A stretch of 64,000 bases of DNA, taken from the NCBI RefSeq assembly GCF_003790525.1, contig NZ_CP033635.1. One strand, written 5' to 3'. This document shows positions 1-64,000 of the stretch, piece by piece. The stretch is from Escherichia coli (GTDB lineage Bacteria; Pseudomonadota; Gammaproteobacteria; Enterobacterales; Enterobacteriaceae). How positions within the stretch are numbered: position 1 is the first letter of the stretch; the number at the start of each line of letters is the position of its first letter. A program made the position numbers and the translations under genes. The notes under the pieces are model-generated. The model saw only the letters and a list, made by a program, of their open reading frames with translations, was not told where the DNA came from and did not search any database.

Positions 1-54
1 CGGAATAGCGCCTGAAAGGCGAGGGCGGGTGAGTGACATCACCCGCCAGAGTCA

Positions 55-858
55 TTAACGCTTCAGGGCGTCGCTTAACTCGTCACGCATATTCGCCAGC
101 ATGGCTTTCACAACGCGCGGGTTACCAGCAACGATGTTACCGGTCAGCATATAGTTATGACCACCGGTGAAGTCGCTGACGATGCCGCCCGCTTCACGAA
201 CCAGCAGCTCGCCTGCCGCGAAATCCCACGGGCGCAGACCGATTTCAAAGAAACCGTCAACACGACCCGCAGCGACGTAAGCCAGATCCAGCGCCGCAGA
301 ACCGGTACGACGGAAGTCTGCACATTCGTTGAACAGTTTGCCGACGATGTTGATGTAGGTAGTGGCGTACTGTTTTGCTTTGAACGGGAAGCCGGTCGCC
401 AGAATAGTACCGTCGAGATCGCGAGCGGTGCTGCCGCGCAGACGGTAGCCGTTCAGCTGTGCGCCCTGACCGCGAGTGGCGGTGAACAGTTCGTTACGCA
501 TAGGATCGTATACCACAGCAACTTCGGTGCGGCCTTTGATACGAACGGCGATAGATACCGCGAAGTGCGGCAGACGTTTGATAAAGTTGGTAGTGCCATC
601 CAGTGGATCGATAACCCATTGAACATCCTGATCGGTACCTTCAAGTTCACCGCTTTCTTCGGTGATGATGGTGTGCTGTGGGTAAGATTTACGAATCGTG
701 TCGATAATCACCGCTTCGGCAGCTTTATCTACGTTGGTCACGAAATCGTTACTGCCTTTCTGGCTCGCTTCTACAGCGTCCGGGGTTTCATAGTTTTTGG
801 CAATTAAATTACCCGCCTTGCGCGCTGCGCGCACGGCGATGTTCAGCATCGGATGCAT
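55..858 (-). CDS. suhB: Inositol monophosphatase SuhB
   Basis: 267-aa ORF starting MHPMLNIAVRAARKAG, recognised as SuhB; conserved neighbour of trmJ-isc locus. Confidence 0.93.
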   Translation of the reverse strand: MHPMLNIAVRAARKAGNLIAKNYETPDAVEASQKGSNDFVTNVDKAAEAVIIDTIRKSYPQHTIITEESGELEGTDQDVQWVIDPLDGTTNFIKRLPHFAVSIAVRIKGRTEVAVVYDPMRNELFTATRGQGAQLNGYRLRGSTARDLDGTILATGFPFKAKQYATTYINIVGKLFNECADFRRTGSAALDLAYVAAGRVDGFFEIGLRPWDFAAGELLVREAGGIVSDFTGGHNYMLTGNIVAGNPRVVKAMLANMRDELSDALKR

Positions 859-976
859 CGGTCTCTCTCACTGGATGTTAAAGAACGGGAAAACGGCGCA
901 GAGTATAGCAGCGAGATCGGCATCTGTCTTCGTTTTATGATAAGATGCGCGAATAATCTTTAGACGAAGAAAGACA

Positions 977-1717
977 ATGCTGCAAAATATTCGAATTGTG
1001 CTGGTGGAGACGTCACACACCGGCAATATGGGTTCTGTTGCCCGTGCCATGAAAACAATGGGATTAACCAATCTGTGGCTGGTTAATCCACTGGTGAAAC
1101 CTGACTCCCAGGCGATTGCCCTGGCAGCAGGGGCCAGCGATGTGATTGGTAATGCTCACATCGTCGATACGCTCGACGAAGCGTTGGCTGGTTGTAGCCT
1201 GGTGGTGGGCACCAGCGCACGTTCCCGCACGCTGCCGTGGCCGATGCTCGACCCGCGCGAATGCGGTCTGAAAAGCGTCGCTGAAGCGGCAAATACCCCG
1301 GTGGCGCTGGTTTTTGGTCGTGAGCGTGTTGGCTTGACCAATGAAGAGTTGCAGAAATGCCATTATCATGTCGCGATTGCCGCGAACCCGGAATACAGTT
1401 CGCTGAACCTGGCGATGGCGGTTCAGGTTATTGCCTATGAAGTGCGCATGGCCTGGCTGGCAACTCAGGAAAATGGCGAGCAGGTCGAGCATGAAGAGAC
1501 GCCGTATCCGCTGGTCGATGATCTGGAGCGTTTTTATGGTCATCTGGAGCAAACGCTGCTGGCAACCGGTTTTATCCGTGAAAACCATCCGGGGCAGGTG
1601 ATGAATAAATTGCGCCGTCTGTTTACCCGTGCACGCCCGGAAAGCCAGGAATTGAATATCCTGCGCGGGATTCTGGCTTCTATTGAGCAGCAGAATAAAG
1701 GTAACAAGGCCGAATAA
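977..1717 (+). CDS. trmJ: tRNA 2'-O-methyltransferase TrmJ
   Basis: 246-aa [32 protein letters not shown], SpoU-type methylase, upstream of iscR. Confidence 0.9.
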
Positions 1718-1725
1718 CAGTGGTT

Positions 1726-1810
1726 GCCTGATGTGATGCTTAACGCGTCTTATCAGGCTTGTAAGTGCACGGAATCCCAGGTCGGATAAGGTGTTCACAC
1801 CGCATCCGAC
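1726..1810. repeat. REP/BIME-like palindromic units downstream of trmJ
   Basis: Two imperfect palindromes (gcctgatg...cgtcttatcaggc and gtcggataagg...gcatccgac) typical of REP elements. Confidence 0.4.
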
Positions 1811-1987
1811 AACAGGTACAAACGCCACGATAAAAAAATGGCACTGAAGGTTAAATACCCGACTAAATCAGTCAAGTAAATAGTTGACCAATTTACTCGG
1901 GAATGTCAGACTTGACCCTGCTATGCAATACCCCCACTTTTACAATAAAAAACCCCGGGCAGGGGCGAGTTTGAGGTGAAGTAAGAC

Positions 1988-2476
1988 ATGAGACTGACAT
2001 CTAAAGGGCGCTATGCCGTGACCGCAATGCTTGACGTTGCGCTCAACTCTGAAGCGGGCCCGGTACCGTTGGCTGATATTTCCGAACGTCAGGGAATTTC
2101 CCTTTCTTATCTGGAACAACTGTTTTCCCGTCTGCGTAAAAATGGTCTGGTTTCCAGCGTACGTGGACCAGGCGGTGGTTATCTGTTAGGCAAAGATGCC
2201 AGCAGCATCGCCGTTGGCGAAGTGATTAGCGCCGTTGACGAATCTGTAGATGCCACCCGTTGTCAGGGTAAAGGCGGCTGCCAGGGCGGCGATAAATGCC
2301 TGACCCACGCGCTGTGGCGTGATTTGAGCGACCGTCTTACCGGTTTTCTCAATAACATTACTTTAGGCGAACTGGTTAATAACCAGGAAGTGCTGGATGT
2401 GTCTGGTCGTCAGCATACTCACGACGCGCCACGCACCCGCACACAAGACGCGATCGACGTTAAGTTACGCGCTTAA
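1988..2476 (+). CDS. iscR: Fe-S cluster regulator IscR
   Basis: 162-aa [22 protein letters not shown], Rrf2 family with C-terminal Cys cluster. Confidence 0.95.
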
Positions 2477-2587
2477 TAAAAAGAATTCAGAATCAGGCCG
2501 GAGTGCTAAACACTCCGTAAACACGGTCGTACATCCAGCCGGTAGCCTGGTTCCTTGCATTGAGTGATGTACGGAGTTTATAGAGCA

Positions 2588-3802
2588 ATGAAATTACCGA
2601 TTTATCTCGACTACTCCGCAACCACGCCGGTGGACCCGCGTGTTGCCGAGAAAATGATGCAGTTTATGACGATGGACGGAACCTTTGGTAACCCGGCCTC
2701 CCGTTCTCACCGTTTCGGCTGGCAGGCTGAAGAAGCGGTTGATATCGCCCGTAATCAGATTGCAGATCTGGTCGGCGCTGACCCGCGTGAAATCGTCTTT
2801 ACCTCTGGTGCAACCGAATCTGACAACCTGGCGATCAAAGGTGCAGCCAACTTTTATCAGAAAAAAGGCAAGCACATCATCACCAGCAAAACCGAACACA
2901 AAGCGGTACTGGATACCTGCCGTCAGCTGGAGCGCGAAGGTTTCGAAGTCACCTACCTGGCACCGCAGCGTAACGGCATTATCGACCTGAAAGAACTTGA
3001 AGCAGCGATGCGTGACGACACCATCCTCGTTTCTATCATGCACGTGAATAACGAAATCGGCGTGGTGCAGGATATCGCGGCTATCGGCGAAATGTGCCGT
3101 GCTCGCGGCATTATCTATCACGTTGATGCAACCCAGAGCGTGGGCAAACTGCCTATCGACCTGAGCCAGTTGAAAGTTGACCTGATGTCATTCTCCGGTC
3201 ACAAAATCTATGGCCCGAAAGGTATCGGTGCGCTGTATGTGCGTCGTAAACCGCGCGTACGCATCGAAGCGCAAATGCACGGTGGCGGTCACGAGCGCGG
3301 TATGCGTTCCGGCACTCTGCCTGTTCACCAGATCGTTGGTATGGGCGAAGCCTATCGCATCGCAAAAGAAGAGATGGCGACCGAGATGGAACGTCTGCGC
3401 GGCCTGCGTAACCGTCTGTGGAACGGCATCAAAGATATCGAAGAAGTTTACCTGAACGGTGACCTGGAACACGGTGCGCCGAACATTCTCAACGTCAGCT
3501 TCAACTACGTTGAAGGTGAGTCGCTGATTATGGCGCTGAAAGACCTCGCGGTTTCTTCAGGTTCCGCCTGTACGTCAGCAAGCCTCGAACCGTCCTACGT
3601 GCTGCGCGCGCTGGGGCTGAACGACGAGCTGGCACATAGCTCTATCCGTTTCTCTTTAGGTCGTTTTACTACTGAAGAAGAGATCGACTACACCATCGAG
3701 TTAGTTCGTAAATCCATCGGTCGTCTGCGTGACCTTTCTCCGCTGTGGGAAATGTACAAGCAGGGCGTGGATCTGAACAGCATCGAATGGGCACATCATT
3801 AA
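2588..3802 (+). CDS. iscS: Cysteine desulfurase IscS
   Basis: Start chosen at [16 protein letters not shown] (ATG 2588), 404 aa; ORF-track start 2564 is a 5' extension. Confidence 0.95.
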
Positions 3803-3829
3803 TCGGTATCGGAATCAGGAGAATTTATA

Positions 3830-4216
3830 ATGGCTTACAGCGAAAAAGTTATCGACCATTACGAGAATCCGCGTAACGTGGGTTCTTTTGACAACAACGA
3901 CGAGAACGTCGGCAGCGGCATGGTGGGTGCACCGGCCTGTGGCGACGTGATGAAGTTGCAGATTAAAGTCAACGATGAAGGTATCATTGAAGACGCGCGT
4001 TTTAAAACTTACGGCTGCGGTTCTGCTATCGCTTCCAGCTCCCTGGTCACCGAATGGGTGAAAGGGAAGTCTCTCGACGAAGCGCAGGCGATCAAAAACA
4101 CCGATATTGCTGAAGAACTTGAACTGCCGCCAGTGAAAATTCACTGTTCTATTCTGGCAGAAGACGCGATCAAAGCCGCCATTGCGGACTATAAAAGCAA
4201 ACGTGAAGCAAAATAA
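3830..4216 (+). CDS. iscU: Fe-S scaffold IscU
   Basis: 128-aa ORF MAYSEKVIDHYENPRNVGSF with conserved Cys. Confidence 0.95.
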   Translation: MAYSEKVIDHYENPRNVGSFDNNDENVGSGMVGAPACGDVMKLQIKVNDEGIIEDARFKTYGCGSAIASSSLVTEWVKGKSLDEAQAIKNTDIAEELELPPVKIHCSILAEDAIKAAIADYKSKREAK

Positions 4217-4232
4217 GAGTTGAGGTTTGGTT

Positions 4233-4556
4233 ATGTCGATTACACTGAGCGACAGTGCAGCAGCGCGAGTAAATACCTTTCTGGCTAACCGTGGCAAAGG
4301 GTTTGGCCTGCGTCTGGGCGTGAGAACCTCCGGATGTTCAGGTATGGCTTATGTACTGGAATTTGTTGACGAACCGACGCCGGAAGACATCGTGTTTGAA
4401 GACAAAGGCGTGAAAGTCGTGGTCGATGGCAAAAGCCTGCAATTTCTGGACGGTACGCAGCTGGACTTCGTAAAAGAAGGCCTGAACGAAGGGTTTAAAT
4501 TCACCAACCCGAACGTTAAAGATGAGTGTGGTTGCGGCGAAAGCTTCCACGTTTGA
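4233..4556 (+). CDS. iscA: Fe-S carrier IscA
   Basis: 107 aa from [13 protein letters not shown]; C-terminal CGCGESF motif. Confidence 0.93.
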
Positions 4557-4651
4557 TGCGCATACCGATAACCCCACCGTGGTCGCCTGCGCGTGGGGTT
4601 TGTTTTACCTGATTCGCCGTTATCGCGGCGGATCGCAGCCCTGAGAATGTT

Positions 4652-5167
4652 ATGGATTACTTCACCCTCTTTGGCTTGCCTGCCCGTTATCAACTCGATA
4701 CCCAGGCACTGAGCCTGCGTTTTCAGGATCTACAACGTCAGTATCATCCTGATAAATTCGCCAGCGGAAGCCAGGCGGAACAACTCGCCGCCGTACAGCA
4801 ATCTGCAACCATTAACCAGGCCTGGCAAACGCTGCGTCATCCGTTAATGCGCGCGGAATATTTACTTTCTTTGCACGGTTTTGATCTCGCCTGCGAGCAG
4901 CATACTGTGCGCGACACCGCGTTCCTGATGGAACAGCTGGAACTGCGCGAAGAACTGGACGAGATCGAACAGGCGAAAGATGAAGCGCGGCTGGAAAGCT
5001 TTATCAAACGTGTGAAAAAGATGTTTGATACCCGCCATCAGTTGATGGTTGAACAGTTAGACAACGAGACGTGGGACGCGGCGGCGGATACCGTGCGTAA
5101 GCTGCGTTTTCTCGATAAACTGCGAAGCAGTGCCGAACAACTCGAAGAAAAACTGCTCGATTTTTAA
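4652..5167 (+). CDS. hscB: Co-chaperone HscB
   Basis: 171-aa J-domain protein [16 protein letters not shown] with HPD motif. Confidence 0.93.
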
Positions 5168-5183
5168 TTTCTGGAAGCTAAAC

Positions 5184-7034
5184 ATGGCCTTATTACAAAT
5201 TAGTGAACCTGGTTTGAGTGCTGCGCCGCATCAGCGTCGTCTGGCGGCCGGTATCGACCTGGGCACAACCAACTCGCTGGTGGCGACAGTGCGCAGCGGT
5301 CAGGCCGAAACGTTAGCCGACCATGAAGGCCGTCACCTGCTGCCATCTGTTGTTCACTATCAACAGCAAGGGCATTCGGTGGGTTATGACGCGCGTACTA
5401 ATGCAGCGCTCGATACCGCCAACACCATTAGTTCTGTTAAACGTCTGATGGGGCGCTCGCTGGCTGATATCCAGCAACGCTATCCGCATCTGCCTTATCA
5501 ATTCCAGGCCAGCGAAAACGGCCTGCCGATGATTGAAACGGCGGCGGGGCTGCTGAACCCAGTGCGCGTTTCTGCGGACATCCTCAAAGCACTGGCGGCG
5601 CGGGCAACTGAAGCCCTGGCAGGCGAGCTGGATGGTGTCGTTATCACCGTTCCGGCGTACTTTGACGATGCCCAGCGTCAGGGCACCAAAGACGCGGCGC
5701 GTCTGGCGGGGTTGCATGTTCTGCGCTTACTTAACGAACCGACCGCTGCGGCTATTGCCTACGGGCTGGATTCCGGTCAGGAAGGCGTGATCGCTGTTTA
5801 TGACCTCGGCGGCGGTACGTTTGATATTTCCATTCTGCGCTTAAGTCGCGGCGTGTTTGAAGTGCTGGCAACCGGCGGTGATTCCGCGCTCGGCGGCGAT
5901 GATTTCGACCATCTGCTGGCGGATTACATTCGCGAGCAGGCGGGCATTCCTGATCGTAGCGATAACCGCGTTCAGCGTGAACTGCTGGATGCCGCCATTG
6001 CAGCCAAAATCGCGCTGAGTGATGCGGACTCCGTGACCGTTAACGTTGCGGGCTGGCAGGGCGAAATCAGCCGTGAACAATTCAATGAACTGATCGCGCC
6101 ACTGGTAAAACGAACCTTACTGGCTTGTCGTCGCGCGCTGAAAGATGCGGGCGTAGAAGCTGATGAAGTGCTGGAAGTGGTGATGGTGGGCGGTTCTACT
6201 CGCGTGCCGCTGGTGCGTGAACGGGTAGGCGAATTTTTCGGTCGTCCACCGTTGACTTCCATCGACCCGGATAAAGTCGTCGCTATTGGCGCGGCGATTC
6301 AGGCGGATATTTTGGTGGGTAACAAGCCGGACAGCGAAATGCTGCTGCTTGATGTGATCCCGCTGTCGCTGGGCCTCGAGACCATGGGCGGCCTGGTGGA
6401 GAAAGTGATCCCGCGTAATACCACGATTCCGGTAGCCCGCGCCCAGGATTTCACCACCTTTAAAGATGGTCAGACGGCGATGTCTATCCATGTAATGCAG
6501 GGTGAGCGCGAACTGGTGCAGGACTGCCGCTCGCTGGCGCGTTTTGCGCTGCGAGGTATTCCGGCGCTACCGGCTGGCGGCGCGCATATTCGCGTGACGT
6601 TCCAGGTCGATGCCGACGGTCTTTTGAGCGTGACGGCGATGGAGAAATCCACCGGCGTTGAGGCGTCTATCCAGGTCAAACCGTCTTACGGTCTGACCGA
6701 TAGCGAAATCGCTTCGATGATCAAAGACTCAATGAGCTATGCCGAGCAGGACGTAAAAGCCCGTATGCTGGCAGAACAAAAAGTAGAAGCGGCGCGTGTG
6801 CTGGAAAGTCTGCACGGCGCGCTGGCTGCTGATGCCGCGCTGTTAAGCGCCGCAGAACGTCAGGATATCGACGATGCTGCCGCTCACCTGAGTGAAGTGG
6901 CGCAGGGCGATGATGTTGACGCCATCGAACAAGCGATTAAAAACGTAGACAAACAAACCCAGGATTTCGCCGCTCGCCGCATGGACCAGTCGGTTCGTCG
7001 TGCGCTGAAAGGCCATTCCGTGGACGAGGTTTAA
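5184..7034 (+). CDS. hscA: Chaperone HscA (Hsc66)
   Basis: Start at [10 protein letters not shown] (ATG 5184), 616 aa Hsp70-like; ORF-track start 5130 is an extension. Confidence 0.93.
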
Positions 7035-7035
7035 T

Positions 7036-7371
7036 ATGCCAAAGATTGTTATTTTGCCTCATCAGGATCTCTGTCCTGATGGCGCTGTTCTGGAAGCTAA
7101 TAGCGGTGAAACCATTCTCGACGCAGCTCTGCGTAACGGTATCGAGATTGAACACGCCTGTGAAAAATCCTGTGCTTGCACCACCTGCCACTGCATCGTT
7201 CGCGAAGGTTTTGACTCGCTGCCGGAAAGCTCAGAGCAGGAAGACGACATGCTGGACAAAGCCTGGGGGCTGGAGCCGGAAAGCCGTTTAAGCTGCCAGG
7301 CGCGCGTTACCGACGAAGATTTAGTGGTCGAAATCCCGCGTTACACTATCAACCATGCGCGTGAGCATTAA
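7036..7371 (+). CDS. fdx: [2Fe-2S] ferredoxin Fdx
   Basis: 111-aa [19 protein letters not shown] with Cys ligands, follows hscA. Confidence 0.93.
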
Positions 7372-7382
7372 CAGAGGTTAGT

Positions 7383-7583
7383 ATGGGACTTAAGTGGACC
7401 GATAGCCGCGAAATTGGCGAAGCACTGTACGATGCGTATCCCGATATTGATCCGAAAATGGTTCGATTCACCGATATGCATCAGTGGATTTGCGCTCTGG
7501 AAGATTTCGACGACGACCCGCAGGCATCGAATGAGAAAATCCTCGAAGCGATTTTGTTGGTCTGGCTGGACGAAGCCGAGTGA
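7383..7583 (+). CDS. iscX: IscX (YfhJ)
   Basis: 66-aa acidic [27 protein letters not shown], last gene of isc operon. Confidence 0.9.
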
Positions 7584-7641
7584 ATGAACGGGCTGCCTGA
7601 GGGTAGCCCGTTTTGCTGTTAAACGAATAAGGATAACTAAA

Positions 7642-8925
7642 ATGACAGAAGCGATGAAAATTACCCTCTCTACCCAACCTGCCGATGCGCGCTGGGGAGA
7701 AAAAGCAACTTACAGCATTAATAATGATGGCATTACCCTGCACTTGAACGGAGCGGACGATCTGGGGCTGATCCAGCGTGCGGCGCGCAAGATTGACGGT
7801 CTGGGCATCAAACATGTTCAGCTAAGCGGTGAAGGCTGGGATGCGGATCGTTGCTGGGCATTCTGGCAAGGTTACAAAGCCCCGAAAGGCACGCGTAAAG
7901 TGGAGTGGCCGGATCTGGACGATGTCCAGCGCCAGGAACTGGATAACCGCCTGATGATCATCGACTGGGTGCGTGACACCATTAACGCACCGGCGGAAGA
8001 GCTGGGGCCATCGCAACTGGCACAGCGTGCTGTTGATCTGATCAGCAATGTCGCGGGCGATCGTGTGACTTACCGGATCACCAAAGGCGAAGATCTGCGT
8101 GATCAAGGTTATATGGGGCTGCACACGGTCGGACGCGGTTCAGAACGTTCTCCGGTATTGCTGGCGCTGGATTACAACCCGACTGGCGATAAAGAAGCGC
8201 CAGTGTACGCGTGCCTGGTAGGTAAAGGTATCACTTTTGACTCCGGCGGCTACAGCATCAAACAGACCGCATTTATGGACTCGATGAAGTCGGACATGGG
8301 CGGCGCGGCAACGGTTACCGGGGCGCTGGCGTTTGCCATTACGCGCGGACTGAACAAGCGCGTGAAGCTGTTCCTCTGCTGTGCGGATAACCTGATCAGC
8401 GGCAACGCGTTCAAACTGGGCGATATTATTACCTATCGCAACGGTAAAAAAGTTGAAGTGATGAACACTGATGCGGAAGGGCGTCTGGTGCTGGCCGATG
8501 GCCTGATTGATGCCAGTGCGCAGAAACCGGAACTGATCATTGATGCGGCGACCCTCACCGGGGCGGCGAAAACTGCGCTGGGTAATGATTATCACGCGCT
8601 GTTCAGTTTTGACGATGCGCTTGCCGGTCGCTTGCTGGCGAGTGCCGCGCAGGAGAATGAACCGTTCTGGCGTCTGCCGCTGGCGGAGTTCCACCGCAGC
8701 CAGCTGCCGTCTAACTTTGCCGAACTGAACAATACCGGAAGCGCGGCGTACCCGGCAGGCGCGAGCACGGCGGCGGGCTTCCTGTCGCACTTTGTTGAGA
8801 ACTATCAGCAAGGCTGGCTGCATATCGACTGCTCGGCGACTTACCGTAAAGCGCCGGTTGAACAGTGGTCTGCGGGTGCTACGGGACTTGGTGTGCGCAC
8901 GATTGCTAATCTGTTAACGGCGTAA
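7642..8925 (+). CDS. pepB: Aminopeptidase B PepB
   Basis: 427-aa [25 protein letters not shown]17 peptidase family. Confidence 0.92.
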
Positions 8926-8931
8926 ACTAAT

Positions 8932-9045
8932 ATGCCGGATGCGGCGTAAACGCCTTATCCGGACTACAAATTGCGAAAATCCAATAGATTGCGACTCCCT
9001 TGTAGGCCTGATAAGCGTGGCGCATCAGGCACTTGTGCCCCGAAC
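8932..9045. repeat. REP/BIME element between pepB and sseB
   Basis: Canonical REP palindromes gccggatgcggcgtaaacgccttatccgg and inverted copy aggcctgataagcgtggcgcatcaggc. Confidence 0.55.
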
Positions 9046-9066
9046 GTTGAATGAATTGTGGTTCTT

Positions 9067-9843
9067 ATGTCCGAAACAAAAAATGAACTTGAAGACCTGC
9101 TGGAAAAAGCAGCAACCGAACCGGCGCACCGCCCGGCCTTTTTCCGTACTCTACTGGAATCCACCGTCTGGGTGCCGGGTACGGCGGCGCAGGGCGAGGC
9201 TGTGGTTGAAGATAGCGCGCTTGATTTACAGCACTGGGAAAAAGAAGACGGCACCAGCGTCATTCCTTTTTTTACCTCGTTAGAAGCACTTCAACAGGCG
9301 GTTGAAGACGAACAGGCATTTGTCGTAATGCCCGTTCGCACATTGTTTGAGATGACCCTTGGCGAAACGCTCTTCCTTAATGCCAAACTGCCAACCGGTA
9401 AAGAATTTATGCCGCGTGAAATCAGTTTGTTGATTGGTGAAGAAGGAAATCCGCTGAGCAGCCAGGAAGTACTGGAGGGCGGTGAATCGCTGATATTATC
9501 GGAAGTCGCAGAGCCACCAGCACAAATGATTGATTCTCTCACCACCTTATTTAAAACTATTAAGCCGGTGAAGCGTGCTTTTATTTGTTCAATTAAAGAG
9601 AACGAAGAGGCACAGCCTAATTTACTTATTGGCATTGAAGCCGATGGTGATATCGAAGAAATTATTCAGGCGGCGGGAAGTGTAGCGACCGATACAATAC
9701 CTGGCGATGAACCCATCGATATTTGTCAGGTGAAAAAAGGGGAAAAAGGAATTAGCCACTTTATTACCGAACATATTGTGCCATTCTATGAACGTCGCTG
9801 GGGTGGTTTTTTGCGTGACTTTAAACAGAACCGGATAATCTAA
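9067..9843 (+). CDS. sseB: SseB, enhancer of serine sensitivity
   Basis: 258 aa from MSETKNELEDLLEKAATEP; convergent with sseA. Confidence 0.85.
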   Translation: MSETKNELEDLLEKAATEPAHRPAFFRTLLESTVWVPGTAAQGEAVVEDSALDLQHWEKEDGTSVIPFFTSLEALQQAVEDEQAFVVMPVRTLFEMTLGETLFLNAKLPTGKEFMPREISLLIGEEGNPLSSQEVLEGGESLILSEVAEPPAQMIDSLTTLFKTIKPVKRAFICSIKENEEAQPNLLIGIEADGDIEEIIQAAGSVATDTIPGDEPIDICQVKKGEKGISHFITEHIVPFYERRWGGFLRDFKQNRII

Positions 9844-9945
9844 AATATGCCGCCCCAAAGGGCGGCATTCGGGCTTACCTGCTGTTCTGAAGGTTGTTAA
9901 CCACCAATAAATTGTTACCGGAGAGACTCCGGTTATTATTTACCT

Positions 9946-10325
9946 CGGTTAACAGCGCACCAGAAACAATAAGTACGATACAAAAGCACCGTATCTTCAT
10001 TGTGCGGTCCATGCGAAGACCGCATCACGACAGCACCACTGGCGATATTGCCGCGATAGCAAGCGCTGTGAAACACCTGCATTTACGGCCATGGAACATC
10101 CTTTCCTTAAGCCAGCGCCCGTTTGCGAGACGGCGGAAAGGGCCGGTGTCGATAATACGCTAAATAAACAATGATTACTCTCTTTCGCTTGACAAAAAGA
10201 GAGTTACTGGCGAGTATTGCTTTGCTGTGAAGCACCTGCGTTGCTCATGCAACACAAGCCAATCTGCTGGAAAGGCCGCGAACCAGACCAGCAATAAAAA
10301 ACCGCCAAATTCGGCGGTTTTTTAT
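9946..10325 (+). ncRNA. Candidate RyfA-like sRNA in the sseB-sseA intergenic region (strand and ends uncertain)
   Basis: About 500 bp non-coding gap between convergent genes; promoter-like TTGTTA-16-TATTAT at 9911-9938; strong hairpin plus T-run at 10300-10330; RyfA is known to lie between sseA and sseB in E. coli. Confidence 0.25.
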
Positions 10326-10330
10326 TGCCT
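10300..10330. terminator. Bidirectional intrinsic terminator downstream of sseA
   Basis: aaaaaaccgccaaattcggcggttttttatt: GC stem flanked by A-run and T-run. Confidence 0.55.
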
Positions 10331-10339
10331 GTTAAAAGC

Positions 10340-11185
10340 TTATTTCTCTGGCTCAACCGGTAAATCTGCTCGTGCGCCCCATTCACTCCATGCGCCGTCG
10401 TACAGTTTCACGTTTGGCACATCAAGTGTCGCGAGTGCCAACAAAACCACGGCTGCCGTTACACCAGAGCCGCAGCTGACGATAATCGGTTTGTCATAGC
10501 TGACGCCGCGACCAAAAAATATCGCATCCAGTTCATCGGTCGTTTTTAGTTCGCCTTCGCGCACCAGTTCCGTCCACGGAACGTTCAATGCACCGGGAAT
10601 ATGTCCGCGACGTAAACCTGGGCGAGGTTCATCAACTTCTGCGTTAAAACGTGCAGCCGGGCGGGCATCAATAATTTGCGCCGTATTTTCATGGCTTGCC
10701 AATAACACATCGGTGACTTTCACCACGGCTTCAGGATTAAACGTGGCGTTAAACTCTCCTTCCGGCAGCTCTACTGCACCTTCTTCTAACAGCAGATCAT
10801 CGCGCTGCCAGCCTGCAAGTCCACCCCCCAGAATCGACACTTTCTCTACACCAAAGGTGCGCAGCATCCACCATGCTCGTGGGGCTGAGAAAAGATTACC
10901 TTCGTCATAGATAATCAGGTGCTTATCCTGGTTAACGCCTAATTCACGCATCGCCACGGCGAACGTTTCCGGGCGCGGCAGCATGTGCGGAAGCGGGGAA
11001 GTGTGATCAGAAAGCGCTTCGATATCAAAAAACACTGCGCCGGGAATATGTCCATTCAGATACTCCTGAGCAACGTTACGATCTTCCTGTCCAGGCGACG
11101 CCATGCGGGCATCGATAATCTGAATTTCCGGGTCATCAATATGTTCGGCGAGCCAGTCGGCTCCTACAAACCATGTCGTGGACAT
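10340..11185 (-). CDS. sseA: 3-mercaptopyruvate sulfurtransferase SseA
   Basis: 281 aa from MSTTWFVGADWLAEH (start 11185), rhodanese domains; ORF-track start 11344 is an extension. Confidence 0.9.
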   Translation of the reverse strand: MSTTWFVGADWLAEHIDDPEIQIIDARMASPGQEDRNVAQEYLNGHIPGAVFFDIEALSDHTSPLPHMLPRPETFAVAMRELGVNQDKHLIIYDEGNLFSAPRAWWMLRTFGVEKVSILGGGLAGWQRDDLLLEEGAVELPEGEFNATFNPEAVVKVTDVLLASHENTAQIIDARPAARFNAEVDEPRPGLRRGHIPGALNVPWTELVREGELKTTDELDAIFFGRGVSYDKPIIVSCGSGVTAAVVLLALATLDVPNVKLYDGAWSEWGARADLPVEPEK

Positions 11186-11391
11186 AGGCATCTCCATTTT
11201 TGCCGGGGTTAGGCTAAATTGTCGGATGTTTAGTGAAAAGCGACAAGCAAAAGAGGCTGATTTGGCTGTCTGAGCCACAATTCTCACTAAAATTCGGATT
11301 GTATGGGCGTGATACTGAATTACATAACGTAAATTCTCACGCATAATAATTATTCGACGTTGCTAACGGGCCATTGTGGCAGGGATGAAAA

Positions 11392-14300
11392 ATGAAAAAG
11401 TTACGCTTAGCCGCCTGCATGCTAATGCTGGCGCTGGCAGGGTGCGACAACAACGATAACGCGCCAACAGCGGTGAAAAAAGATGCACCTTCTGAAGTTA
11501 CTAAAGCGGCATCTTCAGAAAACGCGAGTTCAGCAAAACTCTCTGCACCGGAGCGACAGAAACTGGCCCAACAGAGTGCCGGTAAGGCGCTGACATTGCT
11601 GGATCTCTCTGAAGTCCAACTTGATGGCGCAGCCACGCTGGTGCTGACCTTCTCTATCCCTCTCGACCCGGATCAGGATTTCTCGCGCGTTATTCACGTC
11701 GTTGATAAAAAAAGCGGCAAAGTGGATGGGGCCTGGGAGCTGTCAGATAATCTTAAAGAGCTGCGTTTACGCCACCTCGAGCCGAAACGTGATTTGATCG
11801 TTACTATTGGCAAGGAGGTCAAGGCACTCAACAACGCAACCTTCAGTAAAGATTACGAAAAAACTATAACTACCCGCGATATCCAGCCCAGCGTCGGTTT
11901 TGCCAGCCGTGGTTCGCTGCTGCCTGGAAAAGTCATTGAAGGGCTGCCGGTAATGGCGCTCAATGTTAACAATGTCGATGTTAACTTCTTCCGTGTTAAG
12001 CCAGAATCTCTGCCAGCATTTATTAGCCAATGGGAATACCGCAATTCGCTGGCGAACTGGCAGTCAGATAAACTGCTGCAGATGGCGGATCTGGTCTACA
12101 CCGGACGGTTTGATCTCAATCCTGCGCGTAACACCCGTGAAAAATTATTGCTGCCGCTGGGCGATATCAAACCGCTTCAGCAGGCGGGCGTGTATCTGGC
12201 TGTGATGAATCAGGCTGGACGTTACGATTACAGTAATCCCGCGACGCTGTTTACGTTAAGTGATATTGGCGTTTCAGCTCACCGTTATCACAATCGTCTG
12301 GATATCTTTACCCAAAGTCTGGAAAACGGCGCGGCCCAGCAAGGAATTGAAGTCTCTTTATTAAATGAGAAAGGGCAGACTCTGACTCAGGCAACCAGTG
12401 ACGCTCAGGGGCATGTGCAGCTGGAAAATGATAAAAACGCGGCATTACTGCTGGCGCGTAAAAACGGTCAGACAACGCTGCTCGATTTAAAACTCCCGGC
12501 GCTGGACTTAGCGGAATTTAACATTGCTGGCGCGCCGGGCTATAGCAAACAGTTTTTCATGTTTGGCCCGCGCGATCTTTATCGCCCGGGTGAAACGGTC
12601 ATCCTCAATGGTTTGCTGCGTGATGCAGACGGTAAAGCATTGCCCGATCAACCCATCAAGTTAGACGTGATTAAACCCGACGGGCAGGTACTCAGGAGCG
12701 TCGTTAGTCAGCCGGAGAATGGCCTCTACCACTTTACCTGGCCACTCGATAGCAATGCGGCAACCGGTATGTGGCATATTCGCGCTAACACGGGCGATAA
12801 CCAGTATCGGATGTGGGATTTCCACGTCGAAGATTTTATGCCAGAGCGTATGGCGCTGAATCTGACCGGTGAGAAAACCCCGCTAACGCCGAAAGATGAA
12901 GTGAAATTCTCCGTGGTGGGGTACTACCTGTATGGTGCACCTGCTAATGGTAATACTTTGCAAGGGCAACTTTTCCTGCGCCCACTGCGTGAAGCTGTGT
13001 CAGCCTTACCTGGTTTTGAATTCGGCGATATAGCTGCCGAAAATCTTTCCCGCACGCTGGATGAAGTTCAGTTGACGCTGGATGATAAAGGGCGTGGCGA
13101 AGTTTCCACTGAAAGCCAGTGGAAGGAAACGCATTCCCCATTACAGGTTATTTTCCAGGGGAGTTTGTTGGAATCGGGCGGTCGCCCGGTGACGCGCCGC
13201 GCTGAGCAGGCTATCTGGCCTGCCGATGCATTGCCGGGGATCCGTCCGCAGTTCGCCTCGAAATCGGTTTACGATTATCGCACTGACAGCACGGTGAAAC
13301 AGCCCATTGTTGATGAAGGCAGTAACGCCGCTTTTGACATCGTTTATAGCGATGCGCAAGGCGTAAAAAAAGCCGTGTCGGGCTTGCAGGTGCGCCTGAT
13401 TCGCGAACGCCGCGATTACTACTGGAACTGGTCAGAAGATGAAGGCTGGCAGTCACAGTTTGATCAAAAAGATCTGATTGAAAATGAACAAACTCTGGAT
13501 CTGAAAGCGGACGAAACCGGCAAGGTCAGTTTCCCGGTAGAGTGGGGCGCTTATCGTCTGGAAGTCAAAGCGCCGAATGAAGCGGTCAGTAGTGTGCGTT
13601 TCTGGGCTGGCTATAGCTGGCAGGACAACAGCGACGGGAGCGGTGCCGTGCGACCCGACCGTGTCACGCTGAAACTGGATAAAGCCAGTTATCGCCCTGG
13701 CGATACCATTAAGTTGCATATTGCCGCGCCAACGGCGGGTAAAGGTTATGCGATGGTCGAGTCCAGTGAAGGGCCGCTGTGGTGGCAAGAGATTGATGTT
13801 CCGGCTCAAGGGCTGGATCTGACGATTCCGGTAAATAAAACCTGGAATCGTCATGATCTTTATTTGAGTACGCTGGTGGTGCGTCCTGGCGATAAATCTC
13901 GCTCCGCGACGCCAAAACGCGCGGTTGGGGTGTTGCATCTGCCGCTTGGTGATGAAAACCGTCGCCTCGATCTGGCGCTGGAAACCCCCACCAAAATGCG
14001 CCCCAATCAGCCATTAACCGTGAAAATTAAAGCCAGCACTAAAAATGGTGAGATGCCAAAACAGGTGAATGTGCTGGTGTCTGCCGTTGATAGCGGTGTG
14101 CTGAATATTACTGATTACGTCACGCCAGATCCGTGGCAGGCGTTCTTTGGTCAGAAACGCTATGGCGCAGACATTTACGATATTTACGGTCAGGTTATTG
14201 AAGGTCAGGGGCGTCTGGCAGCTCTGCGTTTCGGTGGCGATGGTGATGAGCTGAAACGTGGTGGTAAACCGCCGGTCAATCACGTCAATATTGTCGCGCA

Positions 14301-16350
14301 GCAGGCGCTGCCGGTAACGCTCAACGAACAGGGCGAAGGCTCGGTTACACTGCCAATTGGCGATTTTAATGGTGAGTTACGAGTCATGGCGCAGGCCTGG
14401 ACAGCAGATGATTTCGGTAGCAACGAAAGCAAAGTGGTTGTTGCCGCACCGGTGATAGCAGAACTGAACATGCCGCGCTTTATGGCCAGCGGTGACACCT
14501 CACGTCTGACGCTGGATATCACTAATCTTACCGATAAACCGCAAAAACTGAACGTTGCCCTGACCGCCAGTGGTTTGCTTGAACTGGTCAGCGATTCACC
14601 CGCAGCCGTTGAATTAGCGCCAGGTGTGCGTACTACGCTGTTTATCCCGGTGCGAGCATTGCCGGGTTATGGTGATGGTGAAATTCAGGCCACCATTAGC
14701 GGGTTAGCGTTACCCGGGGAAACCGTTGCCGATCAGCATAAACAGTGGAAAATCGGCGTCCGTCCGGCGTTCCCGGCACAAACGGTCAATTACGGTACGG
14801 CGTTGCAGCCTGGTGAGACATGGGCGATTCCGGCGGATGGATTGCAAAACTTCTCGCCTGTTACGCTGGAAGGGCAATTGTTGTTGAGCGGCAAACCACC
14901 GCTGAACATCGCAAGTTATATCAAAGAGTTAAAAGCGTATCCGTACGGCTGTCTTGAGCAAACCGCCAGCGGCCTGTTCCCGTCACTTTATACCAACGCA
15001 GCCCAACTGCAGGCGTTGGGCATCAAAGGCGACAGTGATGAGAAACGCCGTGCATCGGTCGATATCGGCATTTCCCGTTTGCTGCAAATGCAACGTGATA
15101 ACGGCGGCTTTGCGCTGTGGGATAAAAACGGTGACGAAGAGTACTGGCTGACGGCTTACGTGATGGATTTCCTGGTCCGCGCAGGTGAGCAGGGTTACAG
15201 CGTGCCGACAGACGCCATTAACCGGGGAAATGAGCGTCTGCTGCGCTATTTACAAGATCCGGGCATGATGTCGATCCCGTACGCGGATAATCTCAAAGCC
15301 AGTAAATTCGCCGTACAGTCTTACGCTGCGCTGGTGCTGGCCCGTCAGCAAAAAGCTCCACTGGGTGCGCTGCGTGAAATCTGGGAGCATCGTGCAGATG
15401 CCGCTTCTGGTTTACCGCTGCTGCAACTTGGCGTTGCGCTGAAAACCATGGGTGATGCGACGCGTGGTGAAGAAGCAATTGCGCTGGCGCTGAAAACGCC
15501 GCGTAATGATGAGCGGAAATGGCTGGGTGATTACGGTAGCCCACTGCGCGACAACGCGTTAATGCTCTCCTTGCTGGAAGAAAATAAACTGCTACCCGAT
15601 GAGCAGAACACTTTGCTGAATACGCTTTCGCAGCAGGCGTTTGGTGAACGCTGGCTATCGACGCAGGAAAGTAACGCGTTGTTCCTGGCTGCCCGTACGG
15701 TTCAGGATTTACCGGGTAAATGGCAGGCGCAAACCTCTTTCTCAGCTGAGCCGCTGACAGGCGAGAAAGCGCAAACCAGCAATCTGAATAGCGATCAACT
15801 TGCCACCTTGCAGGTGACCAACAGTGGCGATCAGCCGTTATGGCTGCGTGTGGATGCCAGCGGTTATCCGCAATCCGCACCTTTACCGGCGAACAATGTG
15901 CTGCAAATCGAGCGTCATATTCTTGGTACTGATGGTAAGAGCAAATCGCTGGACTCGTTACGTAGCGGCGATCTGGTGCTGGTGTGGTTGCAGGTTAAAG
16001 CCAGTAACAGCGTGCCGGATGCGTTGGTCGTGGATCTGCTGCCAGCGGGTCTGGAACTGGAAAACCAGAATCTGGCGAACGGTAGCGCCAGCCTGGAGCA
16101 AAGTGGTGGCGAAGTGCAGAACTTACTGAACCAGATGCAGCAGGCGAGTATTAAGCACATTGAGTTCCGTGACGATCGCTTTGTGGCGGCGGTTGCCGTT
16201 GATGAATACCAACCGGTAACGCTGGTGTATCTGGCGCGGGCGGTGACGCCGGGAACGTATCAGGTACCGCAACCGATGGTGGAATCAATGTATGTTCCCC
16301 AATGGCGGGCGACCGGCGCGGCTGAAGATTTGCTAATTGTCAGACCGTAA
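11392..16350 (+). CDS. yfhM: Alpha-2-macroglobulin family lipoprotein YfhM
   Basis: 1652-aa ORF with lipoprotein signal MKKLRLAACMLMLALAGC; stop abuts pbpC start. Confidence 0.92.
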   Translation: MKKLRLAACMLMLALAGCDNNDNAPTAVKKDAPSEVTKAASSENASSAKLSAPERQKLAQQSAGKALTLLDLSEVQLDGAATLVLTFSIPLDPDQDFSRVIHVVDKKSGKVDGAWELSDNLKELRLRHLEPKRDLIVTIGKEVKALNNATFSKDYEKTITTRDIQPSVGFASRGSLLPGKVIEGLPVMALNVNNVDVNFFRVKPESLPAFISQWEYRNSLANWQSDKLLQMADLVYTGRFDLNPARNTREKLLLPLGDIKPLQQAGVYLAVMNQAGRYDYSNPATLFTLSDIGVSAHRYHNRLDIFTQSLENGAAQQGIEVSLLNEKGQTLTQATSDAQGHVQLENDKNAALLLARKNGQTTLLDLKLPALDLAEFNIAGAPGYSKQFFMFGPRDLYRPGETVILNGLLRDADGKALPDQPIKLDVIKPDGQVLRSVVSQPENGLYHFTWPLDSNAATGMWHIRANTGDNQYRMWDFHVEDFMPERMALNLTGEKTPLTPKDEVKFSVVGYYLYGAPANGNTLQGQLFLRPLREAVSALPGFEFGDIAAENLSRTLDEVQLTLDDKGRGEVSTESQWKETHSPLQVIFQGSLLESGGRPVTRRAEQAIWPADALPGIRPQFASKSVYDYRTDSTVKQPIVDEGSNAAFDIVYSDAQGVKKAVSGLQVRLIRERRDYYWNWSEDEGWQSQFDQKDLIENEQTLDLKADETGKVSFPVEWGAYRLEVKAPNEAVSSVRFWAGYSWQDNSDGSGAVRPDRVTLKLDKASYRPGDTIKLHIAAPTAGKGYAMVESSEGPLWWQEIDVPAQGLDLTIPVNKTWNRHDLYLSTLVVRPGDKSRSATPKRAVGVLHLPLGDENRRLDLALETPTKMRPNQPLTVKIKASTKNGEMPKQVNVLVSAVDSGVLNITDYVTPDPWQAFFGQKRYGADIYDIYGQVIEGQGRLAALRFGGDGDELKRGGKPPVNHVNIVAQQALPVTLNEQGEGSVTLPIGDFNGELRVMAQAWTADDFGSNESKVVVAAPVIAELNMPRFMASGDTSRLTLDITNLTDKPQKLNVALTASGLLELVSDSPAAVELAPGVRTTLFIPVRALPGYGDGEIQATISGLALPGETVADQHKQWKIGVRPAFPAQTVNYGTALQPGETWAIPADGLQNFSPVTLEGQLLLSGKPPLNIASYIKELKAYPYGCLEQTASGLFPSLYTNAAQLQALGIKGDSDEKRRASVDIGISRLLQMQRDNGGFALWDKNGDEEYWLTAYVMDFLVRAGEQGYSVPTDAINRGNERLLRYLQDPGMMSIPYADNLKASKFAVQSYAALVLARQQKAPLGALREIWEHRADAASGLPLLQLGVALKTMGDATRGEEAIALALKTPRNDERKWLGDYGSPLRDNALMLSLLEENKLLPDEQNTLLNTLSQQAFGERWLSTQESNALFLAARTVQDLPGKWQAQTSFSAEPLTGEKAQTSNLNSDQLATLQVTNSGDQPLWLRVDASGYPQSAPLPANNVLQIERHILGTDGKSKSLDSLRSGDLVLVWLQVKASNSVPDALVVDLLPAGLELENQNLANGSASLEQSGGEVQNLLNQMQQASIKHIEFRDDRFVAAVAVDEYQPVTLVYLARAVTPGTYQVPQPMVESMYVPQWRATGAAEDLLIVRP

Positions 16351-18663
16351 ATGCCTCGCTTGTTAACCAAACGCGGCTGCTGGATAACGCTGGCAGCTGC
16401 GCCATTTCTCCTTTTTCTTGCAGCGTGGGGAGCAGATAAACTCTGGCCTCTACCGCTGCATGAAGTCAATCCCGCACGAGTGGTTGTGGCGCAGGATGGG
16501 ACGCCGCTCTGGCGCTTTGCCGATGCGGAAGGCATCTGGCGTTATCCGGTAACAATCGAAGATGTTTCTCCACGTTACCTTGAAGCGCTGATCAATTATG
16601 AAGATCGCTGGTTCTGGAAGCATCCGGGGGTGAATCCATTCTCGGTGGCGCGCGCAGCATGGCAAGATCTCACTTCGGGAAGGGTTATTTCCGGTGGCAG
16701 CACGCTCACTATGCAGGTTGCTCGTCTGCTTGATCCTCACCCCAAAACATTTGGCGGCAAAATTCGCCAGCTCTGGCGCGCGTTGCAACTGGAGTGGCAT
16801 CTGTCTAAGCGTGAAATTCTGACCTTGTATCTTAACCGCGCTCCGTTTGGCGGTACGTTGCAGGGGATCGGTGCGGCAAGTTGGGCTTATCTCGGAAAAT
16901 CGCCTGCGAATTTAAGCTATTCCGAGGCGGCAATGCTGGCGGTGTTGCCGCAAGCGCCCAGCCGACTGCGCCCGGATCGCTGGCCGGAACGTGCCGAAGC
17001 CGCGCGTAATAAAGTGCTCGAAAGGATGGCCGTGCAAGGTGTGTGGTCCCGTGAGCAGGTAAAAGAGTCAAGGGAAGAACCCATCTGGCTGGCACCCCGA
17101 CAAATGCCGCAACTGGCACCGCTGTTTTCGCGCATGATGCTCGGTAAAAGCAAAAGCGACAAAATCGTTACGACGCTGGATGCCGGTCTTCAACGACGTC
17201 TGGAAGAACTGGCGCAAAACTGGAAAGGACGATTACCACCGCGCAGCTCACTGGCGATGATCGTGGTTGATCATACCGATATGCGTGTTCGCGGCTGGGT
17301 GGGTTCGGTTGATCTCAACGATGATTCACGCTTTGGTCATGTTGATATGGTCAATGCGATCCGATCGCCAGGATCGGTGCTCAAACCGTTTGTTTATGGT
17401 CTGGCGCTGGATGAAGGCTTGATCCACCCGGCATCGCTGTTGCAAGACGTCCCCCGACGCACCGGTGATTACCGACCTGGCAACTTTGACAGCGGTTTTC
17501 ATGGCCCGATCAGCATGAGTGAGGCGCTGGTGCGATCGCTGAACTTACCTGCTGTGCAGGTGCTGGAAGCCTATGGACCGAAACGGTTTGCGGCAAAGTT
17601 ACGCAATGTTGGATTGCCGTTATATTTGCCCAACGGTGCTGCACCGAATCTTTCGCTCATTCTCGGCGGCGCTGGCGCAAAACTGGAAGATATGGCGGCA
17701 GCGTATACCGCGTTTGCTCGCCACGGCAAGGCAGGCAAATTGCGCTTACAGCCTGACGATCCGCTGCTTGAACGGCCTTTAATGTCGTCGGGGGCTGCGT
17801 GGATCATTCGCCGGATTATGGCTGATGAAGCGCAACCCTTGCCGGATGGTGCCTTGCCGCGCGTCGCCCCACTGGCATGGAAAACGGGCACCAGCTATGG
17901 CTATCGTGATGCCTGGGCGATTGGGGTTAACGCTCGCTATGTCATTGGGATCTGGACTGGCAGACCGGACGGCACGCCCGTTGTTGGTCAGTTTGGCTTT
18001 GCCAGCGCCGTACCATTGTTGAATCAGGTCAATAATATCTTACTGTCGCGCAGTGCGAATCTGCCGGAAGACCCACGTCCTGACTCTGTAAGTCGTGGCG
18101 TTATCTGCTGGCCGGGCGGACAGTCTTTGCCGGAAGGTGACAGTAACTGTCGCCGCCGCCTGGCAACCTGGCTGCTGGACGGGAGTCAGCCGCCAACTCT
18201 ATTACTGCCGGAGCAGGAAGGCATTAATGGCATTCGTTTCCCCATCTGGCTGGATGAAAACGGCAAACGTGTTGCCGCTGATTGCCCTCAGGCGCGACAA
18301 GAAATGATAAATGTCTGGCCGCTACCGCTGGAACCCTGGCTGCCCGCATCAGAACGTCGCGCTGTGCGCTTGCCACCGGCCTCGACAATTTGCCCGCCAT
18401 ACGGTCACGATGCACAACTCCCGCTGCAGCTAACAGGTGTGCGCGATGGCGCGATTATTAAACGTTTACCGGGCGCAGCGGAAGCGACTTTGCCGTTACA
18501 ATCAAGTGGAGGGGCAGGTGAACGCTGGTGGTTTCTGAACGGCGAACCGTTAACTGAACGTGGGCGCAACGTGACCCTGCATTTGACGGATAAAGGCGAT
18601 TATCAATTGCTGGTGATGGATGAGGTGGGGCAAATAGCGACAGTGAAATTTGTCATGCAATAG
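16351..18663 (+). CDS. pbpC: Penicillin-binding protein 1C
   Basis: 770-aa ORF with transglycosylase and transpeptidase regions; ATG immediately after yfhM stop. Confidence 0.92.
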   Translation: MPRLLTKRGCWITLAAAPFLLFLAAWGADKLWPLPLHEVNPARVVVAQDGTPLWRFADAEGIWRYPVTIEDVSPRYLEALINYEDRWFWKHPGVNPFSVARAAWQDLTSGRVISGGSTLTMQVARLLDPHPKTFGGKIRQLWRALQLEWHLSKREILTLYLNRAPFGGTLQGIGAASWAYLGKSPANLSYSEAAMLAVLPQAPSRLRPDRWPERAEAARNKVLERMAVQGVWSREQVKESREEPIWLAPRQMPQLAPLFSRMMLGKSKSDKIVTTLDAGLQRRLEELAQNWKGRLPPRSSLAMIVVDHTDMRVRGWVGSVDLNDDSRFGHVDMVNAIRSPGSVLKPFVYGLALDEGLIHPASLLQDVPRRTGDYRPGNFDSGFHGPISMSEALVRSLNLPAVQVLEAYGPKRFAAKLRNVGLPLYLPNGAAPNLSLILGGAGAKLEDMAAAYTAFARHGKAGKLRLQPDDPLLERPLMSSGAAWIIRRIMADEAQPLPDGALPRVAPLAWKTGTSYGYRDAWAIGVNARYVIGIWTGRPDGTPVVGQFGFASAVPLLNQVNNILLSRSANLPEDPRPDSVSRGVICWPGGQSLPEGDSNCRRRLATWLLDGSQPPTLLLPEQEGINGIRFPIWLDENGKRVAADCPQARQEMINVWPLPLEPWLPASERRAVRLPPASTICPPYGHDAQLPLQLTGVRDGAIIKRLPGAAEATLPLQSSGGAGERWWFLNGEPLTERGRNVTLHLTDKGDYQLLVMDEVGQIATVKFVMQ

Positions 18664-18811
18664 TCTGTTTTGTCCCTGATTGTTGCTTAAACTGGGTTTA
18701 TTTTAAAAAAATGTTACCTTCATCAATAGTCAACGGCTCTGTTGCTCATTATAATCCGCGCCATCTCGTACGCTGGTACAGACAACAACAGAACAATTTA
18801 CAGAGGTAAAA

Positions 18812-19243
18812 ATGGCTATTGAACGTACTTTTTCCATCATCAAACCGAACGCGGTAGCAAAAAACGTGATTGGTAGTATCTTTGCGCGCTTTGAAGCTGC
18901 AGGGTTCAAAATTGTCGGCACCAAAATGCTGCACCTGACCGTTGAACAGGCTCGTGGCTTTTATGCTGAACACGATGGAAAACCGTTCTTTGATGGTCTG
19001 GTTGAATTCATGACTTCTGGCCCGATCGTTGTTTCCGTGCTGGAAGGTGAAAATGCTGTTCAGCGTCACCGCGATCTGCTGGGCGCGACCAATCCGGCAA
19101 ACGCACTGGCCGGTACTCTGCGTGCTGATTACGCTGACAGCCTGACCGAAAATGGTACCCACGGTTCTGATTCCGTCGAATCTGCCGCTCGCGAAATCGC
19201 TTATTTCTTCGGCGAAGGCGAAGTGTGCCCGCGCACCCGTTAA
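18812..19243 (+). CDS. ndk: Nucleoside diphosphate kinase
   Basis: 143-aa [27 protein letters not shown] signature. Confidence 0.95.
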
Positions 19244-19392
19244 TAATTTCGTAAATGCCGCGTGCAAACGTGGCATCCGTGCGCCAGAATTTGTACAATG
19301 CAGCGCCCCCGGACGAGCAGCCGCTCACCGGGGCGTTTCTTTTTTCAACCCTCCAGGGGCCATAACGTGTAATAACGAGGCCGGAATAGCAT

Positions 19393-20547
19393 ATGTCTGA
19401 ACAATTAGTCACACCTGAAAACGTCACCACTAAAGATGGAAAAATCAACCTGCTGGATCTCAACCGTCAGCAGATGCGGGAGTTTTTTAAAGATTTAGGT
19501 GAAAAACCCTTCCGCGCCGATCAGGTGATGAAGTGGATGTATCACTATTGCTGCGACAACTTTGATGAGATGACCGACATCAATAAAGTGTTGCGCGGCA
19601 AACTGAAAGAGGTGGCGGAAATCCGTGCACCGGAAGTGGTTGAAGAACAGCGTTCATCTGACGGCACCATTAAATGGGCGATCGCCGTTGGCGATCAACG
19701 CGTCGAAACGGTGTATATCCCGGAAGACGACCGCGCAACGCTCTGCGTCTCTTCGCAGGTGGGGTGTGCGCTGGAGTGTAAATTCTGTTCCACCGCCCAG
19801 CAGGGCTTTAACCGCAACCTGCGGGTATCGGAAATTATCGGCCAGGTGTGGCGTGCGGCGAAAATCGTCGGCGCAGCAAAAGTCACCGGTCAGCGCCCAA
19901 TCACTAACGTCGTGATGATGGGTATGGGCGAGCCGCTGCTCAACCTGAACAATGTCGTTCCGGCGATGGAGATCATGTTGGATGACTTTGGTTTTGGTCT
20001 GTCTAAACGTCGCGTCACGCTTTCCACTTCCGGTGTAGTTCCGGCGCTGGATAAACTGGGCGATATGATCGACGTTGCACTGGCAATTTCCCTGCACGCG
20101 CCGAACGACGAAATTCGTGACGAAATTGTGCCGATCAACAAAAAGTACAATATCGAAACGTTCCTTGCGGCGGTGCGCCGTTATCTGGAGAAATCCAACG
20201 CCAATCAGGGCCGAGTCACTATTGAATACGTGATGCTTGACCACGTTAACGACGGCACTGAACACGCGCACCAACTGGCGGAGCTACTGAAAGATACGCC
20301 GTGTAAGATCAACCTGATCCCGTGGAACCCGTTCCCTGGCGCGCCGTATGGACGCAGTTCGAACAGCCGTATCGACCGTTTCTCAAAAGTGCTGATGAGC
20401 TACGGTTTCACCACTATTGTGCGTAAAACTCGTGGTGATGATATCGATGCTGCCTGTGGTCAGTTGGCGGGCGATGTTATCGACCGTACGAAACGTACCC
20501 TGCGTAAACGGATGCAGGGTGAAGCCATCGATATTAAAGCGGTCTGA
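19393..20547 (+). CDS. rlmN: Radical-SAM rRNA/tRNA methyltransferase RlmN
   Basis: 384-aa ORF with CALECKFC radical-SAM motif. Confidence 0.94.
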
Positions 20548-20831
20548 TAGCCATTACGCCACGGTTACTTTATGTACCGTGGCGTAATCTTTTATGAATG
20601 AAGTATTAAGTTGCAATTGTCTGGTCAATATTAACGGTGCGTTTTTGCTGACTTTAAGGCAGTATGTAACGATGCAACAGTAAGTTAGCCTTAGTGAATG
20701 TGGGCTTTGTCACGAGCACACAGACGGTCTTATACTGTATGATAACGGTTAACTTAACGGATGTTTCGCGGTGTGGGTGAGCATGATGGTTCACCGGCAT
20801 CTCAATTCTCATTTAAACGTACCTGCAGCGA

Positions 20832-21842
20832 ATGAATACTGAAGCCACGCACGACCAAAATGAAGCACTTACTACCGGCGCTCGCCTGCGTAATGCTCGC
20901 GAACAACTAGGACTTAGTCAGCAGGCCGTTGCTGAGCGACTTTGCCTGAAGGTTTCCACGGTACGCGACATTGAAGAAGATAAGGCACCTGCCGATCTTG
21001 CTTCAACATTCCTGCGCGGATATATCCGCTCTTATGCGCGTCTGGTACATATTCCAGAAGAAGAACTGCTACCGGGGCTGGAAAAACAGGCTCCACTACG
21101 AGCTGCAAAAGTTGCGCCGATGCAGAGTTTTTCCCTCGGTAAACGCCGCAAAAAACGTGACGGCTGGCTGATGACCTTCACCTGGCTGGTGTTGTTTGTG
21201 GTTATTGGCCTGAGCGGTGCCTGGTGGTGGCAAGACCACAAAGCTCAGCAGGAAGAGATCACCACTATGGCCGATCAATCTTCTGCGGAACTGAATAATA
21301 ATCAAAGCCAGAGTGTACCGTTAGATACGTCGACAACCACAGATCAGGCTATGGCGACCACGCCGACATCACCTGTGGATACCACCGCAACTAACACGCA
21401 AACACCTGCCGCGACGACGGCTCCATCGCCAACCGTCGATTCACAACAGAATGCGGTTGTTCCACCTTCGCAGGCAAATGTTGATACCGCTGCGACTCCG
21501 GCACCAGCGGCAACAACAATGCCAGATGGTGCTGCGCCGTTGCCAACCGATCAGGCAGGCGTGACTACGCCGGCGGCTGATCCGAATGCGCTGGTGATGA
21601 ACTTTACTGCCGATTGCTGGCTGGAGGTTACTGATGCTACCGGTAAAAAACTGTTTAGCGGTATGCAGCGTAAAGACGGTAATTTGAACTTAACCGGCCA
21701 GGCACCGTACAAACTGAAAATTGGTGCGCCAGCCGCAGTACAGATCCAGTATCAAGGGAAACCTGTCGATCTGAGTCGTTTTATCAGAACTAACCAGGTT
21801 GCGCGTCTGACCCTCAATGCCGAACAATCACCGGCGCAGTAA
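20832..21842 (+). CDS. rodZ: Cytoskeleton protein RodZ
   Basis: 336-aa [37 protein letters not shown] plus TM segment plus Pro/Thr-rich linker. Confidence 0.92.
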
Positions 21843-21868
21843 CAGACGGGTAACGCGGGAGATTTTTC

Positions 21869-22987
21869 ATGCATAACCAGGCTCCAATTCAACGTAGAAA
21901 ATCAACACGTATTTACGTTGGGAATGTGCCGATTGGCGATGGTGCTCCCATCGCCGTACAGTCCATGACCAATACGCGTACGACAGACGTCGAAGCAACG
22001 GTCAATCAAATCAAGGCGCTGGAACGTGTTGGCGCTGATATCGTCCGTGTCTCCGTACCGACGATGGACGCGGCAGAAGCGTTCAAACTCATCAAACAGC
22101 AGGTTAACGTGCCGCTGGTGGCTGACATCCACTTCGACTATCGCATTGCGCTGAAAGTAGCGGAATACGGCGTCGATTGTCTGCGTATTAACCCTGGCAA
22201 TATCGGTAATGAAGAGCGTATTCGCATGGTGGTTGACTGTGCGCGCGATAAAAACATTCCGATCCGTATTGGCGTTAACGCCGGATCGCTGGAAAAAGAT
22301 CTGCAAGAAAAGTATGGCGAACCGACGCCGCAGGCGTTGCTGGAATCTGCCATGCGTCATGTTGATCATCTCGATCGCCTGAACTTCGAACAGTTCAAAG
22401 TCAGCGTGAAAGCGTCAGACGTCTTCCTCGCTGTTGAGTCTTATCGTTTGCTGGCAAAACAGATCGATCAGCCGCTGCATCTGGGGATCACCGAAGCGGG
22501 TGGTGCGCGCAGCGGGGCGGTTAAATCCGCCATTGGTTTAGGTCTGCTGCTGTCTGAAGGCATCGGCGACACGCTGCGCGTATCGCTGGCGGCCGATCCG
22601 GTCGAAGAGATCAAAGTCGGTTTCGATATTTTGAAATCGCTGCGTATCCGTTCGCGCGGGATCAACTTCATCGCCTGCCCGACCTGTTCGCGTCAGGAAT
22701 TTGATGTTATCGGTACGGTTAACGCGCTGGAGCAACGCCTGGAAGATATCATCACTCCGATGGACGTTTCGATTATCGGCTGCGTGGTGAATGGCCCAGG
22801 TGAGGCGCTGGTTTCTACACTCGGCGTCACCGGCGGCAACAAGAAAAGCGGCCTCTATGAAGATGGCGTGCGCAAAGACCGTCTGGACAACAACGATATG
22901 ATCGATCAGCTGGAAGCGCGCATTCGTGCGAAAGCCAGTCAGCTGGACGAAGCGCGTCGAATTGACGTTCAGCAGGTTGAAAAATAA
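21869..22987 (+). CDS. ispG: HMBPP synthase IspG
   Basis: 372-aa [39 protein letters not shown]. Confidence 0.95.
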
Positions 22988-23097
22988 TAACGTGATGGGA
23001 AGCGCCTCGCTTCCCGTGTATGATTGAACCCGCATGGCTCCCGAAACATTGAGGGAAGCGTTGAGGGTTCATTTTTATATTCAGAAAGAGAATAAAC

Positions 23098-24372
23098 GTG
23101 GCAAAAAACATTCAAGCCATTCGCGGCATGAACGATTACCTGCCTGGCGAAACGGCCATCTGGCAGCGCATTGAAGGCACACTGAAAAACGTGCTCGGCA
23201 GCTACGGTTACAGTGAAATCCGCTTGCCGATTGTAGAGCAGACCCCGCTATTCAAACGTGCGATTGGTGAAGTCACCGACGTGGTTGAAAAAGAGATGTA
23301 CACCTTTGAGGATCGCAATGGCGACAGCCTGACTCTGCGCCCTGAAGGGACGGCGGGCTGTGTACGCGCCGGCATCGAGCATGGTCTTCTGTACAATCAG
23401 GAACAGCGTCTGTGGTATATCGGGCCGATGTTCCGTCACGAGCGTCCGCAGAAAGGGCGTTATCGTCAGTTCCATCAGTTGGGCTGCGAAGTTTTCGGTC
23501 TGCAAGGTCCGGATATCGACGCTGAATTGATTATGCTCACCGCCCGCTGGTGGCGCGCGCTGGGTATCTCCGAGCACGTAACTCTTGAGCTGAACTCTAT
23601 CGGTTCGCTGGAAGCACGCGCCAATTACCGCGATGCGCTGGTGGCATTCCTTGAGCAGCATAAAGAAAAGCTGGACGAAGACTGCAAACGCCGCATGTAC
23701 ACTAACCCGCTGCGCGTGCTGGATTCAAAAAATCCGGAAGTGCAGGCGCTTCTCAACGACGCTCCGGCATTAGGCGATTATCTGGACGAGGAATCTCGTG
23801 AGCATTTTGCCGGTCTGTGCAAACTGCTTGAGAGCGCGGGGATCGCTTACACCGTCAACCAGCGTCTGGTGCGTGGTCTGGATTACTATAACCGTACCGT
23901 TTTCGAGTGGGTGACTAACAGCCTCGGTTCCCAGGGCACCGTGTGTGCAGGCGGTCGTTATGACGGTCTGGTGGAACAACTGGGCGGTCGTGCAACACCG
24001 GCTGTCGGTTTTGCGATGGGCCTCGAACGTCTTGTATTGTTAGTACAGGCCGTTAATCCGGAATTTAAAGCCGATCCTGTTGTCGATATATACCTGGTGG
24101 CTTCAGGTGCTGATACACAATCTGCGGCTATGGCATTAGCTGAGCGTCTGCGTGATGAATTACCGGGCGTGAAATTGATGACCAACCACGGCGGCGGCAA
24201 CTTTAAGAAACAGTTTGCCCGTGCTGATAAATGGGGTGCCCGCGTTGCTGTGGTGCTGGGTGAGTCTGAAGTGGCTAACGGCACAGCAGTAGTGAAGGAT
24301 TTGCGCTCTGGTGAGCAAACGGCAGTTGCGCAGGATAGCGTAGCCGCGCATTTGCGCACGTTACTGGGTTAA
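23098..24372 (+). CDS. hisS: Histidyl-tRNA synthetase
   Basis: 424-aa ORF, GTG start, class II aaRS motifs. Confidence 0.95.
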
Positions 24373-24389
24373 GGAAGGAGAAGGACAGC

Positions 24390-25010
24390 GTGGAAATTTA
24401 CGAGAACGAAAACGACCAGGTTGAAGCGGTTAAACGCTTTTTTGCTGAAAATGGCAAAGCACTGGCTGTTGGGGTGATTTTGGGCGTTGGCGCACTGATT
24501 GGCTGGCGCTACTGGAACAGCCATCAGGTTGATTCTGCACGCTCCGCTTCTCTTGCCTATCAAAATGCGGTTACCGCAGTGAGCGAAGGCAAACCGGATA
24601 GCATCCCGGCGGCGGAAAAATTTGCTGCTGAAAATAAAAATACTTATGGTGCGCTGGCTTCTTTGGAACTTGCGCAGCAATTTGTTGACAAAAATGAACT
24701 AGAGAAAGCTGCCGCCCAGTTACAACAGGGGCTGGCAGACACGAGCGATGAAAATCTCAAAGCCGTGATAAATCTGCGTCTTGCTCGCGTTCAGGTACAG
24801 CTCAAGCAGGCTGATGCCGCGCTGAAAACCCTTGATACCATCAAAGGTGAAGGGTGGGCTGCCATTGTTGCCGACCTGCGTGGTGAAGCATTGCTGAGCA
24901 AAGGTGATAAGCAAGGTGCGCGTAGTGCATGGGAAGCAGGCGTGAAAAGCGATGTTACCCCGGCACTGAGCGAAATGATGCAGATGAAAATTAATAATTT
25001 GTCCATCTGA
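24390..25010 (+). CDS. yfgM: YfgM, membrane-anchored TPR-like protein
   Basis: 206-aa ORF MEIYENENDQVEAVKRFFAENGKALAVGVILG, GTG start. Confidence 0.88.
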   Translation: MEIYENENDQVEAVKRFFAENGKALAVGVILGVGALIGWRYWNSHQVDSARSASLAYQNAVTAVSEGKPDSIPAAEKFAAENKNTYGALASLELAQQFVDKNELEKAAAQLQQGLADTSDENLKAVINLRLARVQVQLKQADAALKTLDTIKGEGWAAIVADLRGEALLSKGDKQGARSAWEAGVKSDVTPALSEMMQMKINNLSI

Positions 25011-25020
25011 GAGGGACCCG

Positions 25021-26199
25021 ATGCAATTGCGTAAATTACTGCTGCCAGGACTGCTTTCCGTTACCCTTTTAAGCGGCTGTTCGCTGTTTAACAGCGAAGA
25101 AGATGTGGTAAAGATGTCCCCATTGCCAACCGTTGAAAACCAGTTTACGCCGTCTACTGCGTGGAGCACTTCCGTTGGTAGCGGCATTGGCAACTTCTAT
25201 TCCAATCTTCATCCGGCACTGGCGGACAACGTTGTCTATGCTGCGGACCGCGCTGGTTTAGTAAAAGCGCTGAATGCGGATGACGGCAAAGAAATCTGGT
25301 CTGTCAACCTGGCCGAGAAAGATGGCTGGTTCTCTAAAGATCCTGCATTACTTTCTGGCGGCGTGACCGTGTCTGGTGGGCATGTCTACATTGGCACCGA
25401 AAAGGCGCAGGTTTACGCGCTGAATACCAGCGATGGTACTGTGGCATGGCAAACTAAAGTCGCGGGTGAAGCACTTTCGCGCCCGGTGGTCAGCGACGGT
25501 CTGGTGTTAATCCACACCAGTAACGGTCAGTTACAAGCGCTGAACGAAGCTGACGGCGCTGTCAAATGGACAGTTAACCTCGATATGCCTTCGCTCTCTT
25601 TGCGTGGCGAGTCTGCGCCGGCAACGGCTTTTGGTGCGGCCGTCGTGGGTGGCGATAATGGTCGCGTCAGCGCAGTGCTGATGGAACAGGGCCAGATGAT
25701 TTGGCAGCAGCGTATTTCCCAGGCGACCGGTTCTACCGAAATTGACCGTCTGAGCGATGTTGACACGACACCCGTCGTTGTTAACGGCGTTGTTTTCGCG
25801 CTGGCCTATAATGGTAACCTGACGGCGCTTGATCTGCGCAGTGGTCAGATTATGTGGAAACGCGAACTGGGTTCGGTGAATGATTTCATCGTCGACGGCA
25901 ATCGCATCTATCTGGTCGATCAAAATGACCGGGTGATGGCGTTGACCATTGATGGCGGCGTTACGCTGTGGACACAAAGCGATCTGCTGCATCGCCTGCT
26001 GACTTCTCCGGTGCTGTATAATGGCAACCTGGTGGTAGGTGACAGTGAAGGTTATCTGCACTGGATTAACGTCGAAGATGGTCGTTTCGTTGCCCAGCAA
26101 AAAGTTGATAGTTCCGGTTTCCAGACTGAACCGGTTGCCGCTGACGGCAAACTGCTGATCCAGGCAAAAGACGGAACCGTGTACTCTATTACACGTTAA
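25021..26199 (+). CDS. bamB: Outer membrane assembly lipoprotein BamB
   Basis: 392-aa ORF with lipobox LLSGC and PQQ-like beta-propeller repeats. Confidence 0.93.
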   Translation: MQLRKLLLPGLLSVTLLSGCSLFNSEEDVVKMSPLPTVENQFTPSTAWSTSVGSGIGNFYSNLHPALADNVVYAADRAGLVKALNADDGKEIWSVNLAEKDGWFSKDPALLSGGVTVSGGHVYIGTEKAQVYALNTSDGTVAWQTKVAGEALSRPVVSDGLVLIHTSNGQLQALNEADGAVKWTVNLDMPSLSLRGESAPATAFGAAVVGGDNGRVSAVLMEQGQMIWQQRISQATGSTEIDRLSDVDTTPVVVNGVVFALAYNGNLTALDLRSGQIMWKRELGSVNDFIVDGNRIYLVDQNDRVMALTIDGGVTLWTQSDLLHRLLTSPVLYNGNLVVGDSEGYLHWINVEDGRFVAQQKVDSSGFQTEPVAADGKLLIQAKDGTVYSITR

Positions 26200-26316
26200 T
26201 CGTCTCTGTCGTTCACTTTGAAAACGGCTCCTGGACAGGGGCCGTTTTCCTGTTTTTAACAACGACACGAATATAGCGTGCGTTGTCTGATGATTTATAA
26301 AAATGAGGCTTTAAAC

Positions 26317-27789
26317 ATGGTACCTGTGGTCGCGCTTGTCGGGCGCCCTAACGTAGGAAAATCCACGTTATTTAACCGTCTAACTCGCACCCGAGATGCG
26401 CTGGTTGCGGATTTCCCGGGTCTGACTCGTGACCGTAAGTACGGTCGTGCGGAAATTGAAGGCCGTGAGTTTATCTGCATTGATACCGGCGGGATTGATG
26501 GCACAGAAGACGGTGTAGAAACCCGCATGGCGGAACAGTCGCTGCTGGCGATTGAAGAAGCGGACGTCGTACTGTTTATGGTGGATGCGCGCGCGGGCCT
26601 GATGCCGGCGGATGAAGCGATTGCTAAACATCTGCGCTCCCGTGAAAAACCGACCTTCCTGGTGGCAAACAAAACTGACGGTCTGGATCCCGATCAGGCA
26701 GTGGTTGATTTCTACTCGCTTGGTTTAGGTGAAATCTACCCGATCGCCGCGTCTCACGGTCGTGGCGTATTAAGTCTGCTGGAGCACGTGCTGCTGCCGT
26801 GGATGGAAGATCTCGCACCGCAAGAAGAAGTCGACGAAGACGCCGAATACTGGGCGCAATTTGAAGCGGAAGAGAACGGCGAAGAAGAAGAGGAAGACGA
26901 CTTCGACCCGCAAAGTCTGCCGATCAAACTGGCGATTGTGGGTCGTCCGAACGTCGGTAAGTCTACACTCACTAACCGTATTCTTGGTGAAGAGCGCGTT
27001 GTTGTTTACGACATGCCTGGCACGACGCGTGACAGTATCTACATTCCAATGGAACGCGACGGACGTGAGTATGTGCTCATTGACACCGCTGGCGTACGTA
27101 AACGCGGCAAAATCACCGATGCGGTAGAGAAGTTCTCGGTAATCAAAACGTTGCAGGCCATTGAAGATGCCAACGTGGTGATGTTGGTGATTGATGCGCG
27201 TGAAGGTATTTCCGATCAGGATCTCTCCTTGCTGGGCTTTATTCTCAATAGTGGGCGCTCACTTGTGATTGTAGTGAACAAGTGGGACGGCCTGAGCCAG
27301 GAAGTGAAAGAGCAGGTGAAAGAGACGCTGGACTTCCGTCTGGGCTTTATCGATTTTGCTCGTGTGCACTTTATCTCTGCCTTGCACGGCAGTGGTGTTG
27401 GTAACTTGTTTGAATCAGTACGTGAAGCGTATGACAGCTCCACCCGTCGTGTGGGGACCTCTATGCTGACGCGCATCATGACGATGGCTGTTGAAGATCA
27501 CCAACCGCCGCTGGTACGCGGTCGTCGAGTGAAGCTGAAATATGCCCACGCCGGGGGTTATAACCCGCCGATTGTGGTGATTCACGGTAATCAGGTGAAA
27601 GACCTGCCTGATTCCTACAAGCGTTACCTGATGAACTACTTCCGCAAATCGCTGGACGTAATGGGATCGCCGATTCGTATTCAGTTCAAAGAAGGGGAAA
27701 ACCCGTATGCGAACAAGCGTAATACCCTGACGCCGACTCAGATGCGCAAGCGTAAGCGTCTGATGAAGCACATCAAGAAAAGTAAGTAA
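26317..27789 (+). CDS. der: GTPase Der (EngA)
   Basis: Start at [16 protein letters not shown] (ATG 26317), 490 aa, two GTPase domains (GRPNVGKS twice). Confidence 0.93.
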
Positions 27790-27851
27790 TCACTTATCTG
27801 GTTTCCCTTTCCACACGGAGAGGGAAACCGAATAACACGCGAGGAGTATTT

Positions 27852-28067
27852 ATGGCACTCAACTGTCCAACCTGCAAAACCCCTCTCGAACGCAATGGCG
27901 GGACTGCTCACTGTGCAACTTGTGCCAAAGATTTCACCATTCAGGCTCTTTGTCCTGACTGCCACCAGCCATTGCAGGTATTAAAAGCATGCGGTGCGGT
28001 GGATTATTTCTGCCAATATGGGCACGGTTTAATTTCTAAAACACGCGTTGAATTTGTTATTGTGTAA
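27852..28067 (+). CDS. yfgJ: YfgJ, small zinc-ribbon protein
   Basis: 71-aa ORF with two CxxC pairs (CPTC, CATC, CPDC). Confidence 0.8.
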   Translation: MALNCPTCKTPLERNGGTAHCATCAKDFTIQALCPDCHQPLQVLKACGAVDYFCQYGHGLISKTRVEFVIV

Positions 28068-28276
28068 TATCATTTAAATATATGATTTTATCATTCATAT
28101 TTATAATATGGATGATTATGCCATTTTTGTATTAGTTGAATTACTAATATGAGTGGAAAAAATCACTTATTTAAAAAATAATGATATATTTATCCTTTCT
28201 GGCATGCCTTTCTGAATAATCAGGGATACAATATTAAAGCTTATTTTTGACTTTATCATTGTCACAGGAAAAGTGC

Positions 28277-30451
28277 ATGCTGCGATGGACACGCTGTATT
28301 ATGCTAACATTTATCTCTGGGGCTGCTTTTGCGGCTCCAGAGATAAATGTTGAGCATAAAGAATCATTACCTGATTTAGGTAGTCAGGCCGCACAACAAG
28401 AAGAACAAACCAACAAGGGGAAATCGCTAAAAGAGCGTGGTGCCGATTACGTCATTAACTCCGCTACGCAAGGGTTTGAAAACCTGACACCCGAGGCGCT
28501 GGAGTCCCAGGCCAGAAGCTATCTGCAAAGTCAAATTACCTCTACGACACAATCTTATATTGAGGATACACTCTCCCCCTACGGTAAGGTTCGAACGAAT
28601 CTTTCTCTTGGCCAGGGCGGCGATCTGGATGGCAGTTCCATCGACTATTTTGTTCCCTGGTATGATAATCAAACTACTGTTTATTTCAGCCAATTTTCTG
28701 CACAACGAAAAGAAGATCGTACGATCGGGAATATTGGGCTTGGTGTAAGACATAATTTTGATAAATGGTTGTTGGGTGGAAATATATTTTATGATTATGA
28801 TTTTACCCGTGGGCATCGCCGTTTAGGTTTAGGTGTCGAAGCGTGGACTGATTATTTAAAATTCTCTGGCAACTATTATCACCCGCTTTCTGACTGGAAA
28901 GACTCCGAAGATTTCGATTTTTATGAGGAGCGTCCTGCGCGCGGCTGGGATATTCGCGCCGAAGCCTGGCTTCCCGCTTATCCGCAGCTTGGTGGTAAAA
29001 TTGTTTTCGAACAGTATTACGGTAATGAAGTCGCGCTTTTTGGCACTGATAATCTGGAGAAAGATCCCTTCGCTGTCACGCTGGGTGTGAAATACCAGCC
29101 CGTTCCGCTCATTGCTGTCGGTACAGATTTCAAAGCTGGCACTGGCGATAATACCGATCTTTCTGTTAACGCAACGCTTAATTATCAGTTTGGCGTCCCG
29201 CTCAAAGACCAGCTTGATCCTGACAAAGTGAGCGCTGCTCACTCGCTTATGGGCAGCCGTCATGACTTTGTTGAACGTAACAACTTTATTGTTCTGGAAT
29301 ACAAAGAAAAAGATCCCCTCGACGTCACTTTGTGGCTGAAAGCCGACGCCACGAATGAACATCCCGAGTGCGTGATTAAAGATACGCCTGAAGAAGCTAT
29401 CGGGCTGGAAAAATGTAAATGGACCATTAACGCGCTCATTAACCATCACTACAAAATCGTCGCTGCCTCCTGGCAGGCGAAAAACAATGCTGCACGTACG
29501 CTGGTGATGCCGGTTATCAAAGAAAACACGCTTACCGAAGGTAACAACAACCACTGGAATCTGGTGCTGCCTGCCTGGCAGTACAGTTCTGATAAAGCCG
29601 AACAAGAAAAACTCAATACCTGGCGGGTTCGTCTGGCGCTGGAAGATGAAAAAGGTAATCGACAGAATTCCGGCGTGGTGGAAATCACCGTTCAGCAGGA
29701 TCGCAAAATTGAGCTCATCGTTAACAACATCGCCGATGTACCAGATGAGAACAATCACAGTCATGAAGCCAGCGCACAGGCCGATGGTGTAGATGGTGTG
29801 GTGATGGATCTCGATATTACTGATAGCTTTGGCGACAACACTGACCGCAACGGTAATGTCTTGCCGCAGGATAATCTCAACCCGCAGTTGTTTGACGCCA
29901 ACGATAAAAAAGTGACGCTGACGAATAAACCCTGCACTACCGAGACTCCCTGTGTCTTTATCGCCAAACAAGATAAAGAAAAGGGGACCGTTACGCTCTC
30001 CAGTACATTGCCTGGCACCTTCCGTTGGAAGGCGAAAGCCGCTCCCTATGATGACAGTAACTATGTTGACGTAACGTTCCTGGGTTCTGACATCGGCGGG
30101 CTGAATGCCTTTATCTATCGTGTTGGTGCGGCTAAGCCCGTGAATCTTATCGGCAATAAAGAGCCGTTGCCTCTCAATAGCAGCTATCGCTTTGTGTTGT
30201 GGCGTGACGCTAACAAAGACGGCGTGTTCCAGCTATCAGAGAAATTCACTGAAGAGGAGATGAAACAGTATGACTATCAGTGGGAATTCACGGGACATAG
30301 CGTGAATGGCAATACCGGTGCGCAAGCCAATACCACTAACGCCGATATAGAGATCCCGGCAACGAACAAGGACGCGGCAACGAAGTTTAGTGCCCAGGTA
30401 ACCGATGGCGTGCAGGGATACGGTTTGCAGGTCAATTACAGCAAGAAATAG
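28277..30451 (+). CDS. sinH: Intimin/invasin-like inverse autotransporter (SinH-like)
   Basis: Signal peptide MLRWTRCIMLTFISGAAFA; intimin-type beta-barrel motifs (KWLLGGNIFYDYDF, ERPARGWDIRAEAWLPAYPQLGG); AGGA RBS before ATG 28277. Confidence 0.78.
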   Translation: MLRWTRCIMLTFISGAAFAAPEINVEHKESLPDLGSQAAQQEEQTNKGKSLKERGADYVINSATQGFENLTPEALESQARSYLQSQITSTTQSYIEDTLSPYGKVRTNLSLGQGGDLDGSSIDYFVPWYDNQTTVYFSQFSAQRKEDRTIGNIGLGVRHNFDKWLLGGNIFYDYDFTRGHRRLGLGVEAWTDYLKFSGNYYHPLSDWKDSEDFDFYEERPARGWDIRAEAWLPAYPQLGGKIVFEQYYGNEVALFGTDNLEKDPFAVTLGVKYQPVPLIAVGTDFKAGTGDNTDLSVNATLNYQFGVPLKDQLDPDKVSAAHSLMGSRHDFVERNNFIVLEYKEKDPLDVTLWLKADATNEHPECVIKDTPEEAIGLEKCKWTINALINHHYKIVAASWQAKNNAARTLVMPVIKENTLTEGNNNHWNLVLPAWQYSSDKAEQEKLNTWRVRLALEDEKGNRQNSGVVEITVQQDRKIELIVNNIADVPDENNHSHEASAQADGVDGVVMDLDITDSFGDNTDRNGNVLPQDNLNPQLFDANDKKVTLTNKPCTTETPCVFIAKQDKEKGTVTLSSTLPGTFRWKAKAAPYDDSNYVDVTFLGSDIGGLNAFIYRVGAAKPVNLIGNKEPLPLNSSYRFVLWRDANKDGVFQLSEKFTEEEMKQYDYQWEFTGHSVNGNTGAQANTTNADIEIPATNKDAATKFSAQVTDGVQGYGLQVNYSKK

Positions 30452-30506
30452 GATCAGCGCCATGGCTGATCGGGCCACCGCTGAATGTTAACCAAGGAGA
30501 GTGTTT

Positions 30507-31499
30507 ATGAAACCTCATATGAAACGTGGCCTGACAAGAGTCGCGCTGGCACTGATGCTGGCTGGATACTGTGCCGTGCCAGCCGCTATGGCGGAAGATG
30601 CCGCCTGGGTAGCCAGTGGGACGACCGCTGAATTCGAAGGGACCATACCCTGGCTTTATCGCGAGGGTGGGAATGCCACGATTAACTCGGATGATGCGGA
30701 TCACATCAAAGTAACGTCTGATGGTAAAGGTACTCGTCCTTCAGGTAGCGAGACGGATAAACGCCTTTACTCAGGAGATACCATCACGTTGGGGTGGGAT
30801 ATCGGCGATACCGAAGGGGATATCGACGATGGTCCAGACGGTATTGATGCGAAAACGACAGCCACTATCAAATGGTACAGTTACAGCGATAATGCGGGTG
30901 GCGGTAAAACGGAGCTGACCGCAGCGGCAGGCAAGACGAGTTATAAACTCACTGATGACGAACGTGGGCGTTATATCGGTGTTGAAATCCAGCCCATCAC
31001 CCAGACCGGTAATCCTTTCCAGGGAACATCGCTGACTCTGCTGGATATTTCAACGGCCAGCGGTGGCGGCAGCGATACGGATAATGTTGATCCTGGCCCG
31101 GTTGTGAACCAGAACCTGAAAGTTGCCATCTTCGAGAAAGGCACCAGTACCAACCTTATCGGTGGTAATACAGCCATTGCGCTTAACAAAACGTATGTGG
31201 CCAAACTGTACTCGGATGAAAACCAGAATGGTAAGTACGATGCGGGTACGGATGTGGACGTTACCGCTAACTACGACTTTGCGTGGGTCTTTAACGGTAA
31301 CAGTAAACAACTTGCGGCGGCGGGCGGTATTGCCAACGCCAGCTTCGATAACAATGACATTGTTATTCCGCAAACTAACGAACAAGCAAGAACCAGCCTT
31401 AACGGTAGTGACCGTAATGGTAAGACCGGCCTTGCAATCCCGGCAAACGGCGACGGCGTTCAGGGCTATACGCTGTCTATCATTTACAAACACCACTAA
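30507..31499 (+). CDS. sinI: Secreted protein, SinI-like
   Basis: Signal peptide MKPHMKRGLTRVALALMLAGYCAVPAAMA; C-terminal DGVQGY motif shared with the sinH-like product. Confidence 0.55.
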   Translation: MKPHMKRGLTRVALALMLAGYCAVPAAMAEDAAWVASGTTAEFEGTIPWLYREGGNATINSDDADHIKVTSDGKGTRPSGSETDKRLYSGDTITLGWDIGDTEGDIDDGPDGIDAKTTATIKWYSYSDNAGGGKTELTAAAGKTSYKLTDDERGRYIGVEIQPITQTGNPFQGTSLTLLDISTASGGGSDTDNVDPGPVVNQNLKVAIFEKGTSTNLIGGNTAIALNKTYVAKLYSDENQNGKYDAGTDVDVTANYDFAWVFNGNSKQLAAAGGIANASFDNNDIVIPQTNEQARTSLNGSDRNGKTGLAIPANGDGVQGYTLSIIYKHH

Positions 31500-31608
31500 T
31501 GCGCACAACAGCATTCCCGTATGGGAATGCTGTTTTCCGCCTGTTTTGCTTAGCGACGCGTTAAGCAAAACGGGTTGACGTTTTGTTTATCATGCTGGAG
31601 TTTTCTAC

Positions 31609-34600
31609 ATGTCGGTATGTCTGAAACCAGGAAAAATCATTGTGCTTCTGGGCATGTTGGCAGCCTTTATGCTGTCTGACTTTGCACGGGCAGGAGTGGA
31701 ATGGCAGACATATCCTGGTTCTACAGGCGAGTTTAACGGTACAGTTCCTATTGCCGATAGCGCTAGCGTACCCGTTTATCAGGGAAGCGTTCAGCTTGAT
31801 CCTGCTGCATCTCATGATGTGGCGTTTTCTGCTAAACCGAATGAATTTAGCGTTGACGATGACGCTGCTAACCTGATAGTCGCTAATCCTCAGGACAGTG
31901 AAGGCGACCAGTTTTCCACACCACCTGCGCTGCGCTGGGAAAACCAGACGCCGCCGACCGTCAGTCTGGTGTGGGCGGATGCCGCCACGCCGGATACGCC
32001 GCTCAACCCGCAGCCCATCGCCAACCGCAGCTTTTGCGCGCAAGGTCTGGCCGGGCGTTCGCTGGTGGCCTGGCCGCAGATAGATACACAACAAACCATT
32101 CCACTGCTTTACCTGCTGACCTCGACCGGTTATCCCTATGAGGGGACGGTGGCGCTGGCTGAACAGAAAGTGACGCTGAACATCGCGCCCGCACAGGGCG
32201 ATTTAATTTCGGTGAGCGCCAGTGGTTATAACGAAACGATCGCGGCGGCAAAAACCACCGTTGGTGGCACTATCACGCTGACCGTCACCACCAAAGATTG
32301 TCAGGGCAACGTCGCGGGTAATATTCCGTTTATTATCAAACGTAAAGATGCCCAAAACCGTCAGGGCGCGGTGAATAATACCGCGCCGGTGGTGCTGGGG
32401 AGTACCGAGTTAACGACGACGGCAACCGAGTATCGTGGCACATCGGATGCCAACGGTACGGCAACCATCACGGTGACCCAACCTAACGGCCCCGGCGTCA
32501 AAACGCCGCTGGTGGCGAGTATTTCCGGCATTGCGCAAACCAGCGAAACGGCGGTGATTTTTACCGTACTTACCAGCCCGGACGTGGCGCAGGCCACGAT
32601 GTGGGGCCATATGGCGGAAACGGTTGAGGCACACGGCTACACGTTCAGCAGGCCAAAACTGGCGGCGGAAGTCAGCAATGAAAATGCCACGGTCGTCGAT
32701 CACAACGAAACCTGGTCCACTTTCACCTGGAGCGGGGCAGACAGCCATTGCACCGTGCTGCCGGGCATGCGCCATTTCGGCGCACTGGCGACGGTGATTC
32801 CCTCCACGGTACAGACTGTCCTTGGCTGGCCGATGCAGGATGATTATTACTGGACATCGCTGGCGGGCACTACCGGGCAGCACCATGCAGCGGATGTCTC
32901 TAACCGTGCTGAAGCGCAAAAGCCGGATAGCACCACGTTTCTTGTAAGCTGCGTGGACAAACCCGCGCCTGACGTCGAACCGAAAATCGTCCTTACGCCA
33001 GAAAACTATGATGATACGGCACAGGCGATGAAAGCGAAGGTGGGTGAGGATGCCACGATGCGTCTGACGATCACCGACAATAAAAACAACGATCAACCGC
33101 TGGCGTATTATTACTTCTCGCTGCATCTGGATGACGGCGTTAACCGTAAGAATCAAACCGACTCCGCCTGGGAAGCCCATCCGGTGCAGATTACTGGCGG
33201 CAGTAATTTTCGCCAGGTCGACGCACATACCTATGAAGGCATGACCGACGCCAACGGCCAGGCTTCGCTCACCCTGAGCCAGCCCGGCGGCGCGGGGGTG
33301 AAAACCCATATCACGGCGAAAATGCGCAGCGATTTTAACGCCACGGATGCCAAAGATGTGATTTTTACCGTAATCACCAGCCCGGACAGCGACAAAGCGC
33401 GGATGTGGGGCCATATGCGCGGCATTATTGAGTCCGGCAGTCTGTATAAACGCCCGTTGCTGGCGGATGAAACCGAGCATGAACTGGGAACAGTGCGGGA
33501 AAACAACGAAGACTGGGCGTTGTACGATCAAAACACCAGTATGCAGGCGGAATGCGGGGTGGGTCATATACCGCGTCAGAGCTCACTGGAAAGCCTGTTT
33601 TCAGCCCATCCCGGTAACGCGATTGGCACTGAGTATGGCTGGCCTACCGCACAACAGAGCTACCTAAGCGCGGTGGAGCAAGAAACGCATTCATCGGTGA
33701 ATCTGGGGAACGGGAGCGTCGACAGCTATTCCGGCTTTAAGCAGAATTACCTCTCCTGTTCGGGTAATGAGATGGTAGCGAATGTTGAAGTCAGCACCGA
33801 TCATGATGTGTCTGTTGGCACCCAAGCGCAAGCCAAAGTGGGTGACACCATCGTAATGACCGTGCGTACGATTAACGCGCTAAATAATTCCCCGGTACCC
33901 TTTAGCGCATTCACCATTACCAAAGGTATGGGATATAACCGAGCGGGACAGGTGAGCGGGTTTGATGACCCGAGTAGCGGCTCAATCACGATGGATAACT
34001 CGCAATATGGTACATCACAGCCATCGATGGTTTATGCGGGAACAACCGATGTCCGGGGCGTGGCGACGGTCGAGATTAAGCAACCACAGGGCGTCGGGCT
34101 AAAAACGGTGCTGAGCGTAACACCGGTAAATTCCTACCTGCCGAATACCGTTAACTACAGCGTTATTTTTACTACCCCAACCAGCCCGGACGTTTCCGGC
34201 GCGCAGATGTGGGGCCATATGGATGAAACGATTACCGTTGATTCATCAACCTTTACCCGGCCTAGGCTGGCGGCGGAAATCGCCAGCCCGGACGGAACCC
34301 TGACTGAAAATAACGAAATCTGGGCGCGCGTGAGCCAGGCCAATACGTCCAGTACCAGCAAAGGCGGCTGCGGCACCAATATGCTGCCGCGTCGCTCCCA
34401 GCTAAGCGCGTTGTATAGCGCCAACAGTGGTAATGCAGTGCAAACGACGCACGGCTGGCCAACGCAGCGTCAGCCCTACTGGAGCAGCTCTCCGGCGGAT
34501 GTGACGCCGCACTTTTTCACGATAGCGCTGAACGATGGCGCACAAGCTATCGGCGGCGATACGCCGGTTTACGTCAGTTGCCTGACGACGGCGAACAAAC

Positions 34601-37600
34601 CTGCCAGCAGCATTACGCTGGAGGTGGTTGATAAAGCGCAATGGAATGCCGGGAATAACGCGGCAACGCTGAAAAAAGGCGAAACGCTACAGGTTAAGGT
34701 GACGGTAAAAGATGCACAGGGCAACGCGTTAGCGGATATGCCATTTACCCTCAGTCGCGGTGATGGCTATACCCGTAGCGGCGAAAAACATATTGCCGGT
34801 AGCGGCGATGCGCTGGTGGCGCCGGTGGTGGTCAATGGCGGGCTGGCCGATGAAACAACGTTGAATGACACCGCAACGGTGTATACCGCCATGACCGGCA
34901 GTGACGGCAGCAAAATTCTTAATATTACCCGTCCGGATACCCACGGCACCAAAACGGCGCTGACGGCAACGCTTTACTCCGATGCGACGAAAAAAGACAG
35001 CCTGGACACGATCTTTACGGTGGTTACCAGCCCGGATAGCAGCCAGGCGAAAATGTGGGGGCATATGCCGGAAACGGTGACGGCTGAGGACGGTACGGTC
35101 TTTAAACGCCCGCGGTTACTGAAGGAACTGAGCAGTCAGACTGGGCGAACATCAACGCTTGAAGACAACGAAAACTGGGCGTTGTTTAACATTAATTATG
35201 CGAGCTCTTCCACGACGTATAGTGGCTGTGGAACCAACTATATTCCGACTCAGGCCGGTCTGACGTCACTGTTTGCTAATAATGCGGGCAACACCATGAA
35301 AACCGTGCAGGGCTGGCCGGTGGCAACGCGCTATTTGTCCAACACGTCCGACAATGGCAGCATGGAGCAGCGTAACTACAAGGCGGTCGATCTCAGCAAT
35401 GGCACGAGTGCGGCAGTGTCATCAACGGCGCTGCAACTGCTGACCTGTCAGACTACACCGGTAACCACGGTGAGCCAAATCCTGCTGGAAGCGGCAGATC
35501 CGGCGACGCTGGATACCACCTATAACGTGGTAAAAGCGAAAAAAGGCGAAGAATCCGTGGTGCGCGTCACCACCAAAGATGCACAAGGCAACCTGGTGGG
35601 CAATACGGCATTTATCCTGACGCGTGCCAACAGCGTGAGTCGGGCTAATGCATCAGCGACGATGAGCGTGGGCTCGTTGACGGTGACGGATGCCTGGGGC
35701 AATACGCGAAATAATTTCCAGTCGACAAGTGAAACCATTTACGGCGTGACCGGTGCCGACGGGTCAACGACATTGACCCTGAAACAGGATAACAGTACCG
35801 GGTTAAGAACCGATCTCACGGCAAAACTGGATACGTCCAGCAGCGTCAAGGCAACGCTACCGGTGGTCTTTACCGTCGTGACCAGCCCGGATTCGCCAAA
35901 AGCGAATTTTTGGGGACATATGGCCGAAACGGTGGCGGCCTCCGATGGTTCAGTCTATAAACGCCCACTGTTGCTGGCAGAGCTGGCCAACACTGGCGGG
36001 CGACAAATCAGTTCAGAGAACGGGGAAAGCTGGGTACGATTCACCTGGAATCAGTCGACAGATCCTTCTGTAAGCGGCTGCGGCGTTGCGTATATGCCAA
36101 CGTTGGCAGGCCTGCAAGCGTTGTATGACGCTAATAGTGGTAATGCAATGAGTACGGTACAGGGATGGCCGGTAAAAGCGACCTATCTCACCAATACCCC
36201 AAGTGACACGCAAACGGGGAGCCGTTACTACAATGTGGTGCAACTGGATTCTGGCGCAGCCTCGCAAATCACGACGAACACGGGTGTACTGCAAACCTGC
36301 CGTACAACGCCGTTGACGGCTGCCAGCCAGATTACGCTGGAGGCCGCGGATCCTGCGCAATTTGTCAGCATTGACAGCACGCTTAGCGCTGTCAAAGTGC
36401 AGAAAGGCGATAGCGTGCCGATCCGCATTTCGACTAAAGATGCGCAGGGCAATTTCGTCGGCAATACGCCGTTTGCCCTGAAACACGCGAACTCGATCAA
36501 TCGTCAAAATGTGTCGTCATCGCAGAAAGTGTCGGTCACGACGGAGGTGGGTACGACGGTGGATACCAGTGCAACAACCACCCTGTATGGCGTAACCGGG
36601 CCAGACGGAACCACCACGATGACGCTCCGACAGGATGCGTCCACCGGGTTAAGAACCGACTTTTATGCCCTGTTGAACGATACCGGCGTGTCGTCGGACA
36701 CCTTGCCGGTGATCTTTACCGTCATCACCAGCCCGGATACGCCGCTGGCGGCCAACTGGGGCCATATGGCGGAAACCTTTACCAGTAGCGAAGGCGTCAC
36801 CTTCAAGCGGCCTTCCCTCAAAGCTGAACTCTCTGGCGGTACGGCCATAACGGTCAATAATGAAGTCTGGTCGCGCCTGACAGCGGCGGAGAAAGTGGAT
36901 GCCAGCAAGGCCGGGTGTGATGAGACGTATCAACCGCTGGTGAATGACATGCAGGGGTTGTATGCGGATTACCCTAACGGCCAGTTAGGATCGGTGCTCG
37001 GCTTGCCGACGTCTGCCGGGTATTGGTGGGCCTACGACATGATGATGGTTTCTGGCAACTGGACTAATCAGGCATTTTCACCTGTTAATGGTCAGTTGAT
37101 GCAGGCATCGTCCAGCTATACGGCGATCGTGATGTGTCTGGTAGAACCACATACGGAAGCAGCCACAATAGAGCTTACTTCAACGGCGCAGGACGCAGCA
37201 AAATCGGCCAGTAATGGTGGACGACCGAGCGCCGTAGCGAAGAAAGGCGAGACGATTCCGTTGACGGTGACCGTGCGTGATAGCGCCGGGAACCCGATGC
37301 CATATGCTGAGTTTACCCTCACGCGTGAAACGACGCTGGATCGCTCGAAAGCAACCGTTAACACGAGTGCGGACGACCTTACCGTAACGGCATTGGTACC
37401 CGCGAATACAAATAGTGTGTTGGCAGCAAGTGGAGCAAAACTGATCGGCACGACGGGCAGCGATGGCAAAGCGACCTTTGAGGTGAGTCAGAATGCGACG
37501 ACCGGGCTGGCGACGCCGTTAACCGTGACGCTGGCGCGTGATACGACGAAAGCCGCCACGCTGGATGTTATCTATACGGTGATCACCAGCCCGGATTCGC

Positions 37601-39684
37601 CGAGTGCGAAATTCTGGGGGCATATGCCGGACACCTTTACCAGCTCGACGGGCGTCACCTTCAAACGACCGCTGCTGAAAGCAGAAACCAGCTCAGGCTC
37701 ATCGATTAGCTCTAACGGCGAAGTTTGGTCATATATGAGCAACGCGCAAAATTTAACATCGACAGATTGCCCGCTCGAAAATCAACCGCGCAGTAATGAG
37801 CTGTTGGATTTGTATAGTGATCACCCGAACGGCACGCTAATGACCGACCTGGGGTTACCCGTATATGCAGGTAACTGGTGGGCCTATGATATGGTCATGC
37901 TGAGTGGAACGTCGTGGACTTATCAACTCATCAGCCTGAAAGACGGAACCATTACGCAGAAGGGGACAACCAGTGCGTTGATGCTTTGCCTGGCACAGCC
38001 GCATCCGGCCGGCGTCAGCGTAACATTGACGTCATCCGCACAGGATGACGCCAGAACCACCAGCAATGGCGGCCGTCCCAGCGCGTCAGCGAAAAAAGGT
38101 AACTCAATACCGATTGTGGTAACGGTAAAAGATCGTGATGGCAACCCGTTGGCGGGCGAAGCGGTGACGCTCAAACGTGATTCAGCGTTGAGCCGTTCAG
38201 GAACAATCGTGGGGACGCCAGCGAATGAAATAAAGTTGACGGAACTGACGCCCGTGTCGGCGACATTCCCGCTGGTTTCAAATGGTACACAATGGCTTGG
38301 TTTCACCGGTAGCGATGGTACGGCGACATTCAATGTTGAACAGCCTGATACTGTCGGCCTGGCAATCCCCTTTAACGCCATCCTGGCCCGTGACACGGCA
38401 AAGGTATCTACTCTGGATCTGATTTTTACCGTCCTCACCAGCCCGGATGCCGCATTAGCAACTTACTGGGGCCATATGCCGGATACCGTCACGGCGGAAA
38501 ACGGTGCTGTCTTTGAGCGCCCTAAACTGTGGAAAGAGCTGCCGTCGACATCCGGGGTAAGTCAGATAACGAATAGCAATGAAGCCTGGCCAGTGTTTAA
38601 CGCAACGCAGAGGGCTGACAGCAATCTCAGCCCTTGTGAAGCGGCGCGTCGACCATTGAGCGATGATTTAGAAGCGCTCTATACACGTTATCCAGGAAAC
38701 ACGATTACCGCGCAAATTGGCTGGCCTACGCAGTATGCATGGTGGGCGGTGGATAACTGGGAAGGGGGCAGTAATCCGCAGGCCGTCAGCCTGGTAAATG
38801 GTTCGAGAGGCCAATATAATCCCGCTCATCAGGCCTGCCTGGTTAACCCGCGTGCGAGCGTTTCCAGCGTCACGCTGACATCAACGGCGCTGGATGACGC
38901 CACACAGGCGGCGACGGTGAAAAAAGGCGACGCCGCGCCCATTGTCGTTACCGTAAAAGACAGCGCCGGGAAGCCGGTGCCGAATATCGCTTTTATCCTA
39001 AAACGCGGTGAGGCCGTGCCGCGTAACAGCGGGGCGACGCTGTATGGCGATGTGGATGCGATGGACGATTTGACTGTGCAACCTTCATCCGGTGCGGCAG
39101 TCACGTTGGCTGACAGTGGAAATACCATCGACGGAGTCACGGGAGCGGACGGTACGGCAAGCTTTACCGTTCGTCAGGATAATACGCCAGGATATAAAAC
39201 GCCGTTGACGGTGACGCTGACGGATAACGCCACCATAACGGCGACGCTGGACACGATTTTCACCGTGCCGACCAGCCCGAATGTCGCCACGGCGTATTTC
39301 TGGGGTCATATGGCGGATACCGCCACGGTAAGTGGCAAGACGCTGCATCGCCCGCTATTAAAATCGGAGTTGCCGTCAGGCGCTACCGCAGCAGCAACGC
39401 CTGATGTAAATAATGAAACCTGGGCACTGGCGCATGTTATGGATTCCTCTAAATGGGATGTCGCGCAGCAGTGTGGCAGTATGAATAACGTGCCGAGCAG
39501 TGCCGAATTACAAACATTACACTCCGGCTTTAGCACATTGGGATGGCCGTCCTCGATAAGCTTCCCGTATTTATCTACTGATAAGGCTGGGTCGTTCTAT
39601 TGTGGTGTTGATGAAGGCTCTGGCAGTCTCAACTGTGGCATTCAGCCTGCGAAAACGCCGGGGTTTGCAACCTGCTTCCAGTAA
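31609..39684 (+). CDS. ratA: Giant repeat-containing surface protein, RatA-like (2691 aa)
   Basis: Single ORF with signal peptide and nine ~270-aa repeats each carrying VIFTVxTSPD...WGHM; position next to sinI matches Salmonella ratA. Confidence 0.7.
32280..39684 (+). repeat. Nine tandem in-frame coding repeats of about 0.80-0.86 kb inside the ratA-like gene
   Basis: ACCAGCCCGGA(C/T) recurs at about 32572, 33380, 34183, 35028, 35885, 36731, 37585, 38443, 39271. Confidence 0.8.
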
Positions 39685-39737
39685 CCTTATCCACCTTGTC
39701 AATATGAGGTTCCGAAAGCCTGATACGCAACGCGCTA

Positions 39738-41135
<1,398 letters not shown>

Positions 41136-41266
41136 TTATTCAGTCGATAGTAACCCGCCCTCCGGGGATAGCAAGCATTTTTTGCAAAAAGGGGTAGATG
41201 CAATCGGTTACGCTCTGTATAATGCCGCGGCAATATTTATTAACCACTCTGGTCGAGATATTGCCC

Positions 41267-42733
41267 ATGCTACGTATCGCTAAAGAAGCTCTGACGTTTG
41301 ACGACGTTCTCCTCGTTCCTGCTCATTCTACCGTTCTGCCGAATACTGCTGACCTCAGCACCCAGCTGACGAAAACTATTCGTCTGAATATCCCTATGCT
41401 TTCCGCAGCAATGGATACCGTAACGGAAGCGCGCCTGGCTATTGCTCTGGCTCAGGAAGGCGGTATCGGCTTTATCCACAAAAACATGTCCATTGAACGC
41501 CAGGCAGAAGAAGTTCGCCGTGTGAAAAAACACGAATCTGGCGTGGTAACTGATCCGCAGACCGTGCTGCCGACAACCACCCTGCGTGAAGTGAAAGAAC
41601 TGACCGAGCGTAACGGCTTTGCGGGCTACCCGGTGGTTACCGAAGAAAACGAACTGGTCGGCATCATCACCGGTCGTGACGTGCGTTTTGTGACCGATCT
41701 GAATCAACCGGTTAGCGTTTACATGACGCCGAAAGAGCGTCTGGTAACCGTGCGTGAAGGCGAAGCCCGTGAAGTGGTGCTGGCAAAAATGCACGAAAAA
41801 CGCGTTGAAAAGGCGCTGGTGGTTGATGACGAATTCCACCTGATCGGCATGATCACTGTGAAGGACTTCCAGAAAGCGGAACGTAAACCGAACGCGTGTA
41901 AAGACGAACAAGGCCGTCTGCGTGTAGGTGCAGCGGTTGGCGCGGGTGCGGGTAACGAAGAGCGTGTTGATGCGCTGGTTGCCGCAGGCGTTGACGTTCT
42001 GCTGATCGACTCCTCTCACGGTCACTCTGAAGGTGTTCTGCAGCGTATCCGTGAAACTCGCGCTAAATATCCTGACCTGCAAATCATCGGCGGCAACGTG
42101 GCAACAGCAGCAGGTGCCCGCGCGCTGGCAGAAGCCGGTTGCAGTGCCGTTAAAGTGGGTATCGGCCCTGGTTCTATTTGTACTACCCGCATTGTTACTG
42201 GCGTCGGTGTTCCGCAGATCACCGCCGTTGCTGACGCAGTAGAAGCCCTGGAAGGCACCGGAATTCCGGTTATCGCTGACGGTGGTATTCGTTTCTCCGG
42301 CGACATCGCCAAAGCTATCGCCGCTGGCGCAAGCGCGGTAATGGTGGGTTCCATGCTGGCAGGTACTGAAGAATCTCCGGGTGAAATTGAACTCTACCAG
42401 GGCCGTTCTTACAAATCTTACCGTGGTATGGGTTCCCTGGGCGCGATGTCCAAAGGTTCTTCTGACCGTTACTTCCAGAGCGACAACGCTGCCGACAAAC
42501 TGGTGCCGGAAGGTATCGAAGGTCGCGTGGCCTATAAAGGTCGCCTGAAAGAGATCATTCACCAGCAGATGGGCGGCCTGCGCTCCTGTATGGGCCTGAC
42601 CGGCTGTGGTACTATCGACGAACTGCGTACTAAAGCGGAGTTTGTACGTATCAGCGGTGCGGGCATTCAGGAAAGCCACGTTCACGACGTGACCATTACT
42701 AAAGAGTCCCCGAACTACCGTCTGGGCTCCTGA
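41267..42733 (+). CDS. guaB: IMP dehydrogenase
   Basis: Start at [21 protein letters not shown] (ATG 41267), 488 aa. Confidence 0.95.
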
Positions 42734-42801
42734 TTCTCTTCGCCCGACTTCATGTCGGGCGATTTATATTATCTGTTTCACTTGCCTCGGAATAAGCGTC
42801 A

Positions 42802-44379
42802 ATGACGGAAAACATTCATAAGCATAGCATCCTCATTCTGGACTTCGGTTCCCAGTATACTCAACTGGTTGCGCGCCGCGTGCGTGAGCTGGGCGTTTAC
42901 TGCGAACTGTGGGCGTGGGATGTGACAGAAGCACAAATTCGTGACTTCAATCCAAGCGGCATTATTCTTTCCGGCGGCCCGGAAAGCACCACCGAAGAAA
43001 ACAGCCCGCGTGCGCCGCAGTATGTCTTTGAAGCAGGCGTACCGGTATTCGGCGTTTGCTATGGCATGCAGACCATGGCGATGCAGTTGGGTGGTCACGT
43101 TGAAGCCTCTAACGAACGTGAATTTGGCTACGCGCAGGTTGAAGTCGTAAACGACAGCGCACTAGTTCGCGGTATCGAAGATGCGCTGACCGCAGACGGT
43201 AAACCTCTGCTCGATGTCTGGATGAGCCACGGCGATAAAGTTACCGCTATCCCGTCCGACTTCGTCACCGTAGCCAGCACCGAAAGCTGCCCGTTTGCCA
43301 TTATGGCTAACGAAGAAAAACGCTTCTATGGCGTACAGTTCCACCCGGAAGTGACTCACACCCGCCAGGGTATGCGCATGCTGGAGCGTTTTGTGCGTGA
43401 TATCTGCCAGTGTGAAGCCCTGTGGACGCCAGCGAAAATTATCGACGATGCTGTAGCCCGTATCCGCGAGCAGGTAGGCGACGATAAAGTCATCCTCGGC
43501 CTCTCTGGTGGCGTGGATTCCTCCGTGACCGCAATGCTGCTGCACCGCGCTATCGGTAAAAATCTGACTTGCGTATTCGTCGATAACGGCCTGCTGCGTC
43601 TCAACGAAGCAGAGCAGGTTCTGGATATGTTTGGCGATCACTTTGGTCTGAACATTGTTCACGTTCCGGCAGAAGATCGCTTCCTGTCAGCGTTGGCCGG
43701 CGAAAACGATCCGGAAGCAAAACGTAAAATCATCGGGCGCGTTTTCGTTGAAGTATTCGATGAAGAAGCACTGAAACTGGAAGACGTGAAGTGGCTGGCG
43801 CAGGGCACTATCTACCCTGACGTTATTGAATCTGCCGCATCTGCAACCGGTAAAGCACACGTCATCAAATCTCACCACAACGTGGGCGGCCTGCCGAAAG
43901 AGATGAAGATGGGCCTGGTTGAACCGCTGAAAGAGCTGTTCAAAGACGAAGTGCGTAAGATTGGTCTGGAGCTGGGCCTGCCGTACGACATGCTGTACCG
44001 TCACCCGTTCCCGGGACCAGGCCTTGGCGTTCGTGTTCTGGGTGAAGTGAAGAAAGAGTATTGTGACCTGCTGCGCCGTGCTGACGCCATCTTCATTGAA
44101 GAACTGCGTAAAGCGGACCTGTACGACAAAGTCAGCCAGGCGTTCACCGTCTTCCTGCCGGTACGTTCCGTTGGCGTAATGGGCGATGGTCGTAAGTATG
44201 ACTGGGTTGTCTCTCTGCGTGCTGTCGAAACCATCGACTTTATGACCGCACACTGGGCGCATCTGCCGTACGATTTCCTCGGTCGCGTTTCCAACCGCAT
44301 TATCAATGAAGTGAACGGTATTTCCCGCGTGGTGTATGACATCAGCGGCAAGCCGCCAGCTACCATTGAGTGGGAATGA
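42802..44379 (+). CDS. guaA: GMP synthase
   Basis: 525-aa [38 protein letters not shown]. Confidence 0.95.
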
Positions 44380-44425
44380 TTAACAGCTAACTCATAGCAA
44401 CTCATTCCTATTCAGACACTAATTT

Positions 44426-44458
44426 AACCCTCTGTTTTTACAGAGGGTTTTTGTTTTT
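44426..44458 (+). terminator. Intrinsic terminator of guaA
   Basis: aaccctctg-ttttt-acagagggtt followed by tttgttttt. Confidence 0.6.
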
Positions 44459-44514
44459 ATGTATTCATTTCTATTCACTCTACACCATATTTTTTGGCGG
44501 TACAGGTGACGGTA

Positions 44515-44529
44515 TTACCTTAAAGGTAT
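44515..44529. promoter_or_regulatory. Operator-like palindrome TTACCttaaaGGTAt upstream of integrase
   Basis: Member of the recurring TTACC-N5-GGTAA motif family. Confidence 0.4.
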
Positions 44530-44571
44530 ACTCTCATACCGTCATGAAAATGGTTTCTATACGGGTGAATT

Positions 44572-45822
44572 GTGCTTACCGATACAAAATTAAAGAACCT
44601 CAAGCCACAGGACAAACTGTACAAAGTTTCCGATCGTGACGGGCTGTATGTAGCTGTGCTTACGTCAGGTACGGTCTCGTTTCGCTATGACTACCGTATC
44701 AACGGTCGCCGCGAAACACTGGTAATCGGGCAGTATGGGCGTGACGGTATCAGCCTGGCAGAAGCGCGAGAAGAACTGATTGCTGCAAAGAAGCTGCTTA
44801 AAGCAGGCCAGTCGCCGGCTGCGGCTAAACGTGACGGTATCAAAAAGATTCGTGGTGCCGAGACGTTTGCGGTACATACCGACAGTTATATGAAACACGT
44901 CATCCTGGCTGAAAGTACCCGCGCAATGAAGCAGGCAGTGATCGACCGTGACATACTTCCTGTTCTTGGCAACAAAATGATGACTGAAATTACCACATCG
45001 ATGGTTCGTGATTTGTGTGACCGGATTGTCGAACGCGGTGGTCGGGCAACAGCAGTACAGGCCAGGGAGATCATTAGCAGCGTATACCGTCACGCCAATG
45101 ACCGTGGTCATGGTTTGTTTAATCCTGCGGCTGACATTAAACCTTCGTCTATCGCCATATTTAAACCACGAGAGCGAACACTGACACCAGAAGAAATTGG
45201 TCTGTTCTTCCGCACGCTGGATGCCATTGGTGCTATGGGCACTATGAAAATGGCTTTAAAGCTGGTGCTTATCACTATGGTTCGTAAAGGCGAATTCACC
45301 AATGCAACGTGGGACGAAATAGATTTTAAAAAATGGACATGGACAATTCCTTCAGACCGCATGAAGGGAAGCCGGGCGCACGTTATTTACCTGCCAAAAC
45401 AGGCACAGGATATATTGGTTGGGTTGCAGATGTGCGCTGGTGGAAGTGAATATCTGGTTCCTGGTCGTTACAATTTCCGGAAGCCATTATCTAATGCCGC
45501 ACTGAACTCTCTGATCGACAGAACGGTGAAAATAATAAATGAAGATGGTGAGCATATTCAGGGCTTCACCGTACACGATATGCGCCGTACAGCCAGTACG
45601 TTGTTGCATGAGGCTGGTTATCCTTCAGACTGGATTGAAAAGGCTCTGGCACATGAGCAGAAAGGTGTGCGCGCCGTATATAACAAAGCGGAATACGCCA
45701 GACAGCGCGCCTACATGTTGCAGCAGTGGGCCGATATGATTGATTCCTGGATTAACGGGGAGCATACGGATCTAATTCCGTTCTCCCCGTCGAAGTTTGA
45801 GAAGTGGATGGCGGGGGAATAA
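44572..45822 (+). CDS. Tyrosine-type phage integrase (P4-like family)
   Basis: 416-aa ORF MLTDTKLKNLKPQDKLYKVSDRDGLYVAV..., C-terminal HDMRRTASTLL and catalytic-region motifs; GTG start. Confidence 0.85.
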   Translation: MLTDTKLKNLKPQDKLYKVSDRDGLYVAVLTSGTVSFRYDYRINGRRETLVIGQYGRDGISLAEAREELIAAKKLLKAGQSPAAAKRDGIKKIRGAETFAVHTDSYMKHVILAESTRAMKQAVIDRDILPVLGNKMMTEITTSMVRDLCDRIVERGGRATAVQAREIISSVYRHANDRGHGLFNPAADIKPSSIAIFKPRERTLTPEEIGLFFRTLDAIGAMGTMKMALKLVLITMVRKGEFTNATWDEIDFKKWTWTIPSDRMKGSRAHVIYLPKQAQDILVGLQMCAGGSEYLVPGRYNFRKPLSNAALNSLIDRTVKIINEDGEHIQGFTVHDMRRTASTLLHEAGYPSDWIEKALAHEQKGVRAVYNKAEYARQRAYMLQQWADMIDSWINGEHTDLIPFSPSKFEKWMAGE

Positions 45823-45825
45823 CGT

Positions 45826-46020
45826 TTAATAGTTCTGCTGATTTTCTTCCATCTCTGCTTCTGCTGCCAGTGATTCAATTTTGTTTTCGAATATTGCTGA
45901 CAGTGTTGCAAATTCAGCATCAGTGACAGCGGGAATTGGAACAAACCTGATCCCGCTGTGTGCAAGCATGTTTGCAGTTTCAAGGCATTTTCTTAAATCT
46001 GCTGGTGATGCCCTGTTCAT
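45826..46020 (-). CDS. Hypothetical small acidic protein
   Basis: Internal Met of ORF 45826..46140 positioned right after methylase stop; weak support. Confidence 0.2.
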   Translation of the reverse strand: MNRASPADLRKCLETANMLAHSGIRFVPIPAVTDAEFATLSAIFENKIESLAAEAEMEENQQNY

Positions 46021-46679
46021 GCAGCACGCTCCCGCCCCTGGTTGTCTGTTGGTGACAGCGGAGAATTGCTGAATGCATTTGTTAATCCGCCAATATCCAA
46101 CGCGTATCCAGGGTGTAGTTGCACTGCCGAGTTTTCGCACTGATTACCCCAAACATCGAAGCCATGAGACGACTGGCGGGCGAACAGTTCAATGCGAGAA
46201 ACATCGCCTAACAATTGCACAAGTTTTTCACGAACGACATCTGGTTTTCTTGAGTGCTCAAGCCGCGGTGCGGTAAATGACTGAACGATCCCTGCATTAA
46301 TGCGCGGAGGTAGTTTTCCCTTTACCGCAAACAGGCAATCTTCACTATTGGCGCGGGTCATGTGTCCCATACCCATAACCAGTTTATCTGGTTGTCGACT
46401 ACCACATTTTATCCACGTGAAGCCCTTCATGGTCATAAGACGAAATCCCCAGGCTTCAACAACTTTTAGTGCTTCGAGTGGTTGTGTTGGCACCCACCAC
46501 ATGGCCAACAGACAGTTTTCAGCGGCCAAATCCCACACAGGAAGGCGGCAGATATCCAGCACACTCATAACTGGATATTTAAAACCGGCACCGCGATTAC
46601 CATCTGCGGCTTTGTCCCGGTATACCCAGGGTGGATCTGCATAGATTAGTGTGTATTTCTTAGTCATAAACCACCCCAC
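46017..46679 (-). CDS. DNA N6-adenine methyltransferase (MT-A70-like, orphan)
   Basis: 220-aa ORF with DPPW motif (YTLIYADPPWVYR); no adjacent restriction endonuclease recognised. Confidence 0.7.
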   Translation of the reverse strand: MGWFMTKKYTLIYADPPWVYRDKAADGNRGAGFKYPVMSVLDICRLPVWDLAAENCLLAMWWVPTQPLEALKVVEAWGFRLMTMKGFTWIKCGSRQPDKLVMGMGHMTRANSEDCLFAVKGKLPPRINAGIVQSFTAPRLEHSRKPDVVREKLVQLLGDVSRIELFARQSSHGFDVWGNQCENSAVQLHPGYALDIGGLTNAFSNSPLSPTDNQGRERAA

Positions 46680-47068
46680 AACATCCTATGCCGCCATAGT
46701 CGCCACGGCGAAGGCCGTTACCTTTTGTGATACATTGGTCCCTGCGAACCGCGATCCTTGCACGCTCAACATCACCAGAAGCAACATCCATACACTGAAG
46801 CCAAAGGTGAGCGGCAATGCGGAACTGCCCTTTTTTCTCTCTTTCAATCGCGCGTTTTTCGATCTCTATCGCCGCAGGAGTAACGGCGACAATCTTTGAC
46901 GGACTGCGCATTGAAACCTTGTTCATGTGATATTTTTCAAGTCGGCTTAACTTTCTCACTTAATCCAACCCTCTCTGAAAATTAATGCCAGCAGATAAAG
47001 CCATGCTGAAACAGAGGCCAGGAATAAGTACCATCCTGACCATTTGCTCCAGTGCCTTAGCAGCACAC

Positions 47069-47317
47069 TCATGCAGCGTTGCTCACAGGACGATATACAC
47101 GTTGCTGAACAGGAGGCTTTTTACCCTGGAACTCTGCCGGGCTTGCTGCCTGACGTTCATCAAGCCAACGCTCAACTTCATCACGGTTCCATGCGCAGCG
47201 TTTATCGGTGATATACCAGCGTTTAGGAAATTCCCCTGCGCGCTCCATACGGTCGATAGTGCTCCATGACAGTGGCACCACCGCCAGGAGTTCCTTCTTA
47301 CCTAATGCACCTTTCAT
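47069..47317 (-). CDS. AlpA-family phage regulator / excisionase-like
   Basis: 82-aa ORF with ...STIDRMERAGEFPKRWYITDKRCAWNRDEVERWL... Confidence 0.55.
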   Translation of the reverse strand: MKGALGKKELLAVVPLSWSTIDRMERAGEFPKRWYITDKRCAWNRDEVERWLDERQAASPAEFQGKKPPVQQRVYRPVSNAA

Positions 47318-47366
47318 AAATACCTCTCTTGGTTGCAGTGCGGCGCGCGTGGCGCCGCGGTGGTGG

Positions 47367-48248
47367 TTACATAGATGTTTCGTTTAATTCTTCCCGACGA
47401 ACGCTGTAAACGTCGGTGGCTTTTGCCAGCAGTTCGTCATCATCTGAAAGTTTTTGTGCAATGTATTTGTAAGCCTTATCCAGTTCGGAGACAGTGCTGT
47501 AATTCATCGCTGCGCTGGTAAAGGCCATCAGCATTTCTTCTGGCTCACGGCTATCCGCTTTACGCGTTTGCTCATCAGGCTTTTTCACTGATTTAGCGTT
47601 GATCAGACTGTTCATTCCCGCAGCCGTAGTCATTTGCGGAGTAATGTCTCGCTCAACGCGCGGTGCCGTTTCCTGTAATTCGTCAGGGGTGTAAACACCG
47701 AGAAGTACATCAGGAGCGTGCAGGCGAGCCCATCGTTTCGTGCAAAGATATGCAAGTTGCTGGCGCGGATCCTGTTCCCACAATGGAGAGTTACGCACTC
47801 CTGCTTGCGCCATACTGATGGTAAGCTCACGTGGTTCTGCTTCTCCTTTAAGAACTGCTGACACAGTTACCGTCAGATTCGGTGATTTATCTGTTTTGCC
47901 GTTAACATTCGACCAGTCACCGCTCCAGCGATAATTCAGGCGTGTCGCCAGCAGGCTGGAAGAGGATACGACCGCGTTTACCAACTGTGCTTCGTAGCCT
48001 AACGTTCCGTTTACCACATGCGTTTTCTGCGCCACGGCGAAAGGGTTCATTCCCCACTGTGCCGCCTGCATGGTCACCGCCAGGCAATCGGCAGGTTTGC
48101 CTTCAAGATGTTTCGGTACAGTCGCTTTGCTTTGTGACATCAACTCCGCGAAACGCACCAGTTGATTCATACCCTCGGGGCTGAAGATTGCAGCAGCAGT
48201 GCCTACAGTTGCGCCTGGTTGTGATGTGATTGCGATATCATTGCTCAT
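47367..48248 (-). CDS. Single-strand annealing protein (Bet/RecT-like)
   Basis: 293-aa ORF with QAAQWGMNPF segment resembling lambda Bet; directly downstream of exonuclease-like gene. Confidence 0.5.
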   Translation of the reverse strand: MSNDIAITSQPGATVGTAAAIFSPEGMNQLVRFAELMSQSKATVPKHLEGKPADCLAVTMQAAQWGMNPFAVAQKTHVVNGTLGYEAQLVNAVVSSSSLLATRLNYRWSGDWSNVNGKTDKSPNLTVTVSAVLKGEAEPRELTISMAQAGVRNSPLWEQDPRQQLAYLCTKRWARLHAPDVLLGVYTPDELQETAPRVERDITPQMTTAAGMNSLINAKSVKKPDEQTRKADSREPEEMLMAFTSAAMNYSTVSELDKAYKYIAQKLSDDDELLAKATDVYSVRREELNETSM

Positions 48249-49066
48249 ACGTACATATCCTGTTTACGTGCCCAGTCAGGGCGTTTAATAATTTCCACTC
48301 CGCCCCATTCATCGTTGATGCGGCATTCGTGATAGGTATTCAGATCCCGGCGGAACAGAGCGTGCCCGGCATCGACATCCTGCGCATCCAGCTCGAACAC
48401 GCGTACCGGATACCGACCACAATCAATGCTTTCGCTCACGGCAAGAAAGAAAAAACCATGCGGCTGACCAGTAACCATCATTGCGCCTTCGCGGTACATT
48501 GCGTCCTGCACGTGGTAGCGGAATTCCTCGATGTGGCGTGCAAAACGGTCCATATCTGCAACCTTTTTCACGTCGACGATCACGTTGTGCTCGTTCAGCC
48601 ATTTGTCTGGACGAATTCGGCACAACTCCCCCGTCTCTTCATCGTTCCAGTACATTGATGCTTCGCAGTAACCAGGTGCTTCCAGCATCCAGCGTGCCGC
48701 CGGGTGAGCCATTGCGCTATCACGCATCAGCTCCAGTTTCCGCCACTGCTCGGCATCAAGTACCGTAATCCCCATATCCGCCACATCACGAAGAAATTCC
48801 TCTTCGTCAGCTTTACCTTGTTTCGTCCGACGATCGAATTTCGGTGAAACAATGAAGCGTTTGTCGAACTCTCCAGGCTCCAGAAGCAGACAGTGCAATG
48901 CGGTTCCCATATCCAGTGCAGACTTTTTCTCTTCGTCTTCTGGTGCTGCCTGAACCCATTTAAGAAGCGCCGGATTCTTGGCAACCATGTCCAGTTGCGA
49001 CTTACTCACGCCGTCACCGGCGTGGTAGTCTTCGTTGCTGATGTCGAAATAAATTCCCGGTTTCAT
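48245..49066 (-). CDS. Putative PD-(D/E)xK recombination exonuclease
   Basis: 273-aa ORF with D...IVDVKKV motif, overlapping start/stop with annealase gene. Confidence 0.5.
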   Translation of the reverse strand: MKPGIYFDISNEDYHAGDGVSKSQLDMVAKNPALLKWVQAAPEDEEKKSALDMGTALHCLLLEPGEFDKRFIVSPKFDRRTKQGKADEEEFLRDVADMGITVLDAEQWRKLELMRDSAMAHPAARWMLEAPGYCEASMYWNDEETGELCRIRPDKWLNEHNVIVDVKKVADMDRFARHIEEFRYHVQDAMYREGAMMVTGQPHGFFFLAVSESIDCGRYPVRVFELDAQDVDAGHALFRRDLNTYHECRINDEWGGVEIIKRPDWARKQDMYV

Positions 49067-49377
49067 GCCGCGTCCCTCTGCCCATCAAGCTGATCAGCCA
49101 GATCCCAGCGGGCGATAATTGCCATTGCCTCGCGCCGGTAGGCATCCATTAGTTCTTCGAACTCAGGGCTGTCTTTAGCGGCCTCCAGTACTTCCTGGCG
49201 AACGCCTTTAACTGTTACAACGTCGAAAGTTGATGCCAGTTGATGAAGCCGGATACTCTCAATCAGTTCAACTTGTCGGTCATATAGCTGTTCTGACAGA
49301 CGGTAGTCCTTGTCGAATGCCAGCATGATTTTTTGAAGATTTTTCTGCTGATTAACGTTCATTATCAGCCCTCCCAT
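49063..49377 (-). CDS. Hypothetical early protein
   Basis: 104-aa ORF, first gene of leftward operon, overlapping stop with exonuclease gene. Confidence 0.4.
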   Translation of the reverse strand: MGGLIMNVNQQKNLQKIMLAFDKDYRLSEQLYDRQVELIESIRLHQLASTFDVVTVKGVRQEVLEAAKDSPEFEELMDAYRREAMAIIARWDLADQLDGQRDAA

Positions 49378-49526
49378 ATCTCGTTATCGTTGGCCACATC
49401 GCGAGCTTCTTTGCTGACGAAAGCCCACTTAATGCCTTCCTGTAAGGTGCGGAACTTCCAGCTCATGAATCCGCATGCAGTAACGCAGTACCAACCGTTG
49501 ATGATTTTCCACTGCATAACTTGTTA

Positions 49527-49603
49527 CCTCGGTCTGTTACCGTTGAGGTAATAATTATGCGTATATGGTTTGATGTCAATAGATATGAGTTAAAAAAATT
49601 ACC
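49527..49603. promoter_or_regulatory. OL-like operator pair (two perfect TTACC-N5-GGTAA palindromes)
   Basis: TTACCgttgaGGTAA at 49527-49541 and TTACCcgttaGGTAA at 49589-49603, between leftward early operon and repressor gene. Confidence 0.5.
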
Positions 49604-49670
49604 CGTTAGGTAATCGAATAGGCAATAAAAAAGCCGCCATAAGGCGGCTTACTTACTGAAAAATATGGTT

Positions 49671-50255
49671 TTATTGTTTGTTTTTTTCGTTCTGGTTGAT
49701 GACAAATTCAATGTAACTTTCGATCTTTGCTTTCTCGGTTTCGGGTAACAATGCGTAGCGCGAGCGATCATAGTTGATGGTCGCAGGGTCATGCGGATGA
49801 ATCAGTAGTTCATATCCGTGACGCCCGAATGCAGATGCAACATTCTCCAGGGTGGAAATGGAAACGCTGACCTCATTGTTTAACAGGCGGCTTATTGTCA
49901 CCTGGGCGACGCCGGATGCGCGGTGAAGTTTTCCCTGAGTTGAAAGGTCGCGGCTTTCACTCATCCAGCGTTCCAGGTTGTGAGCCGCCAGCTGACCTAT
50001 ATCACTCGGGCCGACAGGCTGAAAACCCTCCTGAGAAAGCGAGCGATCAATATCAAGCCAGTTACGGGGTTTATTGGCGGCAGCTTCAATTTTTCGCGCA
50101 ACCTGGTCGCCGATAACCTTCTTGCCAAGAGCCCAGCGGTTTACCAGATTTGCCTGAGTTCCAAGTTTTTCTGCCATCCGCGTCTGAACACCATTGAATT
50201 CACGGTCGATCAAGTCGTTGAGATTTTGCCTGCGGACGTCCTGGATACTTTTCAT
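49671..50255 (-). CDS. Prophage repressor (two HTH regions)
   Basis: 194-aa ORF divergent from cro-like gene; HTH-like segments QTRMAEKLGTQANLVNRWALGKK and ASGVAQVTISRLLNNE. Confidence 0.55.
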   Translation of the reverse strand: MKSIQDVRRQNLNDLIDREFNGVQTRMAEKLGTQANLVNRWALGKKVIGDQVARKIEAAANKPRNWLDIDRSLSQEGFQPVGPSDIGQLAAHNLERWMSESRDLSTQGKLHRASGVAQVTISRLLNNEVSVSISTLENVASAFGRHGYELLIHPHDPATINYDRSRYALLPETEKAKIESYIEFVINQNEKNKQ

Positions 50256-50310
50256 TTTCTGGAAAATCGCCTCATATATGAATCAGTAGATGATTCAATT
50301 TAAAGCAATA

Positions 50311-50373
50311 TTACCCAACAGGTAAATGCACCTCATGGGTAACTATCCTTGATTTTTGTTACCTTATGGGTGA
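50311..50373. promoter_or_regulatory. OR-like operator cluster between repressor and cro-like genes
   Basis: TTACCcaacaGGTAA (50311-50325), weak gcACCtcatgGGTAA (50328-50342), TTACCttatgGGTgA (50359-50373); promoter-like TTGTTA-17-TATTAT overlaps. Confidence 0.5.
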
Positions 50374-50409
50374 ATATTTATTATCTGAAATAAATATCAG
50401 GCAATAGCT

Positions 50410-50640
50410 ATGAGCGATAACGGACATTTCGATTTCAAAAAGCACTGGCTTGCACTTACTCCGGATGAGCGTGAAGCCTTCGCACAGGAAGCCGGAACGA
50501 CGAGTCACTATATCCAGACTCACTTAACAGGTAAGCGCAAAATGCCAGGTAAAGTATTGATGAATGGGCTTTTTAAAGCCTGTAAAACAAGACAATGGCT
50601 GCGCTCAAAAGCAGAACTGGCATACTTCTTCTACTCATGA
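50410..50640 (+). CDS. Cro-like early regulator
   Basis: 76-aa ORF divergent from repressor; followed by terminator. Confidence 0.45.
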   Translation: MSDNGHFDFKKHWLALTPDEREAFAQEAGTTSHYIQTHLTGKRKMPGKVLMNGLFKACKTRQWLRSKAELAYFFYS

Positions 50641-50662
50641 TATCCAGCTACAACCCTCTGTA

Positions 50663-50684
50663 GACCGCCACCCGGCGGTCTTTT
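50663..50684 (+). terminator. Intrinsic terminator after cro-like gene
   Basis: gaccgcc-accc-ggcggtc followed by tttt. Confidence 0.5.
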
Positions 50685-50695
50685 CATATCTATTC

Positions 50696-50710
50696 GTACC
50701 TCAAAGGTAA
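50696..50710. promoter_or_regulatory. Operator-like palindrome gTACCtcaaaGGTAA
   Basis: Motif family member immediately after the cro terminator. Confidence 0.35.
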
Positions 50711-50788
50711 TAAAAAACCAAATCTGGTTGATCAAATTTTCCAATTGTGCAAAATAGCCAATATCAATAACAAAAAGGTGCGGAAAAA

Positions 50789-51001
50789 TTGAAGATAGTA
50801 ACCAGAATGGAGGCCGCAAAAGCCGGGTTAAATCGCTATTTCACAGGAAAGCGGTGCCGTCACGGCCATCTCTCTGAAAGGTATGTTCTGAACGGAACAT
50901 GTGTTGAATGTGCAATGAATAGCGCCAACCGCCATCGTAATGAATTTGCTTGTGCACTAAAGAGTGCAAGAGGGGAAACCTATGGCAAGCAGCTGGATTA
51001 A
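50789..51001 (+). CDS. Small zinc-ribbon-like protein
   Basis: 70-aa ORF with C-x-H-G-H ... C-x2-C; TTG start in track, true start uncertain. Confidence 0.35.
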   Translation: MKIVTRMEAAKAGLNRYFTGKRCRHGHLSERYVLNGTCVECAMNSANRHRNEFACALKSARGETYGKQLD

Positions 51002-51812
51002 GGTTGAAGTTATCACTCCTGATAAACCTGAAATTTTTCAGATAGCAGAAATTCTGGGTATTGATCCAGATGCTGTTCTTGGAAAGCTGGTTCGTATATG
51101 GGCATGGGCTGACCAGCAAACAATAGACGGTAACGCTGGCAGCGTTACAAAAGGAGTACTTGATAGACTCGCTTTTATTACAGGATTTGCTGACGCCCTC
51201 ATTAGCGTCGGATGGCTTGCTTATCATGACGGCAAACTAATTCTTCCAAACTTTGAGCGACACAATGGAGAATCATCGAAAAAACGTGCACTTACGAATA
51301 GAAGAGTGGCAGAGCATCGAAAACGAGTAACGCAAAAAGTAACGCCAACAGCGTTACAAAAGGAGTTACCAGAGGAAGAGGAAGAGGAAGATATATATAA
51401 AACCCCACACATAGCGCACGTGCGCGAGGGGGCTACGACCAGTGAAGCGAACGGTATGCCGTTGCAGGTGGCTGAACCTGAATTTCTGGATGGCCTGAGT
51501 GAACCCATCGGGAAATTTCCGATGACCGATGACTGGCATCCGTCGCCGGATTTTCGACGGCGTGCTGCGCTGTGGGGAACGGCCCTGCCGGAACCGGAAT
51601 TTACACCTGCTGAACTTGCTGCATTCCGGGATTACTGGATGGCTGAGGGCAAAGTGTTCACGCAGGTTCAGTGGGAACAAAAATTCGCCAGGCACGTAAA
51701 TCATATCAGGGGAAAATCAAAAAACGCCGGGAAAAGCGATGAGCTTGACTGGAATAACACTGACTGGATAGAAGGGGTGTGGGATGAAATCAACTCCAGA
51801 ACTTCTCAATGA
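50982..51812 (+). CDS. Replication initiation protein (O-like)
   Basis: Start MASSWIKVEV after GAGGGG RBS; acidic EEEEEED linker; overlaps start of P-like gene. Confidence 0.45.
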   Translation: MASSWIKVEVITPDKPEIFQIAEILGIDPDAVLGKLVRIWAWADQQTIDGNAGSVTKGVLDRLAFITGFADALISVGWLAYHDGKLILPNFERHNGESSKKRALTNRRVAEHRKRVTQKVTPTALQKELPEEEEEEDIYKTPHIAHVREGATTSEANGMPLQVAEPEFLDGLSEPIGKFPMTDDWHPSPDFRRRAALWGTALPEPEFTPAELAAFRDYWMAEGKVFTQVQWEQKFARHVNHIRGKSKNAGKSDELDWNNTDWIEGVWDEINSRTSQ

Positions 51813-52560
51813 GTACGATCGCTTACGTGAGCATGGTGTTGCTGTGCATGAAGAGCGGCGTGACAGCAATGGCAAAAAGGAGCAGGTCGCTAGAATTTTC
51901 AATGAACTATTTGTCCAGTTACAGGCTGCATTTCCCGCAAGCGTTTCGACCATAAGGGAGCAGAACAAACTTAATGAATTCCGTAAGCAATGGATGCTTG
52001 CGTTTCTGGAGAATGGGATCACAACAATGGAACAGGTTAACGCTGGTATGCGCCACGCCCGCGCCAGTGAGTCTCCGTTCTGGCCGTCGCCAGGGCAATT
52101 TATCAAGTGGTGTAAAGACAGCAAGATGGTTCTTGGCGTCACCATTGACGATGTGATGGCGGAGTTTCACCGGTACAGCAAGGAAAAAAGTTTATATCCT
52201 GGTGGTCCCGAAAGATTCCCGTGGCGGCATCCGGTTATGTACTGGGTCGTATGTGATACCCGCCGTGCAATGTATCAGCGCCAGCTTAGCGAGATTGAAG
52301 TTGAGAAACACGCGCGCAGGCTGCTCGATGATTGGGCGAAAAAGGTGGCTTCCGGGCAGCAGATACCCGATCCGGTGATCAGCATACAGGCAAAGCCAGA
52401 ACCCATGAGTACGCCTCCGGACACAGGGAGAGACGTTTACCACCCGCCAGGGCGAAGTTTCGGGTGCATGCCTAACGCCGCCACCCTTGGGGGAATAACA
52501 CCGGCTCAGTGGCTGATGGAGGAATACAGGCGGGGAAAGGCGGCAGGATTTATCAAGTAA
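51784..52560 (+). CDS. Replication protein P-like (DnaB helicase loader)
   Basis: 258-aa ORF with ENGITTMEQVNAGMRHAR and PSPGQF, matching lambda P as recalled. Confidence 0.75.
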   Translation: MKSTPELLNEYDRLREHGVAVHEERRDSNGKKEQVARIFNELFVQLQAAFPASVSTIREQNKLNEFRKQWMLAFLENGITTMEQVNAGMRHARASESPFWPSPGQFIKWCKDSKMVLGVTIDDVMAEFHRYSKEKSLYPGGPERFPWRHPVMYWVVCDTRRAMYQRQLSEIEVEKHARRLLDDWAKKVASGQQIPDPVISIQAKPEPMSTPPDTGRDVYHPPGRSFGCMPNAATLGGITPAQWLMEEYRRGKAAGFIK

Positions 52561-52597
52561 TACCAGCGCGATAGCGCATTTTTTTACGCCTTGATAA

Positions 52598-52612
52598 TTA
52601 CCTGTAGGGTAA
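52598..52612. promoter_or_regulatory. Operator-like palindrome TTACCtgtagGGTAA
   Basis: Perfect motif family member. Confidence 0.4.
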
Positions 52613-52659
52613 CAAAATATTCTAAACTCTATTGATTTCGTGTCTTATGTGGTTTTTAA

Positions 52660-52674
52660 TTACCTCAGAGGTAA
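52660..52674. promoter_or_regulatory. Operator-like palindrome TTACCtcagaGGTAA 3 nt upstream of ATG
   Basis: Perfect palindrome overlapping the translation initiation region of the 52678 gene. Confidence 0.4.
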
Positions 52675-52677
52675 ATC

Positions 52678-53022
52678 ATGAGAAAACAGATACAGGCTCT
52701 TGGTCGACTCAAAACAGGCCAGATGAACAAAACAGAATCTGCGTATTGCCAGCACCTTGAGCTGCGTAAACGTGCAGGGGAAATCGCCTGGTATCGATTC
52801 GAGGGTATCAAGCTGCGGTTAGCTGACAACACGTTCTATACGCCCGATTTTGCTGTGATGCTCGCCACCGGCGAGATGGAACTGCACGAAGTGAAAGGTT
52901 TCTGGACCGACGACGCTAGGGTGAAAACCAAAGTCGCCGCAGATCAGTATCCGTTCCGAATCATCGGGGTAACGGTTAAACCAAAGAAAGCAGGTGGTGG
53001 CTGGAACATCGAAGAGTTCTGA
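52678..53022 (+). CDS. Small PD-(D/E)xK-like nuclease (nin-region)
   Basis: 114-aa ORF with YTPDFAVM...GEMELHEVKGFW (D, E-x-K pattern). Confidence 0.4.
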   Translation: MRKQIQALGRLKTGQMNKTESAYCQHLELRKRAGEIAWYRFEGIKLRLADNTFYTPDFAVMLATGEMELHEVKGFWTDDARVKTKVAADQYPFRIIGVTVKPKKAGGGWNIEEF

Positions 53023-53083
53023 ATCGACGATCTTTTTAGTTATCAATGTAATCAATAAGTTATGTGGATAAGCGAGGGTAAAG

Positions 53084-53626
53084 ATGGAAAGTAATATCAA
53101 AGGGTTAGTTGCCGCCGGGCATGAGATGGCTTCGGAACTGAAAGCTGAATGTGGTGCCGTTGATATGCGTAGTGTGGCAAAGCTGCTCAGCGATTTGGCA
53201 ACGCAACTGGAAGTGCAACTGGTGCGTGCTAATGCGCTGGCCGAAGACCAACAGAGAGCGATTGAGTCAATTAAGCAGGCTGATTCGGCTGTTAAGTTGG
53301 CACACAAGAAGTTTTCGGAGCTGGCAGCGGAGAATGCGGCACTGAAGGCTGCGCACCCTCAACCATTCGGACCTGAGATGATGAAGGCTCTTGATGCGTA
53401 TGAGAAGTATCAGGATGAAGTGCCGGAGACTGGGATGCTCAATGCATTTTTCATCTTGCGCGACAGTATCCGTGTTGACACCCCAGCCACCGACGCTTTC
53501 CTAGCTGAAGTTCGAGCGCAGGGTGTAGATATGGCAGCTTGCGCCCTTGATAACGTAAACCAGTTCAATTACGCAAACATGCTCGATGATTTAGCGCAGA
53601 AGATTCGCAAAGGAGTGCAGTCATGA
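53084..53626 (+). CDS. Hypothetical phage protein
   Basis: 180-aa ORF, helical/coiled-coil composition. Confidence 0.4.
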   Translation: MESNIKGLVAAGHEMASELKAECGAVDMRSVAKLLSDLATQLEVQLVRANALAEDQQRAIESIKQADSAVKLAHKKFSELAAENAALKAAHPQPFGPEMMKALDAYEKYQDEVPETGMLNAFFILRDSIRVDTPATDAFLAEVRAQGVDMAACALDNVNQFNYANMLDDLAQKIRKGVQS

Positions 53627-53808
53627 AAAACCGTAAAGCCAAAATCATCGTTCTTCGCGCTCTGAAAAACTGCTACCCGCGCCAATGGCTGAATGTAAGC
53701 AATCGACGCATGGTTCTCTTCACGCTAGGTGGTGTTAGCCGTGAAGGGCATCAATTCAAAAACAGCGCAGCACAGAATCGCTGGAAGAATCATGCGAGGT
53801 TCCAATGA
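53623..53808 (+). CDS. Small basic protein, paralog 1 (MKNRKAK family)
   Basis: 61-aa ORF starting ATGAAAAACCGTAAAGC, ATGA overlap with upstream stop; ends AAQNRWKNH. Confidence 0.35.
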   Translation: MKNRKAKIIVLRALKNCYPRQWLNVSNRRMVLFTLGGVSREGHQFKNSAAQNRWKNHARFQ

Positions 53809-53914
53809 GCAATATCGACAAGCGGCCTCTACGTGACAAGCTGTCACCGTATGACACAGAAGAGATGCTTGAGGCTATGCGTATTTTTCTGTAAGAACAG
53901 GGAGGTGAGCAAAA

Positions 53915-54232
53915 ATGACGATCACAAAACAACGGGTAGAAGAAATCATATCCCGCATTGAAATGTATGGGCATGGCGCAGGGTATACCGCCGAAGAGGT
54001 TTATGACCTGGCTGTACTGGCGCTGAATTTATCAAATATCGCAAAACTCAAGCGATACGAGCTTGATATGGATGGTTGTGACTCGTTCGGTCAGGATTGT
54101 GGCGCTGACATGACTGAAGATTCTGATGGCGATTATGTCCTGTTTGATGACGTGGTTAAGTTGTTTGAGTTTGATACAACCACTCAGAAGATAGAAAGCC
54201 CAGCAAAGGAGGCAACCAGTGAGCAAGATTGA
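53915..54232 (+). CDS. Hypothetical phage protein
   Basis: 105-aa acidic ORF. Confidence 0.35.
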   Translation: MTITKQRVEEIISRIEMYGHGAGYTAEEVYDLAVLALNLSNIAKLKRYELDMDGCDSFGQDCGADMTEDSDGDYVLFDDVVKLFEFDTTTQKIESPAKEATSEQD

Positions 54233-54773
54233 CTATCAGGCACTGCGTGAAAAGGCAGAGAAAGCAACGTGTGGTGTATGGTCGATCGAATATGGAGAGA
54301 GCCGATTTGATGGTGATGATGCGTTAATTCACCGTGAAGTTGCTGGATATATTCCCATTTGCAGAATTGAAGGAGCGCATCCTGAAAGCGGTTTCGATGA
54401 AGATTTCCAAACTGAACAGCAGGCCAATGCTGAATTCATCGCCGCAGCCAATCCGGCTACTGTGCTGGCGCTTCTGGATGAACGGGAAAGAAACCAGCAA
54501 TACATCAAACGCCGCGACCAGGAGAACGAGGATATTGCGCTAACGGTAGGGAAGCTGCGCGTTGAGCTGGAAGCCGCAGAGAAGCGCATAGCAGAACTGG
54601 AAGCGCGGGAAATACTGCTCCCTGAACGTAGCAGCATGCTTCATCGAACAGATTTTCACGATGATTACCAAACGGTAATGGCATACAAAGTTTCTGAAGT
54701 CATCGATGCAATCCGCGCTACTGGCATTTGCATCAAAGGAGACGCAGGAGAGCAAAACGATGAAAAACCGTAA
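54219..54773 (+). CDS. Ead/Ea22-like protein
   Basis: 184-aa ORF MSKIDYQALREKAEKATCGVWSIEYGE, resembles lambdoid Ea22-like proteins. Confidence 0.5.
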   Translation: MSKIDYQALREKAEKATCGVWSIEYGESRFDGDDALIHREVAGYIPICRIEGAHPESGFDEDFQTEQQANAEFIAAANPATVLALLDERERNQQYIKRRDQENEDIALTVGKLRVELEAAEKRIAELEAREILLPERSSMLHRTDFHDDYQTVMAYKVSEVIDAIRATGICIKGDAGEQNDEKP

Positions 54774-54936
54774 AGCAAAATTACTTCTTTTATCGCGTTC
54801 GACGGGGTACGAGAAGCTACCAATCAGCAATCACAAACGGGCGGTGATCGGCATGTTTGGTAGGGTGGTATTCGCATTTAACTATAAACCCACCGCGTCG
54901 CGGAACAGACGAGAGAAGGGGTACGCAGTGCGATGA
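54760..54936 (+). CDS. Small basic protein, paralog 2 (MKNRKAK family)
   Basis: Starts with the same ATGAAAAACCGTAAAGC inside the 3' end of the Ea22-like gene. Confidence 0.3.
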   Translation: MKNRKAKLLLLSRSTGYEKLPISNHKRAVIGMFGRVVFAFNYKPTASRNRREKGYAVR

Positions 54937-55124
54937 AAAACCGTAAGGCAAAGATGCTGATAGCAAAGCCCGGGCAGCGTATCCGTATCTCAAATCGGCT
55001 TGTTATTTACTATAGATATCTGGGTTTTAGGGGGTGTTCCTCTATTCGTTTTTACGGTGTCTGGCGAAACAGAAGCGCAGCACAAAACCGCTGGAAAAAC
55101 CACTTTCGCACTAAAGGAGAGTGA
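54933..55124 (+). CDS. Small basic protein, paralog 3 (MKNRKAK family)
   Basis: 63-aa ORF, same 5' sequence, ends SAAQNRWKNH like paralog 1. Confidence 0.35.
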   Translation: MKNRKAKMLIAKPGQRIRISNRLVIYYRYLGFRGCSSIRFYGVWRNRSAAQNRWKNHFRTKGE

Positions 55125-55125
55125 T

Positions 55126-55875
55126 ATGACCACTTTCACCGACAAAGAACTGATTAAAGAAATCAAAGAGCGTATCAGCAGCCTGGACGTTCGAGACAAT
55201 ATTGAACGCCGGGCTTATGAAATTGCACTGGCATCGCTGGAAGCAGATCCAGTTGCTTATATTTTCAAACATCCGGCCGGGAAATTATTCTGGGCTTTGA
55301 CGGATGAAAGCAATAAAGAGCAATCGGACGTTATTCCTGTTTATGCCGCCCCTCCAGTGCCAGTAGTACCTGAAGAAAAACCAATGCCTAACCCTCTTAA
55401 AATGTACGCGGTCGATGCTGTTGCCGCTATTGCAGAGGTGAGAGGCTGGAACGCCTGCCGCGCCGCCATGCTTCAGGCCGAACCTGTAAGTAATAGTGAT
55501 GAGTTACCGCTGGACTATCTGCAAGGACACAAAGACGGCCTGGAGTGGGCTGCACAATTGGCAGAAGCCAATCATCCGCAAACAGGTGACTGGTTGTACG
55601 ACGACCCAATCGATCTTGCCAGGGCGATTCGCAAAGGTCCTGATATGCCTACTGTTCAGGCTGGCAACTATCCGGTAACTCCGGATGGTTGGATAAGCTG
55701 TAGTGAGCGAATGCCCGCTCAAGATGATTGGATTTTTATTTATTCAAAGCACGGCGAGTATATGGCAGGACAGGTACAAGGGGAATACGTGGAGTTGAGC
55801 GACGGCACTTTATCGTGGTTAGGGAACGCCTTGTACTGGATGCCTCTACCGGAACCGCCGCAGGAGGTTAATTGA
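55126..55875 (+). CDS. DUF551-family phage protein
   Basis: Start MTTFTDKELIKEIK after GGAG RBS; C-terminal YWMPLPEPP signature. Confidence 0.55.
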   Translation: MTTFTDKELIKEIKERISSLDVRDNIERRAYEIALASLEADPVAYIFKHPAGKLFWALTDESNKEQSDVIPVYAAPPVPVVPEEKPMPNPLKMYAVDAVAAIAEVRGWNACRAAMLQAEPVSNSDELPLDYLQGHKDGLEWAAQLAEANHPQTGDWLYDDPIDLARAIRKGPDMPTVQAGNYPVTPDGWISCSERMPAQDDWIFIYSKHGEYMAGQVQGEYVELSDGTLSWLGNALYWMPLPEPPQEVN

Positions 55876-56159
55876 TGGTCTCCTTCGCGAAATATACGAT
55901 TATTGACTGGATAGCATTCATTCAGGTTTTGCTCATCTGGTTTTATATGGCTTACAGGAGTGGACAGTGGATTGTCAGTGTAGCCTGTAGCAATGGATGG
56001 CGTTGGTGGAACCGAAAGAATAAAAAAGCGCTGGCCTTGGCTTCGTTTTACGAAGCATTCAATCTTAACAGTCTTCAGCCTGGTTCTGTCGTTGTAGTCA
56101 CCACTCAAAGCGGCATGACGATACAAATTCACAAGCCAAAGGAGGAAGGTCGTGGCTAA
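55872..56159 (+). CDS. Hypothetical small membrane protein
   Basis: 95-aa ORF with hydrophobic N-terminal segment. Confidence 0.3.
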   Translation: MMVSFAKYTIIDWIAFIQVLLIWFYMAYRSGQWIVSVACSNGWRWWNRKNKKALALASFYEAFNLNSLQPGSVVVVTTQSGMTIQIHKPKEEGRG

Positions 56160-56433
56160 CCTGCAACTTGCCGTTAAAGGTGAATACTTCGATGCCATGA
56201 TTCGCGGGGAGAAAACGGAAGAGTATCGCCTGTGTAATGACTACTGGAATAAGCGAATTATGTTCCGCGAGTATGACCGCCTGATTATCACAAAGGGATA
56301 TCCGAAGCGCGACGATTCCAGCCGCAGAATTGACGTCCCGTATGACGGATATGAAATCAAGACAATCACACATCCGCACTTCGGCGATAAACCGGTAAAG
56401 GTGTTCGCTATAAAGGTGAATATTGATGGCTAA
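56152..56433 (+). CDS. ASCH-domain-like protein
   Basis: 93-aa ORF MANLQLAVKGEYFDAMIRGEKTEEYR. Confidence 0.4.
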   Translation: MANLQLAVKGEYFDAMIRGEKTEEYRLCNDYWNKRIMFREYDRLIITKGYPKRDDSSRRIDVPYDGYEIKTITHPHFGDKPVKVFAIKVNIDG

Positions 56434-56764
56434 ATCAGCAGCAGAGCGCAAAGCCGCGCAGCGCGCTCGGCAGTCCGCCGCCGGTGAGCGCAAAATTGAA
56501 CTGGTGCTGGATAAGCAGGAGCAGGAAATGCTGGCGCGGAACTGCGCCGCCCGGCGCCCTGGTCACGATCCCTATGAAATGGCCGAGTACATCGCGCTGC
56601 TGATCCGCCAGGATGATGCACGTGTGCGCGGGCGTATAAAATCGATCAGTAGAAAACGTTGCGGTAAGTGCGGCGAGAGAGTTCCAGTTAATTCATGTCC
56701 GTGTAATGGTGACTCGCAATGCTGGGTGACTAAAGGCTGGCATGAAACGAAATTAATAGTGTGA
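56423..56764 (+). CDS. Cys-rich hypothetical protein upstream of terminase
   Basis: 113-aa ORF with basic N-terminus and C-terminal CGKCG...CPCNGDSQC. Confidence 0.4.
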   Translation: MMAKSAAERKAAQRARQSAAGERKIELVLDKQEQEMLARNCAARRPGHDPYEMAEYIALLIRQDDARVRGRIKSISRKRCGKCGERVPVNSCPCNGDSQCWVTKGWHETKLIV

Positions 56765-56882
56765 CATGTCACGAGTAGATTATGCATGATGAATTTGATG
56801 GGTTTTGAATACTGCCGCCAACTATGGCGGCTTTATTTTGCATGGTACTATTACCACAACGGTAACTATTACCACGGTGGTT

Positions 56883-57479
56883 ATGATGCCTGCTGAACCT
56901 AAAACCTATAAACGCAAATCAACGCAATTTAAGCCGCTCACAGCAATGCAGGAGGCTTATTGCCAGTCATACATCAAAACGCCTGAAAACCAGACTCAGG
57001 CAGCGATTAACGCAGGATTCTCCCCAAATACAGCGGCAGTTAAAGCCAGTGTCATGATGCGCGATGAACGCATTCAAAAACGGATTGCCGAGTTGATGGA
57101 GGAGCGCAACAAACGAATGCGCGTCAGTGCTGATTACGTTCTCATGCGCCTGGTGGAGATCGACCAGATGGACGTGATCGATATCCTCAACGACGATGGG
57201 AGCCTTAAACCAATCCGTGAGTGGCCGAAAATCTGGCGCACTACGCTTAGTGGCTTTGATCTGTCATCGACCATCATGAACATGAACGAGGATTCGATAG
57301 AGACAATCCTCAAAAAAATTAAATGGCCTGACAAGGTGAAGAACCTCGAACTGATTGGTAAGCACGTCGACGTTAACGCGTTCAAAGAACGTCTGGATGT
57401 TAATGTGAATGTGACAATTGCTGATCGCATAGCAGCAGCCAGGAAGCGACTCAAAGAACGTCAGGATGGTAATCAGTGA
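56883..57479 (+). CDS. Terminase small subunit
   Basis: Positioned immediately before terL with GTGA stop/start overlap; start inferred at MMPAEPKTYKRK. Confidence 0.5.
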   Translation: MMPAEPKTYKRKSTQFKPLTAMQEAYCQSYIKTPENQTQAAINAGFSPNTAAVKASVMMRDERIQKRIAELMEERNKRMRVSADYVLMRLVEIDQMDVIDILNDDGSLKPIREWPKIWRTTLSGFDLSSTIMNMNEDSIETILKKIKWPDKVKNLELIGKHVDVNAFKERLDVNVNVTIADRIAAARKRLKERQDGNQ

Positions 57480-58950
57480 CAGATACAGCGTTATCTCCTG
57501 AAGAGCAGTTGATCGAGGATATTGCAGGGTTCACTCACGATCCGCTTGGCTATGCCCTCTATGCGTTCCCGTGGGGGAAGAGGGTACTGAACTGGCACAT
57601 GCCACCGGCCCACGTCAGTGGCAGGCTGATGCGTTCCGAGAGATACGTGATCACCTGCAGAATCCAGAGACGCGCTATCAGCCGCTTATGCTGGCACGCG
57701 CTTCTGGTCACGGTATTGGTAAATCCGCATTCATCTCAATGCTGATCAACTGGGGCATGTCCACTTGCGAGGATTGTAAGGTCGTGGTGACCGCCAACAC
57801 CGACAACCAGCTACGAACTAAGACCTGGCCGGAAATTATCAAGTGGTCGAACCTTGCTATCACGAAAGACTGGTTTACCTGTACCGCTACCGCGATGTAC
57901 AGCAATGATCCTGGGCACGACAAGCGGTGGCGAGCTGACGCAATCCCTTGGTCTGAGCACAACACTGAGGCATTCGCCGGACTACACAACGAGCGTAAAC
58001 GCATCATCGTGGTATTTGATGAAGCGTCGAACATTGCGGATCTGGTGTGGGAAGTTGCCGAGGGTGCGCTAACGGACGAAGACACTGAGATTATCTGGGT
58101 GGCGTTCGGAAACCCTACACGTAACACCGGACGTTTCCGCGAATGTTTCCGCAAATATAAACACCGCTGGAAAACTGCGCAGATTGACAGCCGAACGGTG
58201 GAAGGCACTAACAAACAGCAGTTGCAGAAATGGGTTGATGACTACGGGGAAGACAGCGACTTCGTTAAAATCCGTGTGCGCGGCATATTCCCTGATGCAT
58301 CTGAATTGCAGTTTATCCCTACCGGTCTTACTGATGAGGCAATGAAACGGGTGGTGACCGCTGCGCAGGTGGCGCATGCTCCGGTGATAATCGGTGTTGA
58401 CCCGGCATATTCAGGCGTTGATGACGCGGTGATATACCTGCGGCAGGGGCTACACAGTAAGGTGCTGTGGACTGGCAACAAGACTACCGACGATCTGATT
58501 ATGGCGAAGCGTATCGCTGACTTTGAAGACCAGTATCAGGCTGACGCGGTGTTCATCGACTTCGGTTACGGAACCGGTTTGAAGTCAATCGGTGATGGCT
58601 GGGGACGTACATGGCAACTTGTTCCGTTCGGTGGCGCGTCTACTGACCCGCAGATGCTCAACAAGCGTGGGGAGATGTTCAACTCATGCAAGACATGGCT
58701 GAGGCTCGGCGGCATGCTGGATGACCAGGAAACTGCAGACGACCTGTCGGCGGCAGAGTACAAAGTTCGTGTGGACGGTAAAATCGTTATCGAACCGAAG
58801 GAAGATATCAAAGAGCGGCTTGGGCGTTCGCCTGGTAAAGGCGATGCGCTACTGCTGACGTTTGCTTTCCCGGTGTCAAAGCGCCTGCGACTTCCCGGGC
58901 AGCAGAACCAGCAAGGCAAGGCGCTTACCGAGTACGATCCATATGCTTAG
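57476..58950 (+). CDS. Terminase large subunit, apparently frameshifted in a G5 run (57573-57577)
   Basis: Coupled GTG start 57476 gives 32 codons in one frame; Walker-A (GHGIGKS) body continues in another frame from 57571; adding one G restores a single ORF. Confidence 0.7.
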
Positions 58951-59765
58951 TCTTTATTTTTATCCTCGAAACCTGATAATCCAGATAGAACACCAAAGTT
59001 ATTAAAAACGTTTGGCTTACCAGATTTTAATCCGGATAAGTTGTGTTGCTCCAAAAAGTTACTAATTGTTTGGCCGTTGCCAAGTGCAAGGCTTTTTATT
59101 TGAGATTTTTCAGGGTATTTGAGTTTGTATTCGTCGAAATCATTTTGGAGGGTCTTATATGCCTCATTCATTCTTCCAAGAGTTTCCGATATCTCTTTTA
59201 ATGAATGATTTAGAGCTGCTAACTGAGCACTGGCGGATCTCAATTCGTCATCTTTAGCTTTCAACTCGGCAGTCAATTCACCCATACTATTCTTTGATCG
59301 AATAATCTCTTCTTTCATCTCTTGGATGTCTTTTTCCGCGCCAGTCTTAACTTTGTCGTATGTAACATCTTTTTTAGCCAATAACCTCTGCAGTCTTGTT
59401 TCACGCTGGATTTTTCTTGCCTTCAGGTGATTTTCGATTGAGTCATTATTATCAAGAGGCTTTGCTTGCCATACGTTAATGATATTGTTTACCCATGGTA
59501 ATAGGCAGCAGATAGCAATTACAGATAAGCATGGATAAAACATAACAGTTTTCCATGTGCTGTTATCTGAGATATATGAAATTTTATCTATTATGTTTGA
59601 TTTGCTAAAAAATAGATAAAGAATTGATTTCCAGTTGAAGGCGCACCAGGACATAACAAAAGCACCAAGCACAGGGTTTTTGGCTCGATTCACGGCAGTA
59701 TTGGCAGTAGATAAAAACAGCTCTTTGAACGATTCAAACATGCTAATTACCTTGAAGTTTTTCAT
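58947..59765 (-). CDS. AT-rich moron: membrane protein with coiled-coil C-terminal region
   Basis: Start inferred at MKNFKVISMF; two hydrophobic segments then Lys/Glu-rich heptad-like region; opposite strand to structural genes. Confidence 0.55.
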   Translation of the reverse strand: MKNFKVISMFESFKELFLSTANTAVNRAKNPVLGAFVMSWCAFNWKSILYLFFSKSNIIDKISYISDNSTWKTVMFYPCLSVIAICCLLPWVNNIINVWQAKPLDNNDSIENHLKARKIQRETRLQRLLAKKDVTYDKVKTGAEKDIQEMKEEIIRSKNSMGELTAELKAKDDELRSASAQLAALNHSLKEISETLGRMNEAYKTLQNDFDEYKLKYPEKSQIKSLALGNGQTISNFLEQHNLSGLKSGKPNVFNNFGVLSGLSGFEDKNKD

Positions 59766-59769
59766 GATT

Positions 59770-59784
59770 ATACCTTTAAGGTAA
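59770..59784. promoter_or_regulatory. Operator-like palindrome next to moron start, overlapping a TATAAT element
   Basis: On moron strand reads TTACCttaaaGGTATAATcATG. Confidence 0.4.
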
Positions 59785-59801
59785 TTTGCGGTCATCAAGC
59801 A

Positions 59802-59825
59802 AAAAAATGCCCGGCGAACCGGGCG
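59802..59825 (-). terminator. Intrinsic terminator downstream of phage tRNA
   Basis: Minus strand gcccgg-ttcg-ccgggc followed by attttttt. Confidence 0.5.
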
Positions 59826-59987
59826 AACTGGAAGCAATGAGTTATGCCTTCCGTGGCTGTACGGGTTTACAGCATGAAGTCATCGCAATGGCGTCCTGCT
59901 GTAAAAAGGGCGGTGATAGTCCTTCAAGGGAAACCATCACCGCCAAGCCCCTGGAACTTCTGGCATCACGGTCCTTAGGCGTGATTC

Positions 59988-60064
59988 TGGCGCGGCATGC
60001 AGGATTCGAACCTGCGACCAACCGCTTAGAAGGCGGTTGCTCTGTCCAACTGAGCTAATGCCAC
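59988..60064 (-). tRNA. tRNA-Arg (anticodon UCU), phage-encoded
   Basis: 77-nt cloverleaf folded by hand: acceptor GTGGCAT/ATGCCGC, anticodon loop CTTCTAA, T-loop GCAGG-TTCGAAT-CCTGC, encoded CCA. Confidence 0.85.
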
Positions 60065-60386
60065 AACGCTGAGAGCACTTAGCCTGTTAAGGCACCACAC
60101 TTTGTCGCGGCTCCATAAATGCTCTCATCGTTGCACCCTCGTCTCTTCCGAGGTGTCACACCGAATCGCCGGGATGGTGAATCCCCGTGCGCGGAATAAA
60201 ACCGCTCGACTTGCACATTCCGGCTACCTGGTTCGTTTGCCCGAGCAAGGGAGGGTGCCCCTTAAACGTATCCAGACCGCTATCGGCGCATGTGCCATAC
60301 ACCGTACTGCTCAAAATAAAAGCTCACCCCACCTGTTCAATTTAACGACAAGCCAGTCAGGTTAATAACCGGAATGAACTCTTTGC

Positions 60387-60401
60387 TTACCTGAAAGGTA
60401 A
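60387..60401. promoter_or_regulatory. Operator-like palindrome TTACCtgaaaGGTAA upstream of head genes
   Basis: Perfect motif family member, followed by TAATAAT. Confidence 0.4.
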
Positions 60402-60480
60402 TAATTAGTGCAGTATCTACGATAAATAAATCACATGTGGTTAAATTGGTAATAATTTAATTGCGTACGGAGTCATTGAT

Positions 60481-60687
60481 ATGTGCATGGGTAGCTCACC
60501 ATCAGTGCCTGCAACACCAGAAGTTCAGGCAGCACCACAGGAGCAGGATGCCGCCGTTGTTGATGCCCGCGACGAAGAAACTCGTCGCCGTCGCGCTGCT
60601 GCTGGTCGTAGTTCTACGCTGCTTACCGGTTCTCAGGGCGACACATCAACCGCTAATACCAGCGGTAAAACGCTGCTTGGTCAGTAA
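60481..60687 (+). CDS. Small phage protein preceding portal
   Basis: 68-aa ORF with GGAG RBS, tightly followed by portal gene. Confidence 0.35.
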   Translation: MCMGSSPSVPATPEVQAAPQEQDAAVVDARDEETRRRRAAAGRSSTLLTGSQGDTSTANTSGKTLLGQ

Positions 60688-60701
60688 CCGGAGTCATTGA
60701 A

Positions 60702-62381
60702 ATGGCGGAAACAACTAAAGAGCGATTGAACAAACAGTTCGCACAACTTGAAAGCGAGCGTCAGTCGTTCGAGCCGCACTGGCGCGAGTTGAGTGATTAC
60801 ATCAACCCGCGTGGTTCCCGCTTTCTGACTTCTGAGGTCAACCGTAACGATCGACGCAATACACGCATTATTGATTCGACCGGGACTATGGCGGCGCGCA
60901 CTCTCGCCAGCGGCATGATGTCAGGCATCACAAGCCCCGCGCGTCCGTGGTTTCGCCTGGCTACGCCAGATCCTGAAATGATGGATTATGGCCCTGTTAA
61001 GTTGTGGCTTGAGGCGGTGCAGAACCGCATGAACGATATGTTCAATAAGTCGAATCTCTACCAGTCTCTTCCGCAGTTATACGGAAGCCTCGGCACATAC
61101 AGCACTGGTGCAATGGCGGTGCTGGAGGATGACGAGGACATCATTCGCACAATGCCATTCCCGATAGGCAGTTACTACCTGGCTAACTCACCTCGTGGCA
61201 GTGTGGACACCTGTTTTCGCAAGTTCTCTATGACTGTTCGTCAGCTTGTTCAGGAGTTCGGGCTAAATAACGTCAGCGAATCCGTAAAAAGCATGTGGGA
61301 AAGCGGCACCTACGAGAAGTGGATTGAAGTGATGCATTCGGTTTACCCGAACATTGACCGCGATACATCGAAGCTGGATAGCAAGAACAAGCCATTCAAA
61401 TCGGTTTATTACGAGGTTGGTGGCGATAACGACAAGTTGTTGCGTGAGTCCGGATTCGATGAGTTTCCAATTATGGCTCCGCGCTGGGAAGTTAACGGCG
61501 AAGATGTTTATGGATCATCATGCCCGGGTATGCTGGCGCTTGGACCTGTTAAGGCATTGCAGCTTCTCCAGAAGCGCAAGTCGCAGTTGATTGATAAAGC
61601 CACCAATCCGCCGATGGTTGCTCCGACTTCCCTCAAGAATCAGCGCGCCTCCCTTCTTCCTGGCGACATAACGTATATCGATCAGATTACTGGTCAGGAT
61701 GGTTTCAGGCCTGCTTATCTGGTTAACCCCAGTACAGCAGATCTGGTAGCAGACATTCAGGACACCCGCCAAATCATTAACAGCGCCTACTTTGTCGATC
61801 TGTTCATGATGTTGCAGAACATCAATACCCGCTCGATGCCTGTTGAAGCGGTGATCGAAATGAAAGAAGAAAAACTTCTGATGTTGGGGCCGGTTCTGGA
61901 GCGTCTGAACGACGAATGTCTTAATCCTCTCATTGACCGCGCTTTCTCGATGATGGTGCGTAAAAACATGCTGCCGCCACCGCCTGACGCGATGGAAGGT
62001 ATGCCCCTGAAGGTCGAATACATTTCTGTCATGGCTCAGGCGCAGAAGTCTATCGGCCTGTCCAGTCTGGCGTCTACGGTCAACTTCATTGGTCAACTTG
62101 CGCAAGCGAAACCAGAAGCTCTCGACAAACTCAATGTTGATCAGGCGATCGATGCATTCGCTGATATGTCCGGAGTGTCTCCAACCGTCATTGTTCCGCA
62201 GGAACAGGTTGAGCAGGCTCGCCAGCAACGGGCACAGCAGCAACAGCAGCAACAAATGATGGCGATGGGAATGGCGGCGGCACAGGGCGCCAAGACGCTA
62301 AGCGAAGCTAAAACTTCGGATCCGAGTGTTTTGTCAGCTATGGCGAATGCAGTTAGTGGTCAGGGTGGGCAATCACAATGA
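60702..62381 (+). CDS. Portal (head-tail connector) protein
   Basis: 559-aa ORF after terminase; Gln/Ala/Met-rich C-terminal tail reminiscent of podovirus connectors. Confidence 0.65.
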   Translation: MAETTKERLNKQFAQLESERQSFEPHWRELSDYINPRGSRFLTSEVNRNDRRNTRIIDSTGTMAARTLASGMMSGITSPARPWFRLATPDPEMMDYGPVKLWLEAVQNRMNDMFNKSNLYQSLPQLYGSLGTYSTGAMAVLEDDEDIIRTMPFPIGSYYLANSPRGSVDTCFRKFSMTVRQLVQEFGLNNVSESVKSMWESGTYEKWIEVMHSVYPNIDRDTSKLDSKNKPFKSVYYEVGGDNDKLLRESGFDEFPIMAPRWEVNGEDVYGSSCPGMLALGPVKALQLLQKRKSQLIDKATNPPMVAPTSLKNQRASLLPGDITYIDQITGQDGFRPAYLVNPSTADLVADIQDTRQIINSAYFVDLFMMLQNINTRSMPVEAVIEMKEEKLLMLGPVLERLNDECLNPLIDRAFSMMVRKNMLPPPPDAMEGMPLKVEYISVMAQAQKSIGLSSLASTVNFIGQLAQAKPEALDKLNVDQAIDAFADMSGVSPTVIVPQEQVEQARQQRAQQQQQQQMMAMGMAAAQGAKTLSEAKTSDPSVLSAMANAVSGQGGQSQ

Positions 62382-62674
62382 CAGATTACGAAGATGATCA
62401 ACTGAAAGAAGAAAACGCCCGTAAGCAACGTGACATGGCACAGCGTGAAATTGATGACATTCGCTTTGTCATGAGCAGTGAACAGGGGCGTCGCGTTGTC
62501 TGGTCGGTGCTGGAGAAAGGCCGTGTGTTTTCCGCTATCTCACCGATGGACGCTATGGCAATGGCATTTAATGAGGGGCAACGCAATCTGGCGCTGGAAC
62601 TGTTTCAGCGCGTTATGGCGCATTGCCCTGAACAGTATTTGAAGATGGCCAAAGAGGCCAGTGAACAGGAGTGA
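62378..62674 (+). CDS. Hypothetical head-assembly protein
   Basis: 98-aa ORF overlapping stop of portal gene. Confidence 0.35.
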   Translation: MTDYEDDQLKEENARKQRDMAQREIDDIRFVMSSEQGRRVVWSVLEKGRVFSAISPMDAMAMAFNEGQRNLALELFQRVMAHCPEQYLKMAKEASEQE

Positions 62675-63372
62675 TCATGAATTTATTTGAGCGTTTGCTG
62701 TATCGCCGTCTTTGCAATGAGCAACCAGTCGATGGTGGAGCAGCTCCGGCTGCGTCAGAACCGTCAGCGCCTGCAGGTGATAACCCTGCTCCAGTTGGTG
62801 ATCCATCACAACCGGAAGGTGATAAGCCACAACCTGTTGCTGATGGCGATAAACCTGCTGATGACAAAAAGCCTGAAAACGATAAGCAGGATGAAAAAAA
62901 GGACGGCGATAAACCAGAGGGTGCGCCTGAGAAGTACGAGTTTCAGGCTGCCGAAGGCGTAGAGCTGGATACAGAAGCGTTGAAGGAATTCGAGCCGGTG
63001 GCGCGAGAACTAAACCTGACCAACGAGCAAGCGCAAAAGCTGGTTGATGCTTATCCGAAGATTCTGGCAGGTGTTCAGCAGCGCCAGGCAGAAGCCTGGC
63101 AGAAAACAACCGAGCAGTGGGCTACGGATGTAAAAGCTGACAAAGAAATCGGTGGCGACAAGTTGATTTCTAACCTTAGCGCCGCACAGCGTGCGCTTGA
63201 CCAGTTCGGGACACCTGAACTCAAAGAATATCTGAACACCACCGGGCTGGGTAATCACCCTGATCTGGTCAAAACGTTCGTGAAAATCGGAAAGGCGATG
63301 TCTGAAGATGGCATGGTCACCGGTGGTAATGAAGGCCAGCGTAGTGCGGCCGAAGTGCTCTATGGCAAATAA
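62671..63372 (+). CDS. Scaffolding protein (putative)
   Basis: 233-aa acidic Pro/Ala/Asp-rich N-terminus then helical region; between portal and capsid. Confidence 0.45.
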   Translation: MIMNLFERLLYRRLCNEQPVDGGAAPAASEPSAPAGDNPAPVGDPSQPEGDKPQPVADGDKPADDKKPENDKQDEKKDGDKPEGAPEKYEFQAAEGVELDTEALKEFEPVARELNLTNEQAQKLVDAYPKILAGVQQRQAEAWQKTTEQWATDVKADKEIGGDKLISNLSAAQRALDQFGTPELKEYLNTTGLGNHPDLVKTFVKIGKAMSEDGMVTGGNEGQRSAAEVLYGK

Positions 63373-63386
63373 GAGAGGAAATGACA

Positions 63387-64000
63387 ATGGCTGTTAAAGG
63401 CTTAACTGCGCTAACGCTGGCTGACTGGGGTAAGCGCGTCGATCCAAACGGGAAAGTAGATAAGATTATCGAGCTTCTCGGTCAAACTAACCCGATCCTT
63501 CAGGATATGCCTTTTGTCGAAGGGAACCTTCCTACCGGACACCGAACCACCATTCGTTCTGGTTTACCTTCAGCTACCTGGCGTTTGCTGAACTATGGCG
63601 TACAGCCAAGCAAATCAACCACAGTGCAGGTAACCGATTCCGTTGGCATGCTGGAAACCTATGCTGAAGTCGATAAGTCACTGGCTGATCTGAACGGCAA
63701 TACCGCTGAATTCCGCCTGTCTGAAGACCGCGCATTTATTGAAGCGATGAATCAGCAGATGGCGCAGACGCTGTTTTATGGTGATTCCAGCGTTAACCCT
63801 CAGCAGTTTATGGGACTGTCCTCCCGCTATTCCAGCCTGTCTGCGGGTAATGCTCAGAACATCATTGATGCTGGTGGCACGGGTACAGATAACACCTCAA
63901 TCTGGTTAGTGGTGTGGGGCGAAAACACCGTGCATGGCATCTTCCCGAAAGGGCAGAAGGCTGGCATCCAGATGGAAGATAAAGGCCAGGTGACACTGGA
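63387..64000 (+). CDS. Major capsid protein (putative, 5' partial at window end)
   Basis: ORF MAVKGLTALTLADWGKRVDPNGK with GAGAGGAA RBS, runs off window. Confidence 0.4.
   Translation, partial: MAVKGLTALTLADWGKRVDPNGKVDKIIELLGQTNPILQDMPFVEGNLPTGHRTTIRSGLPSATWRLLNYGVQPSKSTTVQVTDSVGMLETYAEVDKSLADLNGNTAEFRLSEDRAFIEAMNQQMAQTLFYGDSSVNPQQFMGLSSRYSSLSAGNAQNIIDAGGTGTDNTSIWLVVWGENTVHGIFPKGQKAGIQMEDKGQVTL

Follow-up and report, generated by a model that had tools for sequence, protein, structure and literature searches.

The 496 bp lying between sseB and sseA in an Escherichia coli chromosome very probably hold a full timPR module, a toxin-antitoxin system of type I that comprises the timP mRNA (RyfA) and a divergently transcribed antisense RNA, TimR. 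The stretch of DNA analyzed, which we term the window, is 64,000 nucleotides from contig NZ_CP033635.1 of assembly GCF_003790525.1, and all coordinates refer to it. The timPR locus is already known; RefSeq and the K-12 annotation both include it, and a mechanism has been published for Salmonella. The value of the present analysis is corrective. The gap is coding, it holds two genes rather than one, and signals described in an earlier note on this DNA are reassigned to other elements.

The gap between sseB and sseA contains two genes

The two flanking genes are convergent, and the gap between them runs from 9844 to 10339, as the earlier note had described in giving it about 500 bp.

ends at 9843, plus strand: sseB
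ends at 10340, minus strand: sseA, with its stop codon at 10340-10342

The gene order pepB-sseB-timP-sseA-yfhM is common to the window, to E. coli strain 2016C-3878 (NZ_CP029747, the one genome with a gap 100% identical to that of the window) and to K-12, and in all three ryfA is sited between sseA and sseB as expected of Escherichia synteny. Of 5426 complete E. coli genomes, 5425 have a match to the gap, which is chromosomal in every case and never on a plasmid, and only 411 of the 5425 have an identity of at least 95% to the sequence of the window.

Scanning the whole window with the Rfam models gave a match to RF00126 (ryfA) of 319.4 bits (E = 4.6e-88, against a gathering score of 80 bits). 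It covers model positions 1-296 of 296 and runs from 10146 to 9842 on the minus strand, the only strand that the covariance model matches. Elsewhere in the window there are Rfam matches to the iscRS stability element (2477-2586, plus strand, 136.5 bits), the sroE sRNA (22987-23078, plus strand, 116.6 bits) and a tRNA (59991-60064, minus strand, 69.4 bits).

The gap holds two genes, timP and timR. The earlier note had called it non-coding, and this cannot stand because a 41-codon coding sequence lies within it. The features of timP are as follows.

9842-10146, minus strand: timP mRNA, about 305 nt, historically named the RyfA sRNA; from RF00126 and projection of K-12 b4440
10152-10157, minus strand: putative -10 hexamer of the timP promoter, TATTAT, 5 nt upstream of 10146
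9875-10000, minus strand: TimP coding sequence, 41 codons, product MKIRCFCIVLIVSGALLTEVNNNRSLSGNNLLVVNNLQNSR
9917-9933, minus strand: stem-loop inside the TimP ORF, mRNA nt 214-230, codons 23-28, seven pairs
9847-9868, minus strand: stem of the timP intrinsic terminator, AUGCCGCCC-UUUG-GGGCGGCAU, then AUAUUUU as far as 9842

The 5' end at 10146 is obtained by projecting K-12 ryfA (b4440) through the alignment. It is possibly at 10144 if the start follows the Salmonella numbering, and transcript ends projected from annotation in this manner have an uncertainty of about 2 nt. The earlier note had located RyfA between sseA and sseB, leaving its strand and ends to an alignment with annotated ryfA; the location is confirmed by the Rfam match and the projection, and the alignment gives the minus strand from about 10146 to 9842. 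The mRNA has a folding z-score of -6.72 compared with shuffled sequences, and begins with a structured 5'UTR of 146 nt that places the TimP AUG at +147. The TAnnnT of the -10 hexamer is kept at the same position in 13 species, and no good -35 element was found in the region upstream of 10146. The putative promoters of timP and timR both fall in the 77-bp divergent region, 10147-10223.

At its other end, timP terminates in a hairpin of nine pairs, seven of them G-C, that was found by a scan for minus-strand terminators and is also the terminal stem of the Rfam family. The stem is conserved with compensatory changes in an alignment of 11 species. Read on the plus strand, the same hairpin lies directly after the sseB stop codon and has no U-tract. 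The earlier note had placed a second hairpin after sseB at 9847-9872; the hairpin exists, but its role is mainly that of the timP terminator, because the U-tract is on the minus strand.

TimP is a small protein with a signal-like N-terminus

TimP begins with a basic segment (MKIR), followed by a hydrophobic core of 13 residues with a mean hydropathy of 2.9. In NZ_CP029747 RefSeq annotates the gene as WP_004974226.1, 'small toxic inner membrane protein TimP', and this maps to 10000-9875 of the window. Residues 1-39 match profile positions 1-39 of 40 in NCBIfam NF040796 (toxic_TimP) with 84.2 bits, where the curated cutoff is 45. The earlier note had raised the prospect of a small toxic protein as in Salmonella, to be sought as a short ORF with a Shine-Dalgarno sequence; the profile match bears this out, and the ORF running from 10000 to 9875 on the minus strand has a GGA 7 nt upstream of its AUG. 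The ORF is found at the same position in all 17 sequences compared (15 loci, the window and K-12), with a length of 38-42 aa. The N-terminal half of these homologues is conserved, including the hydrophobic N-terminus, and the C-terminal half is variable.

Within the ORF, the stem formed by codons 23-28 is 87% paired over the cells of the 11-species alignment, compared with 25-56% when the partners are slid. There are compensatory changes at four of the seven pairs, a count of double changes that was reached in 0 of 500 shuffles, and the stem is also present in the RF00126 consensus structure. The compensatory changes alter residues of the protein, for example CGG..GGU (R..G) against UGG..AAU (W..N). 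Retention of this stem across genera suggests selection acting at the RNA level within the ORF. It is not discussed in the main text of the cited timPR literature, where no function is described for it.

The 5'UTR of timP adopts a conserved four-stem fold

The elements defined in the Salmonella 5'UTR all map onto timP of the window with a constant offset of +2.

10100-10141, minus strand: stem-loop SL1, nt 6-47, mapped from PMC11228461 and PMC13000454
10111-10117, minus strand: pseudoknot site 1, CGCUGGC, nt 30-36, in SL1
10085-10090, minus strand: site 2, GGCCGU, nt 57-62, matching Salmonella C57/C58/G59 with the +2 offset
10059-10080, minus strand: stem-loop SL2, nt 67-88, carrying the TimR target
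10065-10083, minus strand: TimR target in timP, nt 64-82, a direct repeat of 10224-10242
10024-10057, minus strand: stem-loop SL3, nt 90-123
10037-10043, minus strand: pseudoknot site 3, GCCAGUG, nt 104-110, in SL3
10004-10023, minus strand: stem-loop SL4, nt 124-143, from minimum-free-energy and consensus folds, with its role taken from PMC11228461

In an alignment of 14 sequences the published four-stem fold has 94.9% of its cells paired, and sliding the partners lowers this to 38-51%. The lower stem of SL1 is 96.9% paired and its upper stem 100%. The pseudoknot of seven pairs between sites 1 and 3 is 100% paired in the 14 sequences, with compensatory changes at three of the seven. In the predicted fold the 3' strand of SL4 sequesters the Shine-Dalgarno GGA (10008-10010, nt 137-139).

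Two further pairings can be formed in the window. That between sites 2 and 4 is 100% paired in the 14 sequences, which does not exceed the shuffle control. Because the search pattern itself imposed SL4 and site 4, both are invariant in the alignment and the pairing carries no covariation signal. The alternative pairing between sites 1 and 2 is 95.7% paired across species, a value that the shuffle control finds indistinguishable from column composition.

Two short ORFs lie in the 5'UTR on the minus strand, one of 24 codons starting at +48 (10025-10099) and one of 31 codons starting at +55 (9997-10092), the stop of the latter overlapping the TimP start (AUGA). Neither matches a protein family. 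We considered translational coupling through these ORFs and rejected it, since in E. whittamii, Citrobacter, Yersinia, Erwinia and Rahnella they have another length or do not occur at all. For the uORF of Salmonella timP, a start-codon mutant was without effect (PMC11228461). We treat the ORFs as by-products of the conserved RNA structure.

The TimR seed can pair with SL2 in the timP mRNA

The second gene lies on the opposite strand, between timP and the end of sseA.

10224-10323, plus strand: timR sRNA, 100 nt, from K-12 timR b4811 projected through the alignment
10224-10242, plus strand: TimR seed, the single-stranded 5' end, first 19 nt, GCUGUGAAGCACCUGCGUU
10264-10289, plus strand: internal module of TimR, CUGGAAAGGCCGC..ACCAGC, near-invariant, with a small hairpin 5' of it and the terminator after
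10189-10217, plus strand: putative timR promoter, -35 TTGACA at 10189-10194, 17-nt spacer, -10 GAGTAT at 10212-10217
10291-10328, both strands: bidirectional intrinsic terminator, serving timR (plus strand) and sseA (minus strand)

The direct repeat between 10065-10083 and 10224-10242 is identical at 17 of 19 positions, and both differences give G.U pairs. Nucleotides 1-19 of TimR are consequently complementary to nt 64-82 of timP over 19 contiguous pairs, 17 of them Watson-Crick and two G.U. The calculated energy of this duplex is -48 kcal/mol, compared with -26 +/- 3 kcal/mol for shuffled seeds, and none of 500 shuffles was as good.

TimR has a folding z-score of -3.89 compared with shuffles. 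Its consensus structure, taken from 12 sequences, comprises a small hairpin with G-C/A-U compensation, the near-invariant module and the terminator. The K-12 start projects to 10224, 7 nt downstream of the putative -10 element. Across 13 species the TTGAC of the -35 element is invariant, and A2 and T6 of the -10 element are kept. A 10-bp inverted repeat, ACTCTCTTT..AAAGAGAGT (10177-10204), brackets the -35 element and was flagged as terminator-like in the scan. A role for it as an operator was rejected; it is present in E. coli of types A and B (see below), and not in type C or in other genera.

The terminator is formed by two arms of 19 nt, 10291-10309 and 10310-10328, that are 95% complementary and flanked by an A-run and a T-run. 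It coincides with the terminal hairpin of the TimR fold and lies 12 nt past the sseA stop. The earlier note had recognized a bidirectional terminator at 10300-10330. The inverted repeat is indeed there, but timR, the gene that it closes, was absent from that account. There is no Rfam family for TimR; all the sub-threshold matches within 10140-10345 fall on the terminator with scores far below gathering, and a weak match to ohsC (26 bits, where 50 are required) likewise involves the terminator only.

The seed varies freely, but the internal module, CUGGAAAGGCCGC..ACC.GACCAG, hardly changes between Escherichia and Yersinia, Rahnella or Erwinia. The module resembles site 2 together with the 3' strand of SL1, and we considered a second contact with timP made through it. 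This was rejected as unsupported, as 21-81 of 200 shuffled modules gave a duplex as good as the best one between the module and its cognate timP. Our guess would be that the module is a binding site for a protein such as ProQ or Hfq.

Seed and target vary together between species

A scan of the genome collection with a pattern derived from SL4 was too permissive, returning 120 loci that were mostly unrelated G+C-rich hairpins. The usable loci were 15 from the enterobacterial genera Escherichia, Citrobacter, Superficieibacter, Yersinia, Rahnella and Erwinia, and their ryfA matches score 180-313 bits. C. amalonaticus, Y. aleksiciae and Y. similis were left out of the covariation tests; each has a ryfA shortened at its 5' end, with no TimR at the usual place. 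In Y. similis no TimR module is found upstream of the shortened ryfA (4554-4837 of the extracted locus), where a TimR on the opposite strand would be expected. A match to Rfam Ysr224 (134 bits, 4361-4467) lies just upstream of this ryfA on the same strand.

TimR homologues were identified in 13 sequences, 59-81 nt upstream of timP and transcribed from the opposite strand. The sequences of the TimR seed and the SL2 target differ between these 13 enterobacterial species and yet stay complementary, so that the two co-vary. Cognate duplexes have a mean energy of -40.5 kcal/mol, compared with -25.8 kcal/mol for non-cognate combinations, and the cognate duplex ranks first in 10 of the 13.

E. coli carries several matched types of seed and target

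Variation of the same kind is found within the species. In a sample of nine E. coli versions, timPR has at least three matched types of seed and target.

type A: the window, K-12, LHM10-1
type B: N58, HB37, E. whittamii
type C: O157:H7, KOr021, SCPM, E. sp. E1V33

Duplexes formed between non-cognate TimR and timP of these types are weaker by about 6-12 kcal/mol. The window has the compact form of type A, in which a single cognate timR lies 77 bp from timP.

In K-12 MG1655 ryfA (b4440), timP (b4812) and timR (b4811) are all annotated and are flanked by the same genes as in the window. The timP 5'UTR is almost identical, the SL2 target and the annotated timR seed are the same, and TimP differs at 3 of 41 residues. 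The gap between sseA and sseB is, however, about 320 bp longer in K-12. Proximal to its type A timP there is a timR-like copy with a non-cognate type B seed. Between this copy and the cognate timR lie a 16-nt remnant of a timP 5' end and a second copy of the promoter region, and the cognate b4811 is about 400 bp from timP as against 77 bp in the window. The additional copy and the remnant (in 1830-2672 of the extracted K-12 locus) are a feature of K-12-like genomes in the sample, and are also present in AR_0151. The arrangement looks like what is left after a tandem duplication involving two timPR types.

The matched types and the additional type B copy in K-12 may reflect diversifying selection for orthogonal pairs, or an sRNA freed to act on other targets, and the stem at codons 23-28 may have a function at the RNA level. 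Based on sequence comparison, we put these ideas forward tentatively, as possible but somewhat doubtful. Neither the types nor the stem is mentioned in the main text of the cited timPR literature.

A damaged version was observed in E. coli P276M (about 1200-1880 of the extracted locus), where a deletion truncates or fuses TimP after residue 7 and no timP is annotated. The same strain has a pseudogene in place of sseB, and in its proximal timR-like copy the seed is different again and the terminator degraded.

A proposed mechanism based on that of Salmonella

TimP of Salmonella is an inner-membrane protein that is toxic when overproduced, and base-pairing of TimR with the 5'UTR represses its translation (PMC7667032). 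In the mRNA, SL4 hides the Shine-Dalgarno sequence, translation depends on the SL1-SL3 pseudoknot, and binding of TimR to SL2 disrupts the pseudoknot (PMC11228461). Pairing of sites 2 and 4 opens SL4, and pairing of sites 1 and 2 locks the RNA in an inactive form (PMC13000454).

If the strain of the window behaves in the same manner, a timP mRNA would be transcribed from the minus strand and would encode a small toxic protein with its signal-sequence-like hydrophobic N-terminus, and the Shine-Dalgarno sequence would be locked in SL4. Translation would need a structural switch in which the SL1-SL3 pseudoknot forms between sites 1 and 3 and site 2 pairs with the 5' flank of SL4. The alternative pairing between sites 1 and 2 would hold the mRNA inactive. 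TimR, made divergently from the plus strand 77 bp away, would pair through its 5' 19 nt with SL2, destabilizing the pseudoknot and blocking translation. Toxicity, the switch and repression by TimR are each inferred here from the Salmonella experiments. Northern blots have revealed TimR in UPEC CFT073 and APEC CH138 (PMC13188913). According to the same source the production and toxicity of TimP in E. coli 'remains to be determined', and deletion of timR had little effect in APEC.

Alternative explanations

It could be argued that the 305-nt RyfA of E. coli is mainly a trans-acting sRNA affecting stress resistance, fimbriae, biofilm and virulence, with TimP not meaningfully expressed and TimR serving as a partner or sponge. 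In UPEC and APEC the phenotypes of ryfA deletion are strong, those of timR deletion are slight and the double mutant is wild-type-like, and a small protein went undetected in both Shigella and APEC (PMC13188913; see also PMC8205139 and PMC10664665). Yet from Escherichia to Yersinia, Rahnella and Erwinia the TimP ORF has kept its start, its length of 38-42 aa and its hydrophobic N-terminus, the protein matches the curated toxin family NF040796, and the elements required for regulated translation in Salmonella are all present, with the four-stem fold and the pseudoknot co-varying. A conserved ORF accompanied by elements that control its translation argues against a purely non-coding role for RyfA, and we consider a mainly regulatory RyfA improbable. 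The functions of toxin mRNA and riboregulator are compatible, and a dual-function RNA is possible. The compact and intact type A allele of the window would offer a clean E. coli template on which to ask whether timP is a toxin mRNA, a riboregulator or both.

Two other readings are still less likely than an RyfA acting mainly as an sRNA. The earlier note had pointed to a promoter-like element with an embedded hairpin at 9911-9938, and a plus-strand transcript might be driven from there across the gap to the terminator at 10300-10330. A sigma-70-like sequence, TTGTTA-16-TATTAT, is present at 9912-9939 (9 of 12 positions matching) with a hairpin at 9917-9933, and the plus-strand terminator 10291-10328 could end such an RNA. 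However, matches of this quality occur at chance frequency (two in 800 bp, compared with 1.3 +/- 1.0 in shuffles), the site is inside the conserved TimP ORF, and the hairpin co-varies as a stem of the minus-strand mRNA. Moreover the ryfA model matches the minus strand only, and the terminator is accounted for by timR with a conserved putative promoter of its own, leaving this transcript very unlikely indeed. It is equally hard to credit that timPR is a decaying remnant in this strain, possibly still transcribed but having lost its toxin-antitoxin function. Damaged versions do occur in some E. coli genomes, such as P276M, but the window has a full-length match to the model, an uninterrupted ORF, the Shine-Dalgarno sequence, the pseudoknot, a TimR seed that forms all 19 of its pairs with the cognate target, and both putative promoters and both terminators intact.

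Comparison with known systems

The closest comparison is with timPR of Salmonella Typhimurium SL1344, formerly ryfA/STnc2070. Like the locus in the window it adjoins sseB, its toxin mRNA and its antisense sRNA are divergent, and the N-terminus of its small toxin is signal-like. The stem-loops SL1-SL4 and the pseudoknot of sites 1 and 3 are common to the two, and the segments that could pair as sites 2 and 4 or as sites 1 and 2 also map onto the window. The 5' end of TimR pairs with SL2 over 18 nt in Salmonella and 19 nt in the window, and although the sequences of seed and target differ the complementarity is retained. TimP has 41 aa in the window but 38 aa in Salmonella (ORF +145 to +261), with a different C-terminal half. 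The 5'UTR contains a uORF of eight codons in Salmonella, as against the 24 (+48) and 31 (+55) codons of those in the window. Salmonella has in addition a gene, STM2534, between sseA and timP that is absent from the arrangement in the window.

In Shigella dysenteriae, RyfB1 is the homologue of TimR and lowers the level of RyfA1 (PMC7667032). From the description in that source the arrangement of the gene pair is the same as in the window; RyfA1 and RyfB1 are described as a pair of sRNAs affecting virulence, with no protein shown.

The hok/sok, tisB/istR-1, shoB/ohsC and zor/orz systems resemble timPR in having a small hydrophobic toxin and an antisense RNA antitoxin, and in hiding the ribosome binding site of the toxin within RNA structure, which prevents co-transcriptional translation. 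Their mRNAs are activated by nucleolytic processing, a uORF or a standby site, whereas for timP refolding alone is reported to make the switch (PMC11228461). Unlike the antitoxins of these four systems, TimR is trans-encoded, from a divergent gene that does not overlap that of the toxin.

Follow-up and report, generated by a model that had tools for sequence, protein, structure and literature searches.

A conserved RNA stem-loop occupies codons 8-17 of pbpC (16372..16401, + strand), close behind a start codon that abuts the stop codon of yfhM in the 64,000-nucleotide stretch of Escherichia coli DNA analysed here (hereafter, the window). The structure is kept by compensatory substitutions across the Enterobacteriaceae and is present solely at tight yfhM/pbpC junctions without a Shine-Dalgarno (SD) sequence. 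The tight junction is itself specific to certain lineages, and pbpC translation probably depends on reinitiation after termination on yfhM. The sequence thus suggests an obligatory coupling of both genes with unequal output of YfhM and PbpC. The stem-loop has apparently not been described so far; the junction and the gene pairing themselves are established knowledge, already annotated, and the junction per se, as textbook annotation, is of little weight.

The yfhM-pbpC pair and its junction

The upstream gene, yfhM (11392..16350, + strand), encodes a bacterial alpha-2-macroglobulin (A2M) of 1652 residues, also called ECAM, as indicated by its ORF, its Pfam domains and the RefSeq name in 100%-identical genomes. 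Its Pfam set is complete (bMG1, MG2, bMG3, bMG5, bMG6, bait region, A2M, TED, CUB and bMG10), with ten A2M-family domains above gathering scores between residues 59 and 1637, and the protein is identical to K-12 YfhM at 1630 of 1653 positions (98.6%), having one codon fewer, at residue 1373. A signal peptide with a lipobox (11392..11445, + strand; MKKLRLAACMLMLALAGC, LAGC, Cys18) can be recognized by eye in the translation, and lipoprotein character has been described for YfhM-class A2Ms (PMC3735191). The thioester motif CLEQ is found at residues 1187-1190 (14950..14961, + strand; context KAYPYGCLEQTASGLF in the translation), with no variation of its C, E and Q across an alignment of 17 sequences. 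Protease trapping by K-12 ECAM has been reported in literature cited in PMC4498604 and PMC3328433.

The downstream gene, pbpC (16351..18663, + strand; ORF, Pfam and RefSeq), encodes the 770-residue PBP1C, which is identical to its K-12 counterpart at 761 of 770 positions and contains Transgly (PF00912), Transpeptidase (PF00905) and BiPBP_C (PF06832) domains, all over Pfam cut-offs. By eye, its N-terminal membrane anchor consists of a basic N-terminus followed by WITLAAAPFLLFLAAW. Both gene identities had been correctly assigned in the first-pass annotation, which also presented the pairing as prior knowledge; indeed, Fyfe 2015 (PMC4498604) and Neves 2012 (PMC3328433) describe the operon and, as they cite it from Budd 2004, the hypothesis of a protease trap plus repair. 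Compared with the ECAM-pbpC pair of Budd 2004, as it is presented in PMC4498604, PMC3328433 and PMC3735191, the genes, their order and their strand are identical here: in both cases a lipoprotein A2M with CLEQ is followed by PBP1C, and a joint role in trapping and cell-wall repair has been proposed. There is no difference at the level of the pair, and the locus has the K-12 arrangement. The accounts of the pair in these three papers state adjacency or an operon, with no mention of SD absence, lineage-specific spacing or a stem-loop.

The abutment of the two genes was confirmed from the sequence and the ORFs, as the junction reads ...CAGACCG TAA ATG CCTCGC..., with the yfhM stop codon at 16348..16350 and the pbpC start codon directly 3' of it at 16351..16353 (both + strand). 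Comparison with the K-12 annotation, the check that had been named for this claim, yields the same junction with zero spacer in MG1655 (RefSeq pbpC 2645013..2647325 and yfhM 2647326..2652287, both complement), and a zero-spacer junction is likewise annotated by RefSeq in SMS-3-5 and three divergent strains. The junction region was found in 5425 of 5426 complete E. coli genomes, TAAATG shows no variation in an alignment of five divergent E. coli sequences, and the column of the pbpC start holds ATG or GTG in all 27 aligned sequences. Additionally, both ORFs share one frame with a single TAA between them, which the first-pass annotation had not remarked; consequently, no codon separates the stop from the pbpC ATG, and an N-terminal extension of PbpC is impossible.

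When positions 10-20 kb of the window were scanned for consensus promoters and terminators, sites were no more numerous than in shuffled sequence, so the promoter-like matches observed upstream of yfhM (11319-11347) and of ndk (18727-18755) weigh little.

Spacing and Shine-Dalgarno absence across lineages

Spacing and SD sequences were surveyed in 80 species-representative loci, the pbpC starts in other genera being set by homology and position. A PbpC homologue lies downstream of the A2M gene in 78 of the 80, with a spacing that ranges from 0 to approximately 2000 nt, so tightness, which the first-pass annotation had treated as belonging to the conserved pairing, is not a property of it. Enterobacteriaceae have 0-1 nt between the two genes, Yersinia, Photorhabdus and Proteus have tens of nucleotides, and Pseudomonas, whose spacers contain a conserved opposite-strand ORF, has hundreds. 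The 25 tight loci (0 or 1 nt) cover approximately 15 genera, and Salmonella and Raoultella are also tight. As a start 0 or 1 nt past the A2M stop has been kept in 25 of the 80 loci, the abutment is not due to chance.

The terminal yfhM codons (16326..16347, + strand), where a pbpC SD would be expected, contain none: the best duplex with the anti-SD has an energy of +0.4 kcal/mol, weaker than at approximately 98% of random positions in the window, and the corresponding value for the start of yfhM itself is -6.0 kcal/mol. The same is observed elsewhere, since none of the 25 sampled loci with a gap of 0-1 nt has an SD, while one is present where the gap is at least 13 nt. The mean anti-SD energy falls from +0.31 kcal/mol at gaps of 0-1 nt (n=25) to -2.5 at 3-12 nt (n=8), and amounts to -4.5 at 13-120 nt (n=19) and -4.4 beyond 120 nt (n=20). 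Because pbpC has no SD, its translation probably relies on yfhM ribosomes that terminate and then reinitiate.

Termination-reinitiation coupling requires an overlap or a very short distance between genes (Huber 2019, PMC6728339; Huber 2023, PMC10666635), and it has been reported to collapse by a distance of approximately 20 nt (PMC10666635), a limit that fits the return of the SD in long-gap genera. Like the coupled pairs described in these works and in a review (PMC12548453), yfhM and pbpC are co-directional, have almost no spacing, and the downstream start has no ribosome-binding signal of its own. By contrast, the usual spacings of coupled genes are -4 and -1 nt, while that found here is 0 nt (+1 in some loci), and descriptions of such pairs include no conserved stable hairpin 22 nt downstream, which yfhM-pbpC has. 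The earlier proposal of tight co-expression can thus be divided: coupling is plausible and is strengthened by the absence of an SD, while the downstream stem-loop and the variable spacing do not suggest tight or equal expression.

In a 120-nt fold (-48.1 kcal/mol, z = -3.3), a large hairpin (16303-16365) encloses the stop and start codons and could have been taken as a structure that sequesters the start up to its opening by a ribosome arriving from upstream, but it was rejected as conserved because its outer stem is only 53.4% paired in 27 sequences and was not recovered by RNAalifold. The opposite possibility, flanking hairpins that keep the AUG open, was also rejected, as the mean unpaired probability of the start region is ordinary (0.36 vs 0.33 overall, with a median accessibility rank of 0.40). 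The apical portion of the large hairpin, a predicted hairpin that spans the last 10 yfhM codons up to the stop (16318..16348, + strand; 74.7% paired, with four two-sided pairs), is a weakly conserved candidate.

A conserved stem-loop inside pbpC

The stem-loop at 16372..16401 (CGCGGCTGCTGG ATAACG CTGGCAGCTGCG), which was identified by folding, RNAalifold and a covariance model, extends from +22 to +51 of pbpC, corresponding to 2647304-2647275 (complement) in K-12 NC_000913.3, and consists of a GC-rich stem of 12 bp with a short, 6-nt loop (-20.1 kcal/mol). The RNAalifold consensus recovers it with covariation. In 27 sequences, 94.1% of the stem cells are paired, vs 75.6% in shuffles and 33-58% in slid registers, and the covariation score is 0.513, vs 0.174 in shuffles and 0.08-0.18 in slid registers, with 22 further pair types; none of 500 shuffles equalled the observed pairing or covariation values. 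Two-sided changes affect nine of the 12 stem pairs, with up to six pair types per position, and the changes in the stem often replace residues encoded by the two arms (RGCW..LAAA, RSRW..LAGA, KSRW..LAGF). In Cedecea, Hafnia and Mangrovibacter, hairpins of unrelated sequence occur in the same place, and the peptide motif of the stem region is gone in genera without the hairpin.

The distribution of the structure follows that of the tight junction. Matches to the covariance model are confined to tight-junction loci, and in the 64-kb window it scores 47 bits at the pbpC stem-loop and finds no second strong match, so the structure was rejected as a REP-type repeat. When pbpC +16..+66 was folded in the 34 loci with a gap of up to 12 nt, the mean minimum free energy was -24.4 kcal/mol (z = -2.69 vs synonymous resampling), while the means in longer-gap loci were -9.4 (z = -0.35) and -16.9 (z = +0.39); fold strength differs by gap class with a Mann-Whitney p of 2e-10, a value that overstates independence, as the loci are related. 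In most tight-junction genera the stem starts at pbpC +22 or +23; where the gap is 11-12 nt, it is found at +17 to +23 from the start and 29-34 nt from the stop. In long-gap genera, strong hairpins are present in the spacer, 3-28 nt past the A2M stop, and many are followed by T-runs. Wherever pbpC starts, nearly all Enterobacterales sampled have a strong hairpin no more than approximately 35 nt from the A2M stop.

A DNA palindrome or an antisense element is an unlikely explanation, since the sense strand, owing to conserved G-U pairs, is the more stable one in 27 of 28 sequences. Searches of Rfam gave no relevant match in 15800-17000 at E up to 10, and at the gathering threshold they returned nothing from the window other than ryfA, iscRS, sroE and a tRNA. 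A literature search for yfhM or pbpC together with a terminator or stem-loop also found nothing relevant.

The first-pass annotation had seen no terminator at this junction, which must be revised in view of a conserved GC-rich stem-loop that begins 22 nt past the stop and scores as a terminator in Salmonella and at least nine further tight-junction genera, but not in E. coli. In the window, the stem is followed by a U-rich stretch (16402..16419, + strand; CCATTTCTCCTTTTTCTT) that also codes for part of the PbpC membrane anchor. In the tail, CCATTTCT, four of eight bases are T; the U-tract is interrupted (CCAUUUCUCCUUUUU) and falls short of what a terminator U-tract demands, and the encoded peptide fully accounts for its T content (z = -0.47). 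The terminator score is -39, and the stem-loop also fails the consensus scan; the E. coli stem-loop is not a canonical intrinsic terminator. In Salmonella, by contrast, TTTTTATTTT is found immediately 3' of the stem, in a post-stem run (UUUUUAUUUU) with more T than the peptide demands (z = +2.98). Scores above 0 were obtained for nine tight-junction loci and for six long-gap loci, while random windows inside pbpC never exceeded -18 (n=120). Although U-enrichment beyond the peptide constraint is modest overall (mean z about +1), the tails of Salmonella, Pluralibacter, Cedecea and others are significantly enriched. The combination of stem and U-tract looks like an intrinsic terminator in Salmonella and in a number of further genera.

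Regarding RNA 3' ends, the curated K-12 Term-seq lists for three conditions (Adams 2021, PMC7815308) contain none in yfhM or pbpC, although these lists favour well-expressed transcripts and the operon is poorly expressed; the terminator of the adjacent ndk is present in them. The TRS paper and an operon-dynamics paper, which report prominent ends only, have no 3'-end entry for yfhM/pbpC either.

Possible roles of the stem-loop and comparison with known systems

The reading that we prefer, to which we give somewhat less than an even chance, combines obligatory translational coupling with partial intrinsic termination or attenuation at the hairpin, which would leave YfhM in excess of PbpC; the function of the hairpin we infer from its sequence and position. 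On finishing yfhM, ribosomes would reinitiate at the adjoining AUG and, if this were the main source of pbpC translation, PbpC synthesis would be tied to that of YfhM. In function, the hairpin would form part of the 3' end of yfhM. As its stem begins 22 nt past the stop, a stop-bound ribosome would not cover it and the hairpin could form behind RNA polymerase, while a reinitiated ribosome moving into pbpC would melt it; ribosomes are known to be able to block terminator hairpins (reviewed in PMC12548453). The net result would be a higher expression of yfhM than of pbpC, with pbpC output linked to yfhM translation. Because the Escherichia U-tract is degraded, termination is probably weak there, and the hairpin may instead damp reinitiation or elongation, or protect the yfhM message.

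A purely translational role appears rather unlikely, but it accounts for several of the observations. Lying beyond the footprint of a ribosome at the AUG, the hairpin would damp or time reinitiation and early elongation and keep the PbpC:YfhM ratio low without ending any transcript. This would fit the poor U-tract of E. coli and the lack of a listed Term-seq 3' end, as well as the steady distance between start and stem (+22/+23, or +17 to +23 with gaps of 11-12 nt), and in a library screen predicted structure just past the upstream stop correlated negatively with coupling (PMC12548453). However, it leaves unexplained why, in long-gap genera, a hairpin and T-run directly follow the A2M stop and precede a normal SD, and why tails are significantly U-enriched in Salmonella, Pluralibacter, Cedecea and others.

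The preferred combination of coupling and attenuation also has a stronger form, which we consider doubtful, in which polymerase would stop approximately 55-66 nt into pbpC unless a yfhM ribosome reinitiates at the SD-less AUG and melts the hairpin in time. If this were true, pbpC transcription would hinge on translational reinitiation through a device contained within the first 20 or so pbpC codons, and Enterobacteriaceae, upon losing the spacer, would have rebuilt an ordinary intergenic attenuator within coding sequence.

It is quite unlikely that the hairpin is chiefly a 3' protective structure or processing site that blocks 3'-to-5' exonucleases after distal decay and so stabilises the yfhM segment. 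The near-universal hairpin within approximately 35 nt of the A2M stop is the layout expected of an element of the upstream cistron, and no U-tract would be required, in agreement with E. coli. Nevertheless, stable 3' ends left by processing are also picked up by Term-seq, whose lists have none at this site, and a simple stabiliser would not need the U-tracts that several genera have beyond peptide constraint.

An improbable alternative is that pbpC is largely independent, being transcribed from a promoter inside yfhM and translated by de novo initiation without an SD, so that the abutment would be of little consequence. Initiation without an SD does occur in E. coli. In addition, an in vitro SELEX peak of the RpoE holoenzyme has been reported within yfhM, in W3110 coordinates (Shimada 2017, PMC5493296). 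However, the consensus scan found no sigma-70-like match on the + strand from 11347 to 18727, the AUG region is not unusually open, and the systematic loss of the SD solely at gaps of 0-1 nt points to dependence on the upstream ribosome.

Plain tight co-expression, as originally proposed, with one transcript, equal coupling and a stem-loop that would be a by-product of peptide and codon usage with no role, is very improbable. It agrees with the abutment of genes that are annotated as operon partners, and the pairing of TGG with CTG in the stem does follow from conserved Trp and Leu. Nonetheless, synonymous resampling that preserves the peptide folds much more weakly in the tight loci, non-synonymous double changes on both arms keep the pairing, hairpins of unrelated sequence are found at the same position in Cedecea and Hafnia, and the peptide motif vanishes together with the hairpin. 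Finally, stop-codon readthrough that would produce a functional YfhM-PbpC fusion has practically no chance of being correct: although Escherichia (this locus included), Citrobacter, Salmonella and Raoultella share the frame, the frame is not conserved (the gap is 1 nt in 17 sampled loci and 3-12 nt in others), which rules the fusion out, TAA is the most efficient stop codon, and a PbpC anchor placed after a periplasmic protein would presumably invert the topology.

The preferred scheme of coupling with partial attenuation bears on the function of the pair. The link between the YfhM trap and PBP1C is still hypothetical, and the ratio of the two proteins bears on whether they form a stoichiometric complex or represent an abundant trap with a scarce enzyme. 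Moreover, the stem-loop is a clean natural case of coding-region RNA structure preserved at amino-acid cost, and its presence tracks the loss of spacer and SD, making it a tractable system for the interplay of terminators, hairpins and reinitiating ribosomes at spacerless gene boundaries.

Several known systems offer points of comparison. Intra-operon terminators or attenuators give unequal expression from rplL to rpoB and within rpsU-dnaG-rpoD. The yfhM-pbpC element resembles them in having a GC-rich stem-loop soon after the yfhM stop, followed in many genera by a U-run, and more upstream than downstream product would be expected. It differs from them in that, in Enterobacteriaceae, the whole element (codons 8-17 plus the anchor codons) lies within the downstream coding sequence, where it has been kept despite amino-acid changes, and in that the E. 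coli pbpC U-tract is poor, with no 3' end reported. Ribosome-controlled attenuation is exemplified by leader-peptide attenuators, such as that of trp. By analogy (PMC12548453), the formation of the pbpC hairpin may be set by the position of a ribosome. Unlike trp, yfhM-pbpC has neither a leader peptide nor antiterminator pairing, and the control point would be reinitiation at the start of a full-length gene. Intercistronic stem-loops can also stabilise upstream mRNA, as the REP elements in malE-malF do. The pbpC structure would be similar in its stability and in its position close behind the upstream gene, the better expressed of the two; unlike those elements, it occurs as a single strong copy in the 64-kb window and lies within coding sequence.

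The yfhM-pbpC junction and its spacing across lineages

The stop codon of yfhM (TAA, 16348-16350, + strand) is directly followed by the start codon of pbpC (ATG, 16351-16353, +), in the context GTCAGACCG TAA ATG CCTCGCTTG, so the abutment described in the first-pass annotation is correct and was already known. Pfam identifies the yfhM ORF (11392..16350, +; 1652 aa) as a complete bacterial alpha-2-macroglobulin (A2M) and the pbpC ORF (16351..18663, +; 770 aa) as a class A PBP bearing the C-terminal domain specific to PBP1C. As both share one reading frame and are separated by a single TAA, the next codon past the stop is the pbpC ATG itself. The 1.1 kb spanning the junction is 100% identical in several E. 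coli genomes, SMS-3-5 among them, and is found in 5425 of 5426 complete E. coli genomes, while TAAATG is unchanged across five aligned divergent E. coli sequences. The same zero spacing is annotated in RefSeq for SMS-3-5, three divergent strains and K-12 MG1655 (complement; pbpC 2645013..2647325, yfhM 2647326..2652287), the strain proposed for comparison. YfhM has 1652 aa here and 1653 in K-12 (1630/1653 identical), one codon being missing at residue 1373 (about 15507-15512; K-12 TPRNSDERIW, window TPRN-DERKW). The conserved pairing and the trap-plus-repair hypothesis, both presented as known in that annotation, are indeed established in the literature (Fyfe 2015, PMC4498604; Neves 2012, PMC3328433; Robert-Genthon 2013, PMC3735191), and all three papers cite Budd 2004.

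No Shine-Dalgarno sequence precedes pbpC: within the 25 nt before its start, the strongest pairing with the 3′ end of 16S rRNA amounts to +0.4 kcal/mol, and about 98% of random window positions are stronger. The start of yfhM itself reaches -6.0 kcal/mol. For a broader survey, an alignment of 17 diverse A2M C-terminal regions was used to fetch 80 loci from species representatives of Enterobacterales and Pseudomonas, with pbpC starts inferred through homology to the E. coli N-terminus. A same-strand PbpC homologue lies 3′ of the A2M gene in 78 of these loci, at spacings that differ strongly between lineages: 0 nt in Escherichia and Citrobacter, likewise in Salmonella and Raoultella; 1 nt in 17 loci (Enterobacter, Kluyvera, Kosakonia, Pluralibacter, Lelliottia, Phytobacter and others); 3-12 nt in Cedecea, Mangrovibacter, Pantoea and Hafnia; about 30-120 nt in Serratia, Yersinia, Photorhabdus, Xenorhabdus, Proteus and Budvicia; and 170 to about 2000 nt in Providencia, Moellerella and most Pseudomonas. 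A 97-aa ORF that is conserved and runs in the opposite direction lies within the 400-1250 nt interval of Pseudomonas (locus-internal coordinates: L056 5592-5885, L067 5541-5834, L068 5568-5861, L085 5719-6012, L070 6041-6334, L069 6395-6688), so the pair is not an uninterrupted operon there; its product, apparently a small membrane protein (MHVEGFFEWLGQ...SWIIH), matches no Pfam family.

Shine-Dalgarno strength tracks this spacing, the duplex averaging +0.31 kcal/mol where the gap is 0-1 nt (n=25); the mean is -2.5 at 3-12 nt (n=8), -4.5 at 13-120 nt (n=19) and -4.4 above that (n=20). Additionally, it has been shown experimentally that termination-reinitiation coupling needs genes that overlap or lie very close together (PMC6728339, PMC10666635). 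On these grounds, PbpC in E. coli is most likely made through reinitiation by a ribosome that has just finished yfhM, and the junction would probably work as an obligatory-coupling device, making pbpC translation dependent on that of yfhM. Among the 17 loci separated by 1 nt, eight (L012, L014, L018, L021-L023, L031, L050) have GTG instead of ATG as inferred pbpC start, which fits weak, coupling-dependent initiation.

A covarying stem-loop inside pbpC

Folded alone, the E. coli junction region reaches -48.1 kcal/mol (z = -3.3), with a long predicted hairpin that encloses the yfhM stop and the pbpC start, plus a 12-bp hairpin at 16372-16401. When 27 sequences with gaps of 0-1 nt were aligned, RNAalifold retained the 12-bp hairpin and dropped the long one, which pairs to 53% in its outer stem around the AUG and to 75% in the apical portion. 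The internal stem is 94.1% paired (75.6 ± 1.5% in shuffles), with changes on both sides at 9 of 12 pairs by pair counting and a covariation score of 0.513 (0.174 in shuffles); none of 500 shuffles attained the observed values, and registers slid by 1-3 columns are just 33-58% paired, with scores of 0.08-0.18. Several positions show 4-6 distinct Watson-Crick or wobble pair types, and the substitutions alter the encoded residues in either arm of the stem (RGCW...LAAA in Escherichia, RSRW...LAGA in Enterobacter and Lelliottia, KSRW...LAGF in Pluralibacter). Owing to conserved G-U pairs, the sense strand is the more stable of the two in 27 of 28 sequences, which argues for action as RNA within the yfhM-pbpC transcript. 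Tight co-expression without an intervening signal, as claimed in the first-pass annotation, is therefore supported only in part, since this covarying structure is embedded in the pbpC coding sequence. The apical portion of the long hairpin is itself a predicted hairpin (16318-16348, +) that covers the last 10 yfhM codons and ends exactly on the stop codon; 74.7% of its positions pair across the 27 sequences and 4 pairs vary on both sides, so that it beats slid registers, although it is far weaker than the pbpC stem-loop.

The structure is associated with the tight junction. When synonymous codons were resampled with each peptide kept, pbpC +16..+66 folded far better than the peptide needs at gaps of up to 12 nt (n=34, mean MFE -24.4, mean z = -2.69), but not at 28-120 nt (n=19, MFE -9.4, z = -0.35) or above 120 nt (n=19, MFE -16.9, z = +0.39); the Mann-Whitney p for short against longer gaps is 2e-10, uncorrected for relatedness. 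A covariance model built from 28 sequences gives strong matches solely at pbpC +16..+60 of tight-junction loci, including three outside the building set; the 64-kb window contains one such match and the long-gap loci contain none. Weak matches (14.5-20 bits) also occur about 3 kb downstream in 13 loci (L008, L010, L011, L014-L016, L018, L019, L027, L028, L031, L033, L049; about 8460-8700), where, judging from gene lengths, the ndk terminator should lie. In Cedecea, Hafnia and Mangrovibacter, sequence-unrelated hairpins occupy the same position, and long-gap Enterobacterales carry a strong spacer hairpin beginning 3-28 nt past the A2M stop, often followed by a T-run (Proteus, AGCCCTTTCTTTGGAAAGGGCT TTTTCTTTG; Photorhabdus, TCAGCCCTTACGCTTAGGCGTAAGGGCTGA TTTCTTGTC; Xenorhabdus, a stem and then CCGCTTTTTT). 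What these loci share is a hairpin no more than about 35 nt from the A2M gene end, placed inside pbpC where the spacer is gone. No Rfam family matches the pbpC stem-loop and, in the limited literature searched, no paper connects a stem-loop or terminator with yfhM or pbpC, so the element appears to be previously undescribed. It is very probably a functional RNA element.

Other elements of the window

Known RNA elements expected in this region were recovered by Rfam scan and annotation: the iscRS stability element (2477-2586, +), ryfA (9842-10146, -; timP toxin gene annotated in the reference) and sroE (22987-23078, +). With SMS-3-5 the window is collinear (99.99-100% identity) as far as 44381, where guaA ends; its final 19.6 kb (44382-64000) belong to a different segment. 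This mobile-looking segment carries a tRNA-Arg (anticodon TCT; 59988-60064, -; ARAGORN, Rfam tRNA 69.4 bits), flanked by hypothetical proteins in related records; the 1.3 kb around this tRNA occurs at a coverage of at least 80% in just 54 of the 5426 E. coli genomes, and 41-kb plasmid-like records contain it too. Together, this suggests a prophage or phage-plasmid-like insertion adjoining guaA.

Possible termination, probable coupling and competing explanations

With a d'Aubenton-Carafa-type score computed from ViennaRNA energies (zero being an approximate threshold), values above 0 were obtained for the hairpin site in nine tight-junction loci and six long-gap ones, many further loci falling between -20 and 0, while 120 random 100-nt windows within pbpC average -51.9, none above -18. 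In Salmonella, the stem (-25.4 kcal/mol) is directly followed by UUUUUAUUUU. T-richness after the stem clearly exceeds the peptide constraint in Salmonella, Pluralibacter, Cedecea and some others, and just modestly overall (mean z about +1). The terminator case is weaker in E. coli, where the consensus terminator scan did not flag the stem-loop, its d'Aubenton-Carafa-type score is -39 and the T content of its tail, CCAUUUCUCCUUUUU, is accounted for by the encoded peptide (z = -0.47). Among the Term-seq 3′ ends curated in Adams 2021, none falls within yfhM or pbpC, although the adjacent ndk terminator is listed at 2644336 (window counterpart 19322-19335 plus T-run), and two more 3′-end datasets hold no entries for either gene; such absence is weak evidence, as these lists keep prominent ends and expression of the operon is low.

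A ribosome on the yfhM stop codon would not reach the stem, which starts 22 nt downstream, and the stem could consequently form unless a reinitiated ribosome had already advanced into pbpC; ribosomes are able to block terminator hairpins (review PMC12548453). We tentatively propose that the stem-loop may reduce pbpC output relative to yfhM, preferably by partial termination, a reading that we hold somewhat less probable than its alternatives taken together. Among the main rivals, a purely translational brake would agree with a library screen in which structure just past an upstream stop correlated negatively with coupling (same review), and the stem-loop could also be a 3′ stabiliser of yfhM mRNA. 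Independent transcription of pbpC from an internal promoter is the third, and genomic SELEX with RpoE holoenzyme found an in vitro peak somewhere within yfhM (W3110 coordinate 2649866, listed between pbpC and sseA; PMC5493296). A peptide or codon by-product is disfavoured by the shuffle, slide and synonymous-resampling controls, and a yfhM-pbpC readthrough fusion by the comparative spacing survey.

Tied to a zero-spacer junction devoid of a Shine-Dalgarno sequence, the stem-loop would belong to a kind of element that is already known, the intra-operon attenuator or the hairpin that modulates coupling, with a putative role in E. coli.

Follow-up and report, generated by a model that had tools for sequence, protein, structure and literature searches.

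The slot between yfgJ and xseA is empty in E. coli K-12, where the two genes overlap by 4 bp with no genes between them, and is occupied by the CS54 island in Salmonella enterica. The question addressed here is what fills this slot in the E. coli chromosome under study and how the present arrangement arose. The window, a stretch of 64,000 nucleotides of contig NZ_CP033635.1, carries three genes at this position, which very probably constitute the E. coli counterpart of the CS54 adhesin locus: a probable operon encoding SinH and putatively SinH-linked partners, located at an old locus whose alleles turn over by recombination. A preliminary description had assigned an island of three genes, absent from K-12 and situated in the CS54 slot, to positions 28068-39737. 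In gene terms this interval was exact, both comparisons held, and the identities given to the products (the inverse autotransporter SinH, SinI and a giant Rat repeat protein) were borne out by curated models, which place the three proteins in the SinH, SinI and RatA-like families.

Layout of the locus and its products

The interval is delimited by the end of yfgJ at 28,067 and the end of xseA (minus strand) at 39,738. It is filled by three genes only, with shdA and a second rat gene being absent. The features are as follows.

28,068-39,737: island interval between yfgJ and xseA, with three intact same-strand genes
27790..27851, + strand: der-yfgJ spacer and left end of the variable block, where K-12 homology collapses
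27852..28067, + strand: yfgJ, a 71-aa zinc-ribbon gene, island-linked allele
28068..28276, + strand: AT-rich spacer 5' of sinH, presumed promoter and regulatory region
28277..30451, + strand: sinH, 724-aa inverse autotransporter (type Ve; NF033423, Pfam IAT_beta)
30507..31499, + strand: sinI, 330-aa Sec-exported partner protein (NF040711)
31609..39684, + strand: RatA-like giant protein gene (2,691 aa, 8,076-bp ORF; PRK15316)
39714..39749, + strand: stem-loop and U-run after ratA, probable operon terminator, overlapping the xseA stop codon
39738..39920, - strand: divergent xseA 3' end (last ~60 codons), right end of the variable block

All three proteins pass the curated NCBIfam cut-offs from end to end, and the Pfam domains agree. 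The GC content rises from 24% (0.239) in the 5' spacer to 47.6% in sinH, 51.8% in sinI and 55.5% in ratA, with 52% in the flanks and the window; the bias in ratA may reflect repeats rich in Thr, Ala, Ser and Gly. Over 24,500-43,200, only 2 mismatches separate the window from E. coli SMS-3-5. It does not follow SMS-3-5 throughout, because the prophage that it carries from 44,382 onward is absent there in SMS-3-5.

SinH was assigned by the equivalog model NF033423 (1,482.7 bits, cut-off 999, profile positions 1-730/730). It shows the type Ve architecture of an N-terminal signal peptide (residues 1-20, read from the sequence as MLRWTRCIMLTFISGAAFA, followed by AP), an IAT beta-barrel (~63-343) and a passenger C-terminal to the barrel (344-724). 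Pfam IAT_beta (PF11924) was detected on residues 63-336 (E 3.8e-105), and residues 101-343 match the solved barrels of invasin (4E1T, E 2.5e-72) and intimin (4E1S, E 1e-63). An assignment as intimin (NF033627) was rejected, with 244.4 bits over the barrel region only and a cut-off of 1,400. For other E. coli alleles, the literature describes surface localisation of SinH, protection of mice by SinH vaccination and attenuation of sinH/ila mutants in mouse urinary tract infection.

SinI, whose gene starts 55 bp past the sinH stop, matches the model for SinI family autotransporter-associated proteins (NF040711; 372.3 bits, cut-off 165, profile 1-299/299). It comprises a signal peptide (ending in AVPAAMA, followed by ED), a short N-terminal motif shared with Rat proteins, a beta-sandwich body and, at the C-terminus, a domain paralogous to the SinH tip (SinI 204-327 aligned with SinH 609-721 at 31% identity, E 2e-10), leaving a mature protein of ~300 aa. 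Its AF2 model (pLDDT 85.7; 79-92 in the motif region) consists largely of beta strands. A Foldseek search of this model against the PDB returned weak tandem Ig/FnIII matches, none with E <= 0.001, and no link to ZirS or ZirU.

The giant protein matches the 'RatA-like protein' model NF011844 / PRK15316 with 5,562.4 bits (cut-off 3,870, positions 1-2683/2683). A signal peptide (1-28, ending in DFARA, followed by GVE) and an N-domain (29-218) with the shared motif precede nine modules of ~275 aa each, with 23-44% pairwise identity, in which the Pfam domains BIg21 and InvE_AD alternate. Two other assignments, Salmonella RatA (NF011843; 2,064 bits, below 3,700) and Salmonella RatB (NF011842; 2,254 bits, below 4,079), were rejected, so that by the NCBIfam cut-offs the protein is an orthologue of neither. 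It is a member of the separate 'RatA-like' family PRK15316, a point on which the preliminary description, with its name ratA, was incomplete.

The three genes are probably organised as an operon, all of them being co-transcribed. They share one strand and are separated by 55 and 109 bp, and a scan of the + strand revealed no terminator-like sites in either gap. At the 3' end of ratA, the stem GCCUGAUA/UAUCAGGC is followed by UUUUUU (segment 39,685-39,760: MFE -23 kcal/mol, z = -2.9); this hairpin was missed by the terminator consensus scan because its loop measures 10 nt. An AGGAAA sequence is located 7 nt 5' of the sinH ATG, and co-transcription of sinH and sinI has been reported in a review. 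A promoter scan of the sinH 5' spacer returned one weak sigma-70-like site (28,154-28,182), no more than in shuffled sequence.

Alleles at the slot and their probable exchange

Alignment of the flanks to K-12 located the divergence between ~27,790 (der stop codon) and ~39,920 (inside xseA), defining a variable block of ~12.1 kb to which the yfgJ allele and the final ~185 bp of xseA belong. Identity to K-12 amounts to 94-100% up to ~27,790 and to 56-70% thereafter; in the xseA 3' end it is 37-70%, reaching 99-100% by ~39,930. XseA ends in a 12-letter tail type different from the EDGWIESEV of K-12, and the xseA-guaB flank is a mosaic with 86-100% identity. YfgJ is 65% identical to its K-12 counterpart and 78.6% identical to Salmonella YfgJ at the amino acid level, its C-terminal half being nearly invariant and its N-terminal half hypervariable. 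Because the divergence includes yfgJ and the xseA 3' end, the difference from K-12 is, on alignment, a replaced block rather than a clean insertion. The preliminary description gave correct gene coordinates but implied edges sharper than those observed, as yfgJ and the xseA 3' end belong to the variable block.

Among 5,426 complete E. coli genomes, 1,740 carried sinH and 3,668 had the K-12-type empty site. A published survey reported sinH in 100% of phylogroup F, 98% of B2, 100% of G and 67% of D, with 26/334 sinH sequences removed for premature stop codons. Truncated or disrupted versions are found elsewhere: the Rat protein of E2348/69 has 760 aa, and sinH is disrupted in E69. The empty haplotype comprises 470 bp with at most 82% identity to any filled haplotype sampled. 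By this measure, it is a deeply diverged allele and not a clean pre-insertion site; nor is it demonstrably a deletion derivative, because these 470 bp have no close relative among the filled haplotypes. The term 'inserted', used in the preliminary description, is thus correct only in part: it implies that the ancestral state is the one seen in K-12, but the filled state occurs in at least five genera and the K-12-type site is deeply diverged.

The filled haplotypes vary as well. The sinH sequence of the window is ~91% identical at the nucleotide level to a class of 579 genomes (represented by E41-1 and Rb-50); the value for a class of 944 genomes including APEC and UPEC isolates is 82-86%, and the range across E. 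coli is 82-100%. The sinI gene shares 67.8% nucleotide identity with that of E. coli JNEC-KY177, and the tract comprising the sinH 3' part, sinI and the ratA 5' part shows 63-83% identity to an E. coli strain with a second, divergent allele. In addition, a rare second cluster was detected in a separate slot between der and yfgJ.

Part of the cluster has a close counterpart in another genus. Over ~29,000-32,000 (sinH 3'/sinI/ratA 5'), the window is 93-95% identical to Pseudocitrobacter vendiensis, as compared to 77-84% in bamB and der, and SinI is 97% identical to P. vendiensis SinI at the amino acid level. This tract points to intergenus allele exchange. Alleles would move by homologous recombination via the conserved der and xseA-guaB flanks, also between genera and with no mobile-element machinery involved. 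It is possible, if somewhat doubtful, that the present allele was recently imported in this manner from a Pseudocitrobacter-like genus, whether or not the lineage leading to this strain already had a cluster; the E. coli backbone would then in effect contain a foreign locus. The contrast between the 97% identity of SinI and the 67.8% identity of sinI to that of JNEC-KY177, as well as the mosaic structure of the xseA portion adjoining the island, are consistent with such an event. However, only part of the cluster is shared, most of ratA being 78-87% identical to P. vendiensis, and the YfgJ proteins are unlike (68.6% amino acid identity overall, 45% over the N-terminal 31 aa). Moreover, transfer could equally have proceeded from E. 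coli to Pseudocitrobacter. A recent import is compatible with an old locus undergoing recombination-driven allele turnover; it adds to this explanation and is no true alternative to it.

SinI and the RatA-like protein as putative partners of SinH

SinH is predicted to be exported by Sec and to insert as a 12-stranded barrel into the outer membrane, such that its C-terminal Ig-like passenger would act as an adhesin/invasin displayed on the surface. SinI and the RatA-like protein, the latter presumably a rod of ~2,660 aa made up of nine BIg21 and adhesion-domain modules, would also be exported by Sec. Being barrel-less, they may reach or stay on the surface via SinH, by analogy with ZirS/ZirU and ZirT. 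On the model of ZirTS, SinI and Rat proteins were put forward as substrates of SinH by Heinz et al. 2016.

Alternatively, SinI and the RatA-like protein could act independently of SinH, in the periplasm or through another export route, and be merely co-located with it. Neither protein has a known secretion domain, the SinI model has no informative fold match, and the literature consulted provides no experimental link of either protein to SinH. Independence nevertheless appears rather unlikely, given that secretion coupling is reported for the homologous ZirT/ZirS/ZirU system, that SinI shares the SinH tip domain and that all genera sampled keep the sinH-sinI-rat order, even at two loci that lie elsewhere than in the der/xseA slot (Leminorella L022 and Citrobacter R56 L023). 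A further argument against it is the N-terminal motif common to SinI and the Rat proteins. This motif, W-x5-6-T-x4-G-T-x-P, is located a few residues past the signal-peptide cleavage site in SinI, the RatA-like protein and Salmonella RatA and RatB; it was present in 86/90 full-length SinI proteins and nearly all intact Rat N-termini, and also in the rare second-slot cluster.

For the favoured SinH-linked arrangement, a more specific version is put forward tentatively and with considerable reservation: the motif might be a docking or export signal by which SinH recognises its partners, SinH serving as the hub of a surface adhesin complex with 'one barrel, several Ig-rod cargoes'. If so, the SinH tip domain would be presented a second time by SinI, and the deep SinI allelic classes (~42% identity) together with intergenus exchange would represent co-evolving hub/cargo sets. 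The motif may, on the other hand, simply be the first structural element, conserved among homologous N-domains, rather than a signal for targeting.

Age of the locus and comparison with known systems

The order der-yfgJ-sinH-sinI-rat-xseA was found in E. whittamii, Escherichia sp. E1V33 and MOD1-EC7003, as well as at three Pseudocitrobacter, two Superficieibacter and five Citrobacter loci. S. enterica shows der-yfgJ-sinH-sinI-ratA-ratB, and a short E. albertii contig, which extends to neither der nor xseA, contains yfgJ-sinH-sinI-rat; according to the literature, sinH is present in every E. albertii genome examined. Since at least five genera show the filled arrangement in synteny and sinH occurs in every examined E. 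albertii, the locus is considered old. The cluster would thus have occupied the yfgJ-xseA slot of the Escherichia/Salmonella/Citrobacter group for a long time; about 1/3 of complete E. coli genomes appear to have kept it, and the rest have the deeply diverged 'empty' haplotype.

A recent mobile genomic island, integrated site-specifically into a K-12-like yfgJ/xseA junction, could explain the absence of the cluster from 3,668 genomes, the AT-rich 5' spacer and the shift in GC content from sinH to ratA relative to the flanks, and a review labels the locus 'horizontally acquired'. Such an origin is very improbable, as gene order and orientation are the same in at least five genera and both edges show graded divergence within yfgJ and xseA rather than clean junctions. 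There is no integrase ORF in or beside 28,068-39,737 and no tRNA within 20 kb of the island; the only integrase in the window (44,572-45,822) is a prophage gene beyond xseA-guaB-guaA. The longest words common to both edges are 8-mers, the commonest length in shuffled controls. With integrase, tRNA/att site and flanking repeats all absent, classification as a classical mobile genomic or pathogenicity island was rejected. The preliminary description had likewise seen none of these elements and had cautiously suggested an old or recombination-mediated acquisition, which is what the data favour. That the locus in this strain is a decaying remnant with pseudogenes is hardly conceivable, since, despite the disrupted versions and premature stops recorded in other strains, all three ORFs are full length relative to their profiles.

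SinH shares its barrel and inverse topology with intimin and invasin. Its passenger is short (~380 aa), has a tip domain shared with SinI and contains no Big_1 or LysM domains detectable by Pfam. The locus also resembles ZirT/ZirS/ZirU of Salmonella, where secreted Ig-like partners are encoded alongside the inverse autotransporter (Gal-Mor 2008 and Prehna 2012, as presented in PMC4943183), in that the inverse-autotransporter gene is followed by genes for barrel-less, Sec-exported beta-sandwich proteins resembling its passenger, and SinH was explicitly grouped with ZirT by Heinz et al. No sequence or fold match of the window proteins to ZirS or ZirU was obtained. Partner secretion has been reported for ZirTSU, whereas passage of SinI and the RatA-like protein through SinH is inferred, one of the partners being a rod of 2,691 aa.

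The CS54 island comprises shdA-ratB-ratA-sinI-sinH (Kingsley et al. 2003, as given by citing papers), with locus tags running from STM2512 (xseA) to STM2517 (sinH). Slot and orientation are shared with the window (xseA/yfgJ, sinH adjoining yfgJ). Amino acid identity to Salmonella amounts to 74% for SinH and 78.6% for YfgJ, but only 42% for SinI; for the giant protein it is 42% against RatA and 48.7% against RatB. CS54 contains shdA and two rat genes, whereas the window has one rat gene and no shdA and therefore lacks the five-gene content; its giant protein has nine modules and 2,691 aa, RatA having 1,865 aa and RatB 2,435 aa.

The cluster itself is not new as a discovery. ExPEC strains such as CFT073 are already known to carry it under the name ila (intimin-like adhesin), with the genes sinH-sinI-ratA (Shea et al. 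2022, cited by PMC12525524, PMC12928451 and PMC9937491); it is also listed as genomic region 'GR 17 xseA..yfgJ', and NCBI curated models exist for all three proteins. Added here are the motif shared by SinI and Rat proteins, the relationship of SinI to the SinH tip domain as a paralogue, and the rare second der-yfgJ cluster. Vaccine development against extraintestinal pathogenic E. coli is pursuing SinH as an antigen, and strains deleted for the ila genes are attenuated in mouse urinary tract infection. Estimates of vaccine coverage and the interpretation of presence/absence screens are affected by allele divergence (sinH 82-100%, sinI down to ~68% at the nucleotide level), by allele exchange with other genera and by the second, divergent sinH cluster that may be located next door. 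With the same genes in the same order and position, the window carries one allele of the ila locus, which differs substantially from the others in sinH (~91% and 82-86%) and sinI (67.8%).

Gene content and limits of the yfgJ-xseA block

Three long open reading frames, all on the + strand, were identified between yfgJ and xseA, each matched end to end by a curated NCBIfam model. The locus comprises the following features:

27,852-28,067, + strand: yfgJ
28,277-30,451, + strand: sinH (SinH, NF033423; 1,482.7 bits, cut-off 999)
30,507-31,499, + strand: sinI (SinI family, NF040711; 372.3 bits, cut-off 165)
31,609-39,684, + strand: ratA, encoding a RatA-like protein (PRK15316; 5,562 bits, cut-off 3,870)
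39,714-39,749: hairpin with U-run, 3' of ratA and over the xseA stop codon (-23 kcal/mol, z = -2.9)
39,738-41,105, - strand: xseA

The 12.7 kb around the cluster are 100% identical in E. coli SMS-3-5. E. coli K-12 has der-yfgJ and xseA-guaB, with yfgJ and xseA overlapping by 4 bp and no gene between them. Given the positions of the reading frames, the family scores and this empty junction, the preliminary description had placed the cluster, set its coordinates and named its genes correctly, including the absence of the three genes from K-12. The cluster belongs to the E. coli ila locus, which has already been described, and its proteins fall into the SinH, SinI and RatA-like families. A comparative paper from 2026 lists 'GR 17, xseA..yfgJ' as a region common to ExPEC strains. 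A vaccine study reported sinH in 100% of strains in phylogroups F and G, 98% in B2 and 67% in D, noted diverged sinH alleles and described SinH as a barrel with three Ig-like domains.

Identity to K-12 was 94-100% up to ~27,790 (der stop codon), where it collapsed, and was regained only at ~39,920-39,930, within xseA. Beyond the three genes, the variable block takes in the yfgJ allele and the last ~60 codons of xseA. The YfgJ protein shares 65% amino acid identity with that of K-12, with the differences mostly in the N-terminal half, and is closer to Salmonella YfgJ (78.6%). Since the divergence from K-12 includes yfgJ and the 3' end of xseA, the block is a replacement, with ~12.1 kb in place of 470 bp, and not the clean insertion of ~11.7 kb that had been proposed. 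Beyond it, xseA-guaB is a mosaic (86-100% identity to K-12) typical of recombination. A recent deletion from one of the sampled filled haplotypes was considered as the origin of the K-12-type empty haplotype and rejected, because the 470 bp have no close relative among them (at most 82% identity to any); they appear to represent an old allele rather than a fresh deletion scar.

Among YfgJ homologues, the C-terminal half (residues 32-70) is nearly invariant and the N-terminal zinc-ribbon half hypervariable; over the first 31 residues, the forms of K-12, E2348/69 and the SMS type share only 23-32% identity with one another. Polymorphism in xseA is unusually high for a core gene of E. coli (83% identity between the window and E2348/69, 71% between K-12 and E2348/69 over one 400-bp stretch), and XseA carries one of two types of C-terminal tail, 'GDGVVISEV' or 'EDGW(I/V)ESEV'. 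A hairpin 3' of der (27,800-27,829; GGTTTCCCT...AGGGAAACC) has a K-12 counterpart of different sequence that is a hairpin too (GCCATTCCCTCT...AGAGGGAATGGC), so that structure is kept and sequence changed exactly at the point where the haplotypes diverge. In rodZ (21,200-21,500), a patch of 79-88% identity to K-12 with indels lies amid 97-100%.

The reported absence of an integrase, a tRNA and direct repeats at the edges was borne out. No integrase was found among the reading frames in or beside the variable block, and no tRNA gene lies near the cluster, the nearest in the window being at 59,988. The longest words common to both edges were 8-mers, which is also the commonest length in shuffled sequence. 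An Rfam search of 26,000-45,000 gave no match. The cluster is not a classical mobile island. Farther along the window, a lambdoid prophage (44,382-64,000) starts directly 3' of the guaA stop codon. It carries an integrase (44,572-45,822), an exonuclease VIII-like gene, a DnaT-like gene and, by annotation in matching genomes, RecT, terminase and portal genes, and tRNA-Arg(tct) (59,988-60,064, - strand) lies within it. The loss of homology after guaA was rejected as another variable island, as it corresponds to this prophage, which is missing from SMS-3-5 and K-12 at the same position. The window therefore represents a strain closely related to SMS-3-5 and not SMS-3-5 itself.

Distribution, synteny and allele exchange

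At a coverage of at least 80%, sinH was present in 1,740 of 5,426 complete E. coli genomes, and the 470-bp K-12-type yfgJ/xseA junction was present in 3,668; at most about 18 genomes fall into neither class, as counted from two separate searches without cross-tabulation. Nucleotide identity of sinH to the window allele was at least 99% in 166 cases, 95-99% in 16, 90-95% in 579 and 80-90% in 944.

For a scan across species, an alignment of three E. coli SinH types was used to search one genome per species, and the neighbouring genes were then mapped. The order der-yfgJ-sinH-sinI-rat-xseA(-guaB) was recovered in E. whittamii, Escherichia spp. E1V33 and MOD1-EC7003, three Pseudocitrobacter, two Superficieibacter, five Citrobacter and one other enterobacterium. 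In E. albertii, of which every genome examined in published work was reported to carry sinH, a short contig showed yfgJ-sinH-sinI-rat only. Salmonella was missed by the scan, as it is not matched by the two peptide patterns taken from the aligned E. coli SinH sequences; it was found via SinI homologues and has the order der-yfgJ-sinH-sinI-ratA-ratB, with xseA following shdA by locus-tag order. Two sinH fragments on tiny contigs, one of 2,014 bp (92% identical to the E. coli protein) in an assembly labelled Collinsella sp. MAG and one of 426 bp (100% identical) in an assembly labelled Rhizobium wenxiniae, probably reflect contamination of those assemblies. The gene order common to several genera and the greater similarity of YfgJ to its Salmonella than to its K-12 counterpart argue that the cluster is an old occupant of the yfgJ-xseA slot.

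A comparison with Pseudocitrobacter vendiensis points to recent allele exchange between this genus and E. coli. Despite only 77-84% nucleotide identity in bamB and der, the two sequences are 93-95% identical from ~29,000 to ~32,000 (3' half of sinH, sinI and 5' part of ratA), with identity falling to 78-90% farther into ratA; the SinI proteins share 97% of their residues. Over the same tract, the second divergent E. coli allele, that of JNEC-KY177, shows only 63-83% identity to the window (67.8% in sinI). The preliminary description had hedged between an old and a recombination-mediated acquisition, and the comparison with P. vendiensis supports the second half of this hedge. In place of an insertion, the locus is better described as old and syntenic, with alleles exchanged by recombination.

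A second slot lies between der and yfgJ. In E2348/69, sinH is located upstream of yfgJ, with an integrase beside der. This arrangement was considered as a sign that the island can occupy the other side of yfgJ or be integrase-borne, and was rejected because the presence of both clusters, in tandem, in strain Rb-50 reveals two separate slots. The order in Rb-50 is der, IS4 fragment, sinH2, sinI2, short Rat (784 aa), yfgJ, sinH, sinI, ratA (2,693 aa) and xseA, and the additional cluster maps as follows in the two strains:

24,495-30,095 of the E2348/69 locus: mini-cluster of sinH2, sinI2 and a short rat gene
14,036-19,651 of the Rb-50 locus: mini-cluster of sinH2, sinI2 and a short rat gene

The mini-cluster, whose SinH is 72% identical at the amino acid level and whose Rat protein has 760-784 aa, was detected in 8 of the 5,426 complete genomes, with a partial match in Rb-50. 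It is a rare, divergent and separate entity, and the placement of the cluster under study is unaffected by it. E2348/69 also has an ~8-kb element with a tyrosine integrase directly downstream of der (16,516-24,035 of its locus), and strain E69 has the same integrase (98.6% amino acid identity; 145-1,404 of its locus) ~8 kb upstream of yfgJ. In several Citrobacter and Superficieibacter loci, too, an additional 2-5 kb separate der from yfgJ.

Protein anatomy and comparison with known systems

SinH has a signal peptide (MLRWTRCIMLTFISGAAFA, cleaved before AP), an IAT_beta barrel (residues 63-336) matching the solved invasin (E 2.5e-72) and intimin (E 1e-63) barrels, and a C-terminal passenger of ~380 aa. 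The signal peptide of SinI ends in AMA, followed by ED. In this peptide (30,507-30,600, residues 1-30), conservation is far above that usual for signal peptides, and 'ALAL..AGYC' is kept in at least 90% of 88 homologues, its conserved Cys lying outside a canonical lipobox. The AF2 model of SinI is mostly beta strand (pLDDT 85.7). Foldseek comparison of the model with the PDB returned weak tandem Ig/FnIII matches, none at E <= 0.001, and a sequence-profile search of the PDB gave no match. Residues 204-327 of SinI are a paralogue of SinH 609-721 (31% identity, E 2e-10). The RatA-like protein consists of a signal peptide (1-28), a 190-aa N-domain and nine modules of ~275 aa, each BIg21 plus InvE_AD (23-44% identity among modules); Tandem Repeats Finder detected no tandem arrays in the ratA DNA.

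SinI and Rat proteins have in common a motif, W-x5-6-T-x4-G-T-x-P, which starts 3-10 residues past the predicted cleavage site. All sampled loci carry it, among them the second-slot cluster and that of Salmonella (in SinI, RatA and RatB). Of 90 full-length SinI homologues, 86 have the motif and four have close variants (G-S for G-T in three, no tryptophan in one); it also occurs in nearly all intact Rat N-termini. The RatA N-domain search returned mostly short fragments and was used for the motif count only. Few SinI residues are conserved at >=90%, and these include the W, T, G, T and P of the motif. In a profile-profile comparison of SinI and Rat, only the N-terminal stretch aligned, signal peptide included (93.6% probability, E 2e-7). 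The motif, not mentioned by Heinz et al., who termed the Rat N-termini 'highly divergent', is a small new observation. The motif could serve in recognition by SinH. Just as likely, it is no more than the first structural element in a set of related N-domains, as it is predicted at pLDDT 79-92 in the SinI model. Both the motif and the allele exchange between genera offer modest leads.

The gaps between the genes are short (55 bp between sinH and sinI, 109 bp between sinI and ratA), and neither contains a + strand terminator-like site. The spacer upstream of sinH comprises 209 bp at 24% GC, in which a promoter scan performed no better than on shuffled sequence. In the best-supported model, sinH-sinI-ratA would form an operon, with SinH as a surface-displayed type Ve adhesin on which SinI and RatA depend: both would be periplasmic intermediates whose export, or retention at the surface, proceeds through SinH.

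The designation 'CS54-like' applies to position but not to content. The Salmonella CS54 island occupies the same position, whereas the cluster described here lacks shdA and has a single rat gene, whose product failed both the Salmonella RatA and the RatB NCBIfam cut-offs. The proposed likeness to ZirT/ZirS/ZirU lies in the export or retention of partner proteins through an inverse autotransporter, a role that SinH may play for SinI and RatA; Heinz et al. (2016) placed SinH in one group with ZirT and suggested that SinI and Rat proteins are substrates of SinH.

Follow-up and report, generated by a model that had tools for sequence, protein, structure and literature searches.

The sinH locus of Escherichia coli raises the question of how the gene for an intimin-like adhesin is kept silent, and whether the short AT-rich stretch in front of it is a promoter held down by the nucleoid protein H-NS. 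In the 64,000-nucleotide stretch of DNA analyzed here (the window), der is followed by a yfgJ-like zinc-ribbon gene, sinH, a sinI-like gene, a gene for a 2691-aa BIg21 adhesin, and xseA on the opposite strand. Positions 28068 to 28276 are the entire 209-bp spacer between the end of the yfgJ-like open reading frame (28067) and the annotated ATG of sinH (28277). This very promoter has been studied in strain SMS-3-5 under the name iatB (Goh et al. 2019, mSphere; PMC6714894), and the locus is the same, the window being 100% identical over 27790-28400 to SMS-3-5 (phylogroup F), as it is to another 74 complete genomes. Spacer composition, H-NS binding, the start site, and cis-elements are not part of that study (PMC6714894) and are added here from ChIP data and comparison.

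The original prediction had described about 200 bp of strongly A/T-rich DNA before sinH, and this is borne out, with a GC content of 0.239 against 0.519 for the window and with the AT-rich DNA falling on the exact spacer coordinates. No other spot in the 64 kb is as low in GC; only 0.07% of 209-bp windows reach this value, all of them overlapping the spacer, and the next-lowest region (59405-59656) has a minimum GC of 0.30. The 17 other intergenic spacers of at least 40 bp in the annotated 40 kb have GC contents of 0.30 to 0.55, leaving the sinH spacer as the outlier of the 18. Uninterrupted A/T runs of at least six bases cover 100 of the 209 spacer bases, TpA steps occur at 0.129 per base versus 0.043 in the window (3-fold), and the example string quoted in the original prediction has a single occurrence, at 28077-28111. 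The 50-bp GC profile shows that the AT-rich tract starts near 28025, within yfgJ and approximately 40 bp short of its 3' end, and stops sharply at the sinH start codon. A periodicity test for A-tracts phased at 10 to 11 bp in the spacer found none. The high-affinity nucleation motifs of H-NS we take to be TCGATAAATT and TCGATATATT, and we regard them as an auxiliary and not a strictly defining feature. There are 0 matches to TCGATAAATT at two or fewer mismatches in 28068-28276, and TCGATATATT has one 2-mismatch match in the spacer (28181-28190), with total matches at chance level and no enrichment.

Occupancy by H-NS and StpA has been profiled by ChIP-seq in UPEC CFT073 (Hustmyer et al. 2022; PMC9765446), whose spacer is the orthologue of that in the window (same position, 208 bp, GC 0.245, 83% identity). 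The original prediction had proposed consulting H-NS ChIP data for a relative of this strain, and enrichment is indeed seen at the orthologous CFT073 locus. The values for sinH (H-NS, 0.116; StpA, 0.100) and for c3032, the 216-bp gene that directly abuts the spacer (H-NS, 0.407; StpA, 0.367), are per-gene averages and not a track over the spacer, and they come from another strain, in which the spacer differs at 17% of positions. The H-NS value for sinH is modestly above the cut-off of the H-NS-bound gene list, set at 0.07 of maximal occupancy, and that for c3032 is the highest at the locus (PMC9765446). We note that c3032 is still scored as bound in both the hns mutant and the hns stpA double mutant, a property of only 98 genes, and that the authors ascribe residual binding in the double mutant to the paralogue Hfp at the highest-affinity sites (PMC9765446). 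The neighbors of this pair in the list are yfgH and yphF, so that none of sinI, the large adhesin gene, xseA, and der counts as H-NS bound in CFT073. The picture is one of a local patch of H-NS occupancy centered on the spacer.

Published expression data for SMS-3-5 point to a gene that is off under laboratory conditions. A chromosomal iatB::lacZ fusion has low activity, and the IatB protein is undetectable in LB or M9 at 28, 37, or 42 °C (PMC6714894). Among ~30,000 Tn5 mutants, 12 had raised iatB expression, all 12 with insertions that drive leuO and 0 with insertions in hns, and overexpression of cloned leuO increased iatB mRNA ~15-fold, with the protein still undetectable (PMC6714894). LeuO is both a co-regulator and an antagonist of H-NS (Fragel et al. 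2019; PMC6698644). Two later papers, both citing Shea et al. 2022, relate at second hand, the one that sinH is up-regulated in human UTI and the other that it is co-transcribed with sinI. The low lacZ activity, the undetectable protein, and the ~15-fold mRNA response to LeuO agree with the claim that the locus is cryptic unless a signal relieves silencing, with sinH being conditionally silent and not constitutive. Because LeuO raises the mRNA and the protein stays undetectable, transcriptional silencing is not the whole story and a further post-transcriptional barrier is implied; a search of the sinH leader for structure hiding the ribosome-binding site gave a fold z of +0.21, with no significant structure. 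The absence of hns insertions from the Tn5 screen is mild evidence against H-NS as the sole brake, and StpA redundancy or poor growth of hns mutants could be the reason for it. The prediction that this is an H-NS-silenced promoter is upheld in part: the AT-richness, the occupancy in CFT073, and the laboratory silence with relief by LeuO speak for it, and the auxiliary nucleation motifs are not enriched.

The portrayal of the locus as a typical horizontally acquired AT-rich island does not hold. GC contents are 0.476 for sinH, 0.518 for sinI, and 0.555 for the adhesin gene, against 0.519 for the window, and this host-like composition fits a pattern in which H-NS binds the island at its promoter end alone. 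A framing as recent foreign DNA fits poorly as well, since the locus is syntenic in related genera and lacks border repeats and annotated mobility genes. Its presence at this fixed site varies, with 1746 of 5426 complete E. coli genomes carrying it; the annotation shows no integrase or tRNA hallmarks at the island, and a search between both borders gave no shared repeats of at least 10 bp. In K-12 the sinH island is absent, the yfgJ and xseA coding regions overlap by 4 bp, and yfgJ has only 67% DNA identity and 66% amino acid identity to the yfgJ-like gene of the window. The adjacency of yfgJ and sinH extends to Salmonella, Citrobacter, Pseudocitrobacter, Superficieibacter, E. albertii, and E. 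whittamii. Across 24 orthologous spacers from five genera, GC contents are 0.22 to 0.34, with flanks of 0.40 to 0.55, and most of the spacer sequence is unalignable between genera. The AT-richness has thus been kept despite sequence divergence, for which selection for the AT-rich state is a better explanation than an unameliorated relic, and the composition looks maintained.

Alignments of 21 and 22 spacer sequences show two conserved islands, an upstream element and a -10 hexamer (Table 1), in a background of ~30% inter-genus identity (median, 0.30). The upstream element has inter-genus identities of 0.75 to 0.85, with an ATTTA that is invariant in 22 of 22 sequences, and Salmonella, Citrobacter, and some Escherichia share the TTTTTAGGAATATATTTAGG form almost unchanged. 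The window carries its most degenerate version, AAATAATGATATATTTATCC, in which the ATTTA core is kept and the left half is lost; more than 3 of 17 positions are off consensus, and a consensus scan of the window misses its own copy. Elsewhere in the 64-kb window, the consensus has one chance-level match only, at 51970. The -10 hexamer is TATAAT in Salmonella, Citrobacter, and ST131 and TAAAAT in Pseudocitrobacter and Superficieibacter, with the T, A, A, and T positions invariant or nearly so among the 22 sequences, and it lies 38 to 66 bp before the ATG in 18 of 21 spacers and likewise in S. enterica. A spacing scan of 21 spacers, and of S. enterica besides, places the element 34 to 35 bp from the -10 in 17 of the 21 and 34 nt from it in S. 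enterica; two sequences have a distance of 23 bp, which is closer by about one helical turn (11 to 12 bp).

Table 1. Features in and around the sinH spacer, in window coordinates
Feature	Coordinates	Strand	Remarks
AT-rich tract, presumed H-NS/StpA binding patch	28025..28276		50-bp GC 0.16-0.32; ChIP-seq of flanking genes in CFT073
yfgJ-like zinc-ribbon gene (c3032 orthologue)	27852..28067	+	Open reading frame and annotation; hypervariable; adjoins AT-rich spacer
Imperfect AT-rich palindrome ATCATTCATATT-TAT-AATATGGATGAT	28090..28117		At aligned ~-180 position of LeuO-core-like sites; 4 mismatches to core
Conserved upstream element ("block 1")	28176..28195	+	Cross-genus consensus TTTTTAGGAATATATTTAGG; about -63 to -44 from predicted start
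Weak candidate -35 hexamer ATGCCT (3/6)	28204..28209	+	17 bp upstream of -10; unconserved across genera
ATAATCAGGGATACAATAT, 2-mismatch match to reconstructed LeuO core	28216..28234		Overlaps -10; local chance 0.077-0.089, not significant alone
Candidate sigma-70 -10 hexamer TACAAT (5/6)	28227..28232	+	TAnAAT pattern conserved; predicted start near 28239
Shine-Dalgarno AGGA, 7 nt before ATG	28266..28269	+	AGGG/AGGA conserved in alignment
sinH (iatB), intimin-like inverse autotransporter under control of the spacer	28277..30451	+	Annotation; homologues with PF11924 IAT_beta
Downstream island genes: sinI-like (30507-31499) and 2691-aa BIg21 adhesin (31609-39684)	30507..39684	+	Annotation

The conserved -10-like hexamer, the Shine-Dalgarno sequence, and the published LeuO response of iatB::lacZ support calling the spacer a promoter, and we note that the TACAAT/ATGCCT pair scores below the 9-of-12 threshold of the promoter scan. 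Transcription is predicted to start at about 28239 with a leader of ~38 nt, which together with the upstream site would have the geometry of an activator-dependent promoter. The match that the promoter scan did report, TGGAAA-17-AATAAT (28154-28182), is weak and unconserved in other genera, with matches fewer than in shuffles, and was set aside. A terminator scan picked out a single terminator-like site, which covers the sinH start on the minus strand, and an Rfam scan of 27000-29500 gave only a meaningless miRNA match (E = 0.68) and no sRNA or riboswitch.

Several factors were considered for the upstream element, including a heteromer of RcsB with an auxiliary partner (e.g., BglJ-RcsB), Lrp, Fur, an UP element, and H-NS nucleation. 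The RcsB homodimer box is TN(G/A)GAN4TC(T/C)NA (PMC7913699), of which the element consensus, TAGGA-ATAT-ATTTA, has the left half-site only and the window allele (TAATGATATATTTA) neither half, and a homodimer site was rejected on these grounds. We suggest tentatively that TTTTTAGGAATATATTTAGG may serve as the operator for a conserved activator or counter-silencer specific to SinH-type inverse autotransporters, a possibility short of an even chance; loss of the left half in the phylogroup F allele of the window could then explain why the response is only 15-fold in mRNA, with no protein.

For LeuO, we reconstructed the core site as a 19-bp 7-5-7 palindrome, ATATTSA-N5-TSAATAT, from the K-12 cas and leuO region sites (ATATTCATACTGTGAATAT and ATATTGATTTGGTGAATAT) following the verbal description in PMC6698644. 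At two or fewer mismatches, the core has three matches in the 64 kb, including the one that overlaps the candidate -10 (Table 1). Citrobacter MGH106 has a perfect site, ATATTCATTTTATGAATAT, a 0-mismatch score reached by 0 of 1000 shuffles, and 2-mismatch sites of several genera align with it, ~180 bp before the ATG. These sites are suggestive, and not conclusive, of a LeuO input that is conserved across the orthologous spacers. The imperfect palindrome that occupies this position in the window was also considered as a terminator hairpin after yfgJ and rejected, its fold being no better than that of shuffles (z = -0.73), and no consensus structure for it was found in 10 Escherichia alleles.

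We consider it probable that sinH (iatB) is regulated from the 209-bp spacer, with a weak sigma-70 promoter in an H-NS-bound AT tract, and that its silence is due mainly to H-NS occupancy; this causal role of H-NS in the strain at hand, the start site, and the role of the conserved element are what we infer. The promoter (TACAAT, a poor -35, and a start at ~28239) would be located inside an ~250-bp tract of ~24% GC that reaches from about -215 to +37. H-NS with StpA would polymerize over the tract, extending for a short distance into yfgJ and into the 5' portion of sinH, and would block productive initiation by RNA polymerase, leaving the adhesin off in the laboratory. Expression of sinH would then need counter-silencing or activation, which LeuO can supply, and a further factor probably acts at the conserved 20-bp element, at its fixed distance of 34 to 35 bp upstream of the -10. 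It is plausible that LeuO and this putative element factor relieve silencing on a host-associated signal.

The main alternative, which we regard as rather unlikely, is that the promoter is limited by activation, with the poor -35 requiring an activator at the upstream element, LeuO as a true activator, or both, and with H-NS being a by-product. The weak and unconserved -35 is in keeping with this, as are the lack of hns insertions among the ~30,000 Tn5 mutants, the LeuO-core-like palindromes in several orthologous spacers (one of them perfect), and the conservation of the element (0.75 to 0.85 identity) at a spacing that is either fixed or about one helical turn closer, which is typical of phase-dependent activators such as BglJ-RcsB. 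It leaves unexplained, however, why 250 bp at ~24% GC are present in every genus, and the occupancy by H-NS and StpA has been measured, in CFT073, and is not hypothetical. Moreover, the left half of the element is lost in the window allele, and the element does not match the RcsB homodimer box. We note that a need for activation is compatible with H-NS silencing and does not exclude it.

Two further explanations would deny the composition of the spacer a specific role. The spacer could be a passive relic, the unameliorated edge of foreign DNA to which H-NS binds incidentally and without a selected regulatory role, and the variable presence of the locus (1746 of 5426 genomes) fits such an origin; we nonetheless consider it improbable, given that the same order and the same extreme spacer composition are found in Salmonella, Citrobacter, Pseudocitrobacter, Superficieibacter, and other Escherichia next to genes of host GC content, that there are conserved motifs inside the spacer, and that integration scars and mobility genes are absent. 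Least probable of all is that the spacer is simply a terminator and a promoter of the usual AT-richness. Intergenic DNA is usually more AT-rich than coding DNA and an AT-rich palindrome does follow yfgJ, but the spacer is an extreme outlier among 18 (0.239 versus 0.30 to 0.55) with the lowest GC in the 64 kb, the hairpin is no better than shuffles and lacks a consensus structure, and occupancy was measured by ChIP in CFT073. Silencing by H-NS, with LeuO and probably a second factor opposing it, is the reading that we prefer.

Silencing of AT-rich adhesin promoters by H-NS is a textbook principle, and fdeC is reported as an H-NS-regulated inverse autotransporter gene of E. coli; it differs from sinH in both locus and promoter. 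The sinH spacer is an ordinary and mostly known case of H-NS/LeuO-controlled adhesin expression for which the key data are already published; this analysis adds only a conserved promoter skeleton and evidence that the AT-richness as such has been kept from genus to genus. In common with bgl, cas, leuO, and yjjQ-bglJ, sinH has an AT-rich regulatory region that H-NS and StpA bind, is off under laboratory conditions, and responds to overexpressed LeuO. It differs from this class in that its H-NS dependence is one that we infer, in that the window has only a weak LeuO core match, with 2 mismatches (P about 0.09), and in that there is no downstream silencer defined at sinH. IS elements insert near the sinH region in some strains, as they do at bgl (PMC9678765).

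The Salmonella locus has the orthologous order der-yfgJ-sinH-sinI-BIg21 adhesin, with a SinH that is 74% identical. This counterpart is known as the CS54 island, with sinH (sivH)-sinI-ratA/ratB between yfgJ and xseA (Kingsley et al. 2003). The Salmonella spacer has TTTTTAGGAATATATTTAGG, followed by TATAAT after 34 nt. The Salmonella spacers are longer (333 to 345 bp in enterica and salamae examples) and of less extreme composition, with GC contents of 0.31 to 0.34 and a GC-rich part beside yfgJ.

The control region of sinH is a compact LeuO-responsive promoter, occupied by H-NS and StpA according to the CFT073 data, and its extreme AT-richness and two short motifs predate the divergence of Escherichia, Salmonella, and Citrobacter. 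What had been described as a cryptic island becomes a testable promoter model with a predicted start, a -10, a putative upstream operator, and alleles that differ between phylogroups F and B2. Since SinH contributes to ExPEC fitness and is a candidate for vaccines, the timing and mode of its expression bear on vaccine efficacy.

Several other features of the locus and its surroundings are of note. An ungapped comparison of a 40.6-kb SMS-3-5 stretch with window positions 7790-48400 gave 3012 mismatches, and the gene coordinates around sinH nonetheless agree; the window is thus probably not from SMS-3-5 itself, or it differs from that stretch by indels away from sinH. The last 600 bp of der are 95 to 99% identical between the window and CFT073, ST131, LHM10-1, D10, and K-12, and yfgJ identity among sinH-positive strains is only 80 to 89%. 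Strain divergence jumps at the der stop codon, such that the variable segment begins before yfgJ, which co-varies with the island. At the right-hand island junction (39685-39748), a GC-rich hairpin followed by a T-run (GCCTGATACGCAACGCGCTATCAGGCTTTTTT) is situated between the adhesin gene and the convergent xseA and is likely a bidirectional terminator. Next in AT-richness within the window are the yfgH-yfgG spacer (45548-45857) and 59405-59656, both with GC contents of about 0.30; yfgG, yfgH, and c3022 are also listed as H-NS-bound genes in CFT073, and there is probably a second H-NS patch ~17 kb downstream of the sinH spacer.

The orthologue set also includes some unusual members. The pig isolate E. 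coli LHM10-1 has the most divergent E. coli spacer allele (73 to 75% identity); among E. coli, its upstream element, TTTTTAGGAATATATTTAGT, comes closest to the cross-genus form, and its sinH is annotated as a pseudogene with an internal stop. Contigs assigned to a "Collinsella sp." MAG (2 kb) and to "Rhizobium wenxiniae" (426 bp) code for SinH proteins 93 to 100% identical to that of the window and are probably E. coli contamination of those assemblies. The spacer and SinH (73% identity) of "Escherichia sp. MOD1-EC7003" group with those of Superficieibacter, with which it has the 23-bp spacing in common, and its genus label looks doubtful for this reason. Two strains have IS1 insertions at the left edge of the AT-rich tract, one in SC516 with a target duplication corresponding to window positions 28041-28050 and one in strain 200164 at about 28110. 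These are independent events, in opposite orientations and on different allele backgrounds, and within 70 bp of each other, and neither disrupts the conserved element or the -10; they recall the IS activation of H-NS-silenced bgl.

Follow-up and report, generated by a model that had tools for sequence, protein, structure and literature searches.

A described system that resembles the locus studied here is ZirT/ZirS/ZirU of Salmonella, in which an inverse autotransporter (IAT) is followed by Sec-dependent partners that lack a barrel (PMC2270342, PMC4943183). An Ig-like domain of one of the partners resembles the passenger of the IAT itself, and secretion of ZirS is dependent on ZirT (PMC2270342). 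How partners of the ZirT type are secreted has been described as an unsolved problem (PMC4943183). Classical two-partner secretion provides a second comparison, as a conserved N-terminal determinant follows the signal peptide of diverse exoproteins that are encoded next to their outer-membrane partner. That partner is TpsB, of the Omp85/POTRA type, and the TPS domain that serves as determinant is a beta-helical module of ~250 residues with NPNL and NPNGI motifs; Gal-Mor 2008 noted that ZirS is without one.

In E. coli, the ila cluster corresponds to the CS54 island of Salmonella (PMC12928451), from which it differs by the absence of ratB and shdA. Exactly the present locus, with IatB and EcSMS35_2660, was studied by Goh et al. 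2019 (PMC6714894). Heinz 2016 proposed SinI and Rat-like proteins as substrates of SinH and, citing Kingsley 2003, described SinI as a barrel-less protein resembling the IgSF domains of SinH (PMC4943183). The idea that the three proteins form a ZirTSU-like set for secretion or docking is also published (PMC4943183, PMC6714894). Work is under way on SinH as a vaccine antigen against ExPEC/UPEC, and the ila genes influence virulence in the urinary tract (PMC12525524, PMC12928451), their deletion attenuating UPEC (PMC12928451).

The locus, the homology between SinI and SinH domains and the hypothesis of a translocator with substrates are therefore already known, and SinI is a curated NCBIfam family. 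One detail is apparently undescribed, namely a short N-terminal peptide common to SinI and Rat-type proteins, here called the tag; setting it aside, our findings restate published knowledge of a known locus. We found no description of the tag in the literature searched, which included Tsai 2010 (no content on SinI or Rat); Kingsley 2003 and Prehna 2012 lay outside that search, and an earlier claim to priority is possible. The N-terminal region of Rat proteins was called 'highly divergent' by Heinz 2016 (PMC4943183).

Organization of the sinH-sinI-ratA locus

We analysed a 64,000-nucleotide stretch of DNA (the window) that is 100% identical to the chromosome of Escherichia coli SMS-3-5 over 4 kb. 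The RefSeq gene order is der, a zinc-ribbon gene (yfgJ), sinH, a SinI-family gene, an adhesion domain-containing gene and, on the opposite strand, xseA. This is the known ila cluster of E. coli, a CS54-type arrangement of sinH (iatB), sinI and ratA, in which sinI starts (30507) directly downstream of the end of sinH (30451) on the same strand (Table 1). The G+C content of the sinH region is 0.44, below that of its flanks, and the remainder of the window consists of ordinary core genes. A scan for promoters and terminators from 27700 to 32000 returned counts not above those of shuffled sequences and nothing notable between sinH, sinI and ratA; these counts neither support nor contradict an operon. 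Co-transcription of sinH and sinI has been reported (PMC12525524).

Table 1. Features of sinH, sinI and ratA in the window; a slash marks the signal-peptide cleavage site.
Feature	Position	Strand	Basis
sinH / iatB, intimin-like inverse autotransporter, 725 aa	28274..30451	+	RefSeq, NCBIfam, Pfam
SinH beta-barrel, aa 64-337	28463-29284	+	Pfam IAT_beta
SinH distal (tip) beta-sandwich domain, aa 610-725, paralogue of SinI C-domain	30101..30448	+	BLASTP, NCBIfam, hhalign
SinH C-terminal string DGVQGYGLQVNY, aa 711-722, end of tip domain	30404-30439	+	
sinI, 'SinI family autotransporter-associated protein', 330 aa	30507..31499	+	RefSeq CDS, NCBIfam NF040711
SinI signal peptide, aa 1-29, MKPHMKRGLTRVALALMLAGYCAVPAAMA/ED (cleavage AMA/ED)	30507..30593	+	read from sequence
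SinI N-terminal peptide motif, mature residues 1-19, EDAAWVASGTTAEFEGTIP	30594..30650	+	alignment, hhalign
SinI string TTAEFEGTIPW, aa 39-49	30621-30653	+	
SinI N-domain, beta-sandwich with DTEGD motif and AIR9-A9-like segment	30651..31091	+	alignment, Pfam, BLASTP
SinI C-domain, aa 204-330, paralogue of SinH tip	31116..31496	+	BLASTP, NCBIfam, hhalign
SinI C-terminal string DGVQGYTLSIIY, aa 316-327	31452-31487	+	
ratA-like giant anchorless adhesin, 2691 aa	31609..39684	+	RefSeq 'adhesion domain-containing protein'
RatA signal peptide, aa 1-28, ARA/G	directly before tag	+	
RatA N-terminal peptide motif, mature residues 1-19	31693..31749	+	26 Rat-type N-termini
RatA 11-residue string, aa 38-48	31720-31752	+	
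RatA N-terminal domain, before first BIg21 repeat	31750..32262	+	hhalign; motifs

SinH matches the NCBIfam model inverse_SinH with 1482.8 bits (cutoff 999) and Pfam IAT_beta (PF11924; aa 64-337) with E 3.8e-105, and consists of an outer-membrane barrel with a short Ig-like stalk. RatA has BIg21 and InvE_AD repeats from aa 219 onward, no Pfam match before that residue and no beta-barrel; its C-terminus matches InvE by sequence (E 4.4e-12).

SinI matches NCBIfam NF040711 with 372.3 bits (cutoff 165, E 2e-111) over residues 6-327. It has no significant Pfam domain, the match of its N-domain to Pfam IG_AIR9 being weak (E 0.026), and its signal peptide was called by reading the sequence. An AlphaFold2 model of the mature monomer (pLDDT 91.4, pTM 0.82) has two soluble beta-sandwich domains, and residues D101, D105 and D107 of the N-domain are invariant in the family. 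A search of the PDB with the SinI profile was negative at E <= 10, so that none of the solved chains is detectably similar to it in sequence. A Foldseek search of AFDB50 with the SinI model widened the family to Yersinia, Budvicia, Regiella, Gilliamella and Frischella, and also returned SinH and short proteins encoded by the third gene of related loci (see below). SinI is a Sec-exported protein of two beta-sandwich domains that has one module in common with each type of neighbour.

As in ZirTSU, an IAT barrel is encoded upstream of a partner that has a Sec signal peptide, read here from the sequence, and no barrel. The SinH locus differs in its third partner, an adhesin with many repeats that can reach ~3000 aa. 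Also, the dependence of ZirS on ZirT has been shown, whereas the likeness of the SinH locus to that system is drawn from genes and models.

Two other known arrangements were considered and rejected. Classical two-partner secretion does not apply, as SinH matches IAT_beta only and there is no match to a TPS domain (haemagglutination activity) in SinI or in residues 1-1000 of RatA. A donor strand of the chaperone-usher type was likewise rejected: the stretch from der to xseA encodes neither a chaperone nor an usher, both SinI domains are modelled as complete sandwiches (pLDDT >90) and the tag is modelled as coil, not as a strand.

The SinI C-terminal domain and the SinH tip

The preliminary description of this DNA, made from the sequence alone, had pointed to short strings shared by the termini of SinI with RatA on one side and SinH on the other, and all four strings sit at the positions it gave. 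The C-terminal pair matches at 8 of 12 residues, a level reached once in the real pair of proteins and in none of 10 shuffles. The likeness extends well past these residues. Specifically, BLASTP paired SinI 204-327 with the C-terminal ~115 residues of SinH at 31% identity over 128 aa (E 2e-10), the SinH tail matched the NCBIfam model of SinI (partner_SinI) with E 1.9e-23, and the SinI tail matched that of SinH with E 2.2e-11. Comparison of SinI 204-330 with SinH 610-725 by hhalign, using profiles of 68 SinI-family and 22 SinH sequences, gave a probability of 99.7% and E 3.6e-27 over 110 columns. Nothing elsewhere in SinH matches SinI, the SinI N-domain against the remaining SinH passenger giving E 0.32 by hhalign.

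Within the family, D316, G317, V318, Q319, G320 and L323 of SinI are invariant, and the DGVQGY-x-L that they form is the invariant last strand of the C-domain. Judged by these alignments, the C-terminal likeness is a complete paralogous domain of ~115 residues and not a short motif. The resemblance claimed earlier is therefore real, the word motif understating it; the reservation attached to it, that significance might end with the short strings, did not hold for the C-terminus, where the match is significant over ~115 residues. In this respect SinI parallels the Zir partner with an Ig-like domain resembling the passenger of its own IAT.

The N-terminal tag of SinI and Rat-type proteins

The N-terminal resemblance behaved differently. 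Taken as a lone pair, SinI and RatA gave a BLASTP E of 0.18 in an alignment that takes in the signal peptides, and ungapped pairs of 11-mers with at least 6 of 11 identities are common between the two proteins (53, against 14-35 in shuffles). The 11-residue match of this single pair is not above chance, and a pairwise alignment, which sustained the C-terminal claim, would alone have led to the wrongful dismissal of the N-terminal one.

At family level the likeness stands. With signal peptides removed, hhalign comparison of the SinI and Rat N-regions gave a score of 54.4 and E 4.7e-8, as opposed to a best score of 20.4 and E >= 0.025 in 30 column-shuffled controls; larger profiles gave E 1.4e-5. 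The first 24 columns carry the signal: by themselves they gave E 6.7e-10, and profiles without them gave E 0.018, which is not significant. T11, G16, T17 and P19 (mature numbering) are conserved in both families. In the SinI family, G45, T46 and P48 are invariant or nearly so (25 and later 68 sequences); the 26 Rat-type N-termini all have W4, G16 and P19, with T11 and T17 conserved at 90% or more. The consensus sequences, NLKxGxWQxxSxxTGxIQGTVPW for SinI and (N/V)LKGGxWQxxxxSTDAINGTVP for Rat, are much closer to each other than are the SinI and RatA of the window. As read from these alignments, the tag is a peptide of ~20-25 residues of the form W...T-x4-G-T-x-P that follows the signal peptide in nearly all SinI and Rat proteins.

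These data bear on whether the N-terminal likeness could arise from chance, from composition or from a recent gene-conversion event involving the 5' ends of the two genes, sinI and ratA. The poor pairwise E value and the frequency of comparable 11-mers would fit such an origin, but the shuffled-profile controls rule out pure chance, conservation falls on identical residues and mature positions across the 68 SinI-type and the 26 Rat-type sequences, and all 24 complete loci described below have the tag. At the nucleotide level, the cores of sinI and ratA agree at 16 of 33 positions and each of the six shared residues is encoded by a different codon in the two genes. The genes have therefore not exchanged DNA recently, and gene conversion is ruled out as the source of the N-terminal likeness. 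We regard this group of explanations as highly improbable. The codon differences instead indicate selection acting on the protein, and in the alignments we see a short peptide that keeps its position and is, as we read it, under strong purifying selection.

Similarity after the tag is weaker. Collinear landmarks follow in both families, namely D-x-E-G-D, a Trp and T-x-T-G-x-P (in RatA, D-S-E-G-D and T-S-T-G-Y-P, collinear with the motifs of the SinI N-domain). The spacing from GTxP to DTEGD is 48 aa in both families outside the SMS-3-5 lineage, and at relaxed mact the hhalign match reaches 138 collinear columns. The landmarks suggest that the whole N-domain of ~150 residues is distantly homologous between SinI and Rat.

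This wider homology is one reason to consider shared ancestry as the entire explanation, with modules that were duplicated and shuffled among adjacent adhesin genes and a tag that is the first element of a divergent Ig-like domain (He_PIG/A9) and serves only folding. In the SinI model, the tag takes the form of a coil, its residues 1-10 at pLDDT 76 and its residues 11-20 at pLDDT 92; being packed confidently in cis, it fits a structural role, and this is a point against the recognition role that we favour below. A second such point is the likeness of the core TGxIxGTxP to the sequence signature by which He_PIG/cadherin-like Ig repeats are marked. Repeat proteins with a He_PIG-like TGxIxGTAP appear among the weak, multi-stretch matches to the N-module profile (P0206, P0220, P0228, P0230). 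With these matches the tag has only the short signature in common. Membership of SinI in the He_PIG/dystroglycan-type domain family was rejected, as Pfam gave no match even at E <= 10. Motifs of He_PIG domains lie 20-30 residues inside the domain, unlike the tag, with which the mature chain opens. The tag is also much better conserved than the remaining N-region, and profiles without it lose significance; both points count against a purely structural element.

The RatA model also speaks against a role in folding only. In the monomer model of RatA 29-330 (pLDDT 88.4), residues 1-10 of the tag have pLDDT 44 and residues 11-20 pLDDT 67, while the domains that follow exceed 90. The tag of RatA is thus highly conserved yet predicted to be unstructured, which is the look expected of a linear motif acting in trans. 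Weighing these points together with the distribution of the tag described below, we consider ancestry without a recognition function, the chief rival of the reading we favour, possible but somewhat unlikely.

Tag carriers in other genomes and possible roles of the shared modules

A locus scan by SinI alignment, with one genome per species, returned 25 loci, of which one (L016) is a fragment without sinH and was left out of the 24 complete loci. In 24 of 24, an IAT gene, a SinI-like gene and a third gene follow each other on one strand, and the tag is present. The genera concerned are Escherichia, Citrobacter, Pseudocitrobacter, Superficieibacter and Leminorella, and further Ewingella, Lelliottia, Rahnella, Buttiauxella and Hafnia. 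The suggestion in the preliminary description that the three genes form a set is thus borne out by the order sinH, sinI, anchorless adhesin in all 24 loci and in three further contexts. The trio also occurs at a different chromosomal site (L030) and as two trios in tandem (L027/L028), and two loci (L029, L017) have a second, tandem Rat gene that is tagged as well.

The third gene encodes a giant Rat-type protein of 1850-3000 aa in the Enterobacteriaceae and Leminorella, and a protein of 360-395 aa in Ewingella, Lelliottia, Rahnella, Buttiauxella and Hafnia. These short third proteins have an N-domain that matches the whole SinI N-domain (BLASTP E down to 9e-12), a Big_2 domain and a C-terminus like the receptor-binding fragment of intimin (2zqk_A, E 1.7e-4). 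Given this intimin match and the InvE match of RatA, both kinds of third protein are passengers of the intimin/invasin type without a barrel. In one locus (L031), the third gene encodes 442 aa with weak Invasin_D4 and Ig_Eae matches and the start ...AVMA/QKNEEHQASTLGKITGTPPVI, and the SinI-like protein has a spacer of ~50 aa between signal peptide and tag, the sole exception to direct placement. The tag therefore heads four partner architectures: SinI, giant Rat, the 360-395-aa Big_2/intimin-like protein and the 442-aa Invasin_D4/Ig_Eae protein.

Among 1.84 billion representative proteins, a profile of the N-module found only 77 with E <= 0.001. The matched region mostly opens at residue ~26-40, immediately past the signal peptide, and the proteins are SinI-like or Rat-like or fragments of such proteins. 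In all loci examined, tag carriers are encoded downstream of a SinH-type IAT, directly or behind another Rat gene, and the four distant carriers that were looked up are all in IAT cassettes (4/4). For the ancestry-only explanation these results cut both ways: the complete SinI N-domain in the short third proteins (E ~1e-11) supports it, and the confinement of all checked carriers to cassettes with a SinH-type IAT counts against it.

The tag also varies together in SinI and the partner encoded beside it. In the lineage of SMS-3-5 and Pseudocitrobacter, both tags have 'EF' and are without 'LKxG'; in other Enterobacteriaceae, both have 'xI' with 'NLKxGxWQ'; and in a distant group both are without the W. 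Tag identity is 10.2 of 24 within a genome and 7.8 of 24 across genomes (permutation p < 1e-4, a value that overstates the evidence as there are about three independent lineages). We take the concerted variation as suggestive, not decisive.

From the homologies together with the conserved positions, the gene order and the disorder predicted for the RatA tag, we propose that the shared modules determine how partners are recognized in a system like ZirT/S/U, in which SinI would be the connector. We judge this proposal to have about an even chance of being correct. The N-terminal peptide would be a common tag through which the SinH system recognizes its partner proteins, and recognition would serve either SinH-dependent export or docking on the exposed SinH tip. 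Its role would then parallel that of the TPS domain in classical two-partner secretion, which differs in having an Omp85/POTRA translocator in place of an IAT barrel (PF11924), and in a determinant far larger than the ~20-residue tag, which has neither NPNL nor NPNGI. SinI, which unites the tag with a second version of the SinH tip domain, may connect anchored SinH with anchorless RatA or compete between them. We infer binding, export and bridging from comparisons of families and gene neighbourhoods and from the monomer models of SinI and RatA.

Intimin, invasin and InvE are single chains, whereas here SinH provides the barrel and short stalk, and a separate polypeptide, RatA or the short third protein, provides the adhesive domains. 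The arrangement of SinH, SinI and RatA amounts to an intimin-type protein that is split, with SinI in between. A more specific version of our proposal is that the tag is the missing recognition signal of IAT partner systems and is bound in trans by the tip, SinI completing a 'split intimin' as a head-to-tail connector that couples RatA or the short third proteins to the SinH stalk at the cell surface. We offer this version tentatively and think it rather doubtful that all of it applies. Two published observations are points against SinH as a translocase: IatB mediates biofilm formation when the SinI-like gene is absent (PMC6714894), and SinH's own linker plugs the lumen of the barrel, which Heinz 2016 termed a 'Gordian knot' for this role (PMC4943183).

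Alternatively, SinI may be an accessory factor in the periplasm or tethered to the outer membrane, possibly as a lipoprotein in some lineages, that aids assembly or export of SinH, RatA or both and is not a surface component. In the family alignment, A29 of the signal peptide is invariant and a Cys within it (C22) is at least 90% conserved, a lipobox-like F-[VA]-[GS]-C is present in distant homologues, one AFDB neighbour is annotated 'Lipoprotein' and the NCBI family name is 'autotransporter-associated'. Periplasmic chaperones are often IgSF-folded, according to Heinz 2016 (PMC4943183). However, the window has L-A-G-Y-C, a non-canonical lipobox with Tyr at -1, followed by a standard signal-peptidase I site (A-M-A/E), and ZirS is by analogy secreted to the medium (PMC2270342). 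Between E. coli lineages, SinI is 44% identical and SinH 86%; such fast divergence of SinI is typical of exposed proteins, not of housekeeping chaperones. An accessory role of this kind therefore seems to us improbable.

For our proposal of partner recognition, a short, invariant tag fixed in position on all partners provides a concrete experimental handle, the G-T-x-P. The SinI copy of the SinH tip may also be of practical interest: if the distal domain of SinH is the 'SinH-3' immunogen described in a review, SinI could be relevant to cross-reacting antibodies or serve as a decoy. The tip domain is among the two most variable parts of SinH across lineages.

Divergence and duplication of the cassette

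The sinH-sinI-ratA region of the window (28274-39684) was compared with the related loci of other E. coli/Escherichia lineages (L005, L008 and L018). Across these lineages SinH, the inverse autotransporter, is ~86% identical, RatA ~54% and SinI only ~44%. The SinH differences cluster in the first ~100 and the last ~125 residues, the latter corresponding to the tip domain. The G+C content is 0.44 over sinH (28001-30000) versus 0.52-0.56 in the flanks and ratA, consistent with a horizontal origin and mosaic history of the cassette.

Two E. coli-like genomes carry the trio twice in tandem. In one, two complete sets of inverse autotransporter, SinI and Rat genes lie between der and xseA with yfgJ between the sets, and the first Rat protein is short (784 aa); in the other, the second inverse autotransporter has no gene call. 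The cassette appears to have been duplicated as one unit.

Features of the window and of related loci
Feature	Locus and position	Remark
Tandem double trio	L027 4740-18355	E. coli-like genome GCA_022846255.1
Tandem double trio, second autotransporter uncalled	L028	E. coli-like genome GCA_018430465.1
Short third proteins	L019 10965-12041; L020-L025 equivalents; L031 9112-10440	
LAGYC, SinI aa 18-22	window 30558-30572	inside SinI signal peptide

The SinH tip paralogue and the short third proteins

The C-domain of SinI (31116-31496) is a paralogue of the distal SinH domain (30101-30448), with 31-35% identity; we assume the latter to be the domain of the 'SinH-3' immunogen. Beyond Enterobacteriaceae (L019-L025 and L031), the third gene encodes no Rat giant and instead specifies a 360-440-aa protein, in which the N-module is followed by Big_2 and an intimin-like C-terminal fragment ending in EG(V/A)AC(L/I)V. 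This protein is, in effect, an intimin tip without the barrel.

The N-terminus of SinI and its homologues

The signal-peptide Cys of SinI is kept in at least 90% of family members. In the window protein the residue at -1 relative to this Cys is Tyr, which is non-canonical for a lipobox. Because distant SinI-like homologues (L019-L025) carry a lipobox-like F-[VA]-[GS]-C at their N-termini, some lineages may have SinI as a lipoprotein. In the SinI-like protein of L031 (8001-9026), a ~50-residue Ala/Ser/Lys-rich spacer separates the N-terminal tag from the signal peptide, so the tag does not always lie directly at the cleavage site.

Among the AFDB50 matches to the mature SinI model, several homologues, from Hafnia, Budvicia, Yersinia, Regiella, Fukatsuia and Zophobihabitans, carry the UniProt name 'Ornithine carbamoyltransferase', and a single one has the name 'Intimin-like protein SinH'; such names look like annotation errors.
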